From NCBI GenBank assembly GCA_004356825.1, contig SMXC01000249.1, positions 21,885 to 85,884 on the forward strand: DNA of 64,000 nt, read 5' to 3'. Below, one piece after another: positions 1-64,000 of this stretch. The translations under genes and the position numbers were made by a program. This DNA comes from Caldithrix sp. (lineage in GTDB: Bacteria > Zhuqueibacterota > Zhuqueibacteria > Oceanimicrobiales > Oceanimicrobiaceae). A model generated the notes under the pieces. It did not search any database. It saw nothing but the letters and a program-made list of their open reading frames with translations, and was not told the origin of the DNA. Numbering within the stretch: the first letter of the stretch is position 1; each line of letters opens with the position of its first letter.

Positions 1-554
1 CAAGCTCTTCCAATTGCTGCTCAAATTGGCGAGACGAGTTATTATTTCTCTTTGTCACTTCAGGTTTTCTGACAGAGAACTCATTCTCTGTTTGCAATTC
101 TTTTCCCTTCATCATCATAAAAAAATGAAATTCATTATCCGTCATCTCACTGATCGGCTTATTTTTGAGTTCCTCGTATTGAGATTTTGAGTCTTTTCTT
201 GAAACCCGGCGATCGATTTTAGCCACTCTACGGTTTCGTCTACTTTTTAAAACCTGAGGTTGCTCTCCTTTGCGGATGGCATCATACTCTTTTACGGAAA
301 GAATCTCGCCATTCGGCATTCTAATTCCACGAACATGGTCCAGTTGAATCACCTCACCATAATCATAGGCTTTTTTGCGATCGATGGCTTCAAAAGCTAT
401 CGTGCTATTAGAAATTTCGGCTATTTGAGCTTTAATTTTTGTCCCGTCTTTAAGGAGAATAGTAACCCGATCTTCTTTTTTTATATTCGACGTAGTGGCA
501 CAACCGGCCAAGAGGATAATTAAAAAATGCAAATCTTAAGCTGAATCTTATCAT
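1..554 (-). CDS. Putative lipoprotein of unknown function, 5' partial by window edge. Gene runs off the window start. Probable 1-nt homopolymer indel near the start codon.
   Basis: Minus-strand reading frame is open from about 532 to the window edge (no stop, so it is absent from the ORF track). As sequenced, a TTG at 530-532 gives MHFLIILLAGCATTSN..., which contains a lipobox (LAGC) but has no SD. A strong SD (AGGAGG, 559-564) plus ATG (552-554) sits 22 nt upstream in another frame and gives MIRFSLRFAFF. Removing one T from the T6 run (plus A6 at 523-528) joins them into MIRFSLRFAFLIILLAGC, a textbook lipoprotein signal peptide. Confidence 0.35.
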
Positions 555-592
555 CGTTCCTCCTTCAAAAACTCTATTAACCTCTCAAAAGT

Positions 593-1903
593 TTACAAAC
601 GAAATGTCAGCGACACAAATGCTTTGTTGACTTTAATATCTTCATAATCGATTGTTGCGTCAGTTTCCGGCAGATCCTGATTAAAATTCTTCCAAAATCC
701 ATGCACGAGCGCCACATCTAGTCGAACCTGCTTGTCCACTAAAAAGCCGATACCGGCAGAATAAAACTGTTTATCTTCATCAGAAGACGCACCCTGAAAC
801 ATGGATGGGTCTCTGAAGTAACCGGCCCGGAAACTAAGTCCCGTCAAAGGCAGGGTAAATTCTCCTCCCAATCGAATTCGCGTCGTCGCCCGATAGTTAT
901 CCCGGATTGAAAGATTTGCTTCCGTTGGAGTTACACCCGCAAAAGGAGGTTCACTCTTGTATTTAATTTGTGTCCAATCATTATACTCGACGTCTCCGGA
1001 AAAAACGAAATTCGAAAGATTTAATGAAGCGCCGCCAGTAAACGTCCACGGGGACTTAATTCTATATTCAAAAAATCCTTCGTCAAAAAATTCTTCTGCT
1101 AAATCTAAATTATCATCTAGCAATTCCTCAGAGGTGAAAAAATGCTCTTTCACTTTAAATGTAATTGGCGTTGAGATCGTGGCTCCGAGTCGCAAAAGAG
1201 GAAGATCGATGAGACCACCGAACTTTACGTTGAAGCCTGAAATATTTGTCTTGAGACCGTCATCTCTGGTAAAATTTTCAAAGTCGGCATAAATATCTTC
1301 AATGTCCACTTCCCGAAAGGTGGTATGAAAATCGCTGCCGCCAGTCCAGAAATTAAGTCCGATTCCTACCGATGTGTTTGGTGAAACGGCCATTGCACCG
1401 GCGGCTGTCCATGTATTTAAACTGCCGGTTTCCAGCTCCTTCCAGGCCTGGTTCACTGAATCATCCGGGCTGAAATTGAAAGCACGAAAGTCGAAATTGG
1501 AGTCATAGGATTTGACTTGATTATATCCAAACGAAAACACCAAACTTCCCCGTTCCGTAGGGACTGGATAGGCCAGGCCGGCAGAATTAAACTTAGTGAA
1601 GTTTTCTTCATTTTCATTTATTGCAAGATCAAATGGAATATTACCAAATTCTACCGTATTTTGCCGCATCAGGTGACTGAGCGAGCCGTAAAATTCGACC
1701 CGTCTAATATCTGCAAGGGCGGCTGGATTCCAGAAAGAGGCAGAAAAATCGCCGCCAACTGATGTGTAAGCACCGCCCATCGCGATGGCTCTTGCCCCGG
1801 TACCAAGCTGCATGCCTAAAGAGAAGATTTCTTCTTGAGCCGGGCTGCTTCCTGATAAACAAATTACAACACCCAATGTAACCACTTTACTTACAATTTT
1901 CAT
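593..1903 (-). CDS. FadL/TodX-family outer-membrane beta-barrel transporter (hydrophobic compound or long-chain fatty-acid uptake).
   Basis: 436 aa. Signal peptide, then the FadL-type N-terminal motif GARAIAMGGAYTSVGGDFSASFWNPAALA. Alternating amphipathic strands throughout. C-terminal ...LTFRL with terminal aromatic and hydrophobic residues, typical of OM barrels. Confidence 0.6.
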   Translation of the reverse strand: MKIVSKVVTLGVVICLSGSSPAQEEIFSLGMQLGTGARAIAMGGAYTSVGGDFSASFWNPAALADIRRVEFYGSLSHLMRQNTVEFGNIPFDLAINENEENFTKFNSAGLAYPVPTERGSLVFSFGYNQVKSYDSNFDFRAFNFSPDDSVNQAWKELETGSLNTWTAAGAMAVSPNTSVGIGLNFWTGGSDFHTTFREVDIEDIYADFENFTRDDGLKTNISGFNVKFGGLIDLPLLRLGATISTPITFKVKEHFFTSEELLDDNLDLAEEFFDEGFFEYRIKSPWTFTGGASLNLSNFVFSGDVEYNDWTQIKYKSEPPFAGVTPTEANLSIRDNYRATTRIRLGGEFTLPLTGLSFRAGYFRDPSMFQGASSDEDKQFYSAGIGFLVDKQVRLDVALVHGFWKNFNQDLPETDATIDYEDIKVNKAFVSLTFRL

Positions 1904-1949
1904 ATTTATTCCTCATGGTTCGGCGCTCCATTGGTTAAATTAACCATAA

Positions 1950-3188
1950 CTAGCGTCTTTTGCCCCTGCGGGAAGATGATGATCGTCCCGAAGATTTTGA
2001 TGAACCGCTGCTTTTACTGCTACCGCCTCTATAACTTTTGCCGCTGCCACCAGAGCTGTTGCCTGACTTGGAGCCACTGGGTTTGTAGCTTCTTTTCGGA
2101 CTGCTCTGGGATTTTGATGACCGCTCGCTCGAGTTTCTGCGTTTTACACTTTTACTTGACGAGGATTTACCGGCTTTTGAAGAACTTTTTCTATATTTAG
2201 GCGAGCTTCTATTGCTCTTCGACCTTCTCGAAATCGAACTTCGTGACTTTTTGGTTTTGCTTCTCCGGCTCTTTACAGCCTCGTCTCCGTCACTGCTGCT
2301 GTTTTTTCTTTTTGATTTTAATTTGGAATCACTTCGGCCACTTGACTCCCGCCCATTATCAGAACTTTTGCTGACCCTCTCAATGCGTTTCCCTCGCCTT
2401 CCCTGATCACTCGAGTCGGATCTTCTTTTCCGTCTTTTTATACGGTCTTTGCTGGATGCACTTTCTTTCCGAACACTCTGACCGCTGGATGTTCCTGCTG
2501 AAACTCTTGAGACCGGCGTATAATTGTCATCTCGTGAGCGTTCGTACCCGAAATCGGAGCCTCTTCTGCCGCGCCGGGTAAAATCACGCCGTTTTGCTGG
2601 AACACTGCGGACCGATGCAACGCTTGTCCTGGGGTAGTAATTTCCGTAATAGCCGTACGAACCTGATCTCAGGCACCCACCGTCAAAGTAGAAACCGCTG
2701 GTATAACCGAAAGAATATCGAGAGCCATAGTATCCAAAATAAAATGGATCGTAAAAAGGGTCGTAAAAACGACGCTGGTAACCGATGAAAAATGGATCAC
2801 GGTATCCTACATGCAAGGAAACATGACTTGAATAGGGTGCATACGAATCGTAAAAGTAAGGATCATAAAAAGGATCGTAATACCAGGGGGAAGGATAACC
2901 GCCATAAACATAAGTGTCGTGATAATATCTGCGCGTTAAGTGAATTTCATCATAATCCTCGATATCGCCCTCTTCATAATCCTCATAATCATCGTCTTCA
3001 CCGTATTCTTCATCTTCATAATAATCTTCTGGCTCTTCCGCATAATCTTCTGACTCGTCCGCGTATGTGCGTTGATCTGCCCTACTTGAATCAGGCTTCG
3101 CAAGCTGGGTATAACACCCGGAGAAGAAAAGCAACAAAACGAACATCAAGCTGAACAAGATTAGATTGTTAGATGTGTGCAACTTCAT
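1950..3188 (-). CDS. Lipoprotein with extreme compositional bias: an acidic D/E/Y block, an aromatic YDPF-repeat block and a long basic Ser/Arg/Lys tail. Unknown function.
   Basis: 412 aa. N-terminus MKLHTSNNLILFSLMFVLLLFFSGC (signal plus lipobox Cys). Residues about 35-80 are DEDYEE-rich. Residues about 85-190 carry YYDPFYDPYFYDSY and FYDPFYDPFYFGYYG repeats. Residues about 200-412 are almost only S, R, K and G (for example RRSKSNRSSPKYRKSSSKAGKSSSSKS). The frame stays open across 1.2 kb of repetitive DNA, which argues it is a real gene. Confidence 0.6.
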   Translation of the reverse strand: MKLHTSNNLILFSLMFVLLLFFSGCYTQLAKPDSSRADQRTYADESEDYAEEPEDYYEDEEYGEDDDYEDYEEGDIEDYDEIHLTRRYYHDTYVYGGYPSPWYYDPFYDPYFYDSYAPYSSHVSLHVGYRDPFFIGYQRRFYDPFYDPFYFGYYGSRYSFGYTSGFYFDGGCLRSGSYGYYGNYYPRTSVASVRSVPAKRRDFTRRGRRGSDFGYERSRDDNYTPVSRVSAGTSSGQSVRKESASSKDRIKRRKRRSDSSDQGRRGKRIERVSKSSDNGRESSGRSDSKLKSKRKNSSSDGDEAVKSRRSKTKKSRSSISRRSKSNRSSPKYRKSSSKAGKSSSSKSVKRRNSSERSSKSQSSPKRSYKPSGSKSGNSSGGSGKSYRGGSSKSSGSSKSSGRSSSSRRGKRR

Positions 3189-3407
3189 TTTATTCTCCTC
3201 ACAATTAATCCTAATTTATTAGCGTTAATCTATGAATGATCAGGCAAATGGCATGCCACTCTATTAATTAGTTAAGAATCTTGTCAATGCGTGCAATAAA
3301 TCTAACAGTTTATGAGCCCAATTAGTTCAAAATTAATGAAATTGATCTGGCGGATAGTATTTATAACTGGAAAGGGAATTAACGGCAACTGACAACAAAG
3401 TTAACAG

Positions 3408-4034
3408 TCAGTTTTTAATATCGAATCGGTAAGGCTGGGTAATCCAGAATTGAACCGCACGATTTCCTTCTTTGGCAGGGCGAAAACGACTCCCGTATGC
3501 AGCGTCGACAGCTGCCTGGGCGCATTTTTCGCTGTTCGTGGTATTATCGAGCACGATCACTTCAACAACTTTCCCCTTATCGTCGATATGAATACTCAAT
3601 TTCACCACCCCCTGCACGCCTTTTTTCTTTTCTTCTTTCGGGTATTCCGGGAAAACCCAGGCAATGGGTTTTGGCGGGGTGATGTTTGTTCCGGTGATTC
3701 CTGGAACACCCGGTGAGTCGTCAAAAATATTAGTATATTTCAGTGTGGTTTCTTCAATCGTAACATCTTCCGGAATGGTTTCATCTTCTGACGGCACGGG
3801 TACAGTCGGCTTTTTGGGTGGAGGCTTCATTCTCGTCTGACGTGTGATTGGAATATTCTCAACATGGATGATAATGTTTGGCGGCACGACCTCTTCAACA
3901 CTGAGCTTTATACGAGGGGAGATAGCGACTAACAGGTTAAGAAATACGAGCGTAACAACTAATGCTTTCTTAATGTTAATTGAAAATTGAGCATGGAAGT
4001 CTGCTTTAATTTTTTGGAAATCAATTGAGGACAT
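3408..4034 (-). CDS. tonB: TonB-family energy transducer (C-terminal TonB domain protein).
   Basis: 208 aa. N-terminal TM helix (LVVTLVFLNLLVAISP). Pro/Lys-rich spacer (PPPKKPTVPVPSED). C-terminal TonB_C-like domain (VFPEYPKEEKKKGVQGVVKLSIHIDDKGKVVEV...AAVDAAYGSRFRPAKEGNRAV). Last gene of the Bat-like operon. Confidence 0.65.
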   Translation of the reverse strand: MSSIDFQKIKADFHAQFSINIKKALVVTLVFLNLLVAISPRIKLSVEEVVPPNIIIHVENIPITRQTRMKPPPKKPTVPVPSEDETIPEDVTIEETTLKYTNIFDDSPGVPGITGTNITPPKPIAWVFPEYPKEEKKKGVQGVVKLSIHIDDKGKVVEVIVLDNTTNSEKCAQAAVDAAYGSRFRPAKEGNRAVQFWITQPYRFDIKN

Positions 4035-4055
4035 TTATCCGGGCAAGTTGGCTAC

Positions 4056-4835
4056 TTAGATTGTTTCTAAAACATCTACTTCTAACCAACCGATTTTTCC
4101 GTCGGCGAGACGAATCTTAACCCAAGTTTCCGAGTGATCTTTTATTTGAACTTTCACACCTTCGTGGAGAGTAAAAACCTCTGTCAGGCCGCCCGGCGCA
4201 CTTTTAACATCGACCCTATCTTTGATGACGATAGCTTCGACTTTGGTCTCATTCTCAAAAATCCTCATTACAAAAAGTCCTGTAAAGACAGTTAAAGTGA
4301 CAGAGGCAGAAATTATTGCGACAAAAGCGGTTCTTTGCAATTGAGGTGATTTTAGATAAATCCGAAGAACGGTGAGGAAGATTAAAAGTAAATACGTTGA
4401 GAGGGTAATTCCGCCGAGTACTTTTAAGTTGATTGAATGCGCTATAGTTGATGCCAACTTAAAAAGAAAGAACTGCGGCAGCTCTTGTATTCGATCGACG
4501 ATGGCCAAATTAGCCAGCTCTAAATTATAATTAATATCCTCGTCTTTTAGATTAAGTTTCTTTGCCCGCTCGAAGTTTAGAATTGCTTTCGCGGTTTGTC
4601 CATCTTTAAAATAGGCATTGCCAAGATTATAATAGACTTCCCAACTTTCATAATCTGAATTTAGAATCTTCTCGAATTCCTTGATTGCAACTTTATAATT
4701 GCCCGCCTGGTAAGACTCGTTTCCCCTCACAAAAAAAACTTCCACTTCCTTTGCGAGAAGAGTATTTGCCAAGCAAAGAATTGACAAAGTCATGATCATA
4801 AAATAACTAAAATATTTATCGAATTTCATGTCCAT
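4056..4835 (-). CDS. batE: BatE-like membrane protein with TPR repeats, TM helices and a C-terminal SH3b-like domain.
   Basis: 259 aa. TPR-like N-terminus (YYNLGNAYFKDGQTAKAILNFERA). Two or three TM helices. C-terminus DRVDVKSAPGGLTEVFTLHEGVKVQIKDHSETWVKIRLADGKIGWLEVDVL resembles bacterial SH3. Start overlaps the stop of the BatD homolog. Position in the operon matches batE. Confidence 0.55.
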   Translation of the reverse strand: MDMKFDKYFSYFMIMTLSILCLANTLLAKEVEVFFVRGNESYQAGNYKVAIKEFEKILNSDYESWEVYYNLGNAYFKDGQTAKAILNFERAKKLNLKDEDINYNLELANLAIVDRIQELPQFFLFKLASTIAHSINLKVLGGITLSTYLLLIFLTVLRIYLKSPQLQRTAFVAIISASVTLTVFTGLFVMRIFENETKVEAIVIKDRVDVKSAPGGLTEVFTLHEGVKVQIKDHSETWVKIRLADGKIGWLEVDVLETI

Positions 4836-6745
4836 TAGATTTCTTTTTCTAAATTAATAATCGCTTTTTTTGCCTTTTCAAAAAAATCACTCATTGCCAG
4901 GTTGTTTGAATCGCCTGGCGCAAATCGTTTATAGTCGCACGTTTTTAAACAATCAAGATAGCTGGAAACAGTATTTTCTTCAATCTTCTGAACATGGAGC
5001 ATTTTATCGACTTCGTCGGTGATGAGACCGGCCGACGCCACATTCAATTTGTCGCCAATGAATCCCATTAACGCTTTTGAAACTTCTCCATAAAACCCAG
5101 ATAAATTATTTGCCTTCATTTGTTTATTTGCGTCTTTCAGCCGACTCAGGGCCATATGATTTGCTTTTCGGCTGCGGGCGTAAGCCACATTTGAGCTCAG
5201 TTTATCTAAATGCGCCCGATAAGAAAAAGCAGTTCCTAAAATAATGAGAGGAAATATCAGAATCACATAGAAAAATGTTTTCTTATAAAATACACTATTT
5301 TTTCTTTGAAATTCCGGAATTCTCGTTTGGAGATAATGAATATCCTGGCCAATAAATCTCACATCCTCTTTTGAACTGCCAATGCCAACATTAACAAATT
5401 GATCATCACCCTTAGTAACCGAAATCACTTTTGTATCGGTGGATATTGTTCGATATGTTTTTGAGGGCAAATCAAAATAGGAGAATGTAACGGGTTTGAT
5501 CGACTGCTGGCCCGGGAACCGCGGGATAATCACATATTCAAATAATTTAGAACCGGAGATTTGGCCGGAGCTCCTTTTAATACTTTCATTGATTTTCGGA
5601 TCATATACCTCGAAATCCGAAGCAAAATCGATTTTTGGCTGGGGCACTATTTTGATATTTCCTGTTCCCGAAATATTTACTTTAAGCGTAATTGCCTCAT
5701 TTGTCTTTACCCTGGTTTTGTCAACGGACGAGCGGATTGAAAAACTTCCAACAGCCCCGGAAAAGTCGCTGGGTTTACCTTTCTCGGGAAGCGGCAGCAC
5801 TTCAATTGAGATTGAGTTTGACTGAATGCCTACCCTTTTGGTATTCCGGGAAAACGGATCGTCAAAAAAACTGTCAAATATATCCCGGCTTCGTCGTCTT
5901 CGGCGGGGTAACTGTACCTCACATTCAATGACCATCGGTTCTAAAGTTTTCTGACCCGAGCCTTGGGGGAAAAGAGCCATTTTTTTAATTTCGTATACTT
6001 GATACTGACGGCCATTAACAAATTCAGTAAATGACGTCAGACGCTGCGGCATTTCAAATTCCTCCGACCAAAACCCAACCGTACTAGGCAATTGAGAAAC
6101 ACCATAATTGGTCACATTCACGGTCGTATAAATTTTATAGCTGATAATAACCGGTTCGTTCTTGTAAACACGCCGTTTATCAACAGAAGCTTTTAGAAAC
6201 AATTGCTCAGATAAATCCTGCGGATCGTTCGGGGAACCAGGAATGCGGGAACTTCGTTGCTGAGGTGAGGTCCCTTTGACAATCTCAATGTCAATAACGT
6301 CGGTTGAATAGGTCTCACCTTTGTATCTAACAGTAATAGCTGGAATTTGAAACTTACCCTCAGTAGAAGCTAAAAAATGATGTTTAAAAGTTTTGGAGAC
6401 TGACATCCGGCCGTTTACAAATTGCATACTTGTAGAATTGCTGGTGCCGATAAAAGAAGCAAAGCCATCTAAAACCGGTACCTCCGGGTCAGAGACTCTT
6501 TGAACGTCTCGACCGGACAATTCGACATTCAACTCAAACTGCTGATTGAGCCGGACTGAAGATTTATTTACATAAGCTTTTATCTCGAAATCCTGCGTGA
6601 AACTTGGAACTGCCGTCAAAAAAAGAATCCAAGCGAGGGAAGTTAAAACAGAAAATCTATTCTTTCTACTCATAAAATTAATCGGATTTGCTTGCAAGTC
6701 GATAATGGGCGAGGATTTCTTGACCATTCTAGTTTTATCTATCAC
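4835..6745 (-). CDS. batD: BatD-family protein: large periplasmic domain, single C-terminal TM helix, conserved cytoplasmic tail.
   Basis: 636 aa. Signal peptide (probable true start MSRKNRFSVLTSLAWILFLTAVPSF at about 6673). Long beta-rich ectodomain. TM helix (FFYVILIFPLIILGTAF). Cytoplasmic tail ends ...LDCLKTCDYKRFAPG. Architecture and operon position match BatD of Bacteroides and Leptospira bat operons. Confidence 0.6.
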   Translation of the reverse strand: MIDKTRMVKKSSPIIDLQANPINFMSRKNRFSVLTSLAWILFLTAVPSFTQDFEIKAYVNKSSVRLNQQFELNVELSGRDVQRVSDPEVPVLDGFASFIGTSNSTSMQFVNGRMSVSKTFKHHFLASTEGKFQIPAITVRYKGETYSTDVIDIEIVKGTSPQQRSSRIPGSPNDPQDLSEQLFLKASVDKRRVYKNEPVIISYKIYTTVNVTNYGVSQLPSTVGFWSEEFEMPQRLTSFTEFVNGRQYQVYEIKKMALFPQGSGQKTLEPMVIECEVQLPRRRRRSRDIFDSFFDDPFSRNTKRVGIQSNSISIEVLPLPEKGKPSDFSGAVGSFSIRSSVDKTRVKTNEAITLKVNISGTGNIKIVPQPKIDFASDFEVYDPKINESIKRSSGQISGSKLFEYVIIPRFPGQQSIKPVTFSYFDLPSKTYRTISTDTKVISVTKGDDQFVNVGIGSSKEDVRFIGQDIHYLQTRIPEFQRKNSVFYKKTFFYVILIFPLIILGTAFSYRAHLDKLSSNVAYARSRKANHMALSRLKDANKQMKANNLSGFYGEVSKALMGFIGDKLNVASAGLITDEVDKMLHVQKIEENTVSSYLDCLKTCDYKRFAPGDSNNLAMSDFFEKAKKAIINLEKEI

Positions 6746-6786
6746 ATTGCCAGAGAATCCTCCGGGAAATTTCTACTTTACATATT

Positions 6787-7542
6787 TTACCAATCTTTTC
6801 CTCTGAAAGGTCGACCCCGCCTCTTCGGTTTCTGCTCCTTTAATAAATCTTTTTCTTCATTTTGCAAGGCATTCAAAAGCCTTTCCGCATCTTCTTTGGA
6901 AATCTCTTTGGGTTCAGTGGCTTGCTCTTGCTGCTGTTCCTGTTGTTCCTCAGGGTTTCCCTGATTTTCCTGATTGTTTTGCTGCTGTTCTTGCTGTTCT
7001 TCTTTCTGCTCTTCAGAATTTTGTTCTTTATCCTGATTCTGCTCCTCTTGCTGCTGTTGCTCCTGTTGCTCCTGTTGCTGCTGTTGTTGATTTTCTTGAG
7101 GCTGCTTCTCTGATTTATCTTTGAGTTTTGCTCTCACATACTCCAAATTATATTTAGCATCTTCATCTTCAGGATTTAATTCAAGAGCTTTTTTGTAGGC
7201 TGAAATACTTTCTGGCAGCTTGCCCATTTTATAAAGTGTATTGCCAATGTTATAATAACTTCCCGATTGCACTTTAATTTCATCGGAGGAAGTCGACTTT
7301 TCATAAGATTTAATGGCCTCTTCAAAATGGCGTTTTTTGTATTGCACGTCCCCGATATTAAAATTTATGATTGCAGACTCAGGGTTTTCGACAAGTGCGT
7401 CGCGGTATTTATTATTGGCTTCGTCATACTTTTCTTCGGCGTAGAGCTTATTGCCCGCGGTCACCTGTTTGTGGCCGCCTTGGGCAAAAGCTGAAATCAC
7501 AAAAAATACATTCAGAATTAAAAAGAGAATCATCTTCCGCAT
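6787..7542 (-). CDS. batC: BatC-like TPR protein with a Gln/Glu-rich low-complexity region.
   Basis: 251 aa. Signal peptide. Three or more TPR-like repeats (YNIGNTLYKMGKLPESISAYKKALELNP). Then QQQQQEQQEQQQQEEQNQDKEQNSEEQKEEQQEQQQ and a basic C-terminal tail. Sits between the two vWA genes and batD. Confidence 0.55.
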   Translation of the reverse strand: MRKMILFLILNVFFVISAFAQGGHKQVTAGNKLYAEEKYDEANNKYRDALVENPESAIINFNIGDVQYKKRHFEEAIKSYEKSTSSDEIKVQSGSYYNIGNTLYKMGKLPESISAYKKALELNPEDEDAKYNLEYVRAKLKDKSEKQPQENQQQQQQEQQEQQQQEEQNQDKEQNSEEQKEEQQEQQQNNQENQGNPEEQQEQQQEQATEPKEISKEDAERLLNALQNEEKDLLKEQKPKRRGRPFRGKDW

Positions 7543-7556
7543 TTATTTCTCCTAAA

Positions 7557-8591
7557 CTATTGCTCAAATCTTCCGCGCCACTCTCGACCGGTTTTAACTC
7601 TCTCAGAAATAATAAGCTCCAAAACCAGCAGTAGCATTGCAAAACCTACAACATATTGAAATCTGTCCTCATATTGTGAAAACTTCATAGAGGCCAGCTC
7701 CTTTTTTTCCATCTTTGAAATTTCCTGATAAATCCTCTCCAGCTTTGTTTCACCGGTGATTGAATGATAGAATTTCCCTCCTGTGGCCAGGGCAATTTTC
7801 TGCAGCGTTAATTCATCCAGCTTGGTCACAATAGGCTCGTTTTTTTGATCCTTCCGAAAGCCTTTCTTAGCGCCCCTTTGATCATATAAAGGAATTAGCA
7901 CGCCCTTTGGAGAACCTATTCCGACCGTGAAAATAATTACGCCCTCTTTATCCGCCGCCCCGGCAATATCTTGAGTCTTACTGCCATGATCTTCACCATC
8001 AGTGATGAGAATCAAAACCTTATACTTTCGTTCTTTTGACTCAAAACTTTTCATCGCCAATGCAATAGCAGCGCTTAGGTTGGTCCCGGGATCCGGAATC
8101 AAAGTTGGATCCATAATTTCCAGAAAGGTCTTGGCAGCGCCATAGTCCAGGGTAAGTGGACATTGGATAAATGCTTTTCCAGCAAATGCAATAAGCCCGA
8201 TTCGGTCCCCTTCAAGCAAATCAATAAATGTGGCAATTTCATGTTTTGCTTTGGCAAGCCGGCTCGGTTGAATGTCTTCCGCAAGCATGGAGAAAGAAAC
8301 ATCTAACGCCACAAAAATATCGACGCCCTCCCTTTTGACCTCTTCCAAACGAGTGCCAATTTGGGGACGGGCGAGCGCAAGGGTCATAAATAAAACGGCA
8401 AAAATCAGCAGCGCTGCTTTACCAATTTGACGGCCGTGGCTTGTGGACTGGCTTAATTTATTCACTAAATCAAGATTGCCAAAACGAGCCAAAGCCCGCT
8501 TTTTCCATTTAAATACAAAATAGTAAAATCCGATAAATACCGGGATTAAAAGCAAAAATAAGAAATATTCGTTGTCGGCAAACCTAAGCAT
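7557..8591 (-). CDS. batB: von Willebrand factor A domain membrane protein (BatB-like).
   Basis: 344 aa. Two N-terminal TM helices, then a vWA domain with the MIDAS-like DxSxS motif (VALDVSFSM). Pairs with the upstream vWA paralog and the MoxR and DUF58 genes. Confidence 0.7.
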   Translation of the reverse strand: MLRFADNEYFLFLLLIPVFIGFYYFVFKWKKRALARFGNLDLVNKLSQSTSHGRQIGKAALLIFAVLFMTLALARPQIGTRLEEVKREGVDIFVALDVSFSMLAEDIQPSRLAKAKHEIATFIDLLEGDRIGLIAFAGKAFIQCPLTLDYGAAKTFLEIMDPTLIPDPGTNLSAAIALAMKSFESKERKYKVLILITDGEDHGSKTQDIAGAADKEGVIIFTVGIGSPKGVLIPLYDQRGAKKGFRKDQKNEPIVTKLDELTLQKIALATGGKFYHSITGETKLERIYQEISKMEKKELASMKFSQYEDRFQYVVGFAMLLLVLELIISERVKTGREWRGRFEQ

Positions 8592-8726
8592 TTTATTCTG
8601 AATTCTTGATTATTTCCTGAATTCCATCTCAGGCAAAACTTCAATCTTGTCATACCCCCGCAGTCGGGTATGACCCGTTTAGTCTATGAACTTAGTGAAT
8701 TTTGTGTCTTTGTGGGTAATCTGATT

Positions 8727-9722
8727 TTATGGTATCTTTCGAAATTTAGTATTCGTCAGCACCACCTCGGCCACGATGAGGCCTAAGGCCATAAACAAAT
8801 AAGTTGAAAACAATTCTTTGAAACGCGCAAATTGTTTTATCTCGATTTTGGTTTTTTCCAGTTGATCGATTTCCTGAAAAATTTTATCCAGACTTTCTTT
8901 ATCGGTGGCTCGATAGTAACTGCCTTTGGTTATTTTAGCAATTTCTTTCAAAGTCTTTTCATCTATTTGAACGGGCATTTGCACATATCGTTTCCCAAAG
9001 ATCGGATCATCCACCGGATAAAGCGCTGTGCCTCGTTTACCGATGCCTACGGTGTAGATTCTGATGTCAAACGCTTGACCGACTTTAGCGGCTGTAATCG
9101 GATCAAGTTGCCCCTTATTATTTTGCCCATCCGTCAAGAGGATGATGATCTTGCTCTTTGCCTTGCTGTAACGGAGCCGGTTCGCGGCATTCGCAATTGC
9201 CATCCCAATCGCAGTCCCATCCTCGATCATGCCGCTTTCCACTTCATCAATAAAATTGAGTAGAATTCCATAATCCAAAGTCAGAGGGCACTGTGTGAAA
9301 CTTTTGGCGGCAAATACCACCATGCCGATTCGATCGTTTTTTCTTCCTTTAATAAAATCCTTAGCCACCTGTTTCGCTGCTTCTAACCGGTTATTCGGTC
9401 TAAAGTCCTCGGCCAACATGCTGCTGGAAATATCGAGAGCTAAGATAATATCAACCCCCTCGGTGATCACTTCTTCTTCTGTGTGACTGGACTGGGGTCT
9501 GGCAAAACAAAGAATTAAAAGAGAAAGAGCTAAAAGACGAAAAACAAAAGGAAGATGGCGGTATTTCCTTTTGCTCGAAAATTTTTCAACTGATTTCACC
9601 ACGCCCAGATTTGAATACCGTAAAGTACCGAAGCGTTTGTTATTTCTACGGAAATACCAAAATATTAGGATCGGTATTAAGACAAAAAGGAATAATAAAT
9701 TCGGATTAGCAAATGTAAACAT
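8727..9722 (-). CDS. batA: von Willebrand factor A domain membrane protein (BatA-like).
   Basis: 331 aa. N-terminal TM helices, vWA domain (ILALDISSSM... TDGQNN), C-terminal TM helix. Paralog of the gene at 7557..8591. Confidence 0.7.
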   Translation of the reverse strand: MFTFANPNLLFLFVLIPILIFWYFRRNNKRFGTLRYSNLGVVKSVEKFSSKRKYRHLPFVFRLLALSLLILCFARPQSSHTEEEVITEGVDIILALDISSSMLAEDFRPNNRLEAAKQVAKDFIKGRKNDRIGMVVFAAKSFTQCPLTLDYGILLNFIDEVESGMIEDGTAIGMAIANAANRLRYSKAKSKIIILLTDGQNNKGQLDPITAAKVGQAFDIRIYTVGIGKRGTALYPVDDPIFGKRYVQMPVQIDEKTLKEIAKITKGSYYRATDKESLDKIFQEIDQLEKTKIEIKQFARFKELFSTYLFMALGLIVAEVVLTNTKFRKIP

Positions 9723-9723
9723 G

Positions 9724-10746
9724 CTATCCCTGCTCCTCTACGGGTTCCGCCAAATGCTCTTCATGGTTTATGAGACTTTCAACTTTGGGGGGTCCCTCAG
9801 TTTTTTCCGGTTCTTCATAAATCAGTTTCGTGCATTCGACGATTTCAAAGGCTTTGTCAAGGTTCACCAAATTTTTCGCACTGGTTGGCGTGTACTTGGC
9901 AAACTTGACTAAATCGCAGGTACTGAGAAATTCCTGGAACATTGAAATTTCTTCAGCAGAAATTTCTGAGCGCTCCAAATTTTCTATCAACTCGAAAGTG
10001 GTCAATTCCATTGCAACAATGAAATAACGGCCTTCGACGTACCTGCGGATCACTTCGGAAATTCGAATGTAAAACTCTTTCACTTTGCCTTCCTGTAATA
10101 ATGATGATCCTTTTAGAGCAGTCAATTCTTGCAAAGCAATTTCATGTGGAGGGTGCGGCGGCTTAATTTTTTCCGGCAGCAATCCCTTGCCGGCCCGTTT
10201 TCTGCGCCAGATATAGAATAAAATGCCTGCAAAAAGGATTGCAGCAAAACCGATGCTTCCCCAGATAATCCACTTGCGGTAATCTTTCGGTAAAACCAAC
10301 GGAGCTTTAATATCGCGGATATCTCCCTCTTCGCTGGGTCTCATGCTTTCAACGAGAATCTTTAGTTTTTTTGTTTTCAGCTCGTGTTTTATGGAGTCGG
10401 GCGGGAATGAATAATAAAAGCTAAGCGGGGGAATTTCAAATTCCCCAACGTCAAAAGTAGAAATGATATAATCAAACTGTTCAACCGATTTACTATTCTC
10501 GATAAAAGGTTCATGAACTGTGTAATCTCTAATCTCAAAAGCTCCAAGATTGGCGCCCAATTCGGGCAGTTCAACCTGAACTCCGGCATCGTGGGTCACA
10601 ATAATCGAATAAGTTACAAGATCGCCAATTGTGATCGTGCTCTTGTCGACTTCGGAATGAATTTTAATTGAACCTTCTTGTGCAAACGAAAGCCTGGATA
10701 AAACAAATACGGCGAACGCCAAAAAAGCAATAAACTTAAGTCTCAT
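9724..10746 (-). CDS. Short BatD-family paralog: periplasmic beta-domain, one TM helix and the conserved cytoplasmic C-terminal module.
   Basis: 340 aa. Signal peptide (MRLKFIAFLAFAVFVLSRLSFA). TM helix IIWGSIGFAAILFAGILFYIW followed by RRKR. C-terminal ...AMELTTFELIENL...FQEFLSTCDLVKFAKYTPTS. This aligns with the BatD tail (LITDEV...YLDCLKTCDYKRFAPG) and with the 13820..14770 protein. Confidence 0.5.
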   Translation of the reverse strand: MRLKFIAFLAFAVFVLSRLSFAQEGSIKIHSEVDKSTITIGDLVTYSIIVTHDAGVQVELPELGANLGAFEIRDYTVHEPFIENSKSVEQFDYIISTFDVGEFEIPPLSFYYSFPPDSIKHELKTKKLKILVESMRPSEEGDIRDIKAPLVLPKDYRKWIIWGSIGFAAILFAGILFYIWRRKRAGKGLLPEKIKPPHPPHEIALQELTALKGSSLLQEGKVKEFYIRISEVIRRYVEGRYFIVAMELTTFELIENLERSEISAEEISMFQEFLSTCDLVKFAKYTPTSAKNLVNLDKAFEIVECTKLIYEEPEKTEGPPKVESLINHEEHLAEPVEEQG

Positions 10747-10889
10747 CTTTTAAGCTAATTAATTTCCTCTTGTCATTTCAATCTGCCTTAATTCATAACC
10801 GGATTTACCACAGAGTTTACCCTGATGCCCTTCGGCTGCACTCAGAGTAAACCTCTGCAGAAGCAGCCGAAAATGACATAAGAGGAGGT

Positions 10890-11822
10890 CTACTTCACTT
10901 TGTCATCGTAAATATTTACAGCCTCTGCCCGCATCATCCTTTGAACCAGGCGGTCATAGGCTTTTTTCTGCTCCTCACGTATAAGATCCTGCATCACTTG
11001 TCCCCTTACCTCATCAAATGGCTTTGTGCGAACCACTTTGCCATTGCCGTCTTTTTCGCCATATTGTTCTCTATTGGCTTTATAATAAAGCTCAACGTCT
11101 GATTCATTTATATTAACTTCTTTGGAAATTTCTTCTGCCAGAAGTTTGTCAACCATAAATCCTTTCTTCGCCCGGAAGGTTGCTTCAACGACTTCTTTAT
11201 CTTTCTCTAATCCCTTTCTCCTCGCGGTATTATAAAGTAATTCATTTGCGATAAATTTCTTAAGAAATTCTACCTTCTTATCTTTGCTATTTAATTGCGC
11301 TTGCAGATGAGGCCGCAAGAGAGAGATTTCATGGTCCAGATCGCCACTGGTGATCCGGCGCTTACCGATTTTGGCAATAACCTCTCCTGACCGGCTTGCT
11401 TGCGCTTGCGACGGATCCAGGAGGGTTGCTTCCTCCAGGACTTGCTGTGCGTCGGCGGAACGCTGAAGCCGTTCCAGGCACTCAACCATCTTTTTGTTCA
11501 CTTCATCCAATAATTCGCTTTCTGGGTAGAGGTGCTTAATCTTCAAAAAGTAGGTTAAGGCACCTTCATAATCATGAACACGTTCAAAATAAATATTTCC
11601 GATGGAGTAATTTATCTGCGCAGCCTCGGAATCATCGAGGGTATAATTGTCTAAATAAAAATTGTACTGAACCACTGCCTGTTGGTAAAGTTCGCGATTG
11701 TACAAAGCGCTGGCATACCCGCGAATTTTCGTTCCGTCGAACTTGGGTTGCGGGGCATTTTGGCACCCCACCGCTACAACCAAAACAAAAAGCAGCGACA
11801 AACTCAATTTTTTACAACTCAT
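10890..11822 (-). CDS. Periplasmic chaperone-like lipoprotein with TPR-like repeats and a SurA-N/PpiD-like domain; no PPIase domain.
   Basis: 310 aa. Lipoprotein signal MSCKKLSLSLLFVLVVAVGC. TPR-like helices (YNFYLDNY..., YSIGNIYFERVHDYEGALTYFLKI). A SurA N-terminal-like segment (GEVIAKIGKRRITSGDLDHEISLLRPHL...FLKKFIANELLYNTARRKGLE). Embedded in the MoxR/DUF58/vWA operon. Confidence 0.5.
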   Translation of the reverse strand: MSCKKLSLSLLFVLVVAVGCQNAPQPKFDGTKIRGYASALYNRELYQQAVVQYNFYLDNYTLDDSEAAQINYSIGNIYFERVHDYEGALTYFLKIKHLYPESELLDEVNKKMVECLERLQRSADAQQVLEEATLLDPSQAQASRSGEVIAKIGKRRITSGDLDHEISLLRPHLQAQLNSKDKKVEFLKKFIANELLYNTARRKGLEKDKEVVEATFRAKKGFMVDKLLAEEISKEVNINESDVELYYKANREQYGEKDGNGKVVRTKPFDEVRGQVMQDLIREEQKKAYDRLVQRMMRAEAVNIYDDKVK

Positions 11823-11846
11823 GATAAAACCCTCTTCCTCTCGAAA

Positions 11847-12725
11847 TTAACGGAACCGTTTGGCACGCATCCGGAAAAATTTGATCAGCGGCTCAATGTA
11901 CGAAACGTCGGTGTTAATATCAATGCTGTCCACATTCATGGAACGAAAATTTCTGTCCCGTTCCTCTCTTGAGATTGAAGTTTCCCGAGTAAATGCTTGC
12001 CTTGTTGTCAAATCAGCCGTGTCCAGCATAATTATTTCGCCGGTTTCGGCGTCCTCTAATTCAACCAGGCCGATATTGGGCAGCTCAATTTCCCGCGGGT
12101 CGGTAATGGTAATCGCCACTAAATCGTGGCGTTTATTGGCTATCTGCATAGCCTTCTGATAATCTTCCGAAATAAAATCTGATACAAGAAAAACTACTGA
12201 GCGCCGAGTGATGACTCTACTCAAATATTCGAGCGCAAGTGAAATATCGGTGCCTTTTCTTTTCGGTTCGTGGTACAAAAGTTCTCTGAGGACCCTGAGT
12301 ACATGAGTCTTGCCTTTTTTGGGAGGTACGAACTTTTCAATGCGATCGGTAAAAATAATCAGACCGACTTTATCATTATTCTTAATGGCCGAGAAGGCCA
12401 ACAAAGCACAAATTTCGATAGCAATTTCCCCCTTCATTCGCTCAAAAGTACCGAAGTCAACGGACGAACTGACATCTACCAAAAGCATAACTGTTAGCTC
12501 GCGCTCTTCCTCGAAGACTTTGACAAACGGATGTCCCATGCGTGCCGATACATTCCAGTCGATCAACCGAATGTCATCGCCAATTTGATATTCGCGCACT
12601 TCGGAAAATTCCATGCCCCGGCCTTTGAATACCGAATGATATTCTCCGGAGAAAACATCGTTCACCAAGCCACGAGTTTGAATTTCGATACGTTTGACTT
12701 TTTTGAGAATTTCTTTTGGGATCAT
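11847..12725 (-). CDS. DUF58 family protein (vWA-like partner of MoxR ATPases).
   Basis: 292 aa. Characteristic DUF58 N-terminus (GEYHSVFKGRGMEFSEVREYQIGDDIRLIDWNVSARMGHPFVKVFEEERELTVMLLVDVSSSVDFG). Located immediately downstream of moxR. Confidence 0.8.
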   Translation of the reverse strand: MIPKEILKKVKRIEIQTRGLVNDVFSGEYHSVFKGRGMEFSEVREYQIGDDIRLIDWNVSARMGHPFVKVFEEERELTVMLLVDVSSSVDFGTFERMKGEIAIEICALLAFSAIKNNDKVGLIIFTDRIEKFVPPKKGKTHVLRVLRELLYHEPKRKGTDISLALEYLSRVITRRSVVFLVSDFISEDYQKAMQIANKRHDLVAITITDPREIELPNIGLVELEDAETGEIIMLDTADLTTRQAFTRETSISREERDRNFRSMNVDSIDINTDVSYIEPLIKFFRMRAKRFR

Positions 12726-12730
12726 AAGGG

Positions 12731-13720
12731 TTACGGCACTTCAATCTTATTCAAAACCTTACGAACCACATCTTCCGGAGTGATTTCTTCCGCTTCCGCT
12801 TCGTAAGTCACCAGGATCCGGTGGCGCAAAACGTCCATGCCAATCGCACGGATATCTTCCGGTACAACGTAACCTCGCCGGCGTAAAAACGCGTGGGCTT
12901 TTGCGGCCTGGTGCAAAAAAATCGAGGCCCTGGGAGAAGCTCCAAAAGAAATCAAGTCTTGCAAATCATCAAGACCGTACTCCGCTGGGTTCCGAGTTGC
13001 AAAAACAATATCAATGATGTATTTTTCAACTTTTTCATCGATATAAATTTCTTTAACTAAATTTCGCGCAGAAATGATATCCTTCGGTCCAACAACGGCC
13101 TTTACTTCCGGGATTTTCTTGCCGGTCATTCGCCGCATAATTTCCAACTCTTCCTCTTTGTTTGGATAGCCGACCGACAGCTTCAACATAAAGCGGTCGA
13201 CCTGAGCTTCAGGGAGCGGGTAAGTTCCTTCCTGCTCAATCGGGTTCTGAGTCGCTAAAACCAAAAACGGATCATCGAGAGGAAATGTATTTTCGCCAAT
13301 GGTGACCTGGCGTTCCATCATCGCCTCCAAAAGCGCCGACTGAACTTTTGCCGGGGCGCGGTTGATTTCGTCCGCTAAAACCAGGTTCGAAAAAATCGGC
13401 CCCTTTTTTGTCGTAAATTTTCCGTTTTTTTGATCATAAATTAAAGTCCCAATTATATCGGCTGGCAAAAGATCTGGCGTGAATTGCAAGCGTTGAAATT
13501 TAGTCCGGATAGTGGAAGAAAGAGTTTTGACCGCCATCGTTTTGGCCAAACCGGGCACACCTTCCAACAAAATATGACCATTTGCGAGCAGCCCAATCAA
13601 GAGACGCTCAATCATGTATTTTTGGCCGACAATTACTTTTGCGACTTCTTTAGATATTTTATCGACGAACTCGCTTCCCTTTTCTATTTTTTTATTTATC
13701 GCTTCAATGTCAACAGCCAT
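12731..13720 (-). CDS. moxR: MoxR-family AAA+ ATPase.
   Basis: 329 aa. Walker A GVPGLAKT, Walker B LLADEINRAP. MoxR signature layout. First enzymatic gene of the Bat-like operon. Confidence 0.85.
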   Translation of the reverse strand: MAVDIEAINKKIEKGSEFVDKISKEVAKVIVGQKYMIERLLIGLLANGHILLEGVPGLAKTMAVKTLSSTIRTKFQRLQFTPDLLPADIIGTLIYDQKNGKFTTKKGPIFSNLVLADEINRAPAKVQSALLEAMMERQVTIGENTFPLDDPFLVLATQNPIEQEGTYPLPEAQVDRFMLKLSVGYPNKEEELEIMRRMTGKKIPEVKAVVGPKDIISARNLVKEIYIDEKVEKYIIDIVFATRNPAEYGLDDLQDLISFGASPRASIFLHQAAKAHAFLRRRGYVVPEDIRAIGMDVLRHRILVTYEAEAEEITPEDVVRKVLNKIEVP

Positions 13721-13819
13721 CTATCCTCCTCCAGTTTTTTTTGCAACGGACAAAGCATTCATTAATCTCTATTTTTTCAAATCCCGTTTCCAAATCAAAA
13801 AAACGGAAGCGAAAAAAAA

Positions 13820-14770
13820 TCAAGAGGGTTCTATGCGGTTACGCTCTTCGCGCCTTGAACTTTTATTTTTATTGAAAACATCTTCAACCAGAGTGTAGGC
13901 GCGTTCCAGGGTGGCTTTCTCCACCTGACCTCCGGAAAACTTTGCCACATCGCAGGAATTCAATATCTCATCTACTTCGTTAATTATCTTTTCAGGAACT
14001 GCCAGTTCAATCAATTTGCTTGCGATTTCTTTTGTGGTGATTTCCAGTGCCGGAATCTGGTATTTTTCAGACAAATAGCTTCGAAACACTTTTGAAAGAG
14101 AGGAAAACATTTCCACCACATTCTGATTTTTCAGATCGACCTTTTCTTTAAAGTCAGCAAGGTATCTCTCCTCAATCGGAATTAGCTCCTGGGCGTGTTT
14201 TTCCAACTCGGCTTCCCGTGTTTTTTTTCGCTTCAAAAATACAAAACCTAAGGTGACAACCAAAGCCAAAAAGAAAAGAGTGGAGGCAGCAAAAATAAAC
14301 GGTTTTAATGTTCGTTTTTTAATCGGCGTGACAACTCTGATTTCCAGACGATCCGTGACTAATCGATGTGTTTCGCCATATTTGGTATCTGTATATTCGA
14401 TAATTATACCGTCAATATAGGCCATCCCAAGCTCAATTGGCTGAAGCGTATACTCATAGGTGCGCACCGCCTGCATCACTCCCGCCACCTCACCAACCGA
14501 GTTCGAAGAAGAGTTGCCAATCTCTTCTAAATTGGTTAGAACAGGACTCTCAACCTTGTCGATCTCGTAACGGCTCAAATTACCTTGCCAACTCACTTTG
14601 ATTGTGCAAGTAACTGTTCTGTTTTGAGGAACTTCGTTTAGATCGACTTGGACTGCCGCGGTAATTGCCTCGGTCTGAGATAAGGAACTAACTGCGGAGG
14701 TAACCTGGTTTTGCGGTAAACAAAAATTTACTAAGAAAAATATGAAAACAACCGAAAATAAAAAATGCAT
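13820..14770 (-). CDS. Short BatD-family paralog (signal peptide, periplasmic domain, one TM helix, conserved cytoplasmic tail). First gene of the operon.
   Basis: 316 aa. Signal peptide MHFLFSVVFIFFLVNFC. TM helix FIFAASTLFFLALVVTLGFVFL followed by KRKK. C-terminal ...ALEITTKEIASKLIE...EVDEILNSCDVAKFSGGQ matches the CDxxKF module of the 9724..10746 protein and of BatD. Confidence 0.5.
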   Translation of the reverse strand: MHFLFSVVFIFFLVNFCLPQNQVTSAVSSLSQTEAITAAVQVDLNEVPQNRTVTCTIKVSWQGNLSRYEIDKVESPVLTNLEEIGNSSSNSVGEVAGVMQAVRTYEYTLQPIELGMAYIDGIIIEYTDTKYGETHRLVTDRLEIRVVTPIKKRTLKPFIFAASTLFFLALVVTLGFVFLKRKKTREAELEKHAQELIPIEERYLADFKEKVDLKNQNVVEMFSSLSKVFRSYLSEKYQIPALEITTKEIASKLIELAVPEKIINEVDEILNSCDVAKFSGGQVEKATLERAYTLVEDVFNKNKSSRREERNRIEPS

Positions 14771-14873
14771 TATCCCTCGAAATTTTCGAATAGATATACT
14801 TAAGTAGGCAGCAAAAGTTCCTGTGTGAGAGTGTTAAAAAAAGTTAAAACCCAGGGCCGTTTCGTTTAGATCC

Positions 14874-14901
14874 ATAATAAAAAATATCTCGACTCGCTCA
14901 A
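14874..14901 (-). promoter_or_regulatory. Candidate sigma70-type promoter for the Bat-like operon: TTGAGC-16 nt-TATTAT on the minus strand.
   Basis: -35 TTGAGC is the reverse complement of 14896-14901. -10 TATTAT is the reverse complement of 14874-14879. Spacer 16 nt. About 100 nt upstream of the 14770 start. Hexamer match only. Confidence 0.25.
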
Positions 14902-14974
14902 CAGGACAGTTTGCTTTCAGGGTGAGTAAATTACAACACTTGCGGTGCGGTTGTGCAACCAGATTTTTACCAAT

Positions 14975-15032
14975 TAAAAAAGCCGAATTAAATTAATACG
15001 AAAGAATCTCGACATTAATAAATTCGGCTTTC
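14975..15032 (-). terminator. Rho-independent terminator candidate downstream of the TPR lipoprotein gene.
   Basis: Minus strand: AAAGCCGAATT (11 bp) -31 nt loop- AATTCGGCTTT, followed by TTTTTAATTGG. A second short hairpin AAAGC-AGGCA-GCTTT lies right after the stop at 15040-15055. The long loop is atypical. Confidence 0.4.
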
Positions 15033-15055
15033 TTAAAGCTGCCTGCTTTTAAATA

Positions 15056-15574
15056 TCACTTAGTCGCTTCGTCGTTTGTTTTTTTGTTTCCGAATAAGTC
15101 ATCCAACTGATTATTAACATCCTGCCCTAAATGTTCGAGTTCCCATTTAACACTTTCAATAAGCTCATTTTGGGGATGCAGCTCGATAAATTCATTGTAG
15201 TACTGCTTAGCCAACTCGTAGTTTTCCAGGTTATTGGCATAGATAAAGCCTATCATAAACCGCGCCCGGCTCACAAACTCACTGTCCGGATAATCCTTAA
15301 TCAAGCGCTCATGATACTCGACTGCTTTTTTGAAATCATGAATATTATTATAATAAATAAAGGCTGCTCGTTCAATTGCTTCATCAGCATATTGGCCCTG
15401 GGGATAATCATCCAATTGCTCTTCATAAGTTTTTATTGCTTCATCGAAATTTTCCTGGGCCTCGTATTTTTGCGCCAGTTTCAAAAATTCTTCTTCGGTT
15501 CGTTTTTGACCGCAGGCGAGTATCGCCAAACCCAATAGAATGGTCGCGATGGGCATTGTTTTCGTCAAACTCAT
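15056..15574 (-). CDS. TPR-repeat lipoprotein (YbgF/BamD-like small periplasmic TPR protein).
   Basis: 172 aa. Lipobox LAILACG. SD GGAGAG lies 9 nt upstream of the ATG. Three TPR-like repeats (AIKTYEEQLDDYP, AIERAAFIYYNNIHDFKKAVEYHERLIKDYP, ARFMIGFIYANNLENYELAKQYYNEFIELHP). Confidence 0.5.
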   Translation of the reverse strand: MSLTKTMPIATILLGLAILACGQKRTEEEFLKLAQKYEAQENFDEAIKTYEEQLDDYPQGQYADEAIERAAFIYYNNIHDFKKAVEYHERLIKDYPDSEFVSRARFMIGFIYANNLENYELAKQYYNEFIELHPQNELIESVKWELEHLGQDVNNQLDDLFGNKKTNDEATK

Positions 15575-15737
15575 TTTTTTCTACTCTCCTCTAAATTGTT
15601 TTTTTCCGAGTAGGTTATATTAAAAAAAATTACTTCAAAATCAAGTAAATTTTACTAAAATCACGCTCGACTTTGATCCAAAAAAAGGCGAGAAATATTT
15701 ATTCCCCGCCTTTCTGGCAACTCAGTTGTTTTTCAGG

Positions 15738-17669
<1,932 letters not shown>

Positions 17670-17927
17670 TTAAGCTCTTAAGTTTTCAAAATTCTTTTTC
17701 TGAACCGAGTTCAAATGGACTCTGTTTGGCTCAAAATGAAATGTTAAAATGGCAGTTTCTAAATGATCTCCCTGCTTTTTTGCAAACACTATGCCATTAA
17801 ATAATATCCGAACACGAGCGCTGTTTTTATTGAACTTATAATAAATAGCTGGAATTATTAATGAATTGTTTTCAGCCAACAAAGATACAGACTCTGTCAA
17901 TGTGTCTCAATACTGGCGTGCAAATAT

Positions 17928-17952
17928 AAAGGGCGTCCTTGAAGCACCCTTT
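17928..17952 (-). terminator. Stem-loop between fmdB and the dnaK upstream region; weak or bidirectional terminator candidate.
   Basis: AAAGGG-13 nt-CCCTTT stem. The T-tract (TTTTTATT) is on the plus-strand side. Minus-strand side is followed only by TATATTTG. Confidence 0.25.
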
Positions 17953-17970
17953 TTATTCGATAAAAAGAAA

Positions 17971-18270
17971 TTACTTGTCCTCAGTTGATTTTTCAGTAGG
18001 CTTGGTTTCTTTTTTTTCCACTTTAGCAGGCTTTTCGGATTTTTCAGATTTCTCCGTCTTTTCAGATTTCGATTCAGAAACACGATTTGCGTTTTTATAA
18101 TCAGTGATATAAAACCCGGAGCCTTTAAAAATCAATCCGTTTCCTGCGCTGATCAACCGTTCAACCTGTCCTTTACATTCCGGACAAATTTTAACAGGAT
18201 CCGCGGTGATGCTTTGAAATTCCTCAAATTCATGACTGCATTTTTTACATCGATACTCATAAGTAGGCAT
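17971..18270 (-). CDS. FmdB-family zinc-ribbon protein with a Lys/Glu/Ser-rich C-terminal tail.
   Basis: 99 aa. MPTYEYRCKKCSHEFE...CPECKG (CxxC...CxxC zinc-ribbon, FmdB signature YEYRC). Tail SESKSEKTEKSEKSEKPAKVEKKETKPTEKSTEDK. Confidence 0.7.
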   Translation of the reverse strand: MPTYEYRCKKCSHEFEEFQSITADPVKICPECKGQVERLISAGNGLIFKGSGFYITDYKNANRVSESKSEKTEKSEKSEKPAKVEKKETKPTEKSTEDK

Positions 18271-18321
18271 ATTTCAGAATCCTTTATTTAGCTGAAATGT
18301 TCAGTTAATAAATTGACAAGA

Positions 18322-19842
18322 TTATGATTTCGGTACTTTCATTGCAATAAAATGATTGCTTGTCTGACGTTGAATTTGAAACAACACAATGTCTCCTGGT
18401 TGGAGGCTCTCGATGATCTTTTCGACATCGCTTGCCGAACGAACTCTGCGTCTATCAACTTCTTTGATTAAATCACCGCGACGTAAACCTTTTTCAGCTG
18501 CAACGCTGTTGCGACGAATTTTAGAAACCAATGCGCCGCCATCATTGTCATAGCCGTATCTTTCAGCAAGTTCTCGGGTCAGGTTCGCTACCTGAATACC
18601 AAGTTGATTCGTTACACTGCTTTCGGAAACCGGTTCACCCGCACCATTCACACTTGGTCTTTCAGCTAATCGGACAGTTTTAAGTGCAACTTTACCGTCC
18701 CGAATGATTTTTAATGTCACCTCATCACCAGGATTAAAAGAAGCTATTAAATTTGTCAGCATCTGGTGATCTTGAATCTTCTTTCCTTCAACTTCAATAA
18801 TGACATCATATTTTTTGAGTCCTGCTTTATGCGCAGGCGTACCTTGAACCAATTCAACAATTACCGCGCCTCCTCCAACAACCTTCAATTTTAAAGCTTC
18901 ACTCAACTCAGCATCAGGCGTTTCGACACCTACTCCTAGATAACCCCGCACGACCCTACCCTCTGAGATGAGGTCGTCCATAACTTCTTTGGCTAAACTG
19001 ATCGGGATCGCGAAGCCGATGCCTACATTGCCGCCGCCATTTCCTGCATAAATCGCCGTGTTTATTCCGATAAGCTCGCCACGAATATTTACTAAAGCGC
19101 CGCCGCTGTTTCCCGGGTTAATAGCAGCATCTGTTTGAATAAAATCCTGGTAAGTCAAATTGGCGCCTAAGCTTAAATTCGAGCGCCCCTTGGCGCTGAT
19201 AATTCCCGAAGTAACCGTGTGCTGTAAACTAAGATCAAAAGGACTCCCGATTGCCAGCACGAGTTCACCAACCTCCAATTTATCAGAATCGCCGAAACGA
19301 ATTGTAGGCAGATTCTGGGCATCAATATGAACTACTGCAATATCGGTTTCGGGATCTGAGCCTACCACCCTTGCCACATATTCTTTTTTGTCGATGATAA
19401 CATTTAGTTGATCTGCATCTTTGATGACATGGTAGTTTGTTAAAATATAACCGTCGGCTGAGATAATTATCCCGGAGCCGAGCCCGTTTTGGCGAAATTC
19501 CTTGTCACCCCGGCCGCGGCCGGGAAAGAATCTTTTAAAAAATTCATCCTTGCCAAAAAAGTTGGAAAATGGGTCCCGCACTTTGATAACTTTTTCACTT
19601 GTGATCGAAACAACCGTGGGAGTAACTCGTTTTGCGATCTCCACAAAAGCTCGACTTGTGGCTTCTAAATCCGATTTTATTGGGGGCATTGATTGAGGAG
19701 CCCCGGGTGTTAAAACGGACGCTTCACTATCTGCGAAACTATTCTGTGTCCAGCTAAAATTGGAGGCAATGACGAGGCCTACAAAAATTCCTATGCAGAT
19801 TGAAAACACAACAACTAATGATCTTTTATTATTTCGAATCAT
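18322..19842 (-). CDS. htrA: HtrA/DegP-family periplasmic serine endoprotease with two PDZ domains (copy 1).
   Basis: 506 aa. Signal/TM. Catalytic triad contexts TNYHVI (His), D (DIAVVHI), GNSGGALVN (Ser). Two PDZ domains. Confidence 0.9.
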   Translation of the reverse strand: MIRNNKRSLVVVFSICIGIFVGLVIASNFSWTQNSFADSEASVLTPGAPQSMPPIKSDLEATSRAFVEIAKRVTPTVVSITSEKVIKVRDPFSNFFGKDEFFKRFFPGRGRGDKEFRQNGLGSGIIISADGYILTNYHVIKDADQLNVIIDKKEYVARVVGSDPETDIAVVHIDAQNLPTIRFGDSDKLEVGELVLAIGSPFDLSLQHTVTSGIISAKGRSNLSLGANLTYQDFIQTDAAINPGNSGGALVNIRGELIGINTAIYAGNGGGNVGIGFAIPISLAKEVMDDLISEGRVVRGYLGVGVETPDAELSEALKLKVVGGGAVIVELVQGTPAHKAGLKKYDVIIEVEGKKIQDHQMLTNLIASFNPGDEVTLKIIRDGKVALKTVRLAERPSVNGAGEPVSESSVTNQLGIQVANLTRELAERYGYDNDGGALVSKIRRNSVAAEKGLRRGDLIKEVDRRRVRSASDVEKIIESLQPGDIVLFQIQRQTSNHFIAMKVPKS

Positions 19843-19910
19843 CTGTAACCTCCTTAATTCATTCTATTATCTACCAAAATTTTCAATTTATACAAACCGA
19901 TTTTCTCAAA

Positions 19911-19931
19911 AGAAGTTCCGACTCGAAACTT
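19911..19931 (-). terminator. Weak hairpin after dnaJ (GAAGTT-9 nt-AACTTC, then TTTTGAG).
   Basis: 6 bp stem, short U-tract. Possible partial terminator or attenuator between dnaJ and htrA copy 1. Confidence 0.25.
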
Positions 19932-19939
19932 CTATGCCG

Positions 19940-21019
19940 TTAATTTAACTTAATTTTTATGTACTGATCTCCTTGGGAATTATTTTTCGCAATCCCCAGT
20001 CCTTTCAACCGAAATGTTTTTCCTGCATCGCTATTTGGGGGAATCGTTAACTTAACCGAATCACCATTAATCGTCTTCACTTTAATCTTGGTTCCTTGCC
20101 GGGCTTTGTTTTTGTCAATTGTCACCTCACAGTAAATATCCAATCCCTTATTTTTGAAAAACTTATGTTGTCCCACTCGAATTGTTAAAATCAAATCACC
20201 TGCAGGTTCGCCCGGCCCTCCCGGGTTCCCTTGTCCGGACAGTTTTAAATTATGGCCATTTACAGTTGCCGGCTTGATGTTTACTGAAAAAGTTTTACTC
20301 CCCCTGGTTTGCCCGGAACCACCACATTTCTTGCAGGGATCAGAAATTGTTTTCCCTTTTCCCAAACACCTTGGACAAGGACGATTCACAGCGAATGCTC
20401 CTCTCGCCATTGAAACCATACCTGAGCCTTCGCATTCCGCGCAGGTCGAAGGTTTTTGAGAGGCCCGCGATCCCGTTCCCTTACAACTTTCACAAGCGAG
20501 CCCTTTTTGAATCCTAAATTTTGCCTTGCCGCCTAGTACCGCGGTCTCAAAAGGAATTTCTAAATTTACGCTGACATCTTGACCTTTCCCCGGCCGGCCT
20601 TGAGTGCCAAAACCATTTTCTCTATCCAGTACCTGGCTAAAAAGATCACCAAGGCCGCCAAATCCAAAAAAGTCATCTAAATTGAAATCTGCTTTTCTTT
20701 TGGATCGCCGCCTGCTGCCTCCTGAAAAATTACCAAAAATTTCGCTAAGATCAATATTAACGCCCTGAGACCCAAAACCACCGCCAGAAGCTGCGCCAAA
20801 GCCATATTTTCGCATCTGGTCATACTGCTGGCGCTTCTTTGAATCGCTCAGAACATTGTAAGCTTCTGAGACCTCCTTAAATTTTTTTTCGGCCTGTACA
20901 TCACCGGGGTGTGTGTCGGGATGATTCTCTTTGGCAAGTTTCCGATATGACTTTTTTATGGCGTCAAAACCGGCGGCCTCATCGATACCTAAAATTTCGT
21001 AGTAATTCTTATTTGCCAT
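19940..21019 (-). CDS. dnaJ: Chaperone DnaJ (Hsp40).
   Basis: 359 aa. J-domain with HPD (KENHPDTHPGD). G/F-rich region. Four CxxCxGxG zinc-finger repeats. C-terminal domains present. Confidence 0.9.
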   Translation of the reverse strand: MANKNYYEILGIDEAAGFDAIKKSYRKLAKENHPDTHPGDVQAEKKFKEVSEAYNVLSDSKKRQQYDQMRKYGFGAASGGGFGSQGVNIDLSEIFGNFSGGSRRRSKRKADFNLDDFFGFGGLGDLFSQVLDRENGFGTQGRPGKGQDVSVNLEIPFETAVLGGKAKFRIQKGLACESCKGTGSRASQKPSTCAECEGSGMVSMARGAFAVNRPCPRCLGKGKTISDPCKKCGGSGQTRGSKTFSVNIKPATVNGHNLKLSGQGNPGGPGEPAGDLILTIRVGQHKFFKNKGLDIYCEVTIDKNKARQGTKIKVKTINGDSVKLTIPPNSDAGKTFRLKGLGIAKNNSQGDQYIKIKLN

Positions 21020-21194
21020 TGGTCATCAATGTGAATTCACAATCTGTCTAAACGACATTTCTTGAGAAAATATAGAAAGCATGCAATTAATATGCCATGA
21101 GAGTTAAATATTTATTTAACAAAGGGTTAGAACTGACATTCGAAAGCAAGCTGGCGAACAAATCCAAGGAAAGCACTGTCAAAGTGACATACGC

Positions 21195-21232
21195 TTTTCT
21201 TAAATAAGAAAGGCAGAGGAAAATTCTCTGCC
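21195..21232 (-). terminator. Rho-independent terminator downstream of htrA copy 2.
   Basis: Minus strand: GGCAGAG-AATTTTC-CTCTGCC (7 bp perfect stem) followed by TTTCTTATTT. Confidence 0.55.
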
Positions 21233-21263
21233 CTTAAGAATGAAACAACCTAAATGAGCGCCC

Positions 21264-22778
21264 TTACTTTTGCGGGATTTCAACGAAAACATGAACCTCT
21301 TCTTTAAATCTTATCACTGTAAAAATTGAAACCGACCCACCCTCAAGATTGGAAACAAGCTTGTATAAATGATTTTCGTTTCTGATAAATTTATTATCAA
21401 TTTCTGTAATAATGTCGTCCTGTCTTATTCCAGCCTCACTGGCTGGACTCCATCTTTGAACATCAGTAACCAGGGCACCGGAAGTGCCAGAGTAATCCAG
21501 TTCCTTAGCCATTTTACGGTTCAAATCTTTAACCGTAAGGCCTAGGTTTTCGAAATCTTTAGGAAAACTCTTTGTTGCAAAGTTAGTTTCACCCGTTTCT
21601 TTTATCCCCAAGCGGACCCTCAGCTCAACTTTACGGCCATTCCTCAACAACTCAAGAAGCACGATATCACCAGGATTTCTTTTGGCAATTATCGCCTGAA
21701 CCTGGTTGCTTTTGTTTACTTCCCGGCCTTCAATCTTAAGGATGACGTCCTTCGTCCGCACCCCAGCCCTTTCAGCCGGCTCTCCCTTTATGACCTGACT
21801 GACAAAAACACCCATTGGTCTGTCCAACTTCAAAGCACGTGCCTTCTTTTCGTCGATATCCTGCATACCAATTCCCAAATATCCCCGTTCGACTCTCCCT
21901 TTTTGGATCAAGTCGGTCATAATTTTGCTGGCAAGATTGATGGGGATAGCAAAACCAAATCCGACGCTGTAGCCAGTTTCAGTTGCAATTGCAGTATTGA
22001 TGCCAATCACCTCACCCCTGAGGTTAACCAAAGCGCCGCCACTATTCCCGGGGTTAATTGCGGCGTCCGTTTGCAAAAAACTTTCAACACCGTAAGTGTC
22101 GCTAATGATGTCTATACTTCGTTCTTTGGCGCTAATAATCCCGGCTGTGACCGTTGACTGAAGCTCTAAGGGATTTCCAATCGCCAGAACCCATTCCCCG
22201 ACTCTGGTCTTGTCAGAGTCACCTAATTTAACCACGGGCAAATCAGCCGCTTCAATTTTGACTACGGCTACCTCAGTTAGGGGATCCAGGCCGACAATCC
22301 GAGCATCAAATGCGCGCTTATCGGAAAGAATAACTCGGATTCGTTCTGATTTATCCACCACATGAACGTTGGTTAAAATATAGCCGTCTTTCGAAACAAT
22401 AATTCCGGAACCCGCGCCTCGCTGGCGGAATTCTTTAGGGACCTTAAAGCGGAAGAAACGCCGTAAATCATCGCGGTCGTGGAATCGCTCGACGTCGGCC
22501 CTTTTTATCAAACGTGTGCTTTGAATGGTAACCACGGAAGGAACGACAAGTTCAGCTATGTAAATGAATGCTTCACTTGTGCTCTGCAGATCGAGTAATT
22601 TTTGGGGAACTCGTTTTTGCGAACCCAATTGAAAATTTGGAACATTGGTTACCGGAACTACGGGGGGTGAACTTAATGAAGTTTGGGTAAGATCAAACCC
22701 CGATGAAATAATTAAACCCAACAGTAATCCAAGAAACAAAAGTAAAACGCCTAAACGAAGTGAGTGTTGTTTCGACAT
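21264..22778 (-). CDS. htrA: HtrA/DegP-family serine endoprotease with two PDZ domains (copy 2).
   Basis: 504 aa. TNVHVV, GNSGGALVN and two PDZ domains. Paralog of the 18322..19842 gene. Confidence 0.9.
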   Translation of the reverse strand: MSKQHSLRLGVLLLFLGLLLGLIISSGFDLTQTSLSSPPVVPVTNVPNFQLGSQKRVPQKLLDLQSTSEAFIYIAELVVPSVVTIQSTRLIKRADVERFHDRDDLRRFFRFKVPKEFRQRGAGSGIIVSKDGYILTNVHVVDKSERIRVILSDKRAFDARIVGLDPLTEVAVVKIEAADLPVVKLGDSDKTRVGEWVLAIGNPLELQSTVTAGIISAKERSIDIISDTYGVESFLQTDAAINPGNSGGALVNLRGEVIGINTAIATETGYSVGFGFAIPINLASKIMTDLIQKGRVERGYLGIGMQDIDEKKARALKLDRPMGVFVSQVIKGEPAERAGVRTKDVILKIEGREVNKSNQVQAIIAKRNPGDIVLLELLRNGRKVELRVRLGIKETGETNFATKSFPKDFENLGLTVKDLNRKMAKELDYSGTSGALVTDVQRWSPASEAGIRQDDIITEIDNKFIRNENHLYKLVSNLEGGSVSIFTVIRFKEEVHVFVEIPQK

Positions 22779-22782
22779 AATT

Positions 22783-23007
22783 CTAAGTTCCTGTCCTGGT
22801 TACATTCTTAAACTGGCTCCGAATTTTTTTTAGCAGGTTCTCACCCTCTTTCGGAAAAATTAGCAGGAAACCAAAAAATAATAGCGCGACACCTGGTAAA
22901 ATCGGTAAAAACAGGCCAAGTATTCCAAGCACAATTACCACAGGGATTAGCTTTTTTTTATTCTCCTTGAAATCCTTTATTTCATCGACCAAATCTTTTT
23001 TTCGCAT
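22783..23007 (-). CDS. Small inner-membrane protein (YbaN/DUF454-like LPxLPG hairpin).
   Basis: 74 aa. Charged N-terminus, then LIPVVIVLGILGLFLPILPGVALLFFGFLLIFP. Tightly packed between the STAS-kinase gene and htrA. Confidence 0.4.
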   Translation of the reverse strand: MRKKDLVDEIKDFKENKKKLIPVVIVLGILGLFLPILPGVALLFFGFLLIFPKEGENLLKKIRSQFKNVTRTGT

Positions 23008-23034
23008 TTCCCTCCCTAAGTCAGACTGCTCCGG

Positions 23035-24177
23035 TTAAGTTATTTTTAGATATTTTATCATTATCAAGCGGTTCCCACGTTTTTCATCGGGGTAATATTC
23101 TATTTCATCCATCGACCGGCGAATGATATAGAGTCCAAATCCGCCTGTTTGGGCTTTATCCATTGCATTTTTAACATCATATCGCTTCTTACTTATTCCT
23201 TCAAAGCTATATCCGTAATCTTGAATTTCAATTGTTATTTTCACAGCATCAAATTCCACCCACACATCTATCCAATTTTCAGGATTTGAATGATAGGCAT
23301 GTTCAATAACATTTAAAGAAGCCTCATAAACGGCTATCTTGGTTTTACCAACCTCTTTATTGTCAAGACCGGCCTTTTCAGCATATTCCGTTACAAAGTC
23401 GCAAATAGAATACAAATTTTTGGCGATACTTTTGACTCGTAAATGAGGTCTCTTTTTCTGATACGTTTTTTGGGGCTCAGGAGTTGCTATGACTTCCTGA
23501 GTTTTCGGAGAGGCCTGAATCGGTGGAGGTTCGGACGGTTCTTGAATTTCTTTCTTTTCAACCTTGTCGGGGTTCGGCATATGCTGGAGCTGGGCATTCT
23601 GAAATGTGCTTTCCAATTGTTCGATAACCGGATCTTCAACGATATCAACCTTTGGTGAAGCCTGGTCTTCTACAGGCGCCTTATCCCTGGCTTGCTGCGT
23701 AATTTCATCTTGGGTTGAAACGCGTGTTTCTGCCGCTGAAGATTTTCTTACTTCCTGGTCTGCAGTATCGTTAATTTCGTCCTGAGTGCTTTTGAGAATT
23801 TTATCTTCAGATACAAACGTTTCCTGAAAATCCTCTAAAGCAAATTTTTCTTCAGTTTCTAATGAAAGATAGCTAGTGGGTGAAAACGTAACCAGGTTGT
23901 TTTTAGCAGAACTAGATAAATGGGTAATTTTGACATCGCCGTTTAATCTTCGCGCCCGTGATGTGGCTTCAACTAATAAGGCAATGAGACTGGCGGTTGG
24001 AAATTGCACATTCTGCAAATCGACAATGATCCTGGTTTTGCCATCCCGAAAACAGACTTCAAAAGAATCCTGTAAAATCTGAAACACAATATGAGTGTCA
24101 TCAATATCTTCTAAAGGGATACGAACCACATTGTCAAATCCGGCAATTGGCTCATATGCAATTTTTTTAGTATCCAT
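23035..24177 (-). CDS. Fusion protein: N-terminal STAS (anti-sigma-factor-antagonist-like) domain, about 130 aa acidic/Pro/Gln-rich linker, and a C-terminal GHKL anti-sigma-factor-type Ser kinase (RsbW/SpoIIAB-like).
   Basis: 380 aa. N-terminus RIIVDLQNVQFPTASLIALLVEATSRARRLNGDVKITHLSSSAKNNL is STAS-like. C-terminus KIAVYEASLNVIEHAY...DYGYSFEG...GGFGLYIIRRSMDEIEY is HATPase_c (RsbW-type N, G1 and G2 boxes). Confidence 0.6.
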   Translation of the reverse strand: MDTKKIAYEPIAGFDNVVRIPLEDIDDTHIVFQILQDSFEVCFRDGKTRIIVDLQNVQFPTASLIALLVEATSRARRLNGDVKITHLSSSAKNNLVTFSPTSYLSLETEEKFALEDFQETFVSEDKILKSTQDEINDTADQEVRKSSAAETRVSTQDEITQQARDKAPVEDQASPKVDIVEDPVIEQLESTFQNAQLQHMPNPDKVEKKEIQEPSEPPPIQASPKTQEVIATPEPQKTYQKKRPHLRVKSIAKNLYSICDFVTEYAEKAGLDNKEVGKTKIAVYEASLNVIEHAYHSNPENWIDVWVEFDAVKITIEIQDYGYSFEGISKKRYDVKNAMDKAQTGGFGLYIIRRSMDEIEYYPDEKRGNRLIMIKYLKIT

Positions 24178-24231
24178 AAAAGATAGAACTTATTTTTTTC
24201 GAATTTAGAATCTTGCAGTTAAACGAACTAA

Positions 24232-25920
24232 TCAGTTCGTGCTAGAAACCACCTTTGGATTTATACTTTTCTCTTTCAACATTCTTCGGAGGACTTTACC
24301 AATATTACTTTTCGGCAATGAATCTCGAAACTCAACTTGCTTAGGGACTTTAAATGCGGCCAGTTTTGATTTACAAAATTCAATAACTTCTCCGGCAGAA
24401 AGCGAGGCGCCGTCTTTGCAAACCACAAAGGCTTTTACTGTCTCACCCCGGTATTCGTCCGGTACCCCAATGACTGCAGCTTCTAAAATTTTGGGATGCT
24501 CAAACAAAACCTCCTCAATTTCCCTCGGAAATATATTGAAGCCGCCAGCAATGATCATATCCTTCTTGCGGTCAACAATATAAAAATAACCATCTTCATC
24601 AACTCTGGACATATCGCCTGTATAAAGCCACCCGTCTCTTAAAACTTCTTTGGTCTCATTATCCATTTTCCAGTAACCGCTCATCACTTGCGGACCCTTG
24701 ATCGCAAGCTCTCCGACCTCTCCGTTGGGAAGGGGTTTTTTAGTCTCAGGATCAACTACCATTGCATCCGTGTTTGGCAGGGGCGTTCCAATCGAACCTT
24801 CTTTTCGCATCCCGTTGATGGAATTTGCATGAGTGACAGGAGAGGTTTCCGAAAGACCGTAGCCCTCAACCAGTGCACCGTGCGAAATTTCTTCAAACTG
24901 CCTGGCAACTTTTAAAGGTAATGGGGCGCCGCCGCTAACGCAAGCTTTAATTGAAGAAAGGTCATATTTGGATATTCCCGGAAAATTGTTAATAGCTACA
25001 AAAAGAGTCGGAACACCGGAAAACAAGGTCGCCTTTTCCTTTTGAATAGCTTTCAACAAAGTTTTAATATCCCTTGGATTCGGAATTAAGACCATCGGCG
25101 AGTTCAGCAAGACTGCCATGTGCAGACAGGTCGTTAAGCCATAACTATGAAAAAAAGGAAGCGCGCACAGAACGACCTCTTCCCTATCTTTGACCTCGCC
25201 GTACCATGTCCTGATCTGAATTACGTTAGCCACCAAGTTTCGATGAGTTAAAACGGCTCCTTTCGAGACCCCGGTGGTTCCTCCGGTATAGAGAAAAATT
25301 GCAGTGTCATCCGGTTTGACATCTACCTCGGGAATCTTGGAAACAAATTTTTCGGTGATTAAATCTTCAAAAAAATGAATTCCGGGGGCGCGATTTACTT
25401 TATACCAATTCCCCTCTTTCCTAGCCTTTAGAGGATATAAGAGTTTCAGCAAAGCGGGCAAATACTCTTGAATACTAGTTATAATGACATTTCTCAGACC
25501 CGTCTCGGGCTTAATTTTTTCTACTTTGGGGAAATGCATATCAAGGGCGATGATGGTTTCTGCGCCGCTGTTATTCAATTGATACTGAAGTTCACGCTCC
25601 ATATAAAGAGGGTTTGTCGGTACTAAAATCGCACCAATTTTAAGGACGGCAAAATGAGCGATCGGGTATTGAGGAATGTTCGGCAACATGATTGCTACCC
25701 GATCACCTTGTTTAACGCCTAATCTCATTAAGGCAATTGCAAACTGGTTTACTAATCTTCCGAGTTCAGCGTAGGTTATCTTCTTACCAAAAAATGAAAC
25801 AGCTGAACCGTTTGGTGTGTTCTCCACCGTCTGTTCAAAAAGCTGAGATAGGGCGATTTCCGGAAACTCAATTTCTGCAGGGACTTGATCTTCGTAAAAC
25901 TTAATCCAGGGCTTGTCCAT
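24232..25920 (-). CDS. fadD: Long-chain-fatty-acid-CoA ligase (AMP-binding, FadD-like).
   Basis: 562 aa. AMP-binding motif LYTGGTTGVSKGAVLTHRN. Full ANL-superfamily layout. C-terminal GKV/ILRR. Confidence 0.85.
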   Translation of the reverse strand: MDKPWIKFYEDQVPAEIEFPEIALSQLFEQTVENTPNGSAVSFFGKKITYAELGRLVNQFAIALMRLGVKQGDRVAIMLPNIPQYPIAHFAVLKIGAILVPTNPLYMERELQYQLNNSGAETIIALDMHFPKVEKIKPETGLRNVIITSIQEYLPALLKLLYPLKARKEGNWYKVNRAPGIHFFEDLITEKFVSKIPEVDVKPDDTAIFLYTGGTTGVSKGAVLTHRNLVANVIQIRTWYGEVKDREEVVLCALPFFHSYGLTTCLHMAVLLNSPMVLIPNPRDIKTLLKAIQKEKATLFSGVPTLFVAINNFPGISKYDLSSIKACVSGGAPLPLKVARQFEEISHGALVEGYGLSETSPVTHANSINGMRKEGSIGTPLPNTDAMVVDPETKKPLPNGEVGELAIKGPQVMSGYWKMDNETKEVLRDGWLYTGDMSRVDEDGYFYIVDRKKDMIIAGGFNIFPREIEEVLFEHPKILEAAVIGVPDEYRGETVKAFVVCKDGASLSAGEVIEFCKSKLAAFKVPKQVEFRDSLPKSNIGKVLRRMLKEKSINPKVVSSTN

Positions 25921-25950
25921 ATAGAATACCGGTATTGGGTTGCCTTGAGA

Positions 25951-25988
25951 GAAAAAAAAACACCCACCTAGGTTGGTGGGCGTTTTTT
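25951..25988 (-). terminator. Bidirectional rho-independent terminator ending the gap-tpiA-secG-tRNA-TPR transcription unit.
   Basis: CCCACC-TAGGTT-GGTGGG stem flanked by A9 upstream and T6 downstream. Read on the minus strand: GCCCACC..GGTGGGTG followed by T9. Confidence 0.6.
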
Positions 25989-26008
25989 AGTATTAGCTTT
26001 GTTTATTT

Positions 26009-27088
26009 TTAATAACTGCCGTATTTATCTCTATTCTTAATAAGGTCGATTTCATAATCTGCAGTTTTTTTCCAGACCCTGCTTTTTCCTGCAATTCCAA
26101 AATACTTGATGGCTTGGTTAAACTGCCCTAATTCCTTACACGCCTTACCAGCTTCGTATGCAGCGGGGGCATAATTTTTTTTATTATTTAAAGCCTCAAT
26201 CGCCGCCGCTTTGGCTTTCGAATAAGCGCTTTTTTTATTATAGGCCGCTGCCAATCGATAATGAGGACCTTCCCATCTTTTTTTCTTGGTGACCGCCAAG
26301 GCATTTTCCAAAGCCATGACGGCCTGATCCAGTTTTCCGAGTTCTATTAAACTTACCCCGAGGCTGTAGAACGCTTTGTCGTATGCAGGGTTAATTTGAG
26401 TCGCTTTCTGAAAGCTTTCAGAAGCTTTTTTATAATTTTTCTTCTTGTTTTGATAGACTTCACCAAGCATATAGTGCATTTTTGCATCCTTCGGATCGTA
26501 CTGGATCGCTTGATTGTAAACTGCAATGGCTTCATCTGGCTGGCTTAACTGGTTGTAAGTCTTTCCCAACGCCAGGTAGGCACTTGAGTATGCAGGGTCA
26601 TTATCAATTGCGGCCTGAAAAGCTGCCAATGCTTCTTTATATTTTCTCTGTTTCTTTAATGTCAGGCCTTTGCCGTAATGGGCTCGAACAAAAGTCGAAT
26701 CCAATGAAATTGCTTTGTTGTAATAATTAAGTGCTTCAGGCAATTGACCGAGTTTGAGGGCACTATTTCCGGCATTACCCGCCCTCTTAACCGCATTTAT
26801 TTTTTTCATTGTGGCGTCATCAGACTTCATTATTTTTTCAATTGCTTTAATTTCGGCTACAATCTTTTCCCGTTTTTTAATCAGGTCTTCGTATTCTTCG
26901 GGCGTAGGATTACTTTTGAGCTTTGCATCTATCTCAGTAACTTGTTTGCGCTTTGCTTGCTTTTGTTGATTCAAGTCCTGGCTTAAAGCTGTTGTGGTAT
27001 TAAACAAAAAGAAAGCTATAATTAACACTAAACCGGTAGTAATTCTAATAAAGAACTTCATAAGTACCTCCGATGGCTTAAAAGTCAT
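26009..27088 (-). CDS. TPR-repeat protein with N-terminal signal/TM and a coiled-coil N-region.
   Basis: 359 aa. Hydrophobic N-terminus (probable start MKFFIRITTGLVLIIAFF). At least six TPR repeats (ALNYYNKAISLDSTFVRAHYGKGLTL..., AIAVYNQAIQYDPKDAKMHYMLGEVY...). Confidence 0.6.
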   Translation of the reverse strand: MTFKPSEVLMKFFIRITTGLVLIIAFFLFNTTTALSQDLNQQKQAKRKQVTEIDAKLKSNPTPEEYEDLIKKREKIVAEIKAIEKIMKSDDATMKKINAVKRAGNAGNSALKLGQLPEALNYYNKAISLDSTFVRAHYGKGLTLKKQRKYKEALAAFQAAIDNDPAYSSAYLALGKTYNQLSQPDEAIAVYNQAIQYDPKDAKMHYMLGEVYQNKKKNYKKASESFQKATQINPAYDKAFYSLGVSLIELGKLDQAVMALENALAVTKKKRWEGPHYRLAAAYNKKSAYSKAKAAAIEALNNKKNYAPAAYEAGKACKELGQFNQAIKYFGIAGKSRVWKKTADYEIDLIKNRDKYGSY

Positions 27089-27123
27089 AACAATTTAAAC
27101 TAACTTAACAAAATCTATGAAAG

Positions 27124-27207
27124 TGCCGAAGGGGGGACTCGAACCCCCACTGGGTTGCCCCACACGGCCCTCAACCGTGCGTGTCTACCAAATTCCACCA
27201 CTTCGGC
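27124..27207 (-). tRNA. tRNA-Leu (anticodon GAG), type II tRNA with a long variable arm; CCA not encoded.
   Basis: Reverse complement folds as acceptor GCCGAAG/CTTCGGC, D-stem GTG/CAC, anticodon stem CACGG/CCGTG with loop TTGAGGG (anticodon GAG, G37), variable arm TGGGGCAACCCAGT, T-arm GGGGG-TTCGAGT-CCCCC, discriminator A. Confidence 0.8.
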
Positions 27208-27221
27208 AATGCTGCTCAAAA

Positions 27222-27602
27222 TTATTTTGCAGAATCCTGTGCAACGGGTTCAGGCTGTTGTGATTCGCTGGGGAGACGAGGTAAATCTCCGGTTGGCACA
27301 AATGGCAAATTGACGGCAGCCGAACCTCTTTTTTGTTGTTCCCGGCCCACCAGGCTCCGGCTTTCAACGCTGCCTCGACTGAGAAAAGAGAGAAGCAGCG
27401 CAATTCCCAAAAATCCTACAGCCAACCAGCTGGTCATTTTGGTTAAAAAATTCCCGGCACCCCTACCTCCGAAGACAGCTCCGGCGCCACCGCCGCCGCC
27501 AAAAGCACCCGCAAGACCTCCTCCTTTACTCGACTGAAGAAGAATCACAAGAATCAACCCAAAACAAACCATAATAAATAAAACCATTAATATTGCGATC
27601 AT
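27222..27602 (-). CDS. secG: Preprotein translocase subunit SecG.
   Basis: 126 aa. Two TM helices separated by a Gly-rich loop (LLQSSKGGGLAGAFGGGGGAGAVFGGRGAGNFLTKMT). SecG signature. Followed by tRNA-Leu(GAG), as in E. coli secG-leuU. Confidence 0.8.
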   Translation of the reverse strand: MIAILMVLFIMVCFGLILVILLQSSKGGGLAGAFGGGGGAGAVFGGRGAGNFLTKMTSWLAVGFLGIALLLSFLSRGSVESRSLVGREQQKRGSAAVNLPFVPTGDLPRLPSESQQPEPVAQDSAK

Positions 27603-27618
27603 TTTATTCCTTTTCTAT

Positions 27619-28389
27619 TTAGACGCTTGCTGATAATTTAATTATCTCTGTGAAACTATCGGCATCGAGACTTGCGCCGCCGACTAGAGCCCCGTCAATA
27701 TTCTCCCGGCTCATAAGCTCCGCCGCATTAGACGGTTTCACGCTTCCACCATATTGAATACGAATTTGATTTCCTAAACTTAGACTAAATAACCCGCTCA
27801 AAAGTTCACGAATATATCTATGAACCTCTTCTGCCTGATCTGGTGTTGCGGTCTCACCTGTTCCAATTGCCCAAACAGGTTCATAGGCGACGACGAGATC
27901 GCTTGCATCTTTTATTTCAATGCCCGAAAGCCCTTCCCTTATCTGCTCTTCAACAACTTTCTCAGTAAGACCGTTTTGCCTTTCTTCAAGCGTTTCGCCT
28001 ACACAAAACATAGGTATGAGGCCGTTTTCGAGTGCTTTTTTCACTTTTTGATTGATTTCGTTGTTTTTTTCGCCGAAAACATGCCGCCGTTCGGAATGCC
28101 CGATTACCACATATTGACAACCGGCATCTAACAACATCTTTGCAGAAACCTCACCGGTAAAAGCCCCCTCATCTTGCCAGTATAAGTTCTGTCCACCTAT
28201 TTTTATATTAGACTCTTTCAGTATCTCATTTACCGGCACCAAAGCCGGAAACGGCGGGCAAATAACCACGTCGACATTTGCGACGTTGATTAACTTAACT
28301 TTCAAAGCTTTAGCAACATGGATCGCTTCGCTGGGCGTTTTGTACATTTTCCAGTTACCGCCAATGATCAGTTTTCGCTTCTTCATCAA
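27619..28389 (-). CDS. tpiA: Triosephosphate isomerase.
   Basis: 256 aa. GGNWKM, catalytic IGHSERR and the AYEPVWAIGTG motifs. Confidence 0.9.
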   Translation of the reverse strand: MMKKRKLIIGGNWKMYKTPSEAIHVAKALKVKLINVANVDVVICPPFPALVPVNEILKESNIKIGGQNLYWQDEGAFTGEVSAKMLLDAGCQYVVIGHSERRHVFGEKNNEINQKVKKALENGLIPMFCVGETLEERQNGLTEKVVEEQIREGLSGIEIKDASDLVVAYEPVWAIGTGETATPDQAEEVHRYIRELLSGLFSLSLGNQIRIQYGGSVKPSNAAELMSRENIDGALVGGASLDADSFTEIIKLSASV

Positions 28390-29544
<1,155 letters not shown>

Positions 29545-29588
29545 GTAGAAATTTGTTCACAAAAAATGCCGGAAATTTAGCTGCACTA

Positions 29589-30299
29589 TTATAAAGTAAC
29601 CGCTGCAGTTAAGGCAAAAATCTTTGCAACTCCCGCACTTTCAAGAGATTCGGCACAAGCCAGCATGGTGGAGCCGGTTGTCAAAACATCATCAACGAGA
29701 ACAACCGTTTTTCCTTTTATAGCGGATGAATCGATGACCCTAAAAGCATCTTTAACATTCTGCTGCCGCTCAGAAGCATTCAGCTGTGATTGTGGTCTGG
29801 TAAACCTAATTCTCTTCAGTACTTTTTCTTTCACGGGAATATTGGTTAGTGTAGAAATTGCTTGAGATAACAGCAGGCTTTGATTGAAACCCCGCTCTCG
29901 AAGCCTTGTCTTATGAAGCGGCACCGGAATAATTAAATCTACCCCGCAGTAGTCCTTATCATGTGTCATTAAATCTGCCAGCTCCCTGCCGACGAATTTT
30001 GAAAGAGATTTCTTGCCGAAAAATTTTATTTCATGAATGATCTCCTGAACTGCCTTATTAAACTCCCAAACTGCGAGAAATTTGGAAATCTGTGACTCGG
30101 CAAAATCCAAATTAGCCCTGCTGCGTTTTTGGTTTTGAGCATTGTCAATTTTAGGCAGACGATGCCAGCAGGTTTTGCAAATCAAGGTTAAACCGGACTC
30201 CAATCTGGTCTTGCAAATTATGCAATAAGGTGGATAAATAAAATTTAAAACAGCGTCAGAGTATGGCTGTGCCCATTTGTAGATAGGTGCCCAGTTCAT
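29589..30299 (-). CDS. comF: ComF-family phosphoribosyltransferase-domain protein (ComFC-like).
   Basis: 236 aa. N-terminal Cys4 zinc-finger (CIICKTRL...CKTCWHRL). C-terminal PRTase motif VVLVDDVLTTGST. Confidence 0.75.
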   Translation of the reverse strand: MNWAPIYKWAQPYSDAVLNFIYPPYCIICKTRLESGLTLICKTCWHRLPKIDNAQNQKRSRANLDFAESQISKFLAVWEFNKAVQEIIHEIKFFGKKSLSKFVGRELADLMTHDKDYCGVDLIIPVPLHKTRLRERGFNQSLLLSQAISTLTNIPVKEKVLKRIRFTRPQSQLNASERQQNVKDAFRVIDSSAIKGKTVVLVDDVLTTGSTMLACAESLESAGVAKIFALTAAVTL

Positions 30300-30487
30300 T
30301 TAAAATAGAGGCTCATTTCAAATAAAGTTAGAGAAGTCTATTCTAAAATTCAACTTAAATCAAAGTACAAACAACTCGCACAAAACATGTTTCCAATTTT
30401 GAAAACTTAATTGAGAAAATTACTTTGGAAAAAACACGGCCATCCGATAATGAAATATAGGCAACAACATTTACTTGGTAAATCATA

Positions 30488-31372
30488 ATGCTGCAAAAAT
30501 CTTACACGACTTTACTACTCATTGCCTTGATTTTCTGTCGATGTGCGGAGAAGAGTCCAAGCCAAACGAAGCAAACGCCAGGTGAATTTACGCTGCTTAC
30601 TTATAATGTGGCCGGACTTCCTCAGAGTATTTCTCCCTCAAATCCGGAAAAAAATATTCCACTAATCAGCCCTAAACTAAACAAGTTTGACATTACTTTG
30701 GTGCAGGAAGATTTTGTTTATCATAAGGAATTAAAATCCAAAGCTAATCACCTTTACCAATCTCAAACTCAAATAGACTGTTCGCCGCATTTTGTTACTG
30801 ACGGATTAAACCGATTTTCTAAATTTCCATTTGGAAAATTATACCGCAAGGCCTGGGAAACCTGTTCAAATGAAAAAGGCAACGATTGTCTGGCAGCAAA
30901 AGGTTTCACCCTGGCGAAAACGGAAATTGCTCCAAAGGTTTTTATTGATATTTACAATCTCCATCTCGATTCCGGAGGAAGTCCAAACGATACGGAAGCC
31001 AGACGGTCGCAGGTTGCTCAACTGCTGAAAGCAATCCGCACCTACTCTTTCGGAAATGCCGTGATAATTGCCGGGGACCTCAACTTAAACACAACACACC
31101 GCCCGAACGATGTTGAAATTTTCAAAACCCTGCTTACCGGGGCCGGCTTGACCGATGTTTGCCGATCCCTGTCATGCGGCACAGAGTTAGTTGATCGGGT
31201 GCTGTTTCGAAATGGAAATTCTTTAGCTCTGAGGGCCGTTTCCTGGGGATTGGACGAAAATTTTGTGGACGAGCTCGGGCAGAATTTAAGCGACCACAGC
31301 GCCGTTAACGTCCGTTTCAGATGGAAAAAGCGAGACATGCAAGTGTGGACTTCCACCCCACTGGAAAAATAA
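30488..31372 (+). CDS. Endonuclease/exonuclease/phosphatase (EEP) family secreted or lipoprotein phosphoesterase. Only plus-strand gene in the window.
   Basis: 294 aa. Signal/lipobox (LIALIFCRC). EEP motifs LLTYNVAGLP, ITLVQEDF, IIAGDLNL, SDHSAVNVRF. Confidence 0.7.
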   Translation: MLQKSYTTLLLIALIFCRCAEKSPSQTKQTPGEFTLLTYNVAGLPQSISPSNPEKNIPLISPKLNKFDITLVQEDFVYHKELKSKANHLYQSQTQIDCSPHFVTDGLNRFSKFPFGKLYRKAWETCSNEKGNDCLAAKGFTLAKTEIAPKVFIDIYNLHLDSGGSPNDTEARRSQVAQLLKAIRTYSFGNAVIIAGDLNLNTTHRPNDVEIFKTLLTGAGLTDVCRSLSCGTELVDRVLFRNGNSLALRAVSWGLDENFVDELGQNLSDHSAVNVRFRWKKRDMQVWTSTPLEK

Positions 31373-31396
31373 AGTCTAATCAGCTAAAAGTTTCAT

Positions 31397-32446
31397 CTAG
31401 TTAAAAATCTTCTTATCAGTCGCGTGTGCCAGAGCTTCCTCCTTAGCAATTAGCCCCTCCTCAACATAATTCTTCAAAGCCTGGTCAAAACTCTGCATGC
31501 CAAAGGCTGCTCCGGTTTGAATGGCTGAATGAATCTGGTGAGTCTTCTCTTCACGGATCAGGTTGCGGACAGCCGCCGTCGCAATCATAATTTCATGCAC
31601 GCCAACGCGGCCTGTGCCATCTTTGGTGGGCAAAAGTCTTTGTGCTATGATGCCCTGCACTGCGTTCGCAAACATGGCGCGGATCTGCCTCTGCTGCTCG
31701 GACGGAAAAACATCGACAATCCTGTTGACTGTTTCTGCAGCACTCATAGTGTGCAAGGTTGCAAAAACCAGGTGGCCGGTCTCAGCCGCAGTCAAAGCCA
31801 AAGAAATCGTTTCCAAATCGCGCATTTCACCGACTAAAATGACATCGGGATCTTCCCTAAGAGCGCTCTTCAAAGCATTGGCAAACGAATGCGTATGTTC
31901 ACCCAATTCTCGCTGGTTAATAAGACAATTCTTACTCTTGTGTACATATTCAATCGGATCTTCTATCGTTAGAATATGCTCCCGGCGTTCTTCGTTAATC
32001 AAATCGATCATCGCGGCCAGGGTTGTCGACTTGCCCGACCCGGTAGGCCCGGTTACCAGAACAAGTCCTTTTCTCTCGCGGCAAAGATCGTGGATCCCCT
32101 TCGGAGCTCCCAACTCTTCCAGGGGTCGAATTCTATCCGGAATGGTACGAAAAGCCGCTGCCTCACCACGAAGTTGAAAAAAGAGGTTCGTTCTAAAACG
32201 AGCCACATTGGGAATGGCATAAGCAAAATCCAACTCGAGGTTTTTTTCTAATGTTTGGCGCTGTTTGTCGGTGAGGATTTCTGCAATCACCGACCTCAGT
32301 CCTGAACTGGTAATTTGAGTGTTCTCAAGCCGACGCAGGGTGCCGTGGATTCGTAGAATTGGTGGGTTGCCGGCACTCAAGTGAATATCCGAGGCATCTT
32401 TCTCAACTGCAAAGTTTAAAAGTTTATCAAGATCGGTTTTATGCAT
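31397..32446 (-). CDS. pilT: Type IV pilus retraction ATPase PilT.
   Basis: 349 aa. ASDIHL, Walker A GPTGSGKST, Asp box, Walker B ILVGEMRD and His box motifs of PilT/PilU. Confidence 0.9.
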   Translation of the reverse strand: MHKTDLDKLLNFAVEKDASDIHLSAGNPPILRIHGTLRRLENTQITSSGLRSVIAEILTDKQRQTLEKNLELDFAYAIPNVARFRTNLFFQLRGEAAAFRTIPDRIRPLEELGAPKGIHDLCRERKGLVLVTGPTGSGKSTTLAAMIDLINEERREHILTIEDPIEYVHKSKNCLINQRELGEHTHSFANALKSALREDPDVILVGEMRDLETISLALTAAETGHLVFATLHTMSAAETVNRIVDVFPSEQQRQIRAMFANAVQGIIAQRLLPTKDGTGRVGVHEIMIATAAVRNLIREEKTHQIHSAIQTGAAFGMQSFDQALKNYVEEGLIAKEEALAHATDKKIFN

Positions 32447-32452
32447 TTCTCT

Positions 32453-34246
32453 TTAGGAGCCTGTCACCAGTCGTGGTGTGATAAAAATCAGCAGGTCTGT
32501 CTGCTTTTTCGTTTTAGTTTTATGCCTGAACAAATTACCGATTAAAGGAATGTCGCCCAGCAGCCAGACTTTACTTACGGTCTCAATCGTGTTTTCACGT
32601 ATTAAGCCGCCGATCACCATGGTTTCGTTGTTTTTCAAAGTGACAACTGTTTCAACGGAGCGTTTTGAAGTAATCGGCGCGCTGTTGCCTCCCGCACTGA
32701 CTTGCCCGATGACCTCCTCAACTTCAGGGTTCACAAACAAAGTGATCGTCTCATTGTCACTGACGTGAGCGGTAACCCGCAAAGCGATATTAACATCGCG
32801 ATATTCGAACGTGACCACATCTCCCTGGCCGCCAACCCCACGGGTAATTTTCGGAATCGGAAACGTCGTTCCGACGCTGATGTAAGCCTCTTGATTATCC
32901 GTCGCTAGAATTCGCGGGTTTGAAATCAGCTTCGTATTGGTATTGCTGTTTAAGAAATCGATGACTGCACTGTACTCATCAAACGTCAGGGTACCGTAAC
33001 TAATGTTGCCACCAGTTAAAGGGATTTCGGCGCTTTGCCGCACAGGCGTTCCGGAAGGAAGAAGAACTTCGCGAAAGATCTGGGCGTTGATAGTTTTCGA
33101 CCAGTCAATCCCAAGTTTCTCATCACTCTGAGGTGAGATTTCAATTAGTTTTGCCTCAATCATGATTTGCGGAGCCGGCACATCCAGAGCTGCTATCATG
33201 GCATTTAAATGTTGAATATTCTCAGGAGAATCCGTCACAATTAAGGTACTGCTGCGATTTTTTATTTTACCGCCTTTGCCATCTTCATCCGCTGTTTGCT
33301 CCCGTCGGTAACTGTGATAATAAACCTGAACTTTAGCCTGAGGAGATAGAACCTGGATAGCGCTATTTTTTAAATTATTAGCATCGACATATTTTAGCCG
33401 ATAAATTTTTGTTTCTAGTTCCGGTGCCTCGAACTTATCTCTCGGCTTCACCAAAATGACTTGATTCTTGACAATGTAATCGAGACCGCCGGCCTTAACC
33501 ACCAAATCCAAAGCCTCTTTAACGGTCACATTCGCAAGGCTGACGGTTATCGTTGCATTTACATCTTGACTGGCTACAATATTTAAATTGCCTTGTTTAG
33601 CAATCAGGCGAAGTACATTTGAAAGCTGGGCCCCCTTCACATCTAATGATATTCTCTCGGTGCTATTTAAGGCCGGCGGCAGCACATCAACAGATCTATC
33701 TCTTAAACTCTTTGACTCCAGAAAAGCATTTTTAGTCAAAGACGGCTTAGGTTCTGAACTTTCAAATAATCCGGAAAGCTCTGCCGGATAATTAAAAGCT
33801 TCCGACTCTGAGAAGCCCGATAAGTCGGCAGATTCAGGCAAATCCGGTTTGCTTAAATCAATGTAAAACAATCCCATTATGCTTTTCTTTATTTGATATT
33901 CTACAGCACCGGCCAGAATAACAGATATTTTTGCAATCGCCGGCGTCTTCTTTAATTGCTCAACATGAATTTCTCTTACCAGGCCATTTCGATAAAGAAA
34001 ATCTGATTTTGAAAGATCCAGTTTTGTATGTTTCAAATAAACTGTTAAAGTCGAGGAGGCTTTGTCAAATTTGGCAACCGTGGTCACAGGCCCGTCGCAC
34101 TGAACCAAAATGCGATAAAAGCTCGCCATATTAAGCAGCTCAATTTCCCGCAGCTTATAAGTTTGCCCATGACCTGAAGCCGTCAGCCCGAAACTAAATA
34201 CAATAGTGATTAAGCCAAGTAAAGAAATTTTATAACATTTCATCAT
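32453..34246 (-). CDS. pilQ: Type IV pilus secretin PilQ.
   Basis: 597 aa. Signal peptide. N-terminal AMIN/N0-N1-like region. C-terminal secretin domain (VVTLKNNETMVIGGLIRE...LLGDIPLIGNLFRHKTKTKKQTDLLIFITPRLV). Confidence 0.85.
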   Translation of the reverse strand: MMKCYKISLLGLITIVFSFGLTASGHGQTYKLREIELLNMASFYRILVQCDGPVTTVAKFDKASSTLTVYLKHTKLDLSKSDFLYRNGLVREIHVEQLKKTPAIAKISVILAGAVEYQIKKSIMGLFYIDLSKPDLPESADLSGFSESEAFNYPAELSGLFESSEPKPSLTKNAFLESKSLRDRSVDVLPPALNSTERISLDVKGAQLSNVLRLIAKQGNLNIVASQDVNATITVSLANVTVKEALDLVVKAGGLDYIVKNQVILVKPRDKFEAPELETKIYRLKYVDANNLKNSAIQVLSPQAKVQVYYHSYRREQTADEDGKGGKIKNRSSTLIVTDSPENIQHLNAMIAALDVPAPQIMIEAKLIEISPQSDEKLGIDWSKTINAQIFREVLLPSGTPVRQSAEIPLTGGNISYGTLTFDEYSAVIDFLNSNTNTKLISNPRILATDNQEAYISVGTTFPIPKITRGVGGQGDVVTFEYRDVNIALRVTAHVSDNETITLFVNPEVEEVIGQVSAGGNSAPITSKRSVETVVTLKNNETMVIGGLIRENTIETVSKVWLLGDIPLIGNLFRHKTKTKKQTDLLIFITPRLVTGS

Positions 34247-34712
34247 TTTGTAAAACCAAAGTTATAACTTTTCTGCCCTTTTTGCAGACGACCCGGTTCT
34301 TGTCAATGTCCAGGATTTTCAAATCTCCGCTGCTCTCGCCTTCTTTTAAAACGGCATCTCCGATTAAAACATGGGCTTCGTCACCTTTCCAAATAACCCC
34401 CCTGAGTACAAAATTACTCGAGTCAGGGTTAACGGGATCGACTTCCGCCAAACGAAATGCTTCCCAAAAAGGATCACGTCCCCAGGTGGTAAACCTAACT
34501 TGGTTGAGCGTTTTCTTAACACGCGGCCGTACATTTTTCTTAACCTCTGGGGATGTTTGCTCTACGACTCCACTTTTGGCTTCAACTTTTTCTGCAGTTT
34601 CAATTTGAGGCTGCTCAGGCTCTCCGCAAACAAACTGGTTCAACACAAAAGTCACTACAATGCTGCCTGTGAGTGCAATTAATCTCTTTTCACTTTTTTT
34701 CAACGATGCCAT
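34230..34712 (-). CDS. PilP-like pilus assembly lipoprotein or periplasmic protein (assigned by position and size).
   Basis: 160 aa. N-terminal signal/TM. Stop overlaps the pilQ start by 17 nt. Located between the pilO-like and pilQ genes. No strong motif. Confidence 0.4.
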   Translation of the reverse strand: MASLKKSEKRLIALTGSIVVTFVLNQFVCGEPEQPQIETAEKVEAKSGVVEQTSPEVKKNVRPRVKKTLNQVRFTTWGRDPFWEAFRLAEVDPVNPDSSNFVLRGVIWKGDEAHVLIGDAVLKEGESSGDLKILDIDKNRVVCKKGRKVITLVLQNDEML

Positions 34713-34736
34713 TTAAATTCTCGATGATTATCCGTT

Positions 34737-35342
34737 TTAAATTTCAGAGTTGAATCTATCATGAAGGAAAAGCACACCATCAAATAAAACATCAACCTGA
34801 GGGTGGATGCTGTCATTATAAACAATCCTCACTTCTCCCAGTGATATATAAAACGGCAGCTTATCCAAAGAGCTTAAAAACTTACCAAAACTTTTGTAAT
34901 AGCCCTGAAGTTTAAAATGCACAATCAACTTCAAAAGGCCTGCATTGGGTTCCTGCTCATTTTCTTTTGAATTAATCAAAGAAGCATAATCCGGAATAAT
35001 GTTAAGAAATTTTAATCCGAATTTATGTCCGCTTGCTTTTATTTCCTTGATCGCAGCAGGTAAATCATCTTTAAATATGACCTTGTCTTGCAACAATTTT
35101 ATATCATTTTTGATGACCTCCACCTGTTTCCCCAGAGCAAAGACCTGAGCTTCAGTCACACGCAGGCTTTGCAATTTAAAAACGAGATCCTGGGTTTCTT
35201 CCTTAACGATATCCAACCTCGATGTTTTCGGGTGATAAAAAAAGAAAAACCAGCCAAGGCAAACCGCAATCAGCAGTACGCTCGCGATAAGCACAGTTTT
35301 TAATGTTTCGGCCATTCCGGTCATTTTATATTTCACATTCAA
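34737..35342 (-). CDS. PilO-like bitopic inner-membrane pilus assembly protein.
   Basis: 201 aa. Short cytoplasmic N-terminus, one TM helix (LKTVLIASVLLIAVCLGWFFFF), periplasmic coiled-coil then alpha/beta domain. Start overlaps the pilMN stop. Confidence 0.5.
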   Translation of the reverse strand: MNVKYKMTGMAETLKTVLIASVLLIAVCLGWFFFFYHPKTSRLDIVKEETQDLVFKLQSLRVTEAQVFALGKQVEVIKNDIKLLQDKVIFKDDLPAAIKEIKASGHKFGLKFLNIIPDYASLINSKENEQEPNAGLLKLIVHFKLQGYYKSFGKFLSSLDKLPFYISLGEVRIVYNDSIHPQVDVLFDGVLFLHDRFNSEI

Positions 35343-37854
35343 TTGTAAACTCGAGGCCCCCGTCTTCTCTAATTTTTTGGGATTTTAAATTAATTGCATA
35401 AAAATAGTTAGATTTTTCCAAATCCAATAAAAACTTCACGAGATTGACGCCTTCCATCGAATTGTTTTCAAAAGCAACCCCGGTAATCAGCAGAAGTTCC
35501 CGAGTTTGATACTCGTTATCACTGCCCTCAATTTTGCGCGTCTCGTAGCTCACCTTAAGTGAAGTGAATGCTATATTTCTCGGAACCAGATGGCTGAGCG
35601 CTCTTAAATGATTTGCCGCGTTCAGATTAATATCCAGTCTATCAGCGTGCGATTGCCTCAACGCACTTAGTTTTTTCAACTCCCGCCGCAGAAATAAGAA
35701 TCTTTCCCTTCGCGGCTTAACCGCTTCATACTCTGTGCTGATTTGTTTAAATTCCTGTTGGACTTTTTTAAATTGCCGGCCGACATTTTGTGATAGCAAC
35801 GCCATTATCAAAATCGAAATTATCAACGCGTAGCGAAAAATTCTCTTGAGAAATTGAAAAACATGAGACCCTTTCAACTCCTTCGGCAGCAGATTAAACT
35901 CCTTTTGCCTGTCCAGCGCCAGACCAATCGGGACTGCAAAGAGCGGTCCCATTTTGTGCCATTCGGGTTTTTCCTTCAATTTCTTGAAAGATACAAATTT
36001 AAAAGGATTCAGTACTTCAATCTCCAGCTTTAACTCCCTTGAGAGTCGTGGAATCAAGTTTTTCATCAAAGCGCCGCCGCCAGTCACATAAATGCTTTCA
36101 AGAGCCTCGACGTCGAACTTTTCCTTGAAAAATTCAATCGTCCGTTGAATTTCGCTGAGGAGTCTTTCCAGGACGGGTCCCATTAAAGCAGAGACTTCCT
36201 TTAGAGGGATGCCTTCTTTCGTAGTACCATCCTGAGATTCATCCGGAAATCCGTACTTGCGTTTTATACTTTCGGCTCTTTTGGCATCCAGAGAGATTTC
36301 CTCCCCATTGATAAAAATTGCACCGGTCAAAGCCTCAGTAAAGTCGCCGGCACCGGTAGAAATTTGCCTGGCGAATTCTAACTGACCGTTCTTAATAAAG
36401 ATAATATGACTGGAGTTAGCGCCAATATCGATCAATCCAAAACACTTCTGAGGCTCTTTCTTTAAAATTTCATTGAACAAGCTCCAGAGCGCCACTGGAA
36501 TAGTGGAGACTTTTGATGGAACGATTTGGGCATCCTTGAGGATTTCAATATGATTTGAAACCAAATCTTTTTGGGCAGCGATCACAAAAATATCTAACTT
36601 TTCGTCAGATTTATCTTGCTTGTCAATTCGTTTGTATTCAAACAGAGTTGACTCAACCGGAAATGGCAAATCCTTGCGGCAAGCCCACGGCACAGCTTTC
36701 GCCAGCTCCTTTCGGAAACTCTTAGGCACTTGGATCTTTTTAAATAAAACTTTAAGGCCGTAAACCGCAGATGTAATCAAGGCATTCTTAAACGGGCGAT
36801 TTTGAAAATTTTTCTGTAGAACTTCCGAGAAAAGTCGGTTTTTTTGTTTGTCATCCATCTCTGCTGAACAGTCAGGAACAGGATAGCTGCCGAAGTTTAT
36901 GACCTGTAGTCCGCGAAATGTTTTCCTCAGCTGCATATACTTAACAGAATGCGTACCAATATCAAGACCAACCAAACTACTGTTTTCAATCAAAGAGGAG
37001 AGCGGAATTGAAATTTTGAATGCACTTTGTTTTTTTGGTTTTAGCGGTGTTTTTTGAGGTGTCTTGTCCATCCGAAGAGGCGGATCTTTTCGGGAAGTTT
37101 TTTGGGTAACAAAAGCCTGAAGAACAGATGGCTTAGAAAGGGGAAGCGCAGGGGCATTTTGTTGTGTAGCTGGCTTTTCGTCTTTTTCTGGCTTTAGTTC
37201 TCCCTCATGCTCAAATAAACTTTCTTGAATATCGGATTCTTGTCTTGCAACTTCCTCCGTTCCCGCAGGCTCACTTTCAGGCTGGACTTCGGCTTGAATT
37301 TCAAAACTTAGCGCCCCCTCTGAATCCCCTTCTTTAGAATCTTCCAGGATATTTTCGGTTGGCGTCTCGGGTTTATTGCTTGATAATTGGATGTCAAAAT
37401 TTTCCTCCGGTTCCTGCGAGGACGATTCTAAAATGAAAGGGTCTTGGTTGGAAATTTGTTTGAGAACCTCCGGTGGTTCTGAAAAGTCGGTGGCTTCCTT
37501 GTTTTCTTCAGTAAGTGGCGGATCTTCTTTAAACTCTGGCAGGATGAGAGCATCATTAATATCGAATTCTAACTCTTCTGACTGTTCTTCCGAGGCTTGA
37601 GATATGAGTTCAACTCCTCCTGATGGAACCTGATCTGCTTCAACAGCAGACACTTCCTCTACAGCTATTTTCTTAGAAAAAAAATCTATCTCCGAATCCG
37701 GCGGCCCTTCTCCAGGATCAAAGTCATCAGAAGAAAGGTTGTCAGGCAACTCAATGTCCCAATCTTCGGACTGGCCCTGACCAGCTCCTTTCTTTTCATT
37801 GATCAGAAAGTCTATATCTGTTTTTTGGGAGTTCATAATCAATTGGCAAATCAA
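35326..37854 (-). CDS. pilMN: PilM-PilN fusion protein with about 290 aa acidic disordered N-terminal extension.
   Basis: 842 aa. Residues 1 to about 290 are D/E/S/P-rich low complexity. Residues about 290-640 form an actin-like PilM ATPase fold (LVGLDIGTHSVKYMQL..., DIGANSSHIIFIKNG..., IYVTGGGALMKNL). Then the PilN hallmark NLLPKELKG, TM helix YALIISILIMALL, a coiled-coil and a periplasmic domain. Confidence 0.7.
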   Translation of the reverse strand: MICQLIMNSQKTDIDFLINEKKGAGQGQSEDWDIELPDNLSSDDFDPGEGPPDSEIDFFSKKIAVEEVSAVEADQVPSGGVELISQASEEQSEELEFDINDALILPEFKEDPPLTEENKEATDFSEPPEVLKQISNQDPFILESSSQEPEENFDIQLSSNKPETPTENILEDSKEGDSEGALSFEIQAEVQPESEPAGTEEVARQESDIQESLFEHEGELKPEKDEKPATQQNAPALPLSKPSVLQAFVTQKTSRKDPPLRMDKTPQKTPLKPKKQSAFKISIPLSSLIENSSLVGLDIGTHSVKYMQLRKTFRGLQVINFGSYPVPDCSAEMDDKQKNRLFSEVLQKNFQNRPFKNALITSAVYGLKVLFKKIQVPKSFRKELAKAVPWACRKDLPFPVESTLFEYKRIDKQDKSDEKLDIFVIAAQKDLVSNHIEILKDAQIVPSKVSTIPVALWSLFNEILKKEPQKCFGLIDIGANSSHIIFIKNGQLEFARQISTGAGDFTEALTGAIFINGEEISLDAKRAESIKRKYGFPDESQDGTTKEGIPLKEVSALMGPVLERLLSEIQRTIEFFKEKFDVEALESIYVTGGGALMKNLIPRLSRELKLEIEVLNPFKFVSFKKLKEKPEWHKMGPLFAVPIGLALDRQKEFNLLPKELKGSHVFQFLKRIFRYALIISILIMALLSQNVGRQFKKVQQEFKQISTEYEAVKPRRERFLFLRRELKKLSALRQSHADRLDINLNAANHLRALSHLVPRNIAFTSLKVSYETRKIEGSDNEYQTRELLLITGVAFENNSMEGVNLVKFLLDLEKSNYFYAINLKSQKIREDGGLEFTIECEI

Positions 37855-38170
37855 ACGGATTGCCGGCTATATTTGGCTGCGGGTCAGCTTGCTTATCAAG
37901 CGCTAGAGGGATTCCACAAGTCTCGTCGAAAGTAGCATCATAAAGAACGAATCATCGACTTGGAATTTACTCTTTAATAGTGGACGGAGAAGAACCATGG
38001 GCCAGTGTGGTTTTAGGCACTTTTCGGTCAAACCTCTGGCAAAGTTATGGTAATTTTATCTTAAGCCAACAAAGTCACCGGTCCGGTTTTTATAACTGAA
38101 CCTCCAAAACTAATGGAACATTCGGTTCACACGTCACTGTGCTTGCCAAATAACCTTATCTGGCATACGT

Positions 38171-38998
38171 TTAAGGTATCGGCAGGAAATCTGAAGTATT
38201 AAGCGACAATTTACCGTCGGAAAGTTTTTTTAAATAATGGTTTACTTCAAATTCGGCGGGCACTTCCAAACCAATGTCTTTGAGCTCTTCGACTTTTTGG
38301 AAAATTACGGCGGGCTTGTCATCCAAAACAATTTGCCCCTGGTTTAGCACCAGCAGGCGATCAAATGTAAGCGTTTCTTCCGGATATTGGGTAATGAATA
38401 AAGTGGAGATTTTAGATTTATCTCCGGTTCGCTTCTCTTCATAAAATTCGGAAATGATGGAAAGCAGGGATTTCCGGCTGGCGAGATCGAGCAAAGAAGT
38501 CGGCTCATCGAAAATGAGGTATCGGGGGGACATCGCCATGACTGAGGCCAGTGCCAGGCGCTGCATTTCGCCTCCCGAAAGCAGGTGTGGCGGATGATTG
38601 CGGTACTTTTGCAGATCGAACTGCTCAAGCATTTTATCTACAATTTCGTGCATTTGCTCATAATCGACGCCTAAATTTTCAAGACCAAAGGCGATCTCGC
38701 GTTCGACTGTTGTGGAGACGATCTGGTTCTCCGGGTTCTGGAAAACCATACCCACCAGGCGTCGTATTTCGGAAATTCTGGCAGCTTCATTTGTGTTCAT
38801 GTCGTCTACAAAAACTTCGCCTTCGGTTGGCAGAAGCAGGCCGTTTAAACACCGGGCTAAAGTAGTCTTACCGGAACCGTTCGGCCCCATTAATCCAATG
38901 GACTCGCCCTCACGAATAGTCAGGTCTATGCCGTTCAGGACGCGATTTTTTTCCTCGCCATCGGTGTATTCGAAGATCAGGTTTGAAATTCTAATCAT
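38171..38998 (-). CDS. ECF/CbiO-type ABC transporter ATP-binding protein.
   Basis: 275 aa. Walker A GPNGSGKTT, Q-loop, signature LSGGEMQRLALA, Walker B LIFDEPTSLLD, and a C-terminal helical extension typical of EcfA. No EcfT or S component adjacent. Confidence 0.8.
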   Translation of the reverse strand: MIRISNLIFEYTDGEEKNRVLNGIDLTIREGESIGLMGPNGSGKTTLARCLNGLLLPTEGEVFVDDMNTNEAARISEIRRLVGMVFQNPENQIVSTTVEREIAFGLENLGVDYEQMHEIVDKMLEQFDLQKYRNHPPHLLSGGEMQRLALASVMAMSPRYLIFDEPTSLLDLASRKSLLSIISEFYEEKRTGDKSKISTLFITQYPEETLTFDRLLVLNQGQIVLDDKPAVIFQKVEELKDIGLEVPAEFEVNHYLKKLSDGKLSLNTSDFLPIP

Positions 38999-39015
38999 GC
39001 CTAAGCTGGGAATTA

Positions 39016-39432
39016 TTAGCCGAACACCTGCACAACCAGGCTGCGATTTCTTGGGCGATTATCGAAATCGATCAGAACGATCTGTTGCCAGGTGCCGAGA
39101 ATGAGATGGCCGTCTTTGAAAGGGGCGTTAAAAGAGGGGCCAAGCATTGCCGCGCGCACATGAGCGTAGCCGTTGCCGTCCCCCCAGGTTGCATCGTGGT
39201 GGTAGGTAACGCCGGTGGGCGCAAATTTTTCGAATGCTTCGGGGATGTCTTTCAATAAACCGGGTTCATATTCAATGGATGTTATGCCGGCAGTAGAACC
39301 GGCAACAAAAACCGTCAAACTGCCTTCCAAGAGTCCAGAATTTTTCAAGACGGCATCGATTTGTGGAGTTATGTCGATGATGTCTGTGTGACCTTTGGTG
39401 GAAATCTCAATTGAATCGGTTATTATTTTCAT
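39016..39432 (-). CDS. yjbQ: YjbQ/UPF0047 family protein (secondary thiamine-phosphate synthase-like).
   Basis: Family-conserved blocks DITPQI, TVFVAGSTAGITSIEYEPGL, YHHDATWGDGNGYAHVRAAMLGPS and ILGTWQQIVLIDFD. Start taken at the internal MKII (39432) rather than the longest ORF (39459). Confidence 0.75.
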   Translation of the reverse strand: MKIITDSIEISTKGHTDIIDITPQIDAVLKNSGLLEGSLTVFVAGSTAGITSIEYEPGLLKDIPEAFEKFAPTGVTYHHDATWGDGNGYAHVRAAMLGPSFNAPFKDGHLILGTWQQIVLIDFDNRPRNRSLVVQVFG

Positions 39433-39492
39433 GCTACCCCTGTTTGAATGTAGGGGCACACTGCAGTCAGCCCCTACAAATAATTAATCAAT

Positions 39493-40404
39493 TTAAACGT
39501 TTGGATCAAAATTCGTCATTTGCCAAAATTCTTTAAAACGCGTTCGAATCTCTTCGTCGCTTAAATTCTTTAATCGTTCCAAACTAAATTTTTCCACGCA
39601 GAAAGAGGCCATAGCGCTGCCAAAAACAACGGCCCGCTTTAAGTTATCAATAGAAATGTCGTCACTCCTGGCCATATACCCCATAAATCCGCCGGCAAAT
39701 GTGTCTCCGGCTCCGGTCGGATCATAAATAATTTCCAACGGATAAGCGGGCGCCCAGAAGAACGAGTTCCGGGTTATCAAAAGAGCGCCGTGTTCCCCCT
39801 TTTTGATGATGAGAGTTTTTGGGCCCATCTCCTGAACAATCTTAGATGCTTTAACCAGATTCGCTTCGTTCGCCAGCTGCCGCACTTCAGAGTCATTAAT
39901 GATCAGAACATCGACACGTTTCAGTGTTTCCCGAAGCGCCGGCAGATTTCCACCAATCCAGTAGTTCATGGTATCCAGAGCAACTAATTTGGGTGCTTGA
40001 ATCTGCTTCAGTACATCCATTTGCAGATCCGGGCCGATATTAGCTAAAAAAATATATTCGCTGTTTTTATAAGAATCCGGAATTTTAGGTTCAAATTTTT
40101 CAAATACGTTCAGGTGGGTAAAAAGCGTGTCCCGCTCATTTAAATCAAAACCGTATTTCCCACCCCAGCGAAAAGTTTTCCCGTTTGCGACCTCCAATCC
40201 ACTGAAATCAACATTCTTCTTTTTTAAGAATTCAATTTGCTCTCTGGGAAAATCATCTCCGACCACAGCGACCAAATTTACCGGCGCAAAGTACGAGGCG
40301 GCGGCGCTAAAATAAATTGCCGAGCCTCCTAATGCATCTTCAACAGACCCAAATGGCGTCTCAACTGTATCGAGAGCCGCTGACCCAACGACGAGGATAC
40401 TCAT
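39493..40404 (-). CDS. PfkB-family carbohydrate/nucleoside kinase.
   Basis: 303 aa. N-terminal GGSAIYFS (GG motif). C-terminal DPTGAGDTFAGGF (PfkB signature 2). Confidence 0.8.
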   Translation of the reverse strand: MSILVVGSAALDTVETPFGSVEDALGGSAIYFSAAASYFAPVNLVAVVGDDFPREQIEFLKKKNVDFSGLEVANGKTFRWGGKYGFDLNERDTLFTHLNVFEKFEPKIPDSYKNSEYIFLANIGPDLQMDVLKQIQAPKLVALDTMNYWIGGNLPALRETLKRVDVLIINDSEVRQLANEANLVKASKIVQEMGPKTLIIKKGEHGALLITRNSFFWAPAYPLEIIYDPTGAGDTFAGGFMGYMARSDDISIDNLKRAVVFGSAMASFCVEKFSLERLKNLSDEEIRTRFKEFWQMTNFDPNV

Positions 40405-40459
40405 AGGTTGTCTTCCTTAACTTATCCATTTTCCAATTATTTGAAAGACTCTCTAAACT

Positions 40460-42112
40460 CTACATCCGTTCCGGCGCTGAAATTCCTAAAAGCTTAAACG
40501 CATTTGCCAGAACAATTTTTGTACACTTAATTAAAATCAATCGCGCTTCTGTCAACGCTTTATCTTCGGTGACGACCCTATGGTGATGATAAAAACGATG
40601 AAAAGTTGCGGCCAGATCCTGTAAATAATTTGGGATGCGGTGCGGTTCCAAAAACTTCGCCGCCTTCGAAACAATGTCGGGAAATTCCAAAAGCTTTTTA
40701 ATTAAAGCCAACTCTTCTTCTTGTTCAAGTAAGTTTAAATTTGCATGATCTGGCATTTTAAAAGCCCGTTCTTCGGCGTGTTTGATAATATTGCAAATTC
40801 GTGCATGCGCATATTGCACGTAGAAAACCGGGTTTTCCTCAGATGTGTTTTTGGCCAAATCTATGTCGAAATCGAGGGGACTTTGGCTGCGCCGTGCGAC
40901 AAAAAAGAAACGCGCCACATCAACACCTACCTCATCAATCAGCTCTTTCATCTCGATGATTTTGCCGGCACGTTTGGACATTTTAACCACTTCACCTTTT
41001 TCCAGCAGATTCACTTGCTGAATGATATTTACCTCAAAACTGCCGTCGGGATAATCGAGAGCAACCAGGGCAGCCTTCATCCGTGGGATATACCCATGGT
41101 GATCAGGTCCCCAGAGATCAAAAAGTTTTTCAAATCCGCGTTGATATTTGTCGACATGGTAAGAAATATCGACCAAAAAATATGTCGGTTCTCCCTCGCT
41201 GGTCACCAAAACACGATCCTTTTCATCCCCGAACTCTGAGGATTTAAACCATTTGGCGCCGTCTTTTTCATAAACATGGCCATTCTCAGACAGGGTCTCT
41301 AAAACCTTTAAATGAACATTCTTGGTCCGCAAATCACTTTCACGAAACCAGATGTCAAAATTAACCCGGAAATCTGAAAGTGTCTGTTGCTGCTCAGCTA
41401 ATATTTTTTCCAAGGCAAGCTCGGAGAACTCCTGCCATCTCTGATTTTGTTCCACCGATCCGAACTTTTCACCATGCTCCGTGTGAATATCCTTCGCTAA
41501 CTGCCGAATGTAATCGCCGTGGTACCCTTCCTCCGGGAAAGGTTCCTCTCGACCTATTAATTCCATGTAACGCGCACTGAGAGACTTGCCCAAAAGCCTT
41601 ATTTGCCGGCCAGCATCATTAACGTAGTATTCTCTTTTCGCGTCAAATCCGACGGCATTAAACAGGTTGACCAACACATCTCCCACGGTCGCTGCCCGTG
41701 CATTGACCACATTTAAAGGCCCGGTAGGATTAGCGCTCACAAACTCAATCTGCACCTTTTTTCGAGCGCCCCAATCACTACAGCCAAATTTATCCAGCTC
41801 TTTGAGTATCGTGGTTAAAGACTCGCCCAAATATTGATTTTCGAGATGAAAGTTAATAAACCCTGCGCCGGCAATTTCTGCTTTTGATACAATCTTTGAA
41901 TCCAAATCTAATTCGTCCAGCAATTCCGCGGCAATCTCTCGAGGACTTCGTTTTAATTTTGAAGCGAGCAACATCGCAACATTGGTTGCAAAATCACCGT
42001 GCTCCGGATTCTTGGGCCGTTCCAGTGTAATTTCAAACTCACCAGAGCAGGCAAATCCTTTTGACTCGAGCGCTTTCGAAAGTTTTGTTTTTAGGTATTC
42101 TTGTTCTGACAT
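40460..42112 (-). CDS. argS: Arginine-tRNA ligase.
   Basis: 550 aa. N-terminal add-domain. SANPTGPL...NAR region. KMSKR motif (VVKMSKRAGKII). DALR anticodon-binding domain and the typical C-terminal ...ERM. HIGH motif reads NVVN. Confidence 0.9.
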   Translation of the reverse strand: MSEQEYLKTKLSKALESKGFACSGEFEITLERPKNPEHGDFATNVAMLLASKLKRSPREIAAELLDELDLDSKIVSKAEIAGAGFINFHLENQYLGESLTTILKELDKFGCSDWGARKKVQIEFVSANPTGPLNVVNARAATVGDVLVNLFNAVGFDAKREYYVNDAGRQIRLLGKSLSARYMELIGREEPFPEEGYHGDYIRQLAKDIHTEHGEKFGSVEQNQRWQEFSELALEKILAEQQQTLSDFRVNFDIWFRESDLRTKNVHLKVLETLSENGHVYEKDGAKWFKSSEFGDEKDRVLVTSEGEPTYFLVDISYHVDKYQRGFEKLFDLWGPDHHGYIPRMKAALVALDYPDGSFEVNIIQQVNLLEKGEVVKMSKRAGKIIEMKELIDEVGVDVARFFFVARRSQSPLDFDIDLAKNTSEENPVFYVQYAHARICNIIKHAEERAFKMPDHANLNLLEQEEELALIKKLLEFPDIVSKAAKFLEPHRIPNYLQDLAATFHRFYHHHRVVTEDKALTEARLILIKCTKIVLANAFKLLGISAPERM

Positions 42113-42113
42113 G

Positions 42114-42572
42114 CTATTCGTCTTTTACTTCGATAATTTCCGCGTCCCCCCAAAGTCTCTCTAAACTATAAAATTCCCTTCGCGCCGGTTGAAACACATG
42201 CACTAAAACGCCAATATAGTCAAGCAAAATCCACTCCTGGTTCGATTGCCCTTCAATATGAAGCGGCCGGATTTTATCTTTTTTTAACGTATCAAAAATG
42301 TGGTCTGAAATTGCTTTAACTTGAGTGTTTGTAGAACCGGAACAGATCACAAAATAATCTGTCATGGTCGTGAGTGGGTGCAGTGTTAAAATCTGGACAT
42401 CGATTGCTTTTTTTTCTAAAGATAGATTTGCGACTTTTTCCGCAAGTTTTTTAGAATCCAAATAACTTATTCCCTCCTTTTTTTTCACAAAAAATATGCC
42501 CGACCAATGACATCGTTTGGTAGGACTTTTCCTTGTACCAAATAGGCATTCGCGATTACAAATTTCAAACAA
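42114..42572 (-). CDS. rsfS: Ribosome silencing factor RsfS (Iojap-like).
   Basis: Conserved DYFVICSGSTNTQVKAISDHI...WILLDYIGVLVHVFQPARREFYSLERLWGDA. The ORF track's N-terminal extension is probably not translated; the true start is likely an internal non-ATG codon about 30 codons in. Confidence 0.75.
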   Translation of the reverse strand: MFEICNRECLFGTRKSPTKRCHWSGIFFVKKKEGISYLDSKKLAEKVANLSLEKKAIDVQILTLHPLTTMTDYFVICSGSTNTQVKAISDHIFDTLKKDKIRPLHIEGQSNQEWILLDYIGVLVHVFQPARREFYSLERLWGDAEIIEVKDE

Positions 42573-42628
42573 GCACGGGGAATGGCAAATTAAGGATTGT
42601 TCGGGACTCCACGATAGAACGCTATATC

Positions 42629-43561
42629 TTAAAGCTTTTGCGTTTTAAACCATTTGATGGTTCTGCCCAACCCCTCACCGAGAGAAATTTTAGGTTCCCA
42701 TCCCAAAATAGTTTTCGCCTTCTCAATATTGGGCTGGCGAACTTTGGGATCGTCAATTGGAAGCGGGTTGTAAATAATCTCGCTTTTACTGCCGGTCAAT
42801 TTGATGATCCTTTCTGCCAACTGTTTGATTGTCATCTCATTTGGATTGCCGATATTAACCGGTTCATGGTGATCGGAAACCATCAGGCGGCAGACACCTT
42901 CAATCAAATCATCCACGAAGCAAAAACTTCGAGTTTGTGATCCATCTCCAAAAATTGTGATCGGTTGATTTTTCAAGGCTTGGGGAACGAAAGCCGGAAT
43001 AGCACGCCCATCTTTCGGCCGCATTCTGGGACCGTAAGTGTTAAAGATTCTTACTATTTTCGTATCCAGGCCGTGAAACCGATGGTACGCCATTGTAATC
43101 GCTTCTGCGTACCTTTTTGCTTCATCATAAACGCCGCGTGGCCCAACGGGGTTTACATGGCCCCAATAATCTTCCGTTTGCGGATGCACCTGGGGGTCAC
43201 CGTAAACCTCGGATGTGGAGGCAAGCAGAAATGTTGCTTTCTTTTCCCGCGCCAAACCGAGCGCTTTATGCGTTCCCAATGCCCCAACTTTTAATGTCGG
43301 GATTGGTAGTTCTAAATAGTCTTTTGGGCTGGCTGGTGAAGCAAAATGGATCACATAGTCGATCGGTCCGGCACAATATATATACTCGGTGACATTATGC
43401 TTGATAAATTTAAATTTTTCTCCCTGCAAATGCTCGATATTCGCAACCGTGCCAGTTAACAAATTGTCCATGGCAACGACTTCATGCCCTTTATTCAGCA
43501 GGTACTCGCAAATGTGTGAACCTAAAAACCCGGCTCCACCTGTTACTAACGTTCTTTTCAT
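42629..43561 (-). CDS. UDP-glucuronate decarboxylase (UDP-xylose synthase-like) SDR.
   Basis: 310 aa. [11 protein letters not shown] Rossmann motif. STSEVYGDP. Catalytic YDEAKR (YxxxK). Whole-length similarity to UXS1-type enzymes. Confidence 0.85.
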
Positions 43562-43572
43562 AATTTCCTTTT

Positions 43573-44586
43573 TTAATTAATTATTTCAAGATTTTCTGCA
43601 ATTCCTTTCGACACTTTCCAGTCGAGAATTAAGTCTGAATCAATTTCTTTGTGATATACAATCAAACCTTCGGTTTCAGGTAACCTTTCAATGAAATCCA
43701 ATCCTTTTTCCGGACCGAGTACAAAAACCGCTGTGGCATAAGCATCAGCCAAGGCCGTAGTTTCTGAAAAAATCGTGACACTGACAACAGGAGAGGCCGG
43801 ATAACCGGTCTCCGGGTTCAAAATATGATGAAACCGTTTCCCGTTTACTTCAAAGTAACGCTCGTAATCTCCGGAGGAGGCCACGGCTGCCTCATCCATT
43901 TTTATTTTGGCAAAAAATCCAGCAATTTTTCTCGGGTGACGAACCCAAATAGTCCGCTGTCCTTGGGTTAATTCCCCGGCAACGGCTCGCAGATCCCCAC
44001 CCGCTTCAACCATAAAATCTTTATAGTCATATTTTTCAAAAACTTCAACTGCCCTGTCAACCGCGTAGCCTTTCGCAATCGCCCCTAAATCTATCCCCAT
44101 ATTTGCTTCAGGTAAAAAAACTTTATCGTCTTTAATAACAATCTTTCTAAAATCAACTAGCTTGCGCTTTTCTAAAACTTCAGCTTCTGTTGGTACTCGG
44201 GGGTTCGAAGATTTAAAGTTCCACAGATCCAGTAAAGGTAAAATTGATACGTCAAATGCACCTTCGGAAGTTTCAGCCACTTGCCGGGCTTGCTTCAGAA
44301 GCTCCAGAACATATTTGTGAACTGAAATCCCTTTTTGTCCGGCATTTAAATTTATCTGCCCGACGTCGCTGGAATCGTTAAACGAAGTTGCCAGGTCTTC
44401 AATTTGCCGCATTTTCTCAAACGCCTGCTCAACGTGCTGCTGCCAATTCTCGGGTTCCTGTTTTGCATAAATTGTAATGGACACCAAAGTGTCCATTACA
44501 ATTTGCTTCTTCTCGAATAGCTTAATATCATTGCCGCGACATCCGAAAAAGAAAATCAGACATATAGCGGAACAAGAACTGCGCAA
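43573..44586 (-). CDS. apbE: FAD:protein FMN transferase ApbE (lipoprotein).
   Basis: 337 aa. Lipobox FFFGC. ApbE motifs [32 protein letters not shown]. Confidence 0.8.
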
Positions 44587-45567
44587 TCAACTCTCCCGAG
44601 TCGTTATAAACTCTACCAATTTTATCAAAGATCTTTTGTAGGGCGTTTCCGGGTAGCGGTCTAAACTTTTGATCGCTTTTGCACTATATTCATTAGCGGT
44701 TTTTATGGCGTATTCAACGCCGCCGTATTCTTTAACAAACGCAACGATCTCGATCAGGTCATTTTTATTCGGGTTATTTTTTATCTTTCGAATCACCCGT
44801 CGGGACTCTGATTTCTTTGCTTGTTTCAAAGCATAAATCAGCGGCAAAGTAATCTTACTTTCACGAATGTCATGACCAAAAGGTTTGCCGGTTTTCTTTT
44901 CTTTGCCTACGATGTCCAGCAAGTCATCTTTGATTTGAAAAGCAATGCCGATATTCTCCCCGAAATCTTTCATCGCAATTATATCTTCTTCATTCTCGCT
45001 TGAAGAGACAGCCCCTAACTGGCAGGCAGCGGCTAAAAGTGAGGCTGTTTTATCACCGATGAGTTTGAAATAGACCTCTTCTCCCATTCGATAATCTTTC
45101 CTTCTCTCCAAACCCAGCAATTCTCCCTGAGCCATTCTTTCTGCGGTCTCGGAATAAATTTCATAAGCACGCATGCTTTTTAAACTCAGCATTGCCAGAA
45201 GGGATTTTGATAAGAGGAGGTCCCCCATCAAAATCGAAACTTTATTTTTCCAAATGGAATTAACCGCGGGGAGGCCTCGGCGCCGAGGCGAACTATCGAC
45301 AACATCGTCGTGCATTAGGGTTGCAGTGTGCAGCAGTTCCATAATAGCAGCGGCTTTTAGTTTGCGGCTGTCTAATGCAACACCGTTATGCATCTTACTT
45401 GTCAGTATAACAAAGATTGGTCTCAGGCGTTTGCCCTTTTGGCGAACAATATATTTGACCACCTTATCGATCAAAAAAACATTCGAACTCAGCAGTTTTT
45501 TAAACTCTACTTCGTAATCTGACAGTTCTTTTTTTATCGGCTCACAAATTTCTTTTAAAGTTAGCAT
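44587..45567 (-). CDS. ispB: All-trans polyprenyl-diphosphate synthase (IspB-like).
   Basis: 326 aa. First DDxxD (LMHDDVVDSSPRRRG). Second DD motif (KDDLLD). Start overlaps the apbE stop. Confidence 0.85.
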   Translation of the reverse strand: MLTLKEICEPIKKELSDYEVEFKKLLSSNVFLIDKVVKYIVRQKGKRLRPIFVILTSKMHNGVALDSRKLKAAAIMELLHTATLMHDDVVDSSPRRRGLPAVNSIWKNKVSILMGDLLLSKSLLAMLSLKSMRAYEIYSETAERMAQGELLGLERRKDYRMGEEVYFKLIGDKTASLLAAACQLGAVSSSENEEDIIAMKDFGENIGIAFQIKDDLLDIVGKEKKTGKPFGHDIRESKITLPLIYALKQAKKSESRRVIRKIKNNPNKNDLIEIVAFVKEYGGVEYAIKTANEYSAKAIKSLDRYPETPYKRSLIKLVEFITTRES

Positions 45568-45796
45568 CCGTCTCTGGTCAAAAAAATCAGACGAATATAA
45601 GCATTAAAAGTTTCTTTGTCAATAAAAACTAAGAGTCTTGAAAGAACGGATTGCCTGACATCTTTATACGCTCGTCTTTGCGAGGCTTTTTTACCGAAAC
45701 AATCTCAAACATCCGGCAATGAAAGGATTGTTTGGCGGAGTTTGTCCTCGGCTACGTCGAAAGGCTCGCATAGACAATAACTTTTGAACAAGGACT

Positions 45797-47299
45797 CTAA
45801 CTATGTACGGCAAGCGACTCAGTTACTTCAGATGAGGGCAGCGAAATGGTAAAGGTCGTACCCTCATTCAATTTACTATCAACCAGAATCTTACCGCCCT
45901 CTCTCTCGATAATCATATGTGAGACATACAACCCCAATCCGGTGCCAACACCAACTTCTTTTGTGGTAAAGAACGGTGAAAACAAGCGCGGCAAATTTTC
46001 CTCAGGGATGCCGATACCTGTATCGGAAATTTGAATGTCAACTGATTTTTCACGGCTCTTCTTGATTGAAATTACGAGCTGCCCTCCATTCGGCATCGCT
46101 TGAATTGCGTTAATAATGATATTTAACAACACTTGCTTGAGTGAGTCCATGTTGAAATAAGCAAATGTATTTGGTTTGCCCTCGAAAATGTACTCGATAT
46201 TTCTGGCGATAAACTCTTTTTCAATAAGCGCCATGGTATCTGCAACAAGTTTTTCCAAATCGATCGATTCGTTTTCATATTCTGAATGCCGTGAATATTC
46301 CAACAGACTATTAATTATCTTAGAAGCACGTTTAACATTTTTGCTGATAATCTCCAATTTTGCCGAGATGTCATTACTTTTTTCCGGCAAAAATTGATCG
46401 ATGTAGTAACGGGCGGTCTCAATGACATTTAAAGGATTCCGTAATTCGTGAGCGATCCCCGAGGCAAGAAGACCAATTGTTGCCATTTTTTCAGATTGAA
46501 TCAAAGATTTTTCGAGTCCCCTTTTTTCGGTAATATTTTTGGAGTAGACCGCAACGGATTCCAATTTACGATCGACATTGAAAATCGGATAGCTCCGGGT
46601 GTCATAAACGTCAGCACCATTCGTTTTTTCAACAGAATGAGGTTTTAAACTGTCAAGGGTTGCTTTTACCGGGCAGCCACCGCAGGACTCGCAATTGAAG
46701 TAAACATCGTAGCACTTTTTCCCGATGAGATTTTCCGGCTGACTATTGCACAGCTCTGCGAATTTCTTATTCGCACGAATAATCTCATAATCCTTGTTAA
46801 CTTCGTAAATAATATCTTCGATGCCGTCGAACATGGTCTGCAATCGATTCTTACTCTCCAACACTTTTTCAAAAAGCTCACGGTTTTTTCTTTCGGACTT
46901 ACGAAGCTTAATATCCACCAGATTTTTTTCGATGGCTCTTTCAACAGCTTTTGGAAGAAGTGTCAGATACCCTGAATCCTTGACGAGATAATCATGGGCA
47001 CCACGTTTTAATGCTTCAACAGCAATCTTTTCATTGCCGTTTGCTGACACAATGATGACCGGTGCGTCAATTCCGGTTTGCTTTATTCTATTAAGAATTT
47101 CTATTCCGTCATATTCCGGCAAACTGTAGTCGAGGATAATGGTTTCGTAGTGATTACGGGTAAGTTTTCTTAAACAGTCCTTTCCGGAAAAAACGGTCTC
47201 AACTTCGATATGAGAATTGTAATTTCGCAAACGCTTTTGAATCAAATTCGCTTGATCCGGATCGTCTTCAACAAGCAGTATTTTTAAAGGACCATCCAT
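45797..47299 (-). CDS. Cytoplasmic hybrid signalling protein: receiver domain, PAS domain, HisKA and HATPase_c histidine kinase.
   Basis: 500 aa. REC (LLVEDDPD..., phospho-Asp in IILDYSLPEYDG, KRGAHDYLVK). PAS-like region containing CESCGGCP. H-box IAHELRNPL. N, G1 and G2 boxes (DTGIGIP, GTGLGL). No TM helix. Confidence 0.8.
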   Translation of the reverse strand: MDGPLKILLVEDDPDQANLIQKRLRNYNSHIEVETVFSGKDCLRKLTRNHYETIILDYSLPEYDGIEILNRIKQTGIDAPVIIVSANGNEKIAVEALKRGAHDYLVKDSGYLTLLPKAVERAIEKNLVDIKLRKSERKNRELFEKVLESKNRLQTMFDGIEDIIYEVNKDYEIIRANKKFAELCNSQPENLIGKKCYDVYFNCESCGGCPVKATLDSLKPHSVEKTNGADVYDTRSYPIFNVDRKLESVAVYSKNITEKRGLEKSLIQSEKMATIGLLASGIAHELRNPLNVIETARYYIDQFLPEKSNDISAKLEIISKNVKRASKIINSLLEYSRHSEYENESIDLEKLVADTMALIEKEFIARNIEYIFEGKPNTFAYFNMDSLKQVLLNIIINAIQAMPNGGQLVISIKKSREKSVDIQISDTGIGIPEENLPRLFSPFFTTKEVGVGTGLGLYVSHMIIEREGGKILVDSKLNEGTTFTISLPSSEVTESLAVHS

Positions 47300-47386
47300 G
47301 GCTCTTTCTATCCAATGGGGAATAATGAGAATTGATAAGGGTAAAATGACTTAAAAACTAAAGGGTCATCCGTGGCACTGGCAGAA

Positions 47387-48130
47387 TTATTTTGGCAGGG
47401 TAAAATAAAAGGTCGCACCTTTGTATTTTTTCGAATCCACCCAAACTTCGCCGCCATGACTCTCAATGACTTGCTTAACGATGGATAAACCCAATCCTGT
47501 GCCGGTCACGTTGTTTTTATTTCGCAGTCGGTTGAAAAGAACAAAAACTTTACTATGGTCAGCGGCCTTAAAACCTATGCCATTGTCGCGCACAAAAAAC
47601 TTATGGAAAATCTCCTCATCAGAATAGCCAATTTCAATTTCACCCCCACGTTTTTCGTGCGAGTACTTGATGGCGTTTCCGATTAGATTTGAAAATACCA
47701 AAACCATAGCACTGGCGTCGCAATTTAACTTAGGCAAGTGTGGCTGCACACGCATATGTATTTTTTTATGATGTAATTCGATAACATGGGAATCCAACGC
47801 TTTGTCGATAATTGTCAGCGCAGGGACTCGCTCAAATCGGTTTTTATCGATTGAAATTTTGGCTAATTTTGTGATATCAGTGAGCAGGCTGTCGACGCGG
47901 TTCAGATTCGTTATAATTCGATCCAGATAGGTTCGGGCCCCTTCAGGGAGGCTGTCATTGTATTCCTCGTACAAAAGGGAAGCAAAGCCCTGAATCGAAA
48001 CAAACGGTGTTCGAAGCTCGTGGGCAATTGTATGAAGATACTGATTCAGCCTATCATCCTTATGGTGAATCTCATCCGGTATAATCTTTACAACTGACTC
48101 GTTCATGATAAACTCACAAGAATTATTCAT
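47387..48130 (-). CDS. Soluble histidine kinase core (HisKA plus HATPase_c only).
   Basis: 247 aa. H-box IAHELRTPF. HATPase boxes NAIKYS, DNGIGF, GTGLGLSIV. No sensor or TM domain. Confidence 0.8.
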   Translation of the reverse strand: MNNSCEFIMNESVVKIIPDEIHHKDDRLNQYLHTIAHELRTPFVSIQGFASLLYEEYNDSLPEGARTYLDRIITNLNRVDSLLTDITKLAKISIDKNRFERVPALTIIDKALDSHVIELHHKKIHMRVQPHLPKLNCDASAMVLVFSNLIGNAIKYSHEKRGGEIEIGYSDEEIFHKFFVRDNGIGFKAADHSKVFVLFNRLRNKNNVTGTGLGLSIVKQVIESHGGEVWVDSKKYKGATFYFTLPK

Positions 48131-48339
48131 ACAAACCGATATAAAACTAATTCATCCACGGTTAAATTCCAAACAAAAAAACCAATATTACCGCTTTTTA
48201 ATAAAAGGGACTTGGATTCCATCGGAGGTTTTACGATTATTTGAGCAAAGGAATAAATCCGTGACCGGTGAGACTAGATTTTAAATATGTGAGGAGTCGC
48301 CCGTGGATTTATAAAAGTTGATTGCTGGCAGGTTTGTGC

Positions 48340-49368
48340 TTACTGCAGATATTTTAAAAACGCCCAGGAGACTGTTTTGAAACCGCTTCTTATACTTTCC
48401 TCCAATGGAACCGCAGACTTTGAATCGCCAGTGCCAATTTCTAAAATAGTGCCGGGCACCGCTTTCAGGTAGTGCGTCAAATCAGGAGAGGGATAGCGGC
48501 TATACTCAATATCCACGACTTTAACGCTTCCTAAAACTTCTTTGGCAGCATTGCTCAAATGGCAAGAAAGCGACTCATCGAAAGTTACAGTTGAATGTTT
48601 TGCTGTTTGAATTTCAAACTCAAGGCCATAAGCCTTAGTCAATCCTTGAACTGATTCTTTAATCAAAGATGGAATCTGGTGCGCCACCGCTTTATCCGAG
48701 CTCGAATAACTACCTTTGACTTCAACAGAGTTGGGAATTGACGTGTCGGCGCTTGAACTATGTATTGAAGAAATCGTGATGTTCGCCGGCTTTAACGGAT
48801 CCGTTTTTCTGCTCGTTAATTGATTTAATGTGGTGATAATATTTGCTGTCGCCGTTATGACATTTGAAGAATTACTTCTGCTAAAAATAGTAAGCGCAAA
48901 ATCCTCAACCGTGGAGAAAACAGAACCAAGTTTGATGCCAACGCACCCCGAGGAAATATTAGAATTGGTTCTCAAATTCCAAAGGCCGCAAATATTCTTG
49001 AGTTCACCTTCCTGAATCGATTTTAGAGAAAAATTAGAACCCGTTTTACTTGTGTGGAAAATGACGCGCAATTGACCCATCATCTGCTCTTTACACGAGG
49101 TCAAAAAACTAAGTGCCCCTAAACCTATGATGGCTTGAACTGGATCATCCATTACAATCCGTAAAGCAATATTCTTCGAGGCGGAATTCTGAATTTGGAG
49201 TTCAGCAACAACCCTGGTTTGTTCTACAATTTTGCTTTCAAGTCCAAATGAGCGTATTATTTTGGAAACAGAATGAACCGTTGGATGCTCGACTTCGCAC
49301 TTTTTGCTAACCTCAATTAAGGCAGGGCTAAATTCTTCTGTTAACCTATTAAATTGTTCCAGAGTCAT
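48340..49368 (-). CDS. Degenerate M20D-family (amidohydrolase/aminoacylase-like) homolog lacking the metal-binding and catalytic residues; probable pseudoenzyme.
   Basis: 342 aa. Collinear with M20D enzymes block by block: IALRIVMDD vs IALRADMDA; FLFQPAEE replaced by VIFHTSKT; HACGHD region replaced by IIGLGA; GHGA replaced by SRSN; C-terminal LKAVPGTILEIGTGD...AVPLEESIRSGFKTVSWAFLKYL matches the M20D tail. Ser/Thr-rich. Confidence 0.5.
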   Translation of the reverse strand: MTLEQFNRLTEEFSPALIEVSKKCEVEHPTVHSVSKIIRSFGLESKIVEQTRVVAELQIQNSASKNIALRIVMDDPVQAIIGLGALSFLTSCKEQMMGQLRVIFHTSKTGSNFSLKSIQEGELKNICGLWNLRTNSNISSGCVGIKLGSVFSTVEDFALTIFSRSNSSNVITATANIITTLNQLTSRKTDPLKPANITISSIHSSSADTSIPNSVEVKGSYSSSDKAVAHQIPSLIKESVQGLTKAYGLEFEIQTAKHSTVTFDESLSCHLSNAAKEVLGSVKVVDIEYSRYPSPDLTHYLKAVPGTILEIGTGDSKSAVPLEESIRSGFKTVSWAFLKYLQ

Positions 49369-49389
49369 TTTGAATACTTCTCAGATTCA

Positions 49390-50376
49390 CTAAAAAAGGT
49401 ACGATATTTCTTCGACAATCCTCTTGACATACTGGTTCAATTCACCTTCAAGCAGGACGCCAGCGGCATATTGATGTCCGCCGCCGCCATATTGCTGGGC
49501 AATGCCATTGATCACATAATTCCCTTTCGACCGCAGGCTCAATTTAACCTGGCCTTTTTCCTTTTCGATAAACATGGCCGTCACTTCAACGCCATCAATT
49601 CTTCTTGGATAATCTGCAAAGCCTTCAGTATCGTAGGATTTCGCACCGATGCTATCAATGAGATCTTTTGTGACGGTCATGACGGCAATCTTGCCGCCGT
49701 GTTCAAGTCTTAAAGTCCGCAATGCATGTGCGAACAATTTCACCTTGTTCATTGACTCGTGCTCTCTTACTTTTTCATAAATCTTGTCTGGGCGGGCGCC
49801 ATTTTTAACCAGATCAGCAACAATCGAAAATGCTTTCGAGCTCGAGTTTGAATATTTAAACCAACCCGTATCTGTTAGAATACTTGTGTATAGCGCCTCC
49901 GCGATTTGCTTTGTAATCTTTGCATCACAGAAACGAAGGAAATCATAAACCAACTCCCCCGTTGAACAGGCTTTTGTATCTATTAAATTTAGTTCGGTAA
50001 AGTTCGGATTCGCAGGATGGTGATCAATACAAATCCGTGTTATCTTAGTTTCTCTTATATCCTTCCCAACCTGCTTCAAACGGTCCCAATCGCTGATATC
50101 TAAAATAAAAATAAAATCAGCCATCAGTAGGATTTCACGGTGACTTTCACTCTCGTAGATTTGAATTTTATTATCGGGATCCAGGAATTTGTAATTATGT
50201 GGCACGGGGCTGCTATTGAAAATATAAACATCCTTCCCCAAATCAGCAAAAAAAGCCGCGAGTGCGGCTTCCGATCCCAATCCATCGCCATCAGGGTTAA
50301 CGTGGGTTGTCAATATGAAACGCTGCCCCCGTTCAATGCAATCCTTTACTTTTTCCAGTGATGTCCTATCAAGCAT
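49390..50376 (-). CDS. nrnA: DHH-family bifunctional oligoribonuclease / pAp phosphatase NrnA.
   Basis: 328 aa. DHH motifs NPDGDGLGS, DxD, ICIDHH. DHHA1-like C-terminus with GGGH. Confidence 0.8.
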   Translation of the reverse strand: MLDRTSLEKVKDCIERGQRFILTTHVNPDGDGLGSEAALAAFFADLGKDVYIFNSSPVPHNYKFLDPDNKIQIYESESHREILLMADFIFILDISDWDRLKQVGKDIRETKITRICIDHHPANPNFTELNLIDTKACSTGELVYDFLRFCDAKITKQIAEALYTSILTDTGWFKYSNSSSKAFSIVADLVKNGARPDKIYEKVREHESMNKVKLFAHALRTLRLEHGGKIAVMTVTKDLIDSIGAKSYDTEGFADYPRRIDGVEVTAMFIEKEKGQVKLSLRSKGNYVINGIAQQYGGGGHQYAAGVLLEGELNQYVKRIVEEISYLF

Positions 50377-50437
50377 GCGGCACTTTCAACCTTTCTCAGT
50401 AATGGGATAACTCTCCTTACCGCCATTAGCTTTTAAA

Positions 50438-52639
50438 TTATTGCTTAAAATTCTTTTTACCGAATCCAATGTTATCGAGCGAATCTTTGACCTTTATCAC
50501 AACGGTGTTGGTTCCTTCAAGGAGTGAAGAAACCTTTATTTCGAACTGTTCTTTTTTAGAATCACAAATGCCATCGACCGGGTAAACCAGACTCCAATCG
50601 TCCGCGTTTAGACCGTATTCGACGGATAAAATATTCATCTGACTATCAAAAACAGAGAAAGACAGAATGGTATTCTTGCCCTGTGAACGTACTTTAATCT
50701 CAGAAACTTCCGGACCTTTATTGTCAACGATAAACGGCTGGCTTATCTTTTCAGATGAAAGGGTCATCGCCGGAGGATTTGAAAGATCGTCTTTCGCCAC
50801 CAACTTTATGAAATAGCGACCGTCGGGGAAAAGTTCGCTATCCCAGGAATAGACATATCCATTAAAATTCTCAGCCAGGGTTCGCCACTGGTTTTCATTC
50901 TCCCCTTTATAAAAAAGATCAAATGATAAATGATCACGGTTTTCATCTTGTGTTCGCCAACTGACAGACCGAAATCCTTTTTTGTAAGTTTTACGCCCAA
51001 GGGATTGGCTTTGAAAACCATTTCGCCCTGATGAATTGTTCTTTCCCAAATGTGAATCATCGGAATTCTTATTGGCAGATCCGGGGTAGTAATCACCTGC
51101 GGAATGCAAAGTTATTTCTTCAATTTGCGGAGCGACATTTTTTTGAAGATACGAAAATGAAACTTGTTTTAGCACGGAAGAGTTCTTACCGTCTTTTGTC
51201 GAAAACTTTGCTTTGAACTGAATAAAACGCGCACTCGGGCTGGTAACCGCTTGTCCCATTGGATTATAGTAACTGCTTGACCACGGGCTCCAGGTCTTAT
51301 CGGGTTCTTCCGTGTTGCCGGAACGGGTGTAAAAAACCAGGCCGGAATTGGAAGTCATTTCCACTTCCCAACTGATTTCCCCCCACTGCGAGGTCACTTT
51401 TGCGTCGACAACATCCGACAAATAATACCCGTCCGAACTGAATCTTGCATTCAAAGTGTAGACGCTTCCGCTATTGGAAGTCCCGAGGTAAATTGTCCCG
51501 TGAGAATTCTTTGCCAGCACGGTAATTTGCAAATCCTCAAGCTGACTTAAAAGCGTGTGCTCACCAGATTGAGACAATGAATAGAGCCTGCCTTTATCAC
51601 CGGTGCCCACTAAAATATTACCGGATGCATTCAGAATCATGGCGTAGATGCGATCCTTCGGAGTGGACCAAAATGTACGCACCATGCCGTCCCTATCGAT
51701 ACGGTAAACTGTGCTGCCCCGTGAACTTCCCCGCCCTCTGCTGCCGGTCGAAATATTCTGAACAGGCAGGTCGAGACCCTCGTCTTCATCATCGTCGAAC
51801 TTGCTATTCTCCTGGCCACCTGAAGTAGAAGTTGCTTTGACAGCAGGAATTGCGGTTTTCAGTAAGGCGTCTCCGGAGATGGCAACATAAATATCTCCTG
51901 AACGGTCTTGCAGCAAATCAGTCACTTCAATAAGGGGAGAATCGTAAAGCACAAATGCTTTGCCGTCAGGAGATATGCGCATCGCTATGCCTTTACCCGA
52001 GGTTCCAGCCAGAATGTTGCCGCTTCTATCCAAAATCATCTTTCGGATGTGAGCGTCTTCGCTTTCGAAAAATAGAGAGTGGCCGCCTTTAGAATCGACT
52101 TTATAAATTAAACCCTTTTCGCCGGTTGCCACAAACAGGTTATTTTGCTTGTCAACGACCATCGACCAAATGTAAATATCTTCGGGATCAAAAAACACAA
52201 CATCTTCCGCTTTGGGAGTGCTTCCAAATGGAATTTTGTATACTTTCCCACGCGGTGAAGTCGCGACGAAGAGGTTGTTCTCGCCATCCGTTGCTAAAGC
52301 GTAAATCTCGATCTCATCGGCTTCAAAAATTTCGGCTGCTTCATTCTTTGAATTAATTTTAAAAACCTTACCGCCATTGCCGCCGGCAACATAAATATTT
52401 CCACGCTGATCCGCCGCCATAGCCCAGACAAAAGGCAAATCTGTGTTAAAAGTTTCATTAATTTGCGGGGCTAGTTTGATCTCACCATAGCTGTTAATTG
52501 AAACCCCTTTCGGTTCACCTTTTTCAAAATCCTTTTGAGTACGGTAGGTGATGATTTTTGGTGTTGAAGCAGCCAACAATGAAACCAAGGCTAAAAGAAT
52601 TAATTTCATGAACAACGAGGATTTTTGTATTTTTTTCAT
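50438..52639 (-). CDS. Secreted beta-propeller protein with Reg_prop-type repeats and C-terminal Y_Y_Y/Ig-like domains. No TM or kinase domain.
   Basis: 733 aa. Signal peptide. At least seven repeats of the form GNIYVAGGNGGKVFKI, NNLFVATSPRGKVYKI, NNLFVATGEKGLIYKV, GNILVGTGDKGRLYSL, GTIYLGTSNSGSVYTL. C-terminal LSFDLFYKGENENQWRTLAENFNGYVYSWDSELFPDGRYFIKLVAKDD is Y_Y_Y-like. Confidence 0.6.
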   Translation of the reverse strand: MKKIQKSSLFMKLILLALVSLLAASTPKIITYRTQKDFEKGEPKGVSINSYGEIKLAPQINETFNTDLPFVWAMAADQRGNIYVAGGNGGKVFKINSKNEAAEIFEADEIEIYALATDGENNLFVATSPRGKVYKIPFGSTPKAEDVVFFDPEDIYIWSMVVDKQNNLFVATGEKGLIYKVDSKGGHSLFFESEDAHIRKMILDRSGNILAGTSGKGIAMRISPDGKAFVLYDSPLIEVTDLLQDRSGDIYVAISGDALLKTAIPAVKATSTSGGQENSKFDDDEDEGLDLPVQNISTGSRGRGSSRGSTVYRIDRDGMVRTFWSTPKDRIYAMILNASGNILVGTGDKGRLYSLSQSGEHTLLSQLEDLQITVLAKNSHGTIYLGTSNSGSVYTLNARFSSDGYYLSDVVDAKVTSQWGEISWEVEMTSNSGLVFYTRSGNTEEPDKTWSPWSSSYYNPMGQAVTSPSARFIQFKAKFSTKDGKNSSVLKQVSFSYLQKNVAPQIEEITLHSAGDYYPGSANKNSDDSHLGKNNSSGRNGFQSQSLGRKTYKKGFRSVSWRTQDENRDHLSFDLFYKGENENQWRTLAENFNGYVYSWDSELFPDGRYFIKLVAKDDLSNPPAMTLSSEKISQPFIVDNKGPEVSEIKVRSQGKNTILSFSVFDSQMNILSVEYGLNADDWSLVYPVDGICDSKKEQFEIKVSSLLEGTNTVVIKVKDSLDNIGFGKKNFKQ

Positions 52640-52656
52640 AATCCCTTACTTGATTT

Positions 52657-54489
52657 TTACCTGGGTTCTACACTAATTAAAATGGTTTTACCGCCTGAAA
52701 CGGAATAATTGACTTCCACACTCGTCTCAAAAAGAACGCGATTTCTTAAGTTAGAAAGATTCCCAGATGATTTCTGAGCATTCATCACGGCAAGAATTGA
52801 AGGCGGAAGGGCAGGCAGTTCTTCCCCGGCGACCAGGACTCCTTTGTCTCGCAAACGAATCTGAAAAAACAGATAATTATTTTTTCGTCTTTCTTTCAGC
52901 AGCTTCGTAAGTTGTTGAAAGCTTTTGGGTCTAAACTTCTGCGGCGACGTTCTGGCCTCCTGTCGGGTGAGGGTGCCACCGCTTCCTGCATAAATCGAGA
53001 TTCGCCGTTCACGAATTCCTTCCGGAATTTTTAGCACATGGTCTATTTTGTGTTCCTCACCCTGATATTCTCTGAAATAAACAGACAGTTTAATTTCATC
53101 ACCCGGTTTAACCACCATTCTATCGACTTCAATTTTTTCAACGATGGCAAGATTCTTTTGGTGCAGGGCCTCAAAATTCAACTCAACCGACTCGATTTCC
53201 GGAGCCTCAAAATTGTTAGACAGAAGTGCGCCAACCGTTGCTGAGATTTCTCCGGTCGCTTCAATCGTGTCCGTGATGAAAGTTGAAGGTCTGCCGCCGG
53301 CATAATAATTTTGCAGGGGGATAGATTCGTAACCTTTTAAATTAATTTTGCCTTCCAGTTTCAGAGTCTGGTTCCCTTGAGACAAACGGACCGATTCCAA
53401 AGCATTTGTTAAAACAATGGTGAAAATAAACGGCGTCAAAGAATAGAGTCTGCGATCCTCTGCAATTCGAAAATTAAACTCTTTGTCGTCTTGAAACTTA
53501 GAGCGGAAACGCAGCCGGATGGGAATCATTTTAGCTGACTCACCCGTAACGCCCATAATTCCGGTTGTGCGATCCTGGTGAATCGTCCCGGCGATTTCAG
53601 TGAGCGCAGACATTTTTGTAGAAAACATCAAACTCGAGAGAGTTGTGAGAATTTTTGCTTTGCCCATCGGCAGTTCAAGCGCGCCGCTGTTCAAGAACGA
53701 GTGTCCCATTCCCAGGACTTTATTGCCATCTACATAAGTTACAGTGCCCGTTGCTTGCAGTCCCATATCGCCATCGACGATAACAATAGAATATGCAGAG
53801 CCAGGTTCTAAAGGTCCTAAATCTGGTTTTTCATTTGTGAACGTTCCGCCGCCGCTTAGAACCTGCACGCCCATTCCGTCAAAAACGGTTGAACAAAATT
53901 CTAAAACCGAATTCTCGAATCCCGAAAAAATAAGCGGCGTGTCTAAAGGATTAATTCGGGCCAGGCTTGTTTTCCTTTTGGCCCTCCTAAATTCGAGGGG
54001 AAGAATATCTTCCAGGGAGAACTCCTGTGCTCCGACCGCCATTGCGAGATAGGATTCATTAAACCCGCGAACGGCGGCCAATTCCTCGGGACGTACTTTT
54101 TCCCAGGCAAGAATTTCAAACATTTGCTCAATGGGCGTGACGCCGGCGATGGGCTCTTTCATGAAAATGCCCATGCTGTAGGACAACGCTCCGATGAGCT
54201 TGCCGTCGATGTACATCGGGCTGCCACTCATGCCCGCCACAACACCAGTGTACTCGATTTTTTCACCAATAAGTCTGGTCAAAATCAAATCGCGTTTCGC
54301 TCTGAAGTTGGGAATAATTTCGAGAACTTCGAATTCAAATTCTTCGATTTCAGTACCGACAAAAACGGTTTTGCCTATCCCGCGCATGCCCGGTTTGATT
54401 TGATTTAAGGGCATGATCTCTTCGCCGGCAAAACCGGTGTTTGCAAATAAAACCAAAATTGAAAGTAAAATCATTTTTTTTGGAATCAT
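52657..54489 (-). CDS. Secreted serine peptidase-like protein with SpoIVB/S55-like motifs (GMSGSP) and a large C-terminal domain.
   Basis: Start set at MIPKKMILLSILVLFANTGFAG (signal peptide, ATG at 54489) rather than the longest ORF. VAGMSGSPMYIDGKLIGALSY resembles the SpoIVB catalytic Ser block. TGTVTYVDGNKVLGMGHSF resembles the SpoIVB His block but lies downstream of the Ser block. Confidence 0.45.
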   Translation of the reverse strand: MIPKKMILLSILVLFANTGFAGEEIMPLNQIKPGMRGIGKTVFVGTEIEEFEFEVLEIIPNFRAKRDLILTRLIGEKIEYTGVVAGMSGSPMYIDGKLIGALSYSMGIFMKEPIAGVTPIEQMFEILAWEKVRPEELAAVRGFNESYLAMAVGAQEFSLEDILPLEFRRAKRKTSLARINPLDTPLIFSGFENSVLEFCSTVFDGMGVQVLSGGGTFTNEKPDLGPLEPGSAYSIVIVDGDMGLQATGTVTYVDGNKVLGMGHSFLNSGALELPMGKAKILTTLSSLMFSTKMSALTEIAGTIHQDRTTGIMGVTGESAKMIPIRLRFRSKFQDDKEFNFRIAEDRRLYSLTPFIFTIVLTNALESVRLSQGNQTLKLEGKINLKGYESIPLQNYYAGGRPSTFITDTIEATGEISATVGALLSNNFEAPEIESVELNFEALHQKNLAIVEKIEVDRMVVKPGDEIKLSVYFREYQGEEHKIDHVLKIPEGIRERRISIYAGSGGTLTRQEARTSPQKFRPKSFQQLTKLLKERRKNNYLFFQIRLRDKGVLVAGEELPALPPSILAVMNAQKSSGNLSNLRNRVLFETSVEVNYSVSGGKTILISVEPR

Positions 54490-54563
54490 GATAAAAAATG
54501 TTTTTAAAAAGAAGTCATTCCCGCGCAGGCGGAATCCAGAACAAAGCAGAAGCAGCCTAAGAT

Positions 54564-54597
54564 GAAAAAAACCTGGATGCCCGCCTGCCGTGGGCAT
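54564..54597 (-). terminator. Rho-independent terminator downstream of the phosphohexomutase gene.
   Basis: Minus strand: ATGCCC-ACGGCAGGC-GGGCAT, then CCAGG and T7. A second bulged hairpin (ATTCCcGC-GCAG-GCGGAAT) at 54517-54535 lies just upstream of the peptidase start. Confidence 0.5.
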
Positions 54598-54657
54598 GAC
54601 ATATTGCCAGAATCGGTTATCCATAATTATTCAATTTGACCAAATAAAACAAAAGAT

Positions 54658-56055
54658 TTAAGCAATTGCAAAATCTTCATCCGAAAATTTAATTGAAGGA
54701 TATTCCCGCAATTTCGTCTTGAAGACTTCAATGATTTCCTGCAAACGGTCTTTAGTTTTAGCTTCAAATCGCAGGACCAAAACCGGCTGCGTGTTGGACG
54801 CACGAACCAGCCCCCAGCCGTCGCCAAACAATACCCGCGCGCCGTCGATATCAATGGCGTCATAACTTTTCTTAAAGTAATCCGCAATATCCGCCACAAC
54901 GTTAAATTTGTCTTCATCGGTCGCATCAATTCGAATTTCGGGAGTCGACTCAAAATGTGGAATTTCATCGACGATCTCGGAGAGTTTTTGGTCGGTGTTT
55001 GAGAGAATTTGCATGAGCCGGCCCGAAACATAAATCGCGTCGTCGAAGCCAAAATAATCATCCGCATAAAAAATATGCCCGGACATCTCACCTGCCAAGG
55101 GCGAGTTAATTTCTTTCATTTTTGCTTTTAAAAGCGAGTGACCGGTTTTCCACATCAGGGGTTTACCGCCGTGTTTCCGAATTTCTTCAGGAAGCGCCTG
55201 GGAACATTTTACATCAAAAACAATTTCTGAACCTGGATTTCGATCTAAAACCTCGCGGCTTAAAATCGCCAGCAGCGTATCCGCAAAAATCATCCGGCCT
55301 TTTTCATCGATAACCCCAACGCGATCGCTATCGCCGTCGTAACCGATCCCCAGGTCTGCCCCGGTTTCGAGAACCTTTTCCTGCAAATCAACTACGTATT
55401 TCAGGACAGTCGGATCGGGCAGGTGGTTGGGAAAGCGGCCGTCAGGTTCACAGTAAATGCATTCCACATCGCATCCCATGTCTTCCCAGAGCTTAGGCGC
55501 AACAAGACCAGCGGTGCCATTGCCGGCATCGATGACAATCTTGAGTTTCTTATTAAATTTCAGCTTGGACTTTAAGGTCGTTACGTAATCATCCATGACG
55601 TTTTTCTCGACGATCTCTCCGGCGCCCGTGGCAAAATCGTCGCTCTCGATAATTTTGCGAATTTCCTGAATTTGCTCCCCATAAACCGGCACTACGCCTT
55701 TCTTGGAGATTTTTAAACCGTTGTAGTCAATCGGGTTGTGACTGCCGGTAATCATGACACCGCCGTCGGCGTTTAAATGAAGAATAGCAAAATATTGAAT
55801 GGGAGTAAGTGTTACACCAACATCTATGACATTGACTCCTGTTGATTGCAGTCCTTTAATAAGCGCATCCCGAAGGCGCGGCGAAGAAAGCCGAACATCC
55901 CGGCCAATAACTAAAGTCTTTGAACCCTGCCGACCCAAAAATGTGCCGATTCCTTTACCCAGCAGAACGACATTTTCATCAACCAGATCTTCATCTGCGA
56001 TTCCCCGGATGTCATATTCACGAAAAATGGTTGGTTTGAGCATTAAGTCCTCCAT
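54658..56055 (-). CDS. Phosphoglucomutase/phosphomannomutase (alpha-D-phosphohexomutase family).
   Basis: 465 aa. Active-site Ser loop TGSHNP. Metal-binding DGDSDR. Sugar-binding GEMSGH. Four-domain layout. Confidence 0.85.
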   Translation of the reverse strand: MEDLMLKPTIFREYDIRGIADEDLVDENVVLLGKGIGTFLGRQGSKTLVIGRDVRLSSPRLRDALIKGLQSTGVNVIDVGVTLTPIQYFAILHLNADGGVMITGSHNPIDYNGLKISKKGVVPVYGEQIQEIRKIIESDDFATGAGEIVEKNVMDDYVTTLKSKLKFNKKLKIVIDAGNGTAGLVAPKLWEDMGCDVECIYCEPDGRFPNHLPDPTVLKYVVDLQEKVLETGADLGIGYDGDSDRVGVIDEKGRMIFADTLLAILSREVLDRNPGSEIVFDVKCSQALPEEIRKHGGKPLMWKTGHSLLKAKMKEINSPLAGEMSGHIFYADDYFGFDDAIYVSGRLMQILSNTDQKLSEIVDEIPHFESTPEIRIDATDEDKFNVVADIADYFKKSYDAIDIDGARVLFGDGWGLVRASNTQPVLVLRFEAKTKDRLQEIIEVFKTKLREYPSIKFSDEDFAIA

Positions 56056-56223
56056 GTACTTAAAAAGTATTCAGCTTTAATAGGCTGAGCAAGTTATTCG
56101 TTTATTCGTTATTCGCCACACAAAGCTCATGCTGAGCGGAAATCCAACTCAAGATGACTCCCAGGTTAATTTTGGCAGCTGAATCAATCAACGCTCGACA
56201 AGAACTCATCACAACAGGATTAT

Positions 56224-57114
56224 TTATTCATACTCACAAAATAAGATTCGATCTATTTCGTTCAGATCTTGAAAAATATTTATATTATTGAAGCTGGTTT
56301 TTACGAAAATTTCTTTTACTGCCACCGCCTGGCCTAAACCAAGCTCAAGCATTAAGAATCCGGATGTTTTAATTAGCTCGGGTGAAAGCTCAGCAATTTT
56401 GCGATAAAAGCTTAAGCCATCCCGGTTGTCGCTGAGGGCAACTGCGGGCTCATACTTTTTGATTTCTTCGGGCAAGTCTTCAAAATCTGTTGGGGAAACA
56501 TACGGTGGATTTGAAACCAGTACGTCAAATTTGTCAGGAAAATAGTTTGCAATTTTTGATGAAGTGCAATCTTGATTTATGAACTGTATCCGGTCATCAA
56601 CGCCATTTAAGCCGGCATTTTTTTCAGCAACTTTAAGAGCGTCCCTTGATATATCTAAAGAAGTTATTCGGGCATTCTCCAAATATTTTGCTAAACTTAC
56701 GGAAATACACCCCGAACCGGTGCCAAATTCCAGAACCTCAATCTGATCTTTTGAGGCGAATTTCTCTTTGCACATTTGAATGGTTTTTTCCACCAGAATT
56801 TCCGTCTCCGGACGCGGAATCAAGACGTTCTCATCCACAACAAAAGGTAATGACATGAACTCAGCTTCGCCAAGAATATATTGCAAAGGTTCCCGGTCTG
56901 CTCGTCTTTTTAAGCAACGCTTGAATGCTGCCGCTTCGGTTTGAGTCAAATAACGATCCTGGTTCAAGTAGAGATCAACGCGATTTATCCCCAAAGTATG
57001 GCGCAATAACTGCTCTGCATTCAACCGCGCGTTTTCAATTCCTTTTTCGGACAACATTTTTGAGCTGTCGTTTAAAAGATCAACAATATTCCTTGTCATT
57101 GAAGATAGAATCAT
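56224..57114 (-). CDS. prmC: Release-factor glutamine N5-methyltransferase PrmC (HemK).
   Basis: 296 aa. SAM-binding VLEFGTGSG. Catalytic NPPY (VLVSNPPYV). Belongs to the prfA operon. Confidence 0.85.
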   Translation of the reverse strand: MILSSMTRNIVDLLNDSSKMLSEKGIENARLNAEQLLRHTLGINRVDLYLNQDRYLTQTEAAAFKRCLKRRADREPLQYILGEAEFMSLPFVVDENVLIPRPETEILVEKTIQMCKEKFASKDQIEVLEFGTGSGCISVSLAKYLENARITSLDISRDALKVAEKNAGLNGVDDRIQFINQDCTSSKIANYFPDKFDVLVSNPPYVSPTDFEDLPEEIKKYEPAVALSDNRDGLSFYRKIAELSPELIKTSGFLMLELGLGQAVAVKEIFVKTSFNNINIFQDLNEIDRILFCEYE

Positions 57115-57130
57115 TAAGGCTATTCTATAT

Positions 57131-57979
57131 CTATTGTTCCCAGCTCGATCTGGTCGCCGCCTTCCTCAGTATTTCACGATTTGTATTTGTCGGAGGCGGC
57201 TCGGATTCGCCGAAGACGGCCCTGATCCAATGACCATCCGTTGGGTTTGGGAGCAGGATGAACTTTCGCCCGAAGAGATCTTTGTCTTGCTCCATAAGCT
57301 TGGTTCGTTCGTCAATGTCTGTGACGTAGTAAACCCGCTTAAAATCGTTGAGGTTATCGCCCATAAATAGCACGATTTCATAGTCATTACCTATCTCATC
57401 CTGCCGTTTTTGCTTGTTGGATGTATCGGTTAGAACCGTTAGATGATTTTCATCGGCGTAGGGGAATCCATTGATCTTCAGGTGATCCATCGCGTACTCG
57501 AAAGTTTTCGCGCCCTGGTTCCGGCTTGTGACATAGAAGACCTCAACATCATTGTCCTTACAGAAGGCAAGAAAGTCCACGGACCCGGGCGTAGGAACCA
57601 CCTTGTTTTCCGGGATCCACCGATCCCAAATAGAATCGTCAAAAAAAGCCTGGTTATTATTAATCAAATATCCCCAGTAATTTACGGTATTGAGGATGGT
57701 GTCGTCCATATCCATTACCACTGCCAATGTTTTATCCCCGGGTGTTCGAGTAGACAACGCACGCTCCACTTGCATTCGTGCAATGTTGTAGGCCTGATAA
57801 TACAGTGCCCTGTACTCTGCTGCTGTTTGTTTCCATGCCACAGCCATCATAAGTGAATTTTGGGAACTGGGATTGGAAGATTTCGCCGACACAATGCTAA
57901 CTACGCCACATAGGAAAACAGTGCTGCAAAATTTTACGAACTGCGCCCTGATGGAACAGGGTTGGCATTTGTGATGCAA
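57131..57979 (-). CDS. HAD-superfamily class B acid phosphatase / 5'-nucleotidase, lipoprotein e(P4) family.
   Basis: 282 aa. Signal peptide. HAD motif I AVVMDMDDTILNT (DxDxT). Motif II (VTSR), motif III K, motif IV GDNLNDF. Inserted between prfA and prmC. Confidence 0.7.
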   Translation of the reverse strand: MHHKCQPCSIRAQFVKFCSTVFLCGVVSIVSAKSSNPSSQNSLMMAVAWKQTAAEYRALYYQAYNIARMQVERALSTRTPGDKTLAVVMDMDDTILNTVNYWGYLINNNQAFFDDSIWDRWIPENKVVPTPGSVDFLAFCKDNDVEVFYVTSRNQGAKTFEYAMDHLKINGFPYADENHLTVLTDTSNKQKRQDEIGNDYEIVLFMGDNLNDFKRVYYVTDIDERTKLMEQDKDLFGRKFILLPNPTDGHWIRAVFGESEPPPTNTNREILRKAATRSSWEQ

Positions 57980-58111
57980 TCGATGCTCCTTGCTTTGTGT
58001 TCGAAAATTACTTATATCAACATTATTGCGTGCTTTTTTATTGCTTCAACCGAACGATCCTAGTTCAACCAAAATCAAGGCGATTCATTTCCAAAGTATT
58101 CCCAATAATTG

Positions 58112-58215
58112 CACGGCATTCAACCGCGCCTTTTCAATTCCTTTTTCGGACAAGAATTTGGGACTGTCGTTTCAAAAGTCAACAATATTGCTTGCATTTG
58201 AGAACAGAGTCATTG
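58112..58215. repeat. Degenerate duplicate of the 5' end of prmC (about 105 bp, roughly 80-85% identical to 57009..57114); pseudogene fragment left at the original prfA-prmC junction.
   Basis: Direct repeat: gcattcaaccgcgcSttttcaattcctttttcggacaa...ctgtcgttt(c/a)aaag(a/t)caacaatatt... occurs at 57017-57095 and 58112-58190. On the minus strand, copy B reads ATG ACT CTG TTC TCA AAT GCA AGC AAT ATT GTT GAC TTT TGA (stop after 13 codons), versus the intact MILSSMTRNIVDLLND. Confidence 0.55.
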
Positions 58216-58229
58216 GATTAACTAAAATA

Positions 58230-59297
58230 CTAACCAGCCTTTTTCAACAACTCAGCCTGGTCTGCGAGACGGAGTTTGTCGATGACTTCCTGAATATCAC
58301 CATCAAGCACTTCGTCGAGGCGGTAGAGAGTTAAGCCAATCCGGTGGTCGGTAAGCCTGCTTTGGGGAAAGTTGTATGTTCTGACTTTGGCGCTGCGATC
58401 GCCGGAACTGATCATGGAACGACGACTCTCGGTTAACTTTTCCTGCTCCTCACGCTGCTTCTTTTCCAGCAACCTCGCCTTGAGAACTTTCAGGGCTTTG
58501 GCGCGGTTTTTATGCTGGGATTTTTCATCCTGGCAGGTCACCACCATGCCGGTGGGAATGTGGGTAATTCGAACGGCGGAATCGGTGGTATTCACGCTTT
58601 GGCCGCCGGGTCCCGAGGAACGGTAAACATCGATTTTCAATTCGTTGGGCTCGATTGAAATTTCAACTTCTTCAGCTTCGGGCAGCACCACAACAGATGC
58701 CGCCGAAGTATGGATTCTGCCGTTGGTCTCGGTTTTCGGCACCCTTTGCACACGATGTACGCCGCTTTCATACTTCATGACGCCGTAAACATTTTCCCCG
58801 TTCATCATAAAAATAATTTCCTTAAACCCTCCCACGCCCTGCGGATTTGAACTTAGCACTTCAATTTTCCAGCCTATCCTTTCAGCAAACCGGCTGTACA
58901 TTCGATAGAGATCACCGGCAAAAAGCCCGGCTTCATCGCCACCGGTTCCTGCTCTAACCTCAACGATTACATTTTTTTTATCTTGGGGGTCCTTAGGCAG
59001 CAACAAAACCTTGAGTTCCTCTTCGAGATCAATCTTCTTTGGTGTCAGTTCTTCAAGCTCGAGTTCGGCGAGTTCGCGCAGCTCTTCATCGCTGTCATTT
59101 TTGAGAACAGATTCGTCCTCCTGCAAGGTGGTTAAAACTTTTTTATACTCGTGATATTTTTCTATGGTTTTGTCCAGCCCACTCCTCTCTTTTGCGATTT
59201 CTTTGTATTTGGCAGGGTCTTGAGTGACATTTGGATCCATTAAAAGCTCACAAAGCTCTTGATAACGCTTATCAATTTTTTCCAATTGTTCTAACAT
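58230..59297 (-). CDS. prfA: Peptide chain release factor 1.
   Basis: GGQ motif (SGPGGQSVNTTDSAVRITHIPTG). PxT-type codon-recognition region. RF1 length (356 aa) if started at MLEQLEKIDKRYQEL (ATG at 59297). The longest ORF (to 59405) adds a non-conserved 36 aa. Confidence 0.9.
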   Translation of the reverse strand: MLEQLEKIDKRYQELCELLMDPNVTQDPAKYKEIAKERSGLDKTIEKYHEYKKVLTTLQEDESVLKNDSDEELRELAELELEELTPKKIDLEEELKVLLLPKDPQDKKNVIVEVRAGTGGDEAGLFAGDLYRMYSRFAERIGWKIEVLSSNPQGVGGFKEIIFMMNGENVYGVMKYESGVHRVQRVPKTETNGRIHTSAASVVVLPEAEEVEISIEPNELKIDVYRSSGPGGQSVNTTDSAVRITHIPTGMVVTCQDEKSQHKNRAKALKVLKARLLEKKQREEQEKLTESRRSMISSGDRSAKVRTYNFPQSRLTDHRIGLTLYRLDEVLDGDIQEVIDKLRLADQAELLKKAG

Positions 59298-59516
59298 TTG
59301 AGTCTCCGCCAAAATCCTAGTAATGTGATTCCAAAAGCCTGCGTAATCAAAGTGTCCGTACAAAGGATCGCAAAATCTGCCTTGGAGTCTGTCATTTGTT
59401 GTCATTAAGTCAATTATTGTCTGCTAATGACACAATGACCATCAATGACTGGCGCAGCATTTAAGACAACAATACGATTACCCGTTGAAATGATAATTAA
59501 GAATCGCTGCTCTAGT

Positions 59517-60491
59517 TTACTGAACGTTCTCCAACTGCGCCTTTTCTTCACCCTCGACAACCACGTTCGGGTGTTCCGAGATGCTTAAACCCAGAGCGCA
59601 TTTCAGGGCCACAATGGCAACTTCCAACTGGCTTTCATCAGGTTCTTTTGTGGTCAGTCTTTGCAGCCACATTCCCGGTAAAATGAACGGCCGCCAAAAA
59701 CTTTTCTTTGCTCCGACATCCGACAGTCGAATAAGTTCATATGAAATGCCGCCAATGAGCGGAAGAAAAGCAAGACGCAGCAATCTATCTCCCAGGTCTA
59801 CCGGTTTACCTAAAAACATATACACAAAAATGCTGACCACCATCACGATGAATAAGAAACTGGTGCCGCAGCGGGGGTGAAAGCGCGAAAGCGGTTTTGC
59901 GGCGGCTGGTGTAAGGTCCTTTTTGTTTTCAAACGCAAAAATGCTCTTATGCTCGGCCCCGTGATATTCAAAAATACGGCGAATGTCTTTCATCAATGTT
60001 ATCGCGCCGAGATAGAGAAGAAAAATCGACAGGCGTAGAAAACCGTCAACCAGGTTAAACATGAATCCGCTTTCTGCGCCTAGCAATTCGGTTAAAATCA
60101 GGGGCACATAAAAGAAAATAAACAATCCGATTCCAAAGGAGAACAGGACAGTAAGCCCCAGCCACACACTGGCCAGCCAACCTCTCTTTTCCGGGATGAC
60201 GTCTTTGTTGTTATTTTTTCTTTCATTTTTCTTCTCATCTTCAACAGCAACATCGCCTGAAAAAGTCAAAGCTCGAACTCCCAAAACCAGAGACTCTATC
60301 AGGACAACCGAGCCTCTCAGGATCGGAAAGGATAAAACTTTAAAGCGTTTGATAAAAGAAACAAACGATTTTTTCCGCACTAAAATACTGCCGTCCTGCC
60401 GGCGAACTGCCACAGAAACAATTTGTGCCGATCTCATCATCACGCCTTCAATTACCGCTTGTCCGCCAATTTGTAGTGCTTGCTCGTTCAT
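59517..60491 (-). CDS. DUF1385 (YqhQ-like) family membrane protein.
   Basis: 324 aa. Family-defining N-terminus IGGQAVIEGVMMRS. Several TM helices. Conserved HGAEHK and HPRCGTSF blocks. Confidence 0.7.
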   Translation of the reverse strand: MNEQALQIGGQAVIEGVMMRSAQIVSVAVRRQDGSILVRKKSFVSFIKRFKVLSFPILRGSVVLIESLVLGVRALTFSGDVAVEDEKKNERKNNNKDVIPEKRGWLASVWLGLTVLFSFGIGLFIFFYVPLILTELLGAESGFMFNLVDGFLRLSIFLLYLGAITLMKDIRRIFEYHGAEHKSIFAFENKKDLTPAAAKPLSRFHPRCGTSFLFIVMVVSIFVYMFLGKPVDLGDRLLRLAFLPLIGGISYELIRLSDVGAKKSFWRPFILPGMWLQRLTTKEPDESQLEVAIVALKCALGLSISEHPNVVVEGEEKAQLENVQ

Positions 60492-60552
60492 AACTTTCAG
60501 ACCCTAAAATTAAAATTTCAAACTACCAGTAATCATTTTACCCTTGGGGAAA

Positions 60553-60592
60553 TAAAAAAACGGAATGGGCCTTTTTCAGGCTCTCATCCCGT
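60553..60592 (-). terminator. Rho-independent terminator candidate downstream of rpmE.
   Basis: Minus strand: CGGGATG-aGAGCC-TGAAAAA-GGC-c-CATTCCG (two-tier stem) followed by TTTTTTTATTT. Confidence 0.45.
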
Positions 60593-60616
60593 CCTTACCT
60601 TTTACCTACAGTTCAG

Positions 60617-61054
60617 TTATGAATTGGTCACAGCTTCTTTATCTTCCACCTTTTCAGTTTTACTTTCGGTTCCAACGGATTCGGCTTGTTCTTCAGCTTT
60701 TGCCTCAACTTTCGTTTCAGCTTTCGCGGCTACATTTTTTGCTTCAGCAGCTTGCCGCTCCGCTGCAGCTTTTTCCTCAACCGCCTTTTGTTCTGCGGCT
60801 TTTGCCTCAACTGCCTTTACTTCTTCTGCTTTTTCCTGGGCAGCTTTTTTATCAGCCAAACCGTATTTTTTCATAAACTTCTCAACACGGCCAGCCGAAT
60901 CAACCAAATGTTGTTTACCGGTAAAAAACGGGTGGCAGGCCGAACAGATTTCAACATTCATATCACCGACGGTCGATCGAACTTGAAATGAATGCCCGCA
61001 TGCACAGGTTACAGTACCAACTTTGTATTCCGGATGAATATCAGGTTTCACCAT
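60617..61054 (-). CDS. rpmE: 50S ribosomal protein L31 (Zn-ribbon type) with a 79 aa Ala/Lys/Glu-rich C-terminal extension.
   Basis: Residues 1 to about 66: [66 protein letters not shown], which is canonical L31 with CxC...CxxC. Then [40 protein letters not shown]... to residue 145. Confidence 0.85.
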
Positions 61055-61156
61055 GAACTCCTTAAATTACAAATAACAATTTCTTTATTATGTCTGAAAA
61101 TTCAAGCGTTGAATATACGAAATCTGTATCTGAAATGCAAGAAAAATAATCAACCT

Positions 61157-62404
61157 TTAGGTATTCATTGATTCCAGGAAAGCCTTATTTGTCTTAGTCC
61201 CATGCATCCTGCTAAGCAGAAATTCCATAGCTTCTACAGAAGTCAAATCTGCGAGGAATTTACGTAGAATCCAAATACGTTTAATTTCAAAATCTTTTAA
61301 AAGAAGCTCTTCCTTTCTCGTGCCTGACCGGTTAACATCAATTGCCGGGAAAATTCTACGATCAGATATGCGGCGGTCAAGCTGTAATTCCATGTTGCCG
61401 GTTCCTTTAAACTCTTCAAAAATGACTTCATCCATACGACTACCGGTATCGATCAGTGCGGTGGCGATGATGGTCAAACTGCCGCCTTCTTCAATATTTC
61501 TGGCGGCTCCGAAGAATCTCTTCGGACGTTCCAAGGCCGTGGCGTCAAGGCCGCCGGAAAGAATTTTTCCGCTGTGCGGCACAACTGCGTTGTGCGCTCT
61601 CGCCAGCCTGGTTATACTGTCCAAAAGAATCACCACATCCTGGCCGTACTCAACCAGCCGTTTGGCTTTTTTCAAAACCATATCAGCCACCTGCACGTGG
61701 CGGTCCGGCGGCTCGTCAAAAGTCGAGCTGATAACCTCAGCTTTCACAGACCGCTGCATATCGGTGACTTCTTCAGGCCGTTCATCAATGAGCAAAACAA
61801 TCATTTTGATTTCCGGGTGATTGTCGCTGACAGCATTTGCAATTTTTTGCAGCAGAATTGTTTTTCCAGTTTTCGGTTGGGCAACAATTAAACCGCGCTG
61901 ACCTTTACCAATGGGTGTTAACATGTCCATGATCCGAGAAGAAAAATCCTTCGGTTTATGCTCAAGCTCAATTCTCTCCTCCGGATAAAGCGGGGTTAAG
62001 TTATCGAAGAGAATTTTCTTTTTCGCTTCTTCGGGGTTTTCAAAATTTACCGCCTCAACTTTAAGTAAAGCAAAAAACCGTTCACTTTCTTTTGGCGGAC
62101 GAATTTGCCCTGATACCGTATCCCCGGTTCTTAATCCGAAACGCTTTATTTGTGAAGGGGAGACATAAATATCATCCGGCCCCGGCAAGTAGTTGTAGTC
62201 CGGCGATCTTAGAAATCCATATCCATCGGGCAGCACTTCAAGAACGCCTTCAGCGAAAATCAACCCTTCTTGTTTGGTTTGTTCTTCCAGGATCCGGAAA
62301 ATCAATTCTTGTTTTTTAAGGCTAGTGGCGCCAGAAACATTCAGGGTTTGCGCCATTTTGGTCAATTCAGAAATTTTTAACGTCTTTAATTCAACGATCT
62401 CCAT
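61157..62404 (-). CDS. rho: Transcription termination factor Rho.
   Basis: 415 aa. N-terminal RNA-binding domain (cold-shock-like). Walker [10 protein letters not shown] and R loops. Preceded by a 325 bp leader (62405-62729), consistent with an autoregulated rho leader. Confidence 0.95.
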
Positions 62405-62729
62405 AACAATTCCTTAATTTTAGAGGAGTATTTGATACAATGAAATTGGGTTCATTTGTGAGTTAATCAACTGCTACAAATAAACTTTTTTGACTGGAAA
62501 TTTTAAGATAAATCTTTAAGGGGTAAACTCTCTTGTGAAGTATACTTTAGTGAACGAATGGATTGGTTTAAAGTATATAGGTCAAAGTTAAAATAAACTG
62601 AATCCCTAAATACGAGCCTAAAGTTAGGGCTTAGTTGACACGATTAGTAAGGTTTTTGACGGGAACTCACCTTGTTGGGATTAAACAGTCGGGGTAGTTA
62701 ATTGAATTAACTAAATATAATTCCCTTTG

Positions 62730-64000
62730 TCAAGGTTTTTTATAAAAATGCAATAATTCTCCCACAACATTATGCGAACCCAAGATACAAATCAAGTCAT
62801 TTTCATTTGCAGAAGAGATTGCATTTTGAAAACCTGTTGCCATCTGCGGGCAGTAGACAGCTTGAACTGAATATCTCAATAATTCTTCACACAGAAGGCG
62901 GCCATCGAGGGCTCTTTCTGAATTCGGAGTTACAACAAAAACAGATTCAGCAGCAGAGGCAATAATTTTAGAAATTTCCCCAAAGTTTTTATCATTAAGT
63001 AACCCAACTAAGACAATCAAACGATCAAATTGATAAATACTTTTCAGATCTTTCATTATGGCTTTCACTGCGGCGGTGTTATGAGCAACATCGACGATGA
63101 TCTTAGGGCGATCCCTGAGTTTCTGTAAACGTCCAGGCCATTTAACATTTCGTAAACCCCCATAAATATCCTCCCGGGTTAAATTGAATTTGTCATGGAG
63201 AATTTTTGTTGCGGCCACCGCAAGGGCGGCATTGTTGATTTGATAACTGCCTGGCAATTGCAGTTTTAAATCTTCAAATTTATCGTCTGCAAAAGTTAGA
63301 TTGAACTCGGAGAAATCCTCAGTGCAAACATTCGTTTGAACAGAACACATTTCATCAAGGGTGTTAAGTTGTGAATTTTGTTGAAAAGCATATTTACTGA
63401 TAACAGCCGACACTTCCGGATGCCGCGATTGCCATAAGCATGGGACGTTGGTTTTAATGATGTGTGCCTTTTCAGTGGCAATTTCACTCAAGGTTGTCCC
63501 CAGGTACTCGGTATGGTCCAAGTCAATCTGGGTGATAATGCTTAAAACGGGTGAAATCACGTTCGTGGCATCGAGCCGGCCACCCAGGCCGACTTCGACT
63601 AAAGCAACATCTATTCCAGAGTCGGCAAAGTATCGAAAAGCTAACGCAGTCAGTGCCTCGAAATAAGTGCAGTTAATTCTTTCAATATCATCTTTTAATT
63701 TATCAACGTCGGAGATTAATTTTTCCATGGGAATCGGCACAGCATTTATTTGAATCCTCTCATTTATGGTTAAAAGATGGGGAGAGGTAAATAAACCTGT
63801 TTTGTATCCCGCATGCCGATAAATAGATTCGAGAAGTGCCGCAGTTGAACCTTTACCATTTGTACCCGCGATGTGAATGCTATTAAATTCTGTTTGTGGA
63901 TTTCCCATCCCATGCAATAATTTTAAGATTTTGTCAAGACCCAGGCGCCAGCCAAATCTCTGAAGATTATTTAAGAATTCAAGTGTATCAGTTTCATTCA
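62730..64000 (-). CDS. folC: Bifunctional folylpolyglutamate synthase / dihydrofolate synthase FolC; 5' end truncated by the window edge.
   Basis: Mur-ligase P-loop HIAGTNGKGST. Upstream in-frame sequence to the window edge (...LQRFGWRLGLDKILKLLHGMGNPQTEF) matches the conserved FolC N-terminus, so the real start lies beyond position 64000. The listed ORF start (TTG at 63917) is internal. Confidence 0.8.
   Translation of the reverse strand, partial: NETDTLEFLNNLQRFGWRLGLDKILKLLHGMGNPQTEFNSIHIAGTNGKGSTAALLESIYRHAGYKTGLFTSPHLLTINERIQINAVPIPMEKLISDVDKLKDDIERINCTYFEALTALAFRYFADSGIDVALVEVGLGGRLDATNVISPVLSIITQIDLDHTEYLGTTLSEIATEKAHIIKTNVPCLWQSRHPEVSAVISKYAFQQNSQLNTLDEMCSVQTNVCTEDFSEFNLTFADDKFEDLKLQLPGSYQINNAALAVAATKILHDKFNLTREDIYGGLRNVKWPGRLQKLRDRPKIIVDVAHNTAAVKAIMKDLKSIYQFDRLIVLVGLLNDKNFGEISKIIASAAESVFVVTPNSERALDGRLLCEELLRYSVQAVYCPQMATGFQNAISSANENDLICILGSHNVVGELLHFYKKP

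Follow-up and report, generated by a model that had tools for sequence, protein, structure and literature searches.

The window, a 64-kb stretch of DNA from an uncultured KSB1-group bacterium (the closest genomes are candidate division KSB1 MAGs), carries eleven ORFs between positions 3408 and 14770. All of them, like the other features described below, lie on the minus strand. Domain assignments with Pfam and NCBIfam bear out the gene order and domain names given by an earlier sequence-only reading of this DNA, and with them its claim that the cluster contains the canonical Bat core moxR-DUF58-batABCDE. On sequence grounds, the identification of the cluster as a Bat/MoxR(MRP)-DUF58-VWA operon in a conserved 'extended' form is well supported. 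The Bat system itself is already known.

The MoxR (MRP-type) AAA+ ATPase (12731..13720; AAA_3, E 1e-65; AAA_lid_2, E 3e-21) and the VWA-fold protein DUF58 (11847..12725; DUF58, E 6e-88; VWA_2, E 1e-16) are cytoplasmic, and no TM segments were found in either. MoxR contains the Walker A sequence GVPGLAKT and the Walker B sequence LADEIN; DUF58, presumed to be the MIDAS adaptor of MoxR, contains the DxSxS MIDAS motif DVSSS. BatA (8727..9722; BatA_N, VWA and NCBIfam BatA_Lepto, E 7e-68) is predicted to begin with two TM helices, followed by a periplasmic VWA domain that bears the MIDAS motif DISSS, and to end in a further TM helix. Its paralogue BatB (7557..8591; VWA, BatA_N and NCBIfam BatB_Lepto, E 1.5e-42) has the same predicted topology and the motif DVSFS, and all three VWA-fold proteins keep a DxSxS-type MIDAS motif. 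Topologies were assigned from hydrophobic segments and the positive-inside distribution of K and R; the VWA domain of the BatA homologue BB0173 has been placed in the periplasm experimentally (PMC5700661). The secreted TPR protein BatC (6787..7542; TPR families and NCBIfam BatC_Lepto) has a linker rich in Q and E and a basic C-terminal ...KDW tail, both conserved as far as Parabacteroides BatC. BatE (4056..4835; TPR and SH3_3) has a C-terminal SH3b domain in addition to a signal peptide, TPR and two TM helices. There is a 1-nt overlap between its start and the stop of batD, the two genes are adjacent at 20 of 20 testable loci, and the block that lineages have in common ends with batE.

Three of the proteins belong to the BatD family. 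g01 (13820..14770) has a signal peptide, a single periplasmic Ig-like BatD domain resembling the Ig folds of pilins, adhesins and cohesins, one TM helix and a cytoplasmic helical bundle with the motif D274-x-x-K277-F278. g05 (9724..10746; Pfam BatD, weak DUF4381, NCBIfam LB_053) shares this architecture, its single BatD domain included, with D278, K281 and F282 being near-invariant. BatD (4835..6745; Pfam BatD in three stretches, E 4e-41) consists of a signal peptide, three Ig-like BatD domains, a TM helix (490-508) and a cytoplasmic helical tail with the motif D604-x-x-R607-F608; its true start is probably Met25, at ~6673, because homologue alignments begin at residues 24-39. In profile-profile comparison with hhalign, g01 and g05 match the C-terminal half of BatD with probabilities of 99.1-99.8% and are thus its true paralogues. 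Among homologues of the three paralogues (33, 65 and 30 of them), the D-x-x-[K/R]-F motif hardly varies, and an AF2 model also supports the shared cytoplasmic tail. Both short paralogues had been read as additions to the core. This holds for g01, which is a lineage-specific addition, but was rejected for g05: an orthologue occupies the same place between DUF58 and batA in Parabacteroides and Prevotella (30.5% identity over 308 aa to a Parabacteroides hypothetical protein, E 5e-36), and bf2420 of B. fragilis has been described as a second gene with a BatD domain (PMC5700661). Judged by sequence and position, g05 is a canonical Bat component, orthologous to the intervening DUF58-batA gene of Bacteroidales.

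The lipoprotein g04 (10890..11822) joins an N-terminal BamD/YbgF-like TPR domain to a C-terminal chaperone domain of the SurA/PpiD/PEB4 type. Its SurA_N_3 match, at 24 bits, falls short of the gathering score (27.2); the family profile, however, matches PEB4 (3rfw, E 3e-7) and HP0175 (6bhf, E 4e-6), and the AF2 model (pLDDT 80) has BamD and SurA chains as top Foldseek matches. The lipobox cysteine, Cys20, is invariant. A PPIase domain is absent from g04, and the Pfam search gave no match to a YfgM-type family; distant relatives of ~410-460 aa, at the same operon position, do carry a Rotamase (parvulin PPIase) domain. Members of the g04 family always follow DUF58 and are found strictly inside MoxR-DUF58 operons. 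g04 is a lineage-specific addition to the Bat core, as the sequence-only reading had proposed.

Just outside the eleven-gene interval lies a gene for a half-size BamD/YfiO-like TPR lipoprotein of 172 aa (15056..15574; Pfam YfiO/TPR), which scores 71.5 bits against NCBIfam BamD TIGR03302 (cut-off 81.4) over the N-terminal half only. It directly precedes g01 in 26 of 29 testable loci, and does so also in Calditrichia (L015) and in L016 and L018. It is a third real addition beside g01 and g04, one that the sequence-only reading had missed.

At the other end, the TonB-family protein (3408..4034; TonB_C, E 6e-15; TIGR01352) consists of an N-terminal TM anchor, a Pro-rich linker and a TonB_C domain. 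Of 20 testable loci, 8 have its gene after batE; these all belong to a subclade in which MoxR shares 80.8% identity or more with that of the window, and the gene is absent from this position in Calditrichia and in all more distant loci with a recovered 3' end; where it is missing, the next gene is mostly on the opposite strand. Neither exbB/exbD nor a TonB-dependent receptor gene was found among the annotated neighbours up to ~3 kb downstream and 19 kb upstream. TonB is best described as a clade-specific 3' neighbour whose membership in the system is uncertain. The idea that the operon generally ends in TonB is not upheld, and the hint at an energised periplasmic or OM-spanning assembly therefore rests on a neighbour specific to one clade.

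Eighty metagenome loci, with g04 identities of 47-100%, preserve the order tpr-g01-MoxR-DUF58-g04-sBatD-BatA-B-C-D-E, except for cassettes inserted in some lineages. Adjacency is nearly complete for DUF58-g04 (69/70) and g04-g05 (62/63), and g01 lies upstream of MoxR at all 29 testable loci. As the whole DnaJ-to-FadL neighbourhood is collinear in relatives at KSB1 distance, synteny among close relatives proves little. The tpr-g01-MoxR head is, however, also kept among unrelated flanks in the Calditrichia MAG and in L016, and a g04-family gene directly follows DUF58 in six further distant contexts (L019, L020, L101, L102, L103 and a JGI contig). Overall, g01, g04 and the TPR gene hold their exact positions amid different flanks (L015, L016, L042, L056, L062, L079, L099, L101-L103) and at MoxR identities down to 67%; the g01 and MoxR genes overlap in L018, L019 and L102. 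Because these positions recur in distant lineages with unrelated flanks, the comparative synteny check proposed earlier speaks against chance juxtaposition of g01 and g04. In several lineages, an ABC-2/GldG-like/DUF4340 transporter module, absent from the window, is inserted inside the operon.

Within the window itself, the intergenic gaps from g01 to TonB measure 99, 5, 24, 143, 1, 135, 14, 41, -1 and 21 bp, and the 41-bp BatC-BatD gap would grow to ~113 if BatD starts at Met25. The description 'tight spacing or overlaps' therefore fits part of the gaps but not those of 99, 143 and 135 bp. Similarly, all eleven genes are indeed co-directional, but this carries no information, given that the minus strand holds almost all long ORFs of the 64-kb window. 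A functional unit is instead supported, at the sequence level, by comparative synteny, as relatives retain the order with genes overlapping or nearly abutting. No U-tailed terminator was found inside the cluster. A strong hairpin in the g04-g05 gap (10820..10884; dG -34.9 kcal/mol, z -3.23) lacks a U-tail and is possibly an mRNA processing or stability element; it is not conserved in L007, where the matching gap is ~19 bp. After the TPR lipoprotein gene, a terminator-like hairpin is followed by a U-run (14975..15035; dG -28.1 kcal/mol, z -4.67, then UUUUUU), which suggests that the operon transcript begins at g01. Since dnaK (terminator at ~15678-15717) and the TPR gene have terminators of their own, co-transcription with the heat-shock genes is unlikely.

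These upstream genes form a stress-protein cluster (15738..22778; Pfam assignments) encoding DnaK (15738-17657), an FmdB-type Zn-ribbon protein (17971-18270), HtrA (18322-19842), DnaJ (19940-21019) and another HtrA (21264-22778). The cluster is a recurrent neighbour and lies outside the operon. Heat-shock and protease genes (HtrA, DnaK, ClpB, GroES) often adjoin the locus, in many different arrangements, a linkage that the sequence-only reading had missed; examples are L007, L009, L018, L019, L020, L026, L028, L038, L041, L050, L051, L072, L087, L096 and L103. In about half of the KSB1-like loci the upstream genes are unrelated; the proximity to chaperone genes may thus be a fading remnant of ancestral synteny and not a linkage under selection. 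A CIRCE operator is absent. In Riemerella, mRNA levels of moxR and batA (bat-operon) rise under heat and under oxidative stress, and MoxR aids heat tolerance (PMC11834572). Studies of B. fragilis T6SS toxins have linked batD to Bte3 and the chaperone PpiD-YfgM to Bte1 (PMC12718326).

We lean, with modest confidence, towards an inner-membrane-anchored complex that is driven by MoxR-DUF58 and acts in envelope proteostasis, a role that we infer. MoxR and DUF58 would be its only cytoplasmic components, all other products being predicted to be secreted, lipidated or in the inner membrane. BatA and BatB would place MIDAS-bearing VWA domains in the periplasm, where BatC, BatE, g04 and the BamD-like protein would offer TPR, SH3 and chaperone surfaces, while the single-pass proteins g01, g05 and BatD would join periplasmic Ig-like domains to their shared cytoplasmic helical domain. 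By analogy with CbbQ-CbbO, NorQ-NorD and RavA-ViaA, a MoxR hexamer may act through the DUF58 MIDAS. Purely by inference, MoxR-DUF58 could engage the cytoplasmic tails of the BatD family, with the conserved Asp of the motif as candidate MIDAS ligand, and would spend ATP on building or reshaping the complex that faces the periplasm. The output may be maintenance of envelope proteins under stress, because the operon has a dedicated PpiD/SurA-like chaperone and is recurrently linked to HtrA, DnaK, ClpB and GroES. The presence of the chaperone-like lipoprotein g04 and the extra BatD-like g01 suggests that Bat systems act in envelope protein quality control; a specific oxygen-detoxification role is less likely.

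Among the alternatives, it is doubtful that the locus encodes a dedicated maturation factor, with MoxR and the VWA proteins inserting a metal or cofactor into, or reactivating, one membrane or respiratory enzyme encoded elsewhere. The pairs NorQ-NorD, CoxD-CoxE, CbbQ-CbbO and RavA-ViaA work in this way (PMC8926400, PMC3893208, PMC10585395), and retention of the MIDAS motif in all three VWA-fold proteins would fit. MoxR, VWA and TPR proteins of Francisella have also been linked to cytoplasmic dehydrogenases, which they bind (as cited in PMC11834572); this is at odds with a purely periplasmic Bat role. Yet no candidate client enzyme lies in or beside the locus in more than 90 loci, about ten envelope-facing scaffold- or chaperone-like parts are encoded rather than a single adaptor, and the neighbours are general proteostasis genes. 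Classical aerotolerance, in which Bat maintains a reduced periplasm or mends oxidised proteins there and the extra genes are accessory to this redox task, is unlikely. A B. fragilis batD mutant was less aerotolerant and partly rescued by reductants (Tang et al. 1999, as cited in PMC3557215), and batA expression tracks oxidative-stress survival in Riemerella (PMC11834572); however, no thioredoxin, Dsb, cytochrome or other redox domain occurs among the twelve proteins, the added genes being of chaperone, TPR and Ig type, and Leptospira bat mutants have no oxidative-stress defect, with batABD deletion giving no stress phenotype (PMC3557215).

A surface, adhesion or export apparatus, with BatD Ig-like and VWA domains as adhesin-like modules or as an export scaffold for a surface component, is quite improbable. 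The adhesin-like g01 ectodomain, the ABC module found in several lineages and a report describing the VWA protein BB0172 of Borrelia as an outer-membrane protein that binds integrin (PMC5700661) would agree with it, but BatA, BatB and the BatD family are predicted to be inner-membrane and periplasm-facing, in keeping with the periplasmic VWA domain of BB0173 (PMC5700661), the locus has no outer-membrane secretion channel or sorting signal, and the window lacks the ABC module. That g01, g04, the TPR lipoprotein and TonB merely neighbour a standard Bat operon on a one-strand genome is very unlikely as a whole. The strand bias, the 99-143 bp gaps and strong hairpin, the DnaJ-FadL collinearity and the narrow distribution of TonB speak in its favour; the positions held amid wholly different flanks and at low MoxR identity, together with frequent overlaps between added genes and their neighbours, refute it for g01, g04 and the TPR gene, so that it survives for TonB only. 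That the locus is a MoxR-vWA ternary system serving in conflict or defence is effectively refuted: MoxR has a secondary Pfam match to bpMoxR (E 1e-14), but AAA_3 scores far higher, there is no beta-propeller or effector domain, PADLOC returned only a marginal DolB match (E 6e-4), and the locus is a stable core-genome feature with its order conserved across phyla.

The closest described counterpart of the proposed envelope complex is the Bacteroides fragilis Bat locus, moxR-DUF58-bf2420-batA-batB-batC-batD-batE, whose order is also seen in Parabacteroides and Prevotella records. Bacteroidales loci have the same nine families in the same order as the window (identities of 62-66% for MoxR, ~52% for DUF58, 23-31% for g05-like proteins, 41-49% for BatA, 37-40% for BatB and 29-34% for BatD), and their BatC likewise has a Q-rich linker and a C-terminal KDW/KEW tail. 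They lack g01, g04, the BamD-like TPR lipoprotein and TonB, and are flanked by HU and PAP2 genes instead of heat-shock genes. The spirochaete clusters, of 11 genes including moxR and htpG in Leptospira biflexa and bb0170-bb0176 in Borrelia (PMC3557215, PMC5700661), share the MoxR, DUF58, BatA/B and BatD families with the window; g05 weakly matches the Leptospira LB_053 family, and the adjacency of a chaperone gene is also shared, as htpG adjoins bat in Leptospira (PMC3557215). Unlike in the window, BatC and BatE are fused or missing in spirochaetes; PMC3557215 and PMC5700661 mention neither a SurA-like component nor an extra leading BatD paralogue, and the Leptospira bat genes appear to have independent promoters.

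The last gene of the window's cluster resembles TonB-ExbB-ExbD systems in its TM anchor, Pro-rich linker and TonB_C domain, but has no exbB/exbD nearby and occurs in one subclade of loci only. A MoxR AAA+ gene beside a VWA/MIDAS partner is the arrangement of RavA-ViaA, CbbQ-CbbO and NorQ-NorD, in which the partner is presumed to be an adaptor for ATP-driven remodelling (PMC8926400, PMC3893208, PMC10585395). Unlike these pairs, that of the window has no client enzyme encoded nearby and is linked to some ten envelope proteins, among them two more VWA proteins, both periplasmic. Compared with SurA, PpiD, PrsA, PEB4 and HP0175, g04 has a BamD/YbgF-like TPR domain and no PPIase domain, and it is lipid-anchored, not TM-anchored or soluble. 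In PEB4 and HP0175, the homologue of its C-terminal half is the chaperone (N/C) domain, and this half is modelled to fold like the SurA core; by uniting TPR and a PpiD-like module in one chain, g04 may echo the two-protein PpiD-YfgM chaperone (PMC12718326).

The eleven consecutive open reading frames that fill positions 3408–14770 of the window all lie on the minus strand, and scans against Pfam and NCBIfam reproduced exactly the domain list proposed for them in the sequence-only reading. In order of transcription, they encode a 316-aa protein with one BatD domain (g01; 13820–14770), MoxR (12731–13720; AAA_3, E = 1e-65), a DUF58 protein (11847–12725; E = 6e-88), a 310-aa lipoprotein with TPRs and a sub-threshold SurA_N_3 match (g04; 10890–11822), a second short BatD-family protein of 340 aa with one BatD domain (g05; 9724–10746), BatA (8727–9722), BatB (7557–8591), BatC with TPRs and a Q/E-rich linker (6787–7542), BatD with three BatD domains (4835–6745), BatE with TPR and SH3 domains (4056–4835), and a TonB_C protein (3408–4034). 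The successive intergenic gaps are 99, 5, 24, 143, 1, 135, 14, 41, −1, and 21 bp; the gap before BatD becomes about 113 bp instead of 41 if Met25, its likely start, is used. The tight spacing or overlaps that had been described hold for several junctions, but spacing is less uniform than that, with gaps of up to 99–143 bp. The shared direction of the eleven genes carries no weight, because almost every long reading frame in the window is on the minus strand. This strand bias is extreme over the whole window (1–64000), virtually all long reading frames being minus, and in its first 20 kb nearly all 1-kb bins show a negative GC skew.

Hairpin folding and a terminator scan found no U-tailed terminator between g01 and TonB. 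Both dnaK and the small TPR gene at 15056–15574 are followed by a terminator-like hairpin with a U-run (ΔG −28 kcal/mol, z −4.7). The g04–g05 gap holds a strong hairpin without a U-tail (z −3.2), which is not conserved in the homologous locus L007. A consensus promoter and terminator scan inside the cluster was uninformative, and an Rfam scan of 2500–22000 gave no matches. No CIRCE operator with up to three mismatches was found in the whole window, and there is thus no evidence of control by HrcA.

The core shows all the testable features that define a Bat/MoxR(MRP)-DUF58-VWA operon, and the identification made from sequence is very probably correct. The MoxR and DUF58 genes adjoin with a 5-bp gap, and the Walker motifs of MoxR (GVPGLAKT and LADEIN) are intact. 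BatA and BatB both combine PF07584, the N-terminal double-TM "aerotolerance regulator" domain, with a MIDAS-containing VWA domain; their NCBIfam matches fall below the equivalog cut-offs of models that are Leptospira-specific. The DxSxS MIDAS motif is kept in DUF58, BatA, and BatB alike. BatC (TPR), BatD (multi-domain, with a C-terminal TM helix), and BatE (TPR and SH3) complete the order A-B-C-D-E seen in Parabacteroides and Prevotella. Hydrophobic segments are absent only from MoxR and DUF58. In BatA and BatB, two N-terminal TM helices with a K/R-rich loop between them precede the VWA domain, which a C-terminal TM helix follows, a layout that puts this domain on the periplasmic side; for Borrelia BB0173, a periplasmic VWA domain was found by experiment (PMC5700661). 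In BatC, the Q/E-rich linker differs by a three-residue (EQQ) indel between the window (6787–7542) and L001 (14281–15045), which represent otherwise identical strains, and the Q-rich linker and a C-terminal KDW/KEW tail are kept as far as Parabacteroides BatC. A defence role, as a MoxR-vWA-beta-propeller conflict system, was considered and rejected: the locus has no beta-propeller or effector domain, and PADLOC defence models returned nothing meaningful on it, only a marginal DolB match (E = 6e-4).

One element that had been counted as an addition proved to belong to the canonical locus. As annotated, the Bat loci of Parabacteroides and Prevotella (Bacteroidota), Cetobacterium (Fusobacteriota), and Pseudoalteromonas read MoxR-DUF58-hypothetical-VWA-VWA-TPR-BatD(-BatE). 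The "hypothetical" protein of Parabacteroides is 30.5% identical to g05 over 308 aa (E = 5e-36), and that of Prevotella matches it with E = 2e-21; B. fragilis is recorded as having two BatD-domain genes, bf2420 and bf2416 (PMC5700661). Because g05, a short BatD/DUF4381-like membrane protein, is orthologous to the product of the Bacteroidales gene that lies between DUF58 and batA, and in light of the bf2420 record, it is a standard part of the operon rather than an extra paralogue.

Profile–profile comparison (99.1–99.8%) showed g01, g05, and BatD residues ~327–631 to be homologous over their whole length. The three have in common a unit in which a TM helix links a single Ig-like BatD domain to a helical domain in the cytoplasm, and this helical domain carries in each case the motif (C)D-x-x-[K/R]-F-[A/S] (residues 273–280 of g01, 277–284 of g05, and 603–610 of BatD), which is near-invariant across 33, 65, and 30 homologues. 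We consider this tail motif a candidate docking site or MIDAS ligand. With 60 matches, the family of g01 is small; it extends to a Calditrichia MAG, where identity is 29%.

Several metagenome contigs carry the locus in identical or near-identical form, and the closest genomes are MAGs that bear the label candidate division KSB1 or merely "bacterium"; within the literature library searched, no report ties KSB1 to Bat genes. In L007 and L009, the whole neighbourhood from DnaJ to FadL is collinear with the window, which means that synteny among near relatives says little about function and that distant loci are needed. Among these, L015 (Calditrichia) reads YfiO-like TPR-g01-like-MoxR-DUF58-g05-like-BatA-B-C-hyp-BatD-BatE, without g04 or TonB and with unrelated upstream genes (glycosyltransferases). 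L016 has both g01 and g04 (45% identity), with LPP20 upstream, and L018 has the full extended set, without TonB, after HtrA-Hsp20-GrpE-DnaJ-Zn-ribbon-DnaK-Hsp20-ClpB. Further layouts are HtrA-sBatD-MoxR-DUF58-TPR-PPIase in L019 (sBatD, short BatD), HtrA-GrpE-DnaK-Zn-ribbon-319-aa ORF (a weak g01 match)-MoxR-DUF58-TPR-PPIase-sBatD-BatA-B-C-hyp-BatD-BatE-GroES in L020, HtrA-sBatD-MoxR-DUF58-g04-like-sBatD-BatA-B-BrkB-BatC-D-E in L103, and Zn-ribbon-TPR-sBatD-MoxR-DUF58-g04-like-ABC-2 module-sBatD-BatA... on a JGI contig. The leading short BatD is absent from L101, and L102 has a permuted order with BatC-D-E first. All six distant g04-family members with readable context are encoded directly downstream of DUF58 within a Bat locus.

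A metagenome scan based on the g04 alignment added 80 loci with g04 identities of 47–100%, and their layout by tblastn showed a constant gene order wherever the contigs permit. DUF58 adjoins g04 in 69 of 70 testable loci and g04 adjoins g05 in 62 of 63; g01 lies upstream of MoxR in all 29, the TPR gene upstream of g01 in 26 of 29, and BatA-BatB and BatD-BatE are adjacent in 38/38 and 20/20, respectively. The exceptions to adjacency are extra cassettes inserted, not rearrangements. Neither g01 nor g04 is thus absent or non-syntenic in all relatives, and the view of these two as more than a fortuitous juxtaposition stands: the real lineage-specific additions are g01, the PpiD/SurA-type chaperone g04, and a BamD-like TPR lipoprotein.

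Several cassettes were seen in relatives. A four-gene ABC-2 module (ATPase, ABC-2 permease, GldG-like ABC_transp_aux, DUF4340), absent from the window, interrupts extended Bat operons at one of two positions, depending on the lineage (L062 11960–16786, also L063, L067, L068, L079, L082, and L099; L102 10947–15604; a JGI 3300072015 contig). A 3-kb insertion between DUF58 and the g04-like gene (L058 998–3870, also L065 and L066), where the 3′ end of DUF58 is duplicated, encodes a fatty-acid hydroxylase, a hypothetical protein, and an N6/N4 DNA methylase. Between MoxR and DUF58, an insertion of ~0.8–1 kb (L044 8224–8969, also L031, L037, L043, L048, and L077) appears by eye to hold a small antitoxin-like reading frame and a degraded PIN-like one.

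The SurA_N_3 match of g04 scores 24, below the gathering score of 27.2. Searching with its family profile gave matches to PEB4 (E = 3e-7) and HP0175 (E = 4e-6) in their chaperone domains. In the AF2 model of g04 (pLDDT 80), a disordered linker connects a TPR domain to a SurA-core-like domain, with BamD and SurA chains as top Foldseek matches at weak E-values of ~0.02. Family profile and fold matches together identify a SurA_N-type chaperone domain, and the lipobox cysteine is invariant. An exhaustive HMMER search showed that the family, with 129 representative clusters at E ≤ 1e-30, is larger than KSB1 and has two architectures, one of ~310 aa like g04 and one of ~410–460 aa with an inserted PPIC-type rotamase domain (P0187, P0204, P0245, and P0285). 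Since g04 itself has no Rotamase match, that is, no parvulin (PPIC-type) PPIase domain, and relatives do, it is a PPIase-less derivative and not a prolyl isomerase. A homologue search with the PPIase-type relative P0285 returned only one weak match. The candidate relative in L010 ("delta proteobacterium") was rejected, as it aligns over only 125 residues of g04, with 28% identity, and no Bat gene lies within 10 kb of it; we treat it as an unrelated SurA-like protein.

The TPR protein encoded at 15056–15574 (172 aa) reaches 71.5 bits against the TIGR03302 cut-off of 81.4 and covers model positions 4–120 of 239. Being sub-threshold and half-length, it was rejected as a true BamD and is BamD-like only. 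Its gene should be added to the conserved set and probably has its own transcript.

The TonB protein has a TonB_C domain (E = 6e-15), a TIGR01352 match above cut-off, a TM helix at residues 24–42, and a Pro-rich stretch, PPPKKPTVPVP. Its proposed place as the end of the operon is confined to the window's subclade: it follows BatE in 8 of 20 testable loci, all eight of them with MoxR ≥80.8% identical to that of the window. Most TonB-less loci have the next gene on the opposite strand, and in L029 TonB has been lost although the lipoprotein and FadL-like genes downstream remain. No exbB/exbD or TonB-dependent receptor gene was found among the neighbours scanned (593–34246), although partners may lie elsewhere in the genome. 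Its restriction to a subclade and the absence of these partners nearby mark TonB as a clade-specific neighbour with at most a putative functional tie to Bat. Downstream of it, the window (593–3188, minus) encodes a 412-aa lipoprotein without a family match and a FadL-like outer-membrane barrel with weak NCBIfam matches to BamG and PorV (62 bits; cut-off 250).

Same-strand genes for heat-shock proteins and proteases recur directly beside the extended Bat locus, in varying arrangements (window 15738–22778, minus; L018, L019, L020, L038, L041, L050, L051, L072, L087, L096, and L103). The upstream cluster in the window reads HtrA-DnaJ-HtrA-Zn-ribbon-DnaK; elsewhere ClpB or HtrA lies directly upstream, and in L020 the locus follows GrpE-DnaK and is itself followed by GroES. 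No such chaperone neighbours occur in about half of the KSB1-like loci, where the upstream genes are unrelated. The FmdB-family CxxC Zn-ribbon protein (window 17971–18270, minus) recurs near the locus in L018, L020, and the JGI contig, its gene directly preceding the g01-like gene in L020 and, on the JGI contig, that for the TPR protein. About 17 kb upstream of the Bat locus, the window encodes a secretin and a T2SSE-type ATPase of a type II secretion or type IV pilus system (31397–34246, minus).

Operons of the Bat/MoxR-DUF58-VWA type are found widely among Bacteroidota, spirochaetes, Fusobacteriota, and Proteobacteria and influence aerotolerance, tolerance of heat and oxidative stress, virulence, and the response to a T6SS toxin, to which they affect sensitivity. 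The literature on aerotolerance or stress tolerance comes from Bacteroides, Riemerella, Francisella, and Leptospira, whereas the organism of the window is uncultured. To our knowledge, the biochemical function of these operons has been unexplained since 1999. By analogy with characterised MoxR–VWA pairs, DUF58 is likely the MIDAS adaptor of a MoxR hexamer. Among the envelope components, the BatD-family tails alone provide conserved cytoplasmic parts of appreciable size, and the Asp invariant in them could plausibly act as a MIDAS ligand. Through ATP-driven action on the tails, MoxR could build or remodel a periplasm-facing VWA/TPR/Ig complex, whose output may be envelope protein quality control rather than oxygen chemistry. 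The SurA/PpiD-type and BamD-like additions and the recurrent same-strand HtrA, DnaK/DnaJ/GrpE, ClpB, Hsp20, and GroES genes point to such an output. So do the rise of moxR and batA mRNA under heat and oxidative stress in Riemerella (PMC11834572), the adjacency of htpG to bat in Leptospira (PMC3557215), and a B. fragilis T6SS toxin study featuring both batD and PpiD-YfgM (PMC12718326). Against it count the unrelated upstream genes in about half of the KSB1-like loci, the lack of CIRCE, and the terminators that dnaK and the TPR gene have of their own; Leptospira bat mutants had no phenotype (PMC3557215). On balance, we infer a proteostasis mechanism only tentatively.

A bolder reading, which we consider rather unlikely, is that Bat systems in general are ATP-powered trans-membrane chaperone machines, in which a cytoplasmic MoxR-DUF58 motor grips single-pass BatD-family proteins by their conserved D-x-x-[K/R]-F tails. 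Through the tails it would drive a periplasmic VWA/TPR/Ig scaffold, to which the extended form would add its own PpiD/SurA-like chaperone. If true, cytoplasmic ATP energy would be delivered to protein folding or quality control in the ATP-free periplasm, which would account for the pleiotropic "aerotolerance", heat-stress, and virulence phenotypes and for the linkage to HtrA, DnaK, ClpB, and GroES.

The core is ordinary; the interest of the locus lies in recognisable accessory parts for a long-unexplained system and in a testable model. The extended form brings a chaperone of the PpiD/SurA type, which in some lineages includes a parvulin domain, together with a TPR lipoprotein resembling BamD and a third membrane link from the BatD family, and it yields the specific hypothesis of envelope proteostasis driven from the cytoplasm via BatD-family tails, with the D-x-x-K/R-F residues named. 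The view of the canonical locus is also corrected, the gene between DUF58 and batA being a BatD paralogue. Compared with known systems, the TonB protein resembles TonB systems in its TonB_C domain, anchor, and Pro-rich spacer and differs in that ExbB/ExbD and receptor partners are absent from the scanned neighbours. Likewise, g04 lacks the PPIase domain of the SurA/PpiD/PrsA-type parvulin chaperones and is like them in its chaperone domain.

Follow-up and report, generated by a model that had tools for sequence, protein, structure and literature searches.

A shared tail in three proteins of one Bat/MoxR operon

Bat/MoxR operons occur in many bacterial phyla, with reported links to aerotolerance, stress survival, and virulence; to our knowledge, they have no known mechanism. 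An aerotolerance/oxidative-stress phenotype has been reported for Bacteroides batD mutants (as cited in PMC11834572), and deletion of batABD in Leptospira left growth and morphology as in the wild type (PMC3557215). One such operon lies in the 64-kb stretch of DNA analyzed here in its entirety (the window). Three of its proteins, BatD, a 340-amino-acid (aa) protein (p340), and a 316-aa protein (p316), were described in an original prediction as having a common layout and C-terminal tail. We asked whether these tails are homologous, to which family they belong, and what they might do in the operon.

The window has the MoxR-DUF58-BatA-BatB-TPR gene order of a BatD-family operon, and the three open reading frames (ORFs) are present on the minus strand (Table 1). 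Near-identical proteins of the same length are found in the database (P0001, 340 aa; P0121, 636 aa; P0241, 316 aa), and the true start of BatD is probably Met25, at about position 6673. The common layout was confirmed: each protein consists of a signal segment, one or more PF13584 beta domains, a single internal transmembrane (TM) helix, and a C-terminal tail. Hydrophobicity puts the core of this helix at residues 159-177 in both p340 and p316 and at residues 490-508 in BatD. Against the PF13584 gathering threshold of 24.1 bits (BatD DUF11-like), BatD scores 140 bits over three stretches, p316 scores 31.8 bits, and p340 is just above at 26.6 bits, such that all three pass as BatD family members. 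The AlphaFold2 model of p340 (pLDDT, 83.7) gives its beta sandwich a TRAP-beta-like fold. Since the signal peptide is followed by a single TM helix and then by RRKRAGK or KRKKTRE, the tails of BatD, p340, and p316 should, by prediction, be cytoplasmic.

Table 1. Features of the Bat/MoxR operon, in positions of the window
Feature	Position	Strand	Evidence
BatD	4835..6745	-	PF13584, 140 bits, three stretches; orthologues 600-660 aa
BatD cytoplasmic tail (predicted), residues 510-636, with CLKTCDYKRFAP	4838..5218	-	Alignments; independent HMM, E 3e-24
BatD motif CDYKRFA	4919..4939	-	Tail alignment; motif column counts
BatD TM helix, residues 489-509	5219..5281	-	Hydrophobicity
BatB (BatA_N domain + vWA), same operon	7557..8591	-	Domain matches
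BatA (BatA_N domain + vWA), same operon	8727..9722	-	Domain matches
p340, short BatD-family protein, operon position 3 (between DUF58 and BatA)	9724..10746	-	ORF; PF13584
p340 cytoplasmic five-helix tail (predicted), residues 197-305, DUF4381-like	9832..10158	-	Model + profile matches
p340 motif CDLVKFA, C-terminal end of tail helix 4	9898..9918	-	Column statistics
p340 ELTTFE, T-x-x-E pattern, start of tail helix 3	9991..10008	-	Columns 64-69 conserved; helix 3 from residue 250
p340 TM helix, residues ~155-179, then RRKRAGK	10210..10284	-	Hydrophobicity + model
p340 juxtamembrane motif DIRDIKAP, periplasmic side	10300..10323	-	Conserved in relatives
p340 periplasmic beta sandwich (BatD DUF11-like), residues 27-132	10351..10668	-	PF13584 at 32-132; model strands 27-132
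p340 signal peptide, residues 1-22 (...SFA/QE)	10681..10746	-	Hydrophobic peak 3-21; model helix 2-21
TPR + SurA_N-like lipoprotein between DUF58 and p340, clade-specific	10890..11822	-	Domain matches; loci comparison
DUF58, vWA-like fold, MIDAS motif DVSSS, no TM, cytoplasmic, candidate partner	11847..12725	-	DUF58, 294 bits; VWA_2, 61 bits
MoxR AAA+ ATPase, no TM, cytoplasmic, candidate partner	12731..13720	-	AAA_3, 220 bits; zero hydrophobic segments
p316, second short BatD-family protein, directly upstream of MoxR	13820..14770	-	PF13584, 31.8 bits; family of 60
p316 cytoplasmic tail (predicted), residues 179-300	13871..14236	-	Tail alignments; HMM
p316 motif CDVAKFS	13934..13954	-	Tail alignment
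p316 TM helix, residues 158-178	14237..14299	-	Hydrophobicity

The three tails are helical, are ~110 to 130 aa long, and align to one another without gaps. Their alignments stand far above shuffled controls (z = 10 to 12.7 over 1,000 shuffles): Smith-Waterman scores of the post-TM tails were 76, 76, and 111, compared with means of 27 to 34 for the shuffled sequences (z = 11.4, 10.3, and 12.7, respectively), and none of the 1,000 shuffles scored as high. Furthermore, a profile HMM built from unrelated database representatives alone matched only the BatD, p340, and p316 ORFs in the window, with E values of 9e-65, 2e-49, and, for BatD, 3e-24. The motif strings read as first described (CDYKRF, CDLVKF, and CDVAKF in BatD, p340, and p316). 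A second motif, "ELTT", had been assigned to all three proteins; it is clear in the two short ones (ELTTFE and EITTKE) but degenerate in BatD (GLITDE). Judged from these alignments and the predicted structure, the three proteins carry one ancient module homologous to the Pfam domain DUF4381: a brief juxtamembrane motif on the periplasmic side, the TM helix, and a bundle of five helices in the cytoplasm. Within Bat/MoxR operons, the third-gene protein (here p340) and the clade-specific p316 join this module to a single BatD beta domain, and BatD joins it to several.

Both short proteins had been called "mini-BatD" paralogs, and the name is apt, given that both exceed the Pfam BatD threshold and that p340 is colinear with the C-terminal part of Bacteroides BatD. 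Residues 25 to 283 of p340 align with residues 301 to 578 of the latter (last beta domain, TM helix, and tail; E 2e-8). BatD proper is conserved at greater length, with 34% identity between the window protein and Bacteroides finegoldii BatD over 588 aa (E 6e-105); the short proteins match only its last beta domain, TM helix, and tail.

The tail and TM helix as a divergent DUF4381

The tail profile recovered 24,294 cluster representatives at E ≤ 1e-3, of which 11,005 had E ≤ 1e-10. Pfam scans of 27 tails as single sequences returned no consistent family, and DUF4381 (PF14316) was recovered only from full proteins or from a family consensus that included the TM helix. PF14316 was matched by 45 of the 143 top representatives. 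Two database proteins, P0443 (35.1 bits, profile positions 3 to 143 of 145) and P0440 (30.3 bits), exceed its 27.2-bit threshold, carry SCDRVKFAR or QSDMVKFAK, and are each found by the tail profile at E ~1e-24. A consensus of the juxtamembrane motif, TM helix, and tail from 115 representatives likewise scored 31.9 bits over profile positions 18 to 141. The window proteins themselves did not reach 27.2 bits (p340, 16.7 bits, E 0.009, residues 158 to 238; BatD and p316, no match), and their membership in DUF4381 is therefore by transitive homology.

DUF4381 resembles the window module in extent, covering the juxtamembrane motif, the TM helix, and the helical tail. The juxtamembrane motif is retained as EDIHDIRGP in DUF4381 members that pass the Pfam threshold and as DDIRPLK in orthologues of 161 to 188 aa that have no beta domain. 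The difference lies at the N terminus, where DUF4381-type short proteins (P0443 and the 161- to 188-aa orthologues) lack the BatD beta domains that the window proteins have. On the evidence of these profile matches, the shared TM helix and tail are a divergent form of a widespread and already catalogued domain of unknown function. A single TM-plus-tail module in BatD, in an unnamed third gene, and in DUF4381 unifies three annotations. The DUF4381 identity was absent from the original prediction. DUF4381 has no function attached to it and is named in just two papers of the literature that we searched, one time in each. A tblastn search of P0443 against plasmids returned four Bacteroidales records only and no proteobacterial DUF4381-only proteins; the four records resemble chromosomal pieces filed as plasmids.

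A second catalogued family, NCBIfam NF047493 (the LB_053 family of Leptospira), was matched by 64 of the 143 representatives and aligned with p340 residues 22 to 276 over model positions 9 to 250 of 273 (32.2 bits, E 5.9e-8). Since 32 bits is far under the cutoff of 200, p340 is a distant relative of LB_053 and not an equivalog. From the LB_053 matches it follows that the short BatD-type architecture also occurs in spirochaetes.

A third gene at a fixed place in Bat operons

Searching other Bat operons for the module returned a third-gene protein at a fixed position across phyla. In each of 80 loci with a contig reaching upstream, labeled Calditrichota, KSB1, Gemmatimonadota, Acidobacteriota, Omnitrophota, Zixibacteria, TA06, and Ignavibacteria, a p340-type gene lies directly after DUF58 or after DUF58 and a TPR/SurA_N gene. 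As these loci were gathered with a p340-only alignment, they are biased toward third-gene proteins of the CDLVKFAK type. The gene order across loci is MoxR-DUF58-X-BatA-BatB-BatC-BatD-BatE, where X is the p340 type, and the operons of Bacteroides and Prevotella keep the same order. Three tail-bearing proteins are encoded per operon in 27 loci and two in 42, and the DxSxS motif of DUF58 is kept in 62 of 69 loci. In Omnitrophota- and Planctomycetia-labeled MAGs, the 161- to 188-aa orthologues have the full module and no beta domain, and the tail is thus the constant part of the third-gene proteins.

The Bacteroides third gene (bf2420 in Bacteroides fragilis; WP_237923824.1 in B. finegoldii, 362 aa, annotated as a "BatD family protein") occupies the operon position of p340. 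B. fragilis has two BatD-domain genes, bf2420 and bf2416 (PMC5700661). The B. finegoldii protein shares with p340 a signal peptide, one BatD beta domain, a TM helix, and the tail, with 28% identity over 301 aa spanning the full length of p340 (E 2.6e-25), and its tail matches the tail profile at E 1.7e-26. In Bacteroidales third-gene proteins, the motif Cys is replaced by Ala (TADLVKFAKH), and the tail is followed by one more TM helix at the C terminus. What the window operon has in addition are its p316 and TPR/SurA_N lipoprotein genes, both absent from the Bacteroides and Prevotella operons examined; p316 was seen only in Calditrichota/KSB1-type loci, always with the TPR/SurA_N gene.

Conserved residues of the tail

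Because the Cys-Asp pair had been called invariant and proposed as a metal, redox, or acylation site, we compared its conservation with that of the residues around it. The pair is intact in BatD, p340, and p316 but does not hold across their families. In the 143-sequence column table, D-x-x-[KR]-F-[AS] is near-invariant (D, 99%; K/R, 100%; F, 99%; A/S, 98%), whereas the Cys column in diverse relatives is 58% C, 21% A, and 17% S. By these column statistics, the motif residues that are truly conserved are Asp, Lys/Arg, and Phe (Asp278, Lys281, and Phe282 in p340, where the Cys is residue 277). Columns 64 to 69 are also conserved (E, 79%; T, 84%; T, 83%; E, 78%), and about ten polar columns are conserved at ~80% or more (S47, R51, Y53, R/K57, E64, T66, T67, D95, and K98, with E69 at 78%).

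That the Cys-Asp pair is a metal, redox, or acylation site involved in sensing or coping with oxidative stress strikes us as very improbable, even though the pair is well kept in BatD proper. Among 63 BatD-size orthologues from several phyla, Cys is present in 61, the acid is Asp in 59 and Glu in 4, R/K is present in 59, and Phe is present in all 63; among close homologues, Cys is found in 115 of 120. BatD proteins often also have a second Cys four residues upstream (CxxxC[DE] in 40 of 56), and two tails could form a two-Cys half-site in a dimer. However, this upstream Cys alternates with L, I, V, and F, and about 40% of diverse short-family representatives have Ala, Ser, or Thr at the position of the motif Cys. 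In the p316 family the column reads C 43, S 5, A 5, L 1, and V 1, and in the third-gene proteins of Bacteroides and Prevotella, relatives of the organism in which Bat was defined, it is Ala. Bacteroides BatD has Cys-Glu (DCEFARFAP in B. finegoldii), and the predicted location of the tail, the cytoplasm, is a reducing environment. Furthermore, the Cys column falls on the hydrophobic stripe of helix 4, in an i+3/i+4 series (columns 87, 90, 91, 94, and 97). Given its replacement by Ala, Ser, or Thr, its place on this stripe, and the interchange of the upstream Cys with L, I, V, or F, the Cys looks like a small, replaceable core residue that packs the helix. We rejected the redox/metal reading on this conservation pattern and helix face; the locus reveals neither a new kind of system nor a redox site. 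Rather than the Cys, the functionally telling residues would be those that define D-x-x-[KR]-F (Asp, Lys/Arg, and Phe).

Predicted fold of the tail

The tail is predicted to fold as a five-helix, HEPN-like up-and-down bundle (p340 residues 200 to 212, 222 to 241, 250 to 259, 264 to 282, and 289 to 305; pLDDT >90), and the predicted model contains the four-helix up-and-down core of HEPN domains. Read literally, this fold would place the tail in the HEPN superfamily, with RNA or a nucleotide as the molecule bound or cleaved, an idea to which we give almost no credence. The catalytic Rx4-6H motif is missing at every conserved column: in the 143-sequence table, no conserved Arg is followed at a distance of 4 to 6 residues by a conserved His; the only partly conserved His of the tail alignment is in RPxHE, near the membrane. 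HEPN structures are 6 to 13% identical to the tail, and the HEPN-like bundles PDB 3mfn (Dfer_2879) and 2hsb (AF0298) about 10%, which is a resemblance and not membership, and up-and-down helical bundles arise repeatedly by convergence. The tail profile found no relatives among PDB sequences, where its top match was a designed protein (E 0.0075), and a literature search for 3MFN or Dfer_2879 returned no records. With the catalytic motif absent, we rejected the view of the tail as a HEPN nuclease.

A possible link between MoxR/DUF58 and the periplasm

From the homology, domain architecture, operon position, conservation pattern, and predicted fold established above, we infer a function. Since MoxR and DUF58 have no membrane segments and the vWA domain of the BatB-like Borrelia protein BB0173 is periplasmic by experiment (PMC5700661), no folded cytoplasmic domain other than the DUF4381-type tails is predicted for the Bat proteins embedded in the membrane, and these tails are therefore an obvious candidate site for contact with MoxR/DUF58. 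Our best guess, toward which we lean, is that the tails serve as a cytoplasmic docking or oligomerization domain that joins the periplasmic Bat complex to cytoplasmic MoxR/DUF58. HEPN-like bundles typically dimerize, and the tails would pair with one another, be gripped by the MoxR-DUF58 pair, or both. The lone TM helix would then relay ATP-driven remodeling to the periplasmic assembly of BatD, vWA, and TPR proteins. Alternatively, cytoplasmic loops of BatA and BatB could make the contact with MoxR/DUF58, and the third gene is as much a neighbor of BatA as of DUF58.

It is also conceivable, if rather unlikely, that the tail is purely a scaffold for homo- or hetero-oligomerization that makes no direct contact with MoxR or DUF58, with the D, K, and F residues structural (helix C-cap, internal salt bridge). 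The similarity of the fold to HEPN-type bundles and the presence of two or three tail-bearing proteins per operon fit such a scaffold. Where helix 3 begins, the T-x-x-E pattern resembles a capping box, and the Phe closes helix 4; both could be structural. However, about ten highly conserved polar positions exceed what a plain packing domain tends to require, and a scaffold leaves unexplained why the tail gene stays beside DUF58 even where the beta domain has been lost.

If the tails dock to MoxR/DUF58, the MIDAS metal of DUF58 (D83-x-S-x-S) could be liganded by an acidic residue, for which the near-invariant Asp in D-x-x-[KR]-F is a candidate, by analogy with the action of NorQ/NorD on NorB. 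In both cases a cytoplasmic MoxR ATPase and a MIDAS-bearing vWA partner would act on a membrane target from its cytoplasmic side, and for NorQ/NorD, mutagenesis led to the proposal that the MIDAS binds NorB at D220/E222, on its cytoplasmic face (PMC9976466). The likeness is one of analogy only, and DUF58 is not itself NorD. Extended to a full mechanism, the DUF58 MIDAS would clamp the tail Asp while the MoxR hexamer pulls the tail and its TM helix, such that ATP energy crosses the inner membrane and remodels the periplasmic assembly; this would supply the missing coupler of MoxR-proper systems, and we regard it as a speculative and unlikely extension. The Asp could just as well be held in a salt bridge inside the bundle, with the conserved helix 2 residues Arg and Tyr as possible partners.

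The coupling logic may reach beyond Bat operons. DUF4129 (PF13559), which we take to be the cytoplasmic tail of TgpA-type transglutaminases also encoded beside MoxR-DUF58, gave isolated weak matches below significance (E 0.05 in 1 of 27 tails, E 0.0016 in 1 of 143 representatives, and E 0.11 for the consensus, profile positions 20 to 68 of 69). These matches hint that MoxR-DUF58 coupling of this kind might extend to the TgpA-type MoxR-DUF58 operons.

Homology of the three tails

The source of the window is a Calditrichota genome, and the closest database copy of p340, the 340-aa product of the third gene, carries the name "Caldithrix sp." An ORF and domain scan found a complete Bat/MoxR operon on the minus strand (see the table). 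BatD, p340, and p316 (a 316-aa protein) share the layout that the original prediction had described for them; each has an N-terminal hydrophobic signal segment, a PF13584 beta domain, one internal transmembrane (TM) helix, and a C-terminal tail. Scores for PF13584 ("BatD DUF11-like"; cutoff, 24.1 bits) were 140 bits over three stretches in BatD, 26.6 in p340, and 31.8 in p316. Past the TM helix, the tails can be aligned with essentially no gaps over ~80 to 110 residues; Smith-Waterman scores are 76, 76, and 111, whereas shuffles average 27 to 34 (z = 11.4, 10.3, and 12.7), and none of 1,000 shuffles equaled the observed score. A profile built solely from unrelated database representatives matched exactly three ORFs in the whole window, those of the three proteins (E values of 9e-65, 2e-49, and 3e-24, the last for BatD). 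The likeness of the three tails is real homology.

The proposal that the short proteins are "mini-BatD" paralogs was also correct, as the third-gene protein of Bacteroides finegoldii is colinear with p340 (28% identity over 301 aa, E = 2.6e-25). This reading is already in annotation and print, since RefSeq names the B. finegoldii protein "BatD family protein" and a Borrelia paper remarks that B. fragilis carries two BatD-domain genes, bf2420 and bf2416 (PMC5700661).

As mechanically called, the BatD ORF has a GTG start (window 6671-6745, minus strand) and 636 aa, and most orthologues have ~600 to 630 aa. The signal peptide starts after Met25 (MSRKNRF...), and the true start probably lies near 6673.

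Features of the Bat/MoxR operon, the p340 model, and counterparts in other genomes (window coordinates unless residues or a locus, L0xx, are given)
Feature	Coordinates	Strand	Remarks
p316	13820-14770	-	Bat/MoxR operon member
MoxR AAA+ ATPase	12731-13720	-	
DUF58	11847-12725	-	vWA-like fold, MIDAS motif DVSSS
TPR + SurA_N-like lipoprotein, 310 aa	10890-11822	-	lipobox VAVGC; between DUF58 and p340
p340	9724-10746	-	
BatA	8727-9722	-	
BatB	7557-8591	-	
BatC, TPR protein	6787-7542	-	Q/E-rich low-complexity stretch (~60 residues) downstream of TPR repeats
BatD	4835-6745	-	
Second Cys of BatD, CLKTCDYKRF	4919-4951 (residues 599-609)	-	four residues upstream of motif Cys
BatE, TPR + SH3	4056-4835	-	
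208-aa single-TM protein after BatE	3408-4034	-	C terminus looks TonB_C-like; also in ~20 Calditrichota/KSB1-type loci
412-aa ORF	1950-3188	-	signal-peptide-like start, D/E/Y/P-rich half, then long S/K/R-rich low-complexity half
p340 signal helix	residues 2-21		AlphaFold2 model
p340 beta sandwich	residues 27-132		AlphaFold2 model
p340 TM helix	residues 154-184		AlphaFold2 model
p340 five tail helices	residues 200-212, 222-241, 250-259, 264-282, 289-305		AlphaFold2 model
p340 disordered acidic C terminus	after helices		AlphaFold2 model
161-188-aa third-gene orthologues	L057 1090-1656, L060 6857-7372, L071 6884-7369, L051 2142-2666		
B. finegoldii third-gene protein	L082 7338-8426		
P. nigrescens third-gene protein	L081 6353-7420		
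P. nigrescens BatD, 858 aa	L081 10155-12731		

The module as a divergent DUF4381 domain

Starting from 27 diverse tails (alignment A2), we built a profile and searched it against 1.84 billion cluster representatives; 24,294 proteins matched with E <= 1e-3, 11,005 of them with E <= 1e-10. The best 143 new matches are mostly of 300 to 370 aa with the tail at approximately residues 180 to 315, which is the p340/p316 architecture; a few are of BatD size, and the shorter ones are contig fragments or forms without the beta domain. Among these 143, 76 matched PF13584, 64 the Leptospira family LB_053 of NCBIfam, and 45 Pfam DUF4381 (PF14316). Two of them score above the gathering threshold of DUF4381 along almost all of its 145 profile positions (P0443, 35.1 bits, motif SCDRVKFAR; P0440, 30.3 bits, motif QSDMVKFAK), as does a consensus of juxtamembrane segment, TM helix, and tail from 115 representatives (31.9 bits, profile positions 18 to 141). 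Given these matches, the "BatD-type C-terminal module" is, by sequence comparison, a divergent DUF4381 domain. The three window proteins themselves fall under the curated threshold (p340, 16.7 bits; no match for BatD or p316), which is probably why this kinship is absent from their annotation. The module thus belongs to an extremely widespread family (DUF4381/BatD), already catalogued but uncharacterized.

Weak, nonsignificant matches of the tail profile A2 or consensus to Pfam DUF4129 were also seen (E = 0.05, 0.0016, and 0.11), as were below-threshold matches to DUF6377 in 7 of the 143 representatives (consensus, 26 bits; cutoff, 36.7). Both may be distant relatives. DUF4129 is the cytoplasmic tail of TgpA-type transglutaminases, also encoded beside MoxR and DUF58.

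An AlphaFold2 model of p340 made with 150 homologues had a mean pLDDT of 83.7. The best PDB matches of the full-length model were to TRAP-beta (SSR2) of the eukaryotic Sec61-TRAP translocon (8btk_TB; E = 1.8e-4, probability 1.0, 165 columns, residues 27 to 184), which resembles p340 in having a beta sandwich on the far side of the membrane and a single TM helix. Pfam TRAP_beta was matched by 2 of the 143 family representatives.

Gene order in other genomes

We surveyed 80 loci, one genome per species, using a p340-only alignment as the query, so that the set is biased to p340-type third-gene proteins. Records were labeled Calditrichota, KSB1, Gemmatimonadota, Acidobacteriota, Omnitrophota, Zixibacteria, TA06, Ignavibacteria, and others. 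The order MoxR-DUF58-[p340-type]-BatA-BatB-BatC-BatD-BatE was found in all loci with a long enough contig. Three tail-bearing ORFs occur in 27 loci, two in 42, and one in 11, the last mostly on short contigs. The p316-type gene, upstream of MoxR, and the TPR/SurA_N gene always occur together and solely in Calditrichota/KSB1-type loci, which suggests a lineage-specific accessory pair. The peculiarity of the window itself is modest and appears lineage specific, consisting of a third tail-bearing paralogue and this lipoprotein.

In MAGs labeled Omnitrophota and Planctomycetia, the third-position orthologue has merely 161 to 188 aa. Since these proteins drop the beta domain and keep the DDIRPLK juxtamembrane motif, TM helix, and complete tail, it is the module, not the beta domain, that stays constant in the third gene.

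Conservation of the tail motif

The motif is kept in BatD orthologues: among 63 BatD-size proteins from several phyla, its columns hold C in 61 and A in 2, D in 59 and E in 4, and F in all 63. What the family conserves is the signature D-x-x-[KR]-F-[AS], located where helix 4 reaches its C-terminal end, together with S47, R51, Y53, R/K57, E64, T66, T67, and E69 (profile numbering). Across 143 diverse representatives, the columns of the signature are nearly fixed (D, 99%; K/R, 100%; F, 99%; A/S, 98%), and the Cys column holds C in 58%, A in 21%, S in 17%, and T in 2%. The Cys column varies by subfamily. Close homologues of p340 have C in 117 cases and S in 3, and those of BatD have CD in 115, SD in 1, and CE in 3; the p316 family has C (43), S (5), A (5), L (1), and V (1), with SE, AE, or GE in remoter members. 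By column-wise hydrophobicity, the position belongs to the helix 4 stripe formed by columns 87, 90, 91, 94, and 97. A further Cys specific to BatD, four residues upstream, gives a CxxxC[DE] pattern; 112 of 114 close homologues have it, as do 40 of 56 multiphylum BatD proteins, and in the other 16, L, I, V, F, or T takes the place of this Cys. This variability, the hydrophobic-stripe position, and the replaceable upstream Cys indicate that the motif Cys is a small, core-facing residue and do not point to a ligand or redox centre. The suggestion of a metal, redox, or acylation site at Cys-Asp is thus unsupported, given Ala or Ser in diverse relatives and, unlike the Cys-Asp of the window, Ala-Asp in the short proteins of Bacteroides and Prevotella (TADLVKFAK). 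BatD in these two genera has Cys-Glu (DCEFARFAP and ECEFQRYAP).

Proposed role of the tail

Neither MoxR nor DUF58 has a hydrophobic segment, so both are expected to be cytoplasmic. The vWA domain of BB0173, a BatB-like protein, is periplasmic by experiment (PMC5700661), and BatD possesses a signal sequence (PMC3557215). Taken together, these observations leave the DUF4381-type tails as the sole folded domains that the membrane-embedded Bat proteins are predicted to have in the cytoplasm. A tail is always present in the product of the gene adjoining DUF58, and 62 of 69 loci retain the DxSxS of the DUF58 MIDAS motif. The membrane protein NorB cannot mature without the MIDAS of the MoxR/vWA pair NorQ/NorD, and from mutagenesis the authors proposed that this MIDAS binds the acidic residues D220/E222, where a NorB TM helix ends on the cytoplasmic side (PMC9976466). 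By analogy with NorQ/NorD, the tail would most likely be a cytoplasmic docking and assembly domain connecting MoxR/DUF58 with the BatD, vWA, and TPR complex of the periplasm; its near-invariant Asp is a candidate MIDAS ligand. The main rival is a purely oligomerizing role for the tail.

The third-position proteins of Bacteroides finegoldii and Prevotella nigrescens (355 to 362 aa) differ from those of Calditrichota in having an extra C-terminal hydrophobic helix past the tail; if this helix spans the membrane, the tail would be tethered at both ends. P. nigrescens BatD is a BatD-BatE fusion, in which the tail is followed by TPR, TM helices, and SH3, resembling the BB0170 fusion reported for Borrelia.

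Follow-up and report, generated by a model that had tools for sequence, protein, structure and literature searches.

Does one gene of a Caldithrix sp. contig encode both parts of a regulatory switch that are usually separate proteins, a STAS antagonist domain and an RsbW-type anti-sigma kinase, and if so, on what might that switch act? The original prediction described such a fusion, with an acidic, Pro/Gln-rich linker of about 130 aa, and placed the gene at the head of a long string of protease and chaperone genes. The question was taken up in the window, that is, the whole 64-kb stretch of DNA that was analysed, and in related genomes. In short, the gene encodes a protein in which the two usually separate parts of such a switch are joined; the family is new and uncharacterised, and the principle is already known. 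Coordinates of the features discussed are collected in Table 1.

Table 1. Features of the STAS-kinase locus, with positions in the window
Feature	Position	Strand	Basis or remark
Terminator-like hairpin (14-bp stem and T-run) after TPR gene	25955..25988	(-)	Likely upstream boundary of unit
Acyl-CoA synthetase (AMP-binding) gene	24232..25920	(-)	Pfam; 54 nt upstream of STAS-kinase gene, same strand
Whole ORF, STAS–linker–RsbW-type kinase	23035..24177	(-)	ATG-to-stop ORF, 380 aa
Divergent STAS domain, residues 8-120	23818..24156	(-)	Family profile, Pfam by member, AF2, Foldseek; coordinates checked by translation
T61-A62-S63, N-terminus of STAS helix α2	23989..23997	(-)	HMM and MAFFT alignment, helix start, translation check
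Acidic Pro/Gln-rich linker, predicted disordered, residues 121-243	23449..23817	(-)	Composition, pLDDT <50
Conserved linker motif DIVEDPVIEQLESTF (D178-I-x-[ED]-[DN]-P-Φ-Φ-E-x-L188)	23602..23646	(-)	Column counts, translation check
RsbW/SpoIIAB-type GHKL Ser/Thr kinase domain, residues 244-378	23044..23448	(-)	PF13581, profile, Foldseek, invariant motifs, translation check
74-aa two-TM hairpin protein, 'LPILPG' motif, weakly DUF454-like	22783..23007	(-)	ORF; 27 nt downstream of kinase gene
HtrA/DegP-type serine protease (Trypsin_2 and 2 PDZ)	21264..22778	(-)	Pfam; 4 nt after small TM gene
Terminator-like hairpin (10-bp stem) after first htrA	21209..21235	(-)	Likely downstream boundary of unit
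σ54-type -24/-12 promoter (TGGCATATTAATTGCA) upstream of dnaJ	21082..21097	(-)	Perfect match
σ54-type -24/-12 promoter (TGGCATAGTGTTTGCA) upstream of dnaK	17781..17796	(-)	Same scan as for dnaJ promoter

One gene and its family

The ORF is confirmed as real and as a single gene. Its translation includes the peptides quoted in the original prediction, and 22 independent contigs, drawn from different samples, encode the identical 380-aa protein. STAS and kinase share one open frame in 71/71 related genome loci, a count that takes in only species-level loci where both domains are detectable, and no split version was found among the related loci examined. Clustered at 50% identity, the family numbers about 60 representatives. 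Every member is from a MAG of KSB1/Zhuqueibacterota or Calditrichota, and all are fused, such that the fusion is obligate across a family confined to these lineages. None of the loci examined could be traced to a cultured host.

It had been allowed from the outset that the ORF might be two genes joined by an unrecognised frameshift. In that case adjacent STAS and kinase genes would have been merged by a frameshift or assembly error, and the 'linker' would be translated intergenic DNA, as its poor conservation, low complexity and low pLDDT might suggest. The frameshift or two-gene reading was rejected on the strength of the 22 identical contig calls and the 71 single-frame loci, in which the linker runs from 7 to 137 aa; the conserved motif inside the linker and the lack of a split version also speak against it. 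The artefact is effectively refuted, and its remaining probability is negligible.

Domain architecture

By its sequence, the C-terminus is a GHKL kinase of the RsbW/SpoIIAB type, and all of its ATP-binding motifs are intact. HATPase_c_2 (PF13581) matches residues 254-375 (E=3e-23, 82.6 bits against a gathering threshold of 27.4) and is matched by 85/85 aligned family members, and the family profile aligns with RsbW (6m36, E=7e-18) and SpoIIAB (E=7e-8). For this fold, a Foldseek search with the AlphaFold2 (AF2) model retrieved 6m37, 6m36, 1til and 1l0o at E=1e-7 to 1e-9, with target-normalised TM scores of 0.8-0.92. The Bergerat-fold residues (N-box E285/N289/H293, G1 D320xG322 and G2 G345-G346-F347-G348) are invariant in 85 sequences, and the N-box, G1 and G2 motifs align with those of RsbW and SpoIIAB. 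The curated NCBIfam equivalog cutoffs do not assign the protein as an RsbW or SpoIIAB orthologue, with scores far under them for PRK04069 (66 bits versus 145), TIGR01924 (55.7 versus 155) and TIGR01925 (53.1 versus 135).

Recognition of the N-terminus depends on the level of comparison. Searched as a single sequence, the protein gave no Pfam STAS match (PF01740/PF13466) above threshold, with STAS_2 at 12.4 bits versus 29.2 (E=0.19), and TIGR00377 was below cutoff (16.4 bits versus 53.45, E=0.006). A profile of 85 family sequences matches SpoIIAA (1auz) over the whole domain, residues 12-116 (E=4e-4), and Pfam STAS (PF01740) is matched at E<=0.01 by 41/85 members. In the AF2 model, residues 10-120 have pLDDT >90 and the canonical STAS topology (β-β-α-β-α-β-α-β-α); Foldseek hits with the STAS fold include RsbS 6jhk, SpoIIAA 1til_B, 4xs5 and other STAS proteins, at TM 0.68-0.81. 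The predicted N-terminal STAS domain thus went undetected in single-sequence searches and was confirmed, as a divergent STAS domain, by family profile and modelled fold.

The original prediction suggested the FPTAS region as the place to look for the phosphorylatable residue. In both HMM and MAFFT alignments, the canonical phospho-Ser of SpoIIAA, S58, aligns with Ala62, and S59 aligns with the adjoining Ser63; helix α2 starts at residue 62 in the AF2 model. The DSSG phospho-site of the SpoIIAA/RsbV type reads P-T-A-S here, with Ala at the Ser58 equivalent, and phosphorylation at the canonical site is therefore impossible in this protein. Across 119 members, position 62 is A in 41, T in 40 and S in 29, which gives Ser/Thr in 58% and Ala in 34%. 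Ser or Thr is present at 62 or 63 in 119/119 members, with none lacking both (Fisher p=1.4e-5; p=0.02 after 60% de-replication). The canonical D-S-S-G is absent across the family, with P-x-x-S-[LF] in its place. Conservation of helix α2 (..IALLIEATSRARR..) and of the α3 region (SAKNNLxTFSP) goes far beyond what the fold alone would require. Phosphorylation at Ser63 is only conjectural, and helix capping alone can account for a Ser/Thr near the helix N-terminus.

The linker that had been described as acidic and Pro/Gln-rich measures 123 aa, has a net charge of -9 (E 12%, Q 12%, P 10%) and is modelled at pLDDT <50; the family median length is 62 aa. No domain match was found within it by Pfam, NCBIfam or the AF2 model. 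The motif it carries is conserved at D178 (94/119), I179 (106/119), P183 (94/119) and L188 (83/119), and is missing from the members with the shortest linkers, P0096 and P0098. The hexapeptide 'STQDEI' occurs twice in the linker, which suggested growth by tandem duplication; that origin was rejected, as TRF found no repeat at the DNA level. Profiles and the AF2 fold bear out the architecture as first described, one polypeptide with a STAS domain, a disordered acidic linker and an RsbW-type kinase. The AF2 model of this protein (pTM 0.45) contains no confident intramolecular docking of STAS on kinase. A second AF2 model, of the short-linker, motif-bearing member P0047, likewise has a pTM of 0.45 and linker pLDDT <50, with no confident docking of domains or motif.

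Relation to known fused and unfused systems

The fusion had been presented as a departure from proteins that are normally separate. In principle the fusion is not unusual, given that Rv1364c, CapK/VapK and metagenomic fusions in both orders are already known, and some members of the present family carry the IMG label 'anti-sigma regulatory factor/anti-anti-sigma regulatory factor'.

The RsbW-RsbV and SpoIIAB-SpoIIAA pairs of Bacillus consist of the same two folds, with identical N, G1 and G2 motifs. The kinase domain is nearest to RsbW (E=7e-18 with the family profile, TM as high as 0.92), and the STAS domain can be aligned with SpoIIAA along its full length. Unlike these pairs, the protein described here is one polypeptide, with its 123-aa disordered linker, and is encoded in a 64-kb window without a nearby sigma factor or PP2C gene.

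Rv1364c of Mycobacterium tuberculosis also combines a kinase and a STAS antagonist in a single chain, and experiments have demonstrated autophosphorylation of its fused STAS (PMC7693655, citing Greenstein 2009 and Sachdeva 2008). Its order, PAS-PP2C-GHKL kinase-STAS, places the kinase before the STAS and is thus reversed. Rv1364c has sensor and PP2C domains, whereas only STAS and HATPase_c_2 were detected here; it lacks the long acidic linker and the DIxEDP motif, and is from another phylum and another gene context.

CapK (HTH-STAS-GHKL) and VapK (STAS-GHKL) have the same N-to-C order in one protein. They detect ssDNA in a groove between the two domains, and their substrate is a second protein with a STAS domain (PMC13373217, EMBO J 2026); they are encoded beside the genes they influence, and their kinase is akin to anti-sigma-factor kinases (PMC13373217). 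When their sequences, taken from Appendix Table S2 of PMC13373217, were compared by hhalign with the family profile, no homology was found (VapK probability 0.3% over 13 columns; V. cholerae CapK 0.1%). CapK and VapK domains are tightly packed about the ssDNA-binding groove, whereas a long linker separates them here. The substrate genes capS and vapS are always adjacent to CapK/VapK, whereas no STAS-substrate gene adjoins this one. Unlike the defence or toxin context expected of CapK/VapK, the neighbours here are acyl-CoA synthetase, small TM protein, HtrA and chaperone genes, and PADLOC defence models gave no match.

Uncharacterised metagenomic fusions share the same two Pfam domains per chain, and in several of them the order is the same too, with 70-170 aa between the domains. 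P0200, P0208 and P0221, for example, are STAS-Zn-ribbon-kinase proteins and P0212 is STAS-kinase; P0180, P0189 and P0236 are kinase-STAS, and P0181 has SpoIIE. Unlike the protein here, these fusions have a canonical STAS above the Pfam threshold, and those of the same order keep an 'SSxG' phospho-motif and a CxxC...CxxC Zn-ribbon in the spacer. They match the profile of the present family at about E=1e-27 to 1e-29, as compared to E<1e-50 for true members.

A proposed single-chain switch and its alternatives

The original prediction noted that no sigma factor is encoded nearby, and none was found in the 64-kb window or within +/-10 kb in three annotated relatives. The same searches found no PP2C (SpoIIE/RsbU-type) phosphatase. 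Near loci without dnaJ/dnaK, no signalling partners were found, the neighbours being Zn_peptidase_2, MFS, Fe-S, LysM and metabolic genes. No second, separate STAS gene is present in the 64-kb window, and the fused STAS is therefore the most parsimonious partner or substrate.

The best explanation, put at somewhat short of an even chance, is a self-contained single-chain partner-switching pair, in which a flexible acidic linker holds together a catalytically intact RsbW/SpoIIAB-type kinase and its own divergent STAS partner. The STAS domain would sit on the partner-binding face of the kinase domain, in cis or on the other chain of a kinase dimer. The STAS-kinase contact would be weakened when a hydroxyl residue at the N-terminus of α2 was phosphorylated at the expense of ATP; this residue would be Ser63 in this protein and the canonical position 62 in 58% of members. 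Another target could then be bound by the released kinase domain, by the linker motif or by both. This mechanism is supported by the invariant kinase motifs, the obligate fusion, the strong conservation of the α2 and α3 regions and the S/T at 62 or 63 in all members, and has a precedent in Rv1364c, which autophosphorylates its fused STAS (PMC7693655, citing Greenstein 2009). It is opposed by the Ala at the canonical acceptor position here and in 41/119 members and by the replacement of D-S-S-G; AF2 neither docks the domains nor folds the linker motif, no PP2C or sigma factor is encoded in the 64 kb, and the fused STAS of CapK/VapK can be a sensor rather than a substrate (PMC13373217).

That last precedent leads to a second reading, unlikely on balance, by which the fused STAS and linker motif form a regulatory or sensor module that gates the kinase on a ligand or protein signal, with the substrate encoded elsewhere, for instance as a standalone STAS protein or another regulator. 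The order of domains is that of CapK/VapK, whose known substrate is a second STAS protein (PMC13373217), Ala62 occupies the place of the canonical phospho-Ser, and DSSG is absent family-wide; the catalytic motifs are invariant, and therefore a substrate must exist. However, there is no sequence relation (hhalign probability <1%), an adjacent substrate gene such as capS or vapS is absent, and PADLOC finds no defence context. The 7-137 disordered residues that part the domains, left undocked by AF2, also contrast with the close packing of CapK/VapK.

A third reading takes Ala62 as the key. As a pseudo-substrate, the STAS would cap the kinase/anti-sigma domain permanently. Its release would require, in place of phosphorylation, an external cue that works on the linker motif or by way of the small membrane protein, such as envelope stress or HtrA-type proteolysis of the disordered linker. 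The S58A variant of SpoIIAA is non-phosphorylatable and a tight binder of SpoIIAB, and the equivalent residue is Ala in this protein and in 34% of members. Proteases could presumably reach the linker, which is long and disordered and has a conserved short motif, and the gene is co-operonic with those for a membrane protein and a protease. Against this, Ser/Thr is at the canonical position in most members and at 62 or 63 in all, and the fully conserved catalytic machinery favours real phosphotransfer. Linker cleavage and membrane association are both putative, and this reading is distinctly unlikely.

Operon and neighbourhood

The original prediction that the gene heads one long htrA/dnaJ/htrA/fmdB/dnaK string has to be abandoned, given the acyl-CoA synthetase gene upstream, the hairpin after the first htrA and the separate promoters of dnaJ and dnaK. 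As read from the sequence, the operon likely consists of the genes for acyl-CoA synthetase, STAS-kinase, the small two-TM protein and HtrA. No terminator was found between the acyl-CoA synthetase and STAS-kinase genes, and the former is probably the first gene of the transcription unit in this genome, although it is upstream in only some relatives. The genes for STAS-kinase, small TM protein and periplasmic-type protease (HtrA or a Zn-metallopeptidase) are closely spaced and probably translationally coupled. In 47/77 loci a small TM ORF lies <=400 nt downstream, and this ORF and the kinase stop frequently share 4 nt; 13/18 type-A homologs of the small TM protein have weak DUF454 matches (best E=5.5e-5).

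The genes for dnaJ and dnaK are predicted to be transcribed separately from their own σ54-type promoters. The one upstream of dnaJ is among only two perfect matches in 64 kb, where 0.18 would be expected, and such a promoter is kept upstream of dnaJ in 16/51 related loci and of dnaK in 25/42. A trend toward σ54-driven chaperone genes has already been reported for FCB-group bacteria, and the predicted control of dnaJ and dnaK fits that trend. No CIRCE element (HrcA operator) was found in the 64-kb window, and an Rfam scan of 15000-27500 returned a tRNA alone. A σ70-type promoter scan could not be distinguished from shuffled sequence and was not used.

The proposal that the gene regulates the envelope and heat-stress cluster is therefore upheld in part. 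A protease gene (HtrA or Zn_peptidase_2) is <=3 kb downstream in 57/62 related loci, but dnaJ and dnaK have σ54-type promoters of their own. Any quality-control gene is within <=10 kb in 49/53 loci. The neighbourhood signal as a whole is confounded by clade-wide collinearity of >20 kb. A functional link of the STAS-kinase to protein quality control is plausible, and the conserved neighbourhood suggests that the output of the proposed single-chain switch is tied to the envelope and to protein quality control. It would probably have its point of sensing or anchoring at the membrane, through the small TM protein, rather than consist of direct control of σ54-driven dnaJ/dnaK.

A more elaborate scheme, which must be regarded as a long shot, makes the family a membrane-coupled, sigma-independent proteostasis switch of KSB1/Calditrichota. 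The two-TM protein would report envelope stress, and DIxEDPΦΦExL would be a docking site or degron, recognised either by the protease encoded alongside (HtrA or Zn-protease) or by a σ54 enhancer-binding protein. The Ala62 STAS would gate the kinase without a PP2C, and reset would occur by proteolysis or membrane signals, not by dephosphorylation.

Implications

The annotation picture of the locus is corrected: the architecture is confirmed, the phospho-site is non-canonical, the operon is shorter, and σ54 is the predicted driver of the chaperone genes. In practical terms the value is modest, given that the principle of a kinase-STAS fusion has experimental precedents. If the proposed mechanism is true, the protein would be a minimal, one-protein model of the effect of tethering on partner-switching kinetics. 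It would also give a first point of entry to the regulation of envelope and protein quality control in KSB1/Zhuqueibacterota and Calditrichota, phyla that are almost wholly uncultured.

Domain architecture of the STAS-kinase protein

The 380-aa protein was originally predicted to join an N-terminal STAS domain to an RsbW-type GHKL kinase through a disordered linker, and this feature is real and was correctly recognised. It may tentatively be read as a self-contained partner switch, in which the tethered STAS domain is the kinase's own partner and probable substrate; this is the best-supported reading.

The kinase is clear in the C-terminal third of the protein, where HATPase_c_2 (PF13581) matches residues 254-375 with E=3e-23. 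Its top NCBIfam similarities are RsbW and SpoIIAB, both far under the equivalog cutoffs. A profile from an 85-sequence family alignment matches RsbW (6m36, E=7e-18) and SpoIIAB (E=7e-8), and both are returned for this domain by Foldseek against the PDB (TM 0.8-0.92). The N, G1 and G2 motifs are invariant in the alignment (E285/N289/H293, D320xG322 and G345-G-F-G348), and residues 245-380 are modelled by AlphaFold2 with pLDDT >90.

Pfam does not support a STAS domain on the single sequence (STAS_2, E=0.19; TIGR00377 matches with E=0.006), and family-level and structural evidence is therefore required. The family profile matches SpoIIAA (1auz) across the entire N-terminal domain with E=4e-4, and 41 of the 85 members individually match Pfam STAS at E<=0.01. 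Residues 10-125 are modelled with canonical STAS topology and pLDDT >90, and Foldseek returns RsbS, SpoIIAA, TM1081 and other STAS proteins (TM 0.68-0.81). Together with the invariant kinase motifs, these lines of evidence confirm the fusion of the two domains. Both folds and the kinase motifs are common to the two-protein pairs RsbW-RsbV and SpoIIAB-SpoIIAA.

The intervening linker is acidic and, as anticipated, predicted to be disordered (pLDDT <50). Across the family the linker measures 7-137 aa (median 62), and a long-linker subclade includes the protein studied here. The motif D178-I-x-[ED]-[DN]-P-Φ-Φ-E-x-L188 is found in roughly 80-90% of members, and is absent only from the shortest-linker forms. 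The AlphaFold2 model has a whole-model pTM of 0.45, as does that of P0047, a relative with a short, motif-bearing and again unstructured linker; AlphaFold2 is therefore neutral on intramolecular docking, neither for nor against. Giant linkers of about 290-480 aa, still within one ORF, occur in P0132 (705 aa) and in a Caldithrix sp. MAG (L055:9971-11623, 550 aa).

An obligate fusion within a known architecture

A database search yields 231 related clusters of 268-403 aa, mostly from MAGs of candidate division KSB1 and Calditrichaeota, and some members already carry the IMG label 'anti-sigma regulatory factor (Ser/Thr protein kinase)/anti-anti-sigma regulatory factor'. At E<=1e-30, exhaustive HMM searching recovers 76 representatives, of which about 60 belong to the family at full length. 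The 80 species-level genome loci collected are all from MAGs, with labels of KSB1, Zhuqueibacterota or Calditrichota, or generic or probably mis-assigned ones. An assembly artefact, such as two genes merged over a frameshift, is effectively excluded: gene calls on 22 contigs, each from an independent sample, yield the identical protein, and one open frame encodes both domains in 71/71 loci where both are detectable.

The fusion architecture itself is already known from Rv1364c, CapK and VapK, and other metagenomic fusions. Rv1364c of M. tuberculosis combines PP2C, GHKL kinase and STAS domains in a single polypeptide, whose STAS domain undergoes autophosphorylation (PMC7693655). CapK (HTH-STAS-GHKL) and VapK (STAS-GHKL) have the same domain order as the present protein; they sense ssDNA via the STAS-GHKL groove, and their phosphorylation substrate is a distinct STAS protein from an adjacent gene (PMC13373217). 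A CapK-like reading, with STAS as sensor and the substrate encoded in trans, is possible, if on the unlikely side. The family profile finds no homology to CapK or VapK, PADLOC gives no match, and no second STAS gene lies in the 64-kb window.

The survey for similar fusions, proposed with the original prediction, recovers both domain orders: further uncharacterised kinase-STAS, STAS-kinase and STAS-Zn-ribbon-kinase proteins and giant proteins with a SpoIIE domain. The reverse-order proteins P0180, P0189 and P0236 are 250-272 aa long. A separate metagenomic STAS-spacer-HATPase_c_2 family has a CxxC...CxxC Zn-ribbon in its spacer; the canonical 'SSxG' phospho-motif is kept in P0200, P0208 and P0221 and lost in P0214. 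Within the known architecture the present family is distinct in its divergent STAS domain, acidic motif-bearing linker, and probable membrane-protein/protease operon.

A candidate phospho-site

The FPTAS region had been proposed as the place to look for the phosphorylatable residue. In the HMM alignment and an independent MAFFT alignment, SpoIIAA Ser58 aligns with Ala62 and Ser59 with Ser63. The spacing of hydrophobic residues in helix α2, which begins at residue 62 in the AlphaFold2 model, is consistent with this placement. Phosphorylation at the canonical position is therefore impossible in this protein, leaving the adjacent Ser63 as a candidate acceptor. Among 119 members, position 62 is Ala in 41, Thr in 40 and Ser in 29, and position 63 is Ser or Thr in 100. 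Every member has Ser/Thr at one or both of these positions (Fisher p=1.4e-5, or p=0.02 once the set is de-replicated at 60% identity). The glycine of the canonical DSSG is lost in the family, and Pro60 is present in 118/119 members and invariant in the 85-sequence alignment. Helix capping could equally account for the Ser/Thr at position 62 or 63. That the STAS domain is a tethered, non-phosphorylatable pseudo-substrate, freed by membrane or proteolytic cues, seems rather improbable.

Gene neighbourhood

The entire window was annotated, using either direct scans or the Pfam matches precomputed for matching contigs. As predicted, no sigma factor is found in it, nor is a PP2C phosphatase or σ54 activator.

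Coordinates of features around the STAS-kinase gene and elsewhere in the window
Feature	Position	Strand	Remarks
STAS-kinase ORF	23035-24177	-	380 aa; contains the peptides quoted in the original prediction
Linker	residues 121-243		123 aa; net charge -9; rich in E, Q, P and K
Acyl-CoA synthetase gene		same as STAS-kinase gene	54 nt upstream of STAS-kinase gene; no terminator between
Two-TM protein gene	22783-23007	-	74 aa; 27 nt downstream of STAS-kinase gene
HtrA protease gene			4 nt after two-TM protein gene
Terminator-like hairpins	25988-25955 and 21235-21209		flank the block of the above four genes
σ54-type -24/-12 promoter	21082-21097	-	62 nt upstream of dnaJ; correct orientation
σ54-type -24/-12 promoter	17781-17796	-	124 nt upstream of dnaK; correct orientation
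One-mismatch σ54-like site TGGCATGCCATTTGCC	3243-3258	-	about 55 nt upstream of 412-aa ORF; possible third σ54 promoter
412-aa ORF	1950-3188	-	no Pfam match
tRNA gene	27124-27207	-	between secG and TPR gene; Rfam 52 bits
294-aa ORF	30488-31372	+	exception among genes nearly all on minus strand
BatA-D/MoxR/VWA cluster	about 3400-14770
Type IV pilus genes (pilM/N, secretin, PilT-like)	about 31400-37850
Two-component gene pair	45797-48130

Immediately after the STAS-kinase gene, 47 of 77 loci carry a small TM ORF, which in many cases overlaps the kinase stop codon by 4 nt. Two mutually unrelated types occupy this slot (window; loci L020, L021, L072, L074, L075, L078, L079, L083, L086, L087 and L090), and both often show the overlap: a DUF454-like 'LPILPG' two-TM hairpin with invariant G28, G31, P35, G39 and P52, and a protein of 70-78 aa in which a coiled coil comes after an N-terminal TM. 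A gene for HtrA or a Zn_peptidase_2 metallopeptidase follows on the same strand within 3 kb in 57/62 loci. Zn_peptidase_2 (PF04298) replaces or precedes HtrA in many relatives (L033, L050, L053, L070 and about 30 more loci, 60-2200 nt downstream), such that a protease gene follows the kinase gene even without dnaJ or dnaK nearby.

In 43 of 53 loci, dnaJ or dnaK is no more than 10 kb away. The upstream flank is more variable, with the acyl-CoA synthetase gene present or absent and insertions of up to about 5 kb. Clade-wide collinearity from the secretin to the MoxR genes accounts for much of the conservation, and the linkage therefore supports a quality-control connection without proving one. 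GC skew is consistently negative across the window.

Predicted σ54-type promoters of the chaperone genes

The STAS-kinase gene had been proposed to head one gene string with the chaperones, but predicted σ54-type promoters at dnaJ and dnaK argue against a single operon. These are the only two perfect matches to TGGCAY-N5-TTGCW in the window (0.18 expected), and a search there for a CIRCE element found none. Across the 80 related loci (L011-L090, 1.2 Mb), 54 matches lie on the plus strand and only 2 of the 56 on the opposite strand; 41 of the 54 are within 350 nt upstream of dnaJ (16/51 genes) or dnaK (25/42 genes), and upstream matches occur at only 3 of 58 STAS-kinase genes. Judged from these sites, σ54-dependent chaperone expression is predicted in KSB1 and Calditrichota, matching the trend of predicted σ54 control reported for Bacteroidota and Planctomycetota (PMC12316311). 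The predicted promoters likewise speak against control of dnaJ and dnaK through simple anti-σ70-family activity.

Implications

In a self-contained switch, we infer that the tethered STAS domain would bind its own kinase domain, in cis or across a dimer, and would be phosphorylated, probably at Ser63. The state of the STAS domain, set by a putative signal, would determine whether the kinase domain, the linker motif, or both can reach a target that may be linked to the envelope and protein quality control. The significance of the family would be higher only if a phosphatase-independent switch proved to be defined by the non-canonical phospho-site together with the linker motif and the membrane and protease partners.
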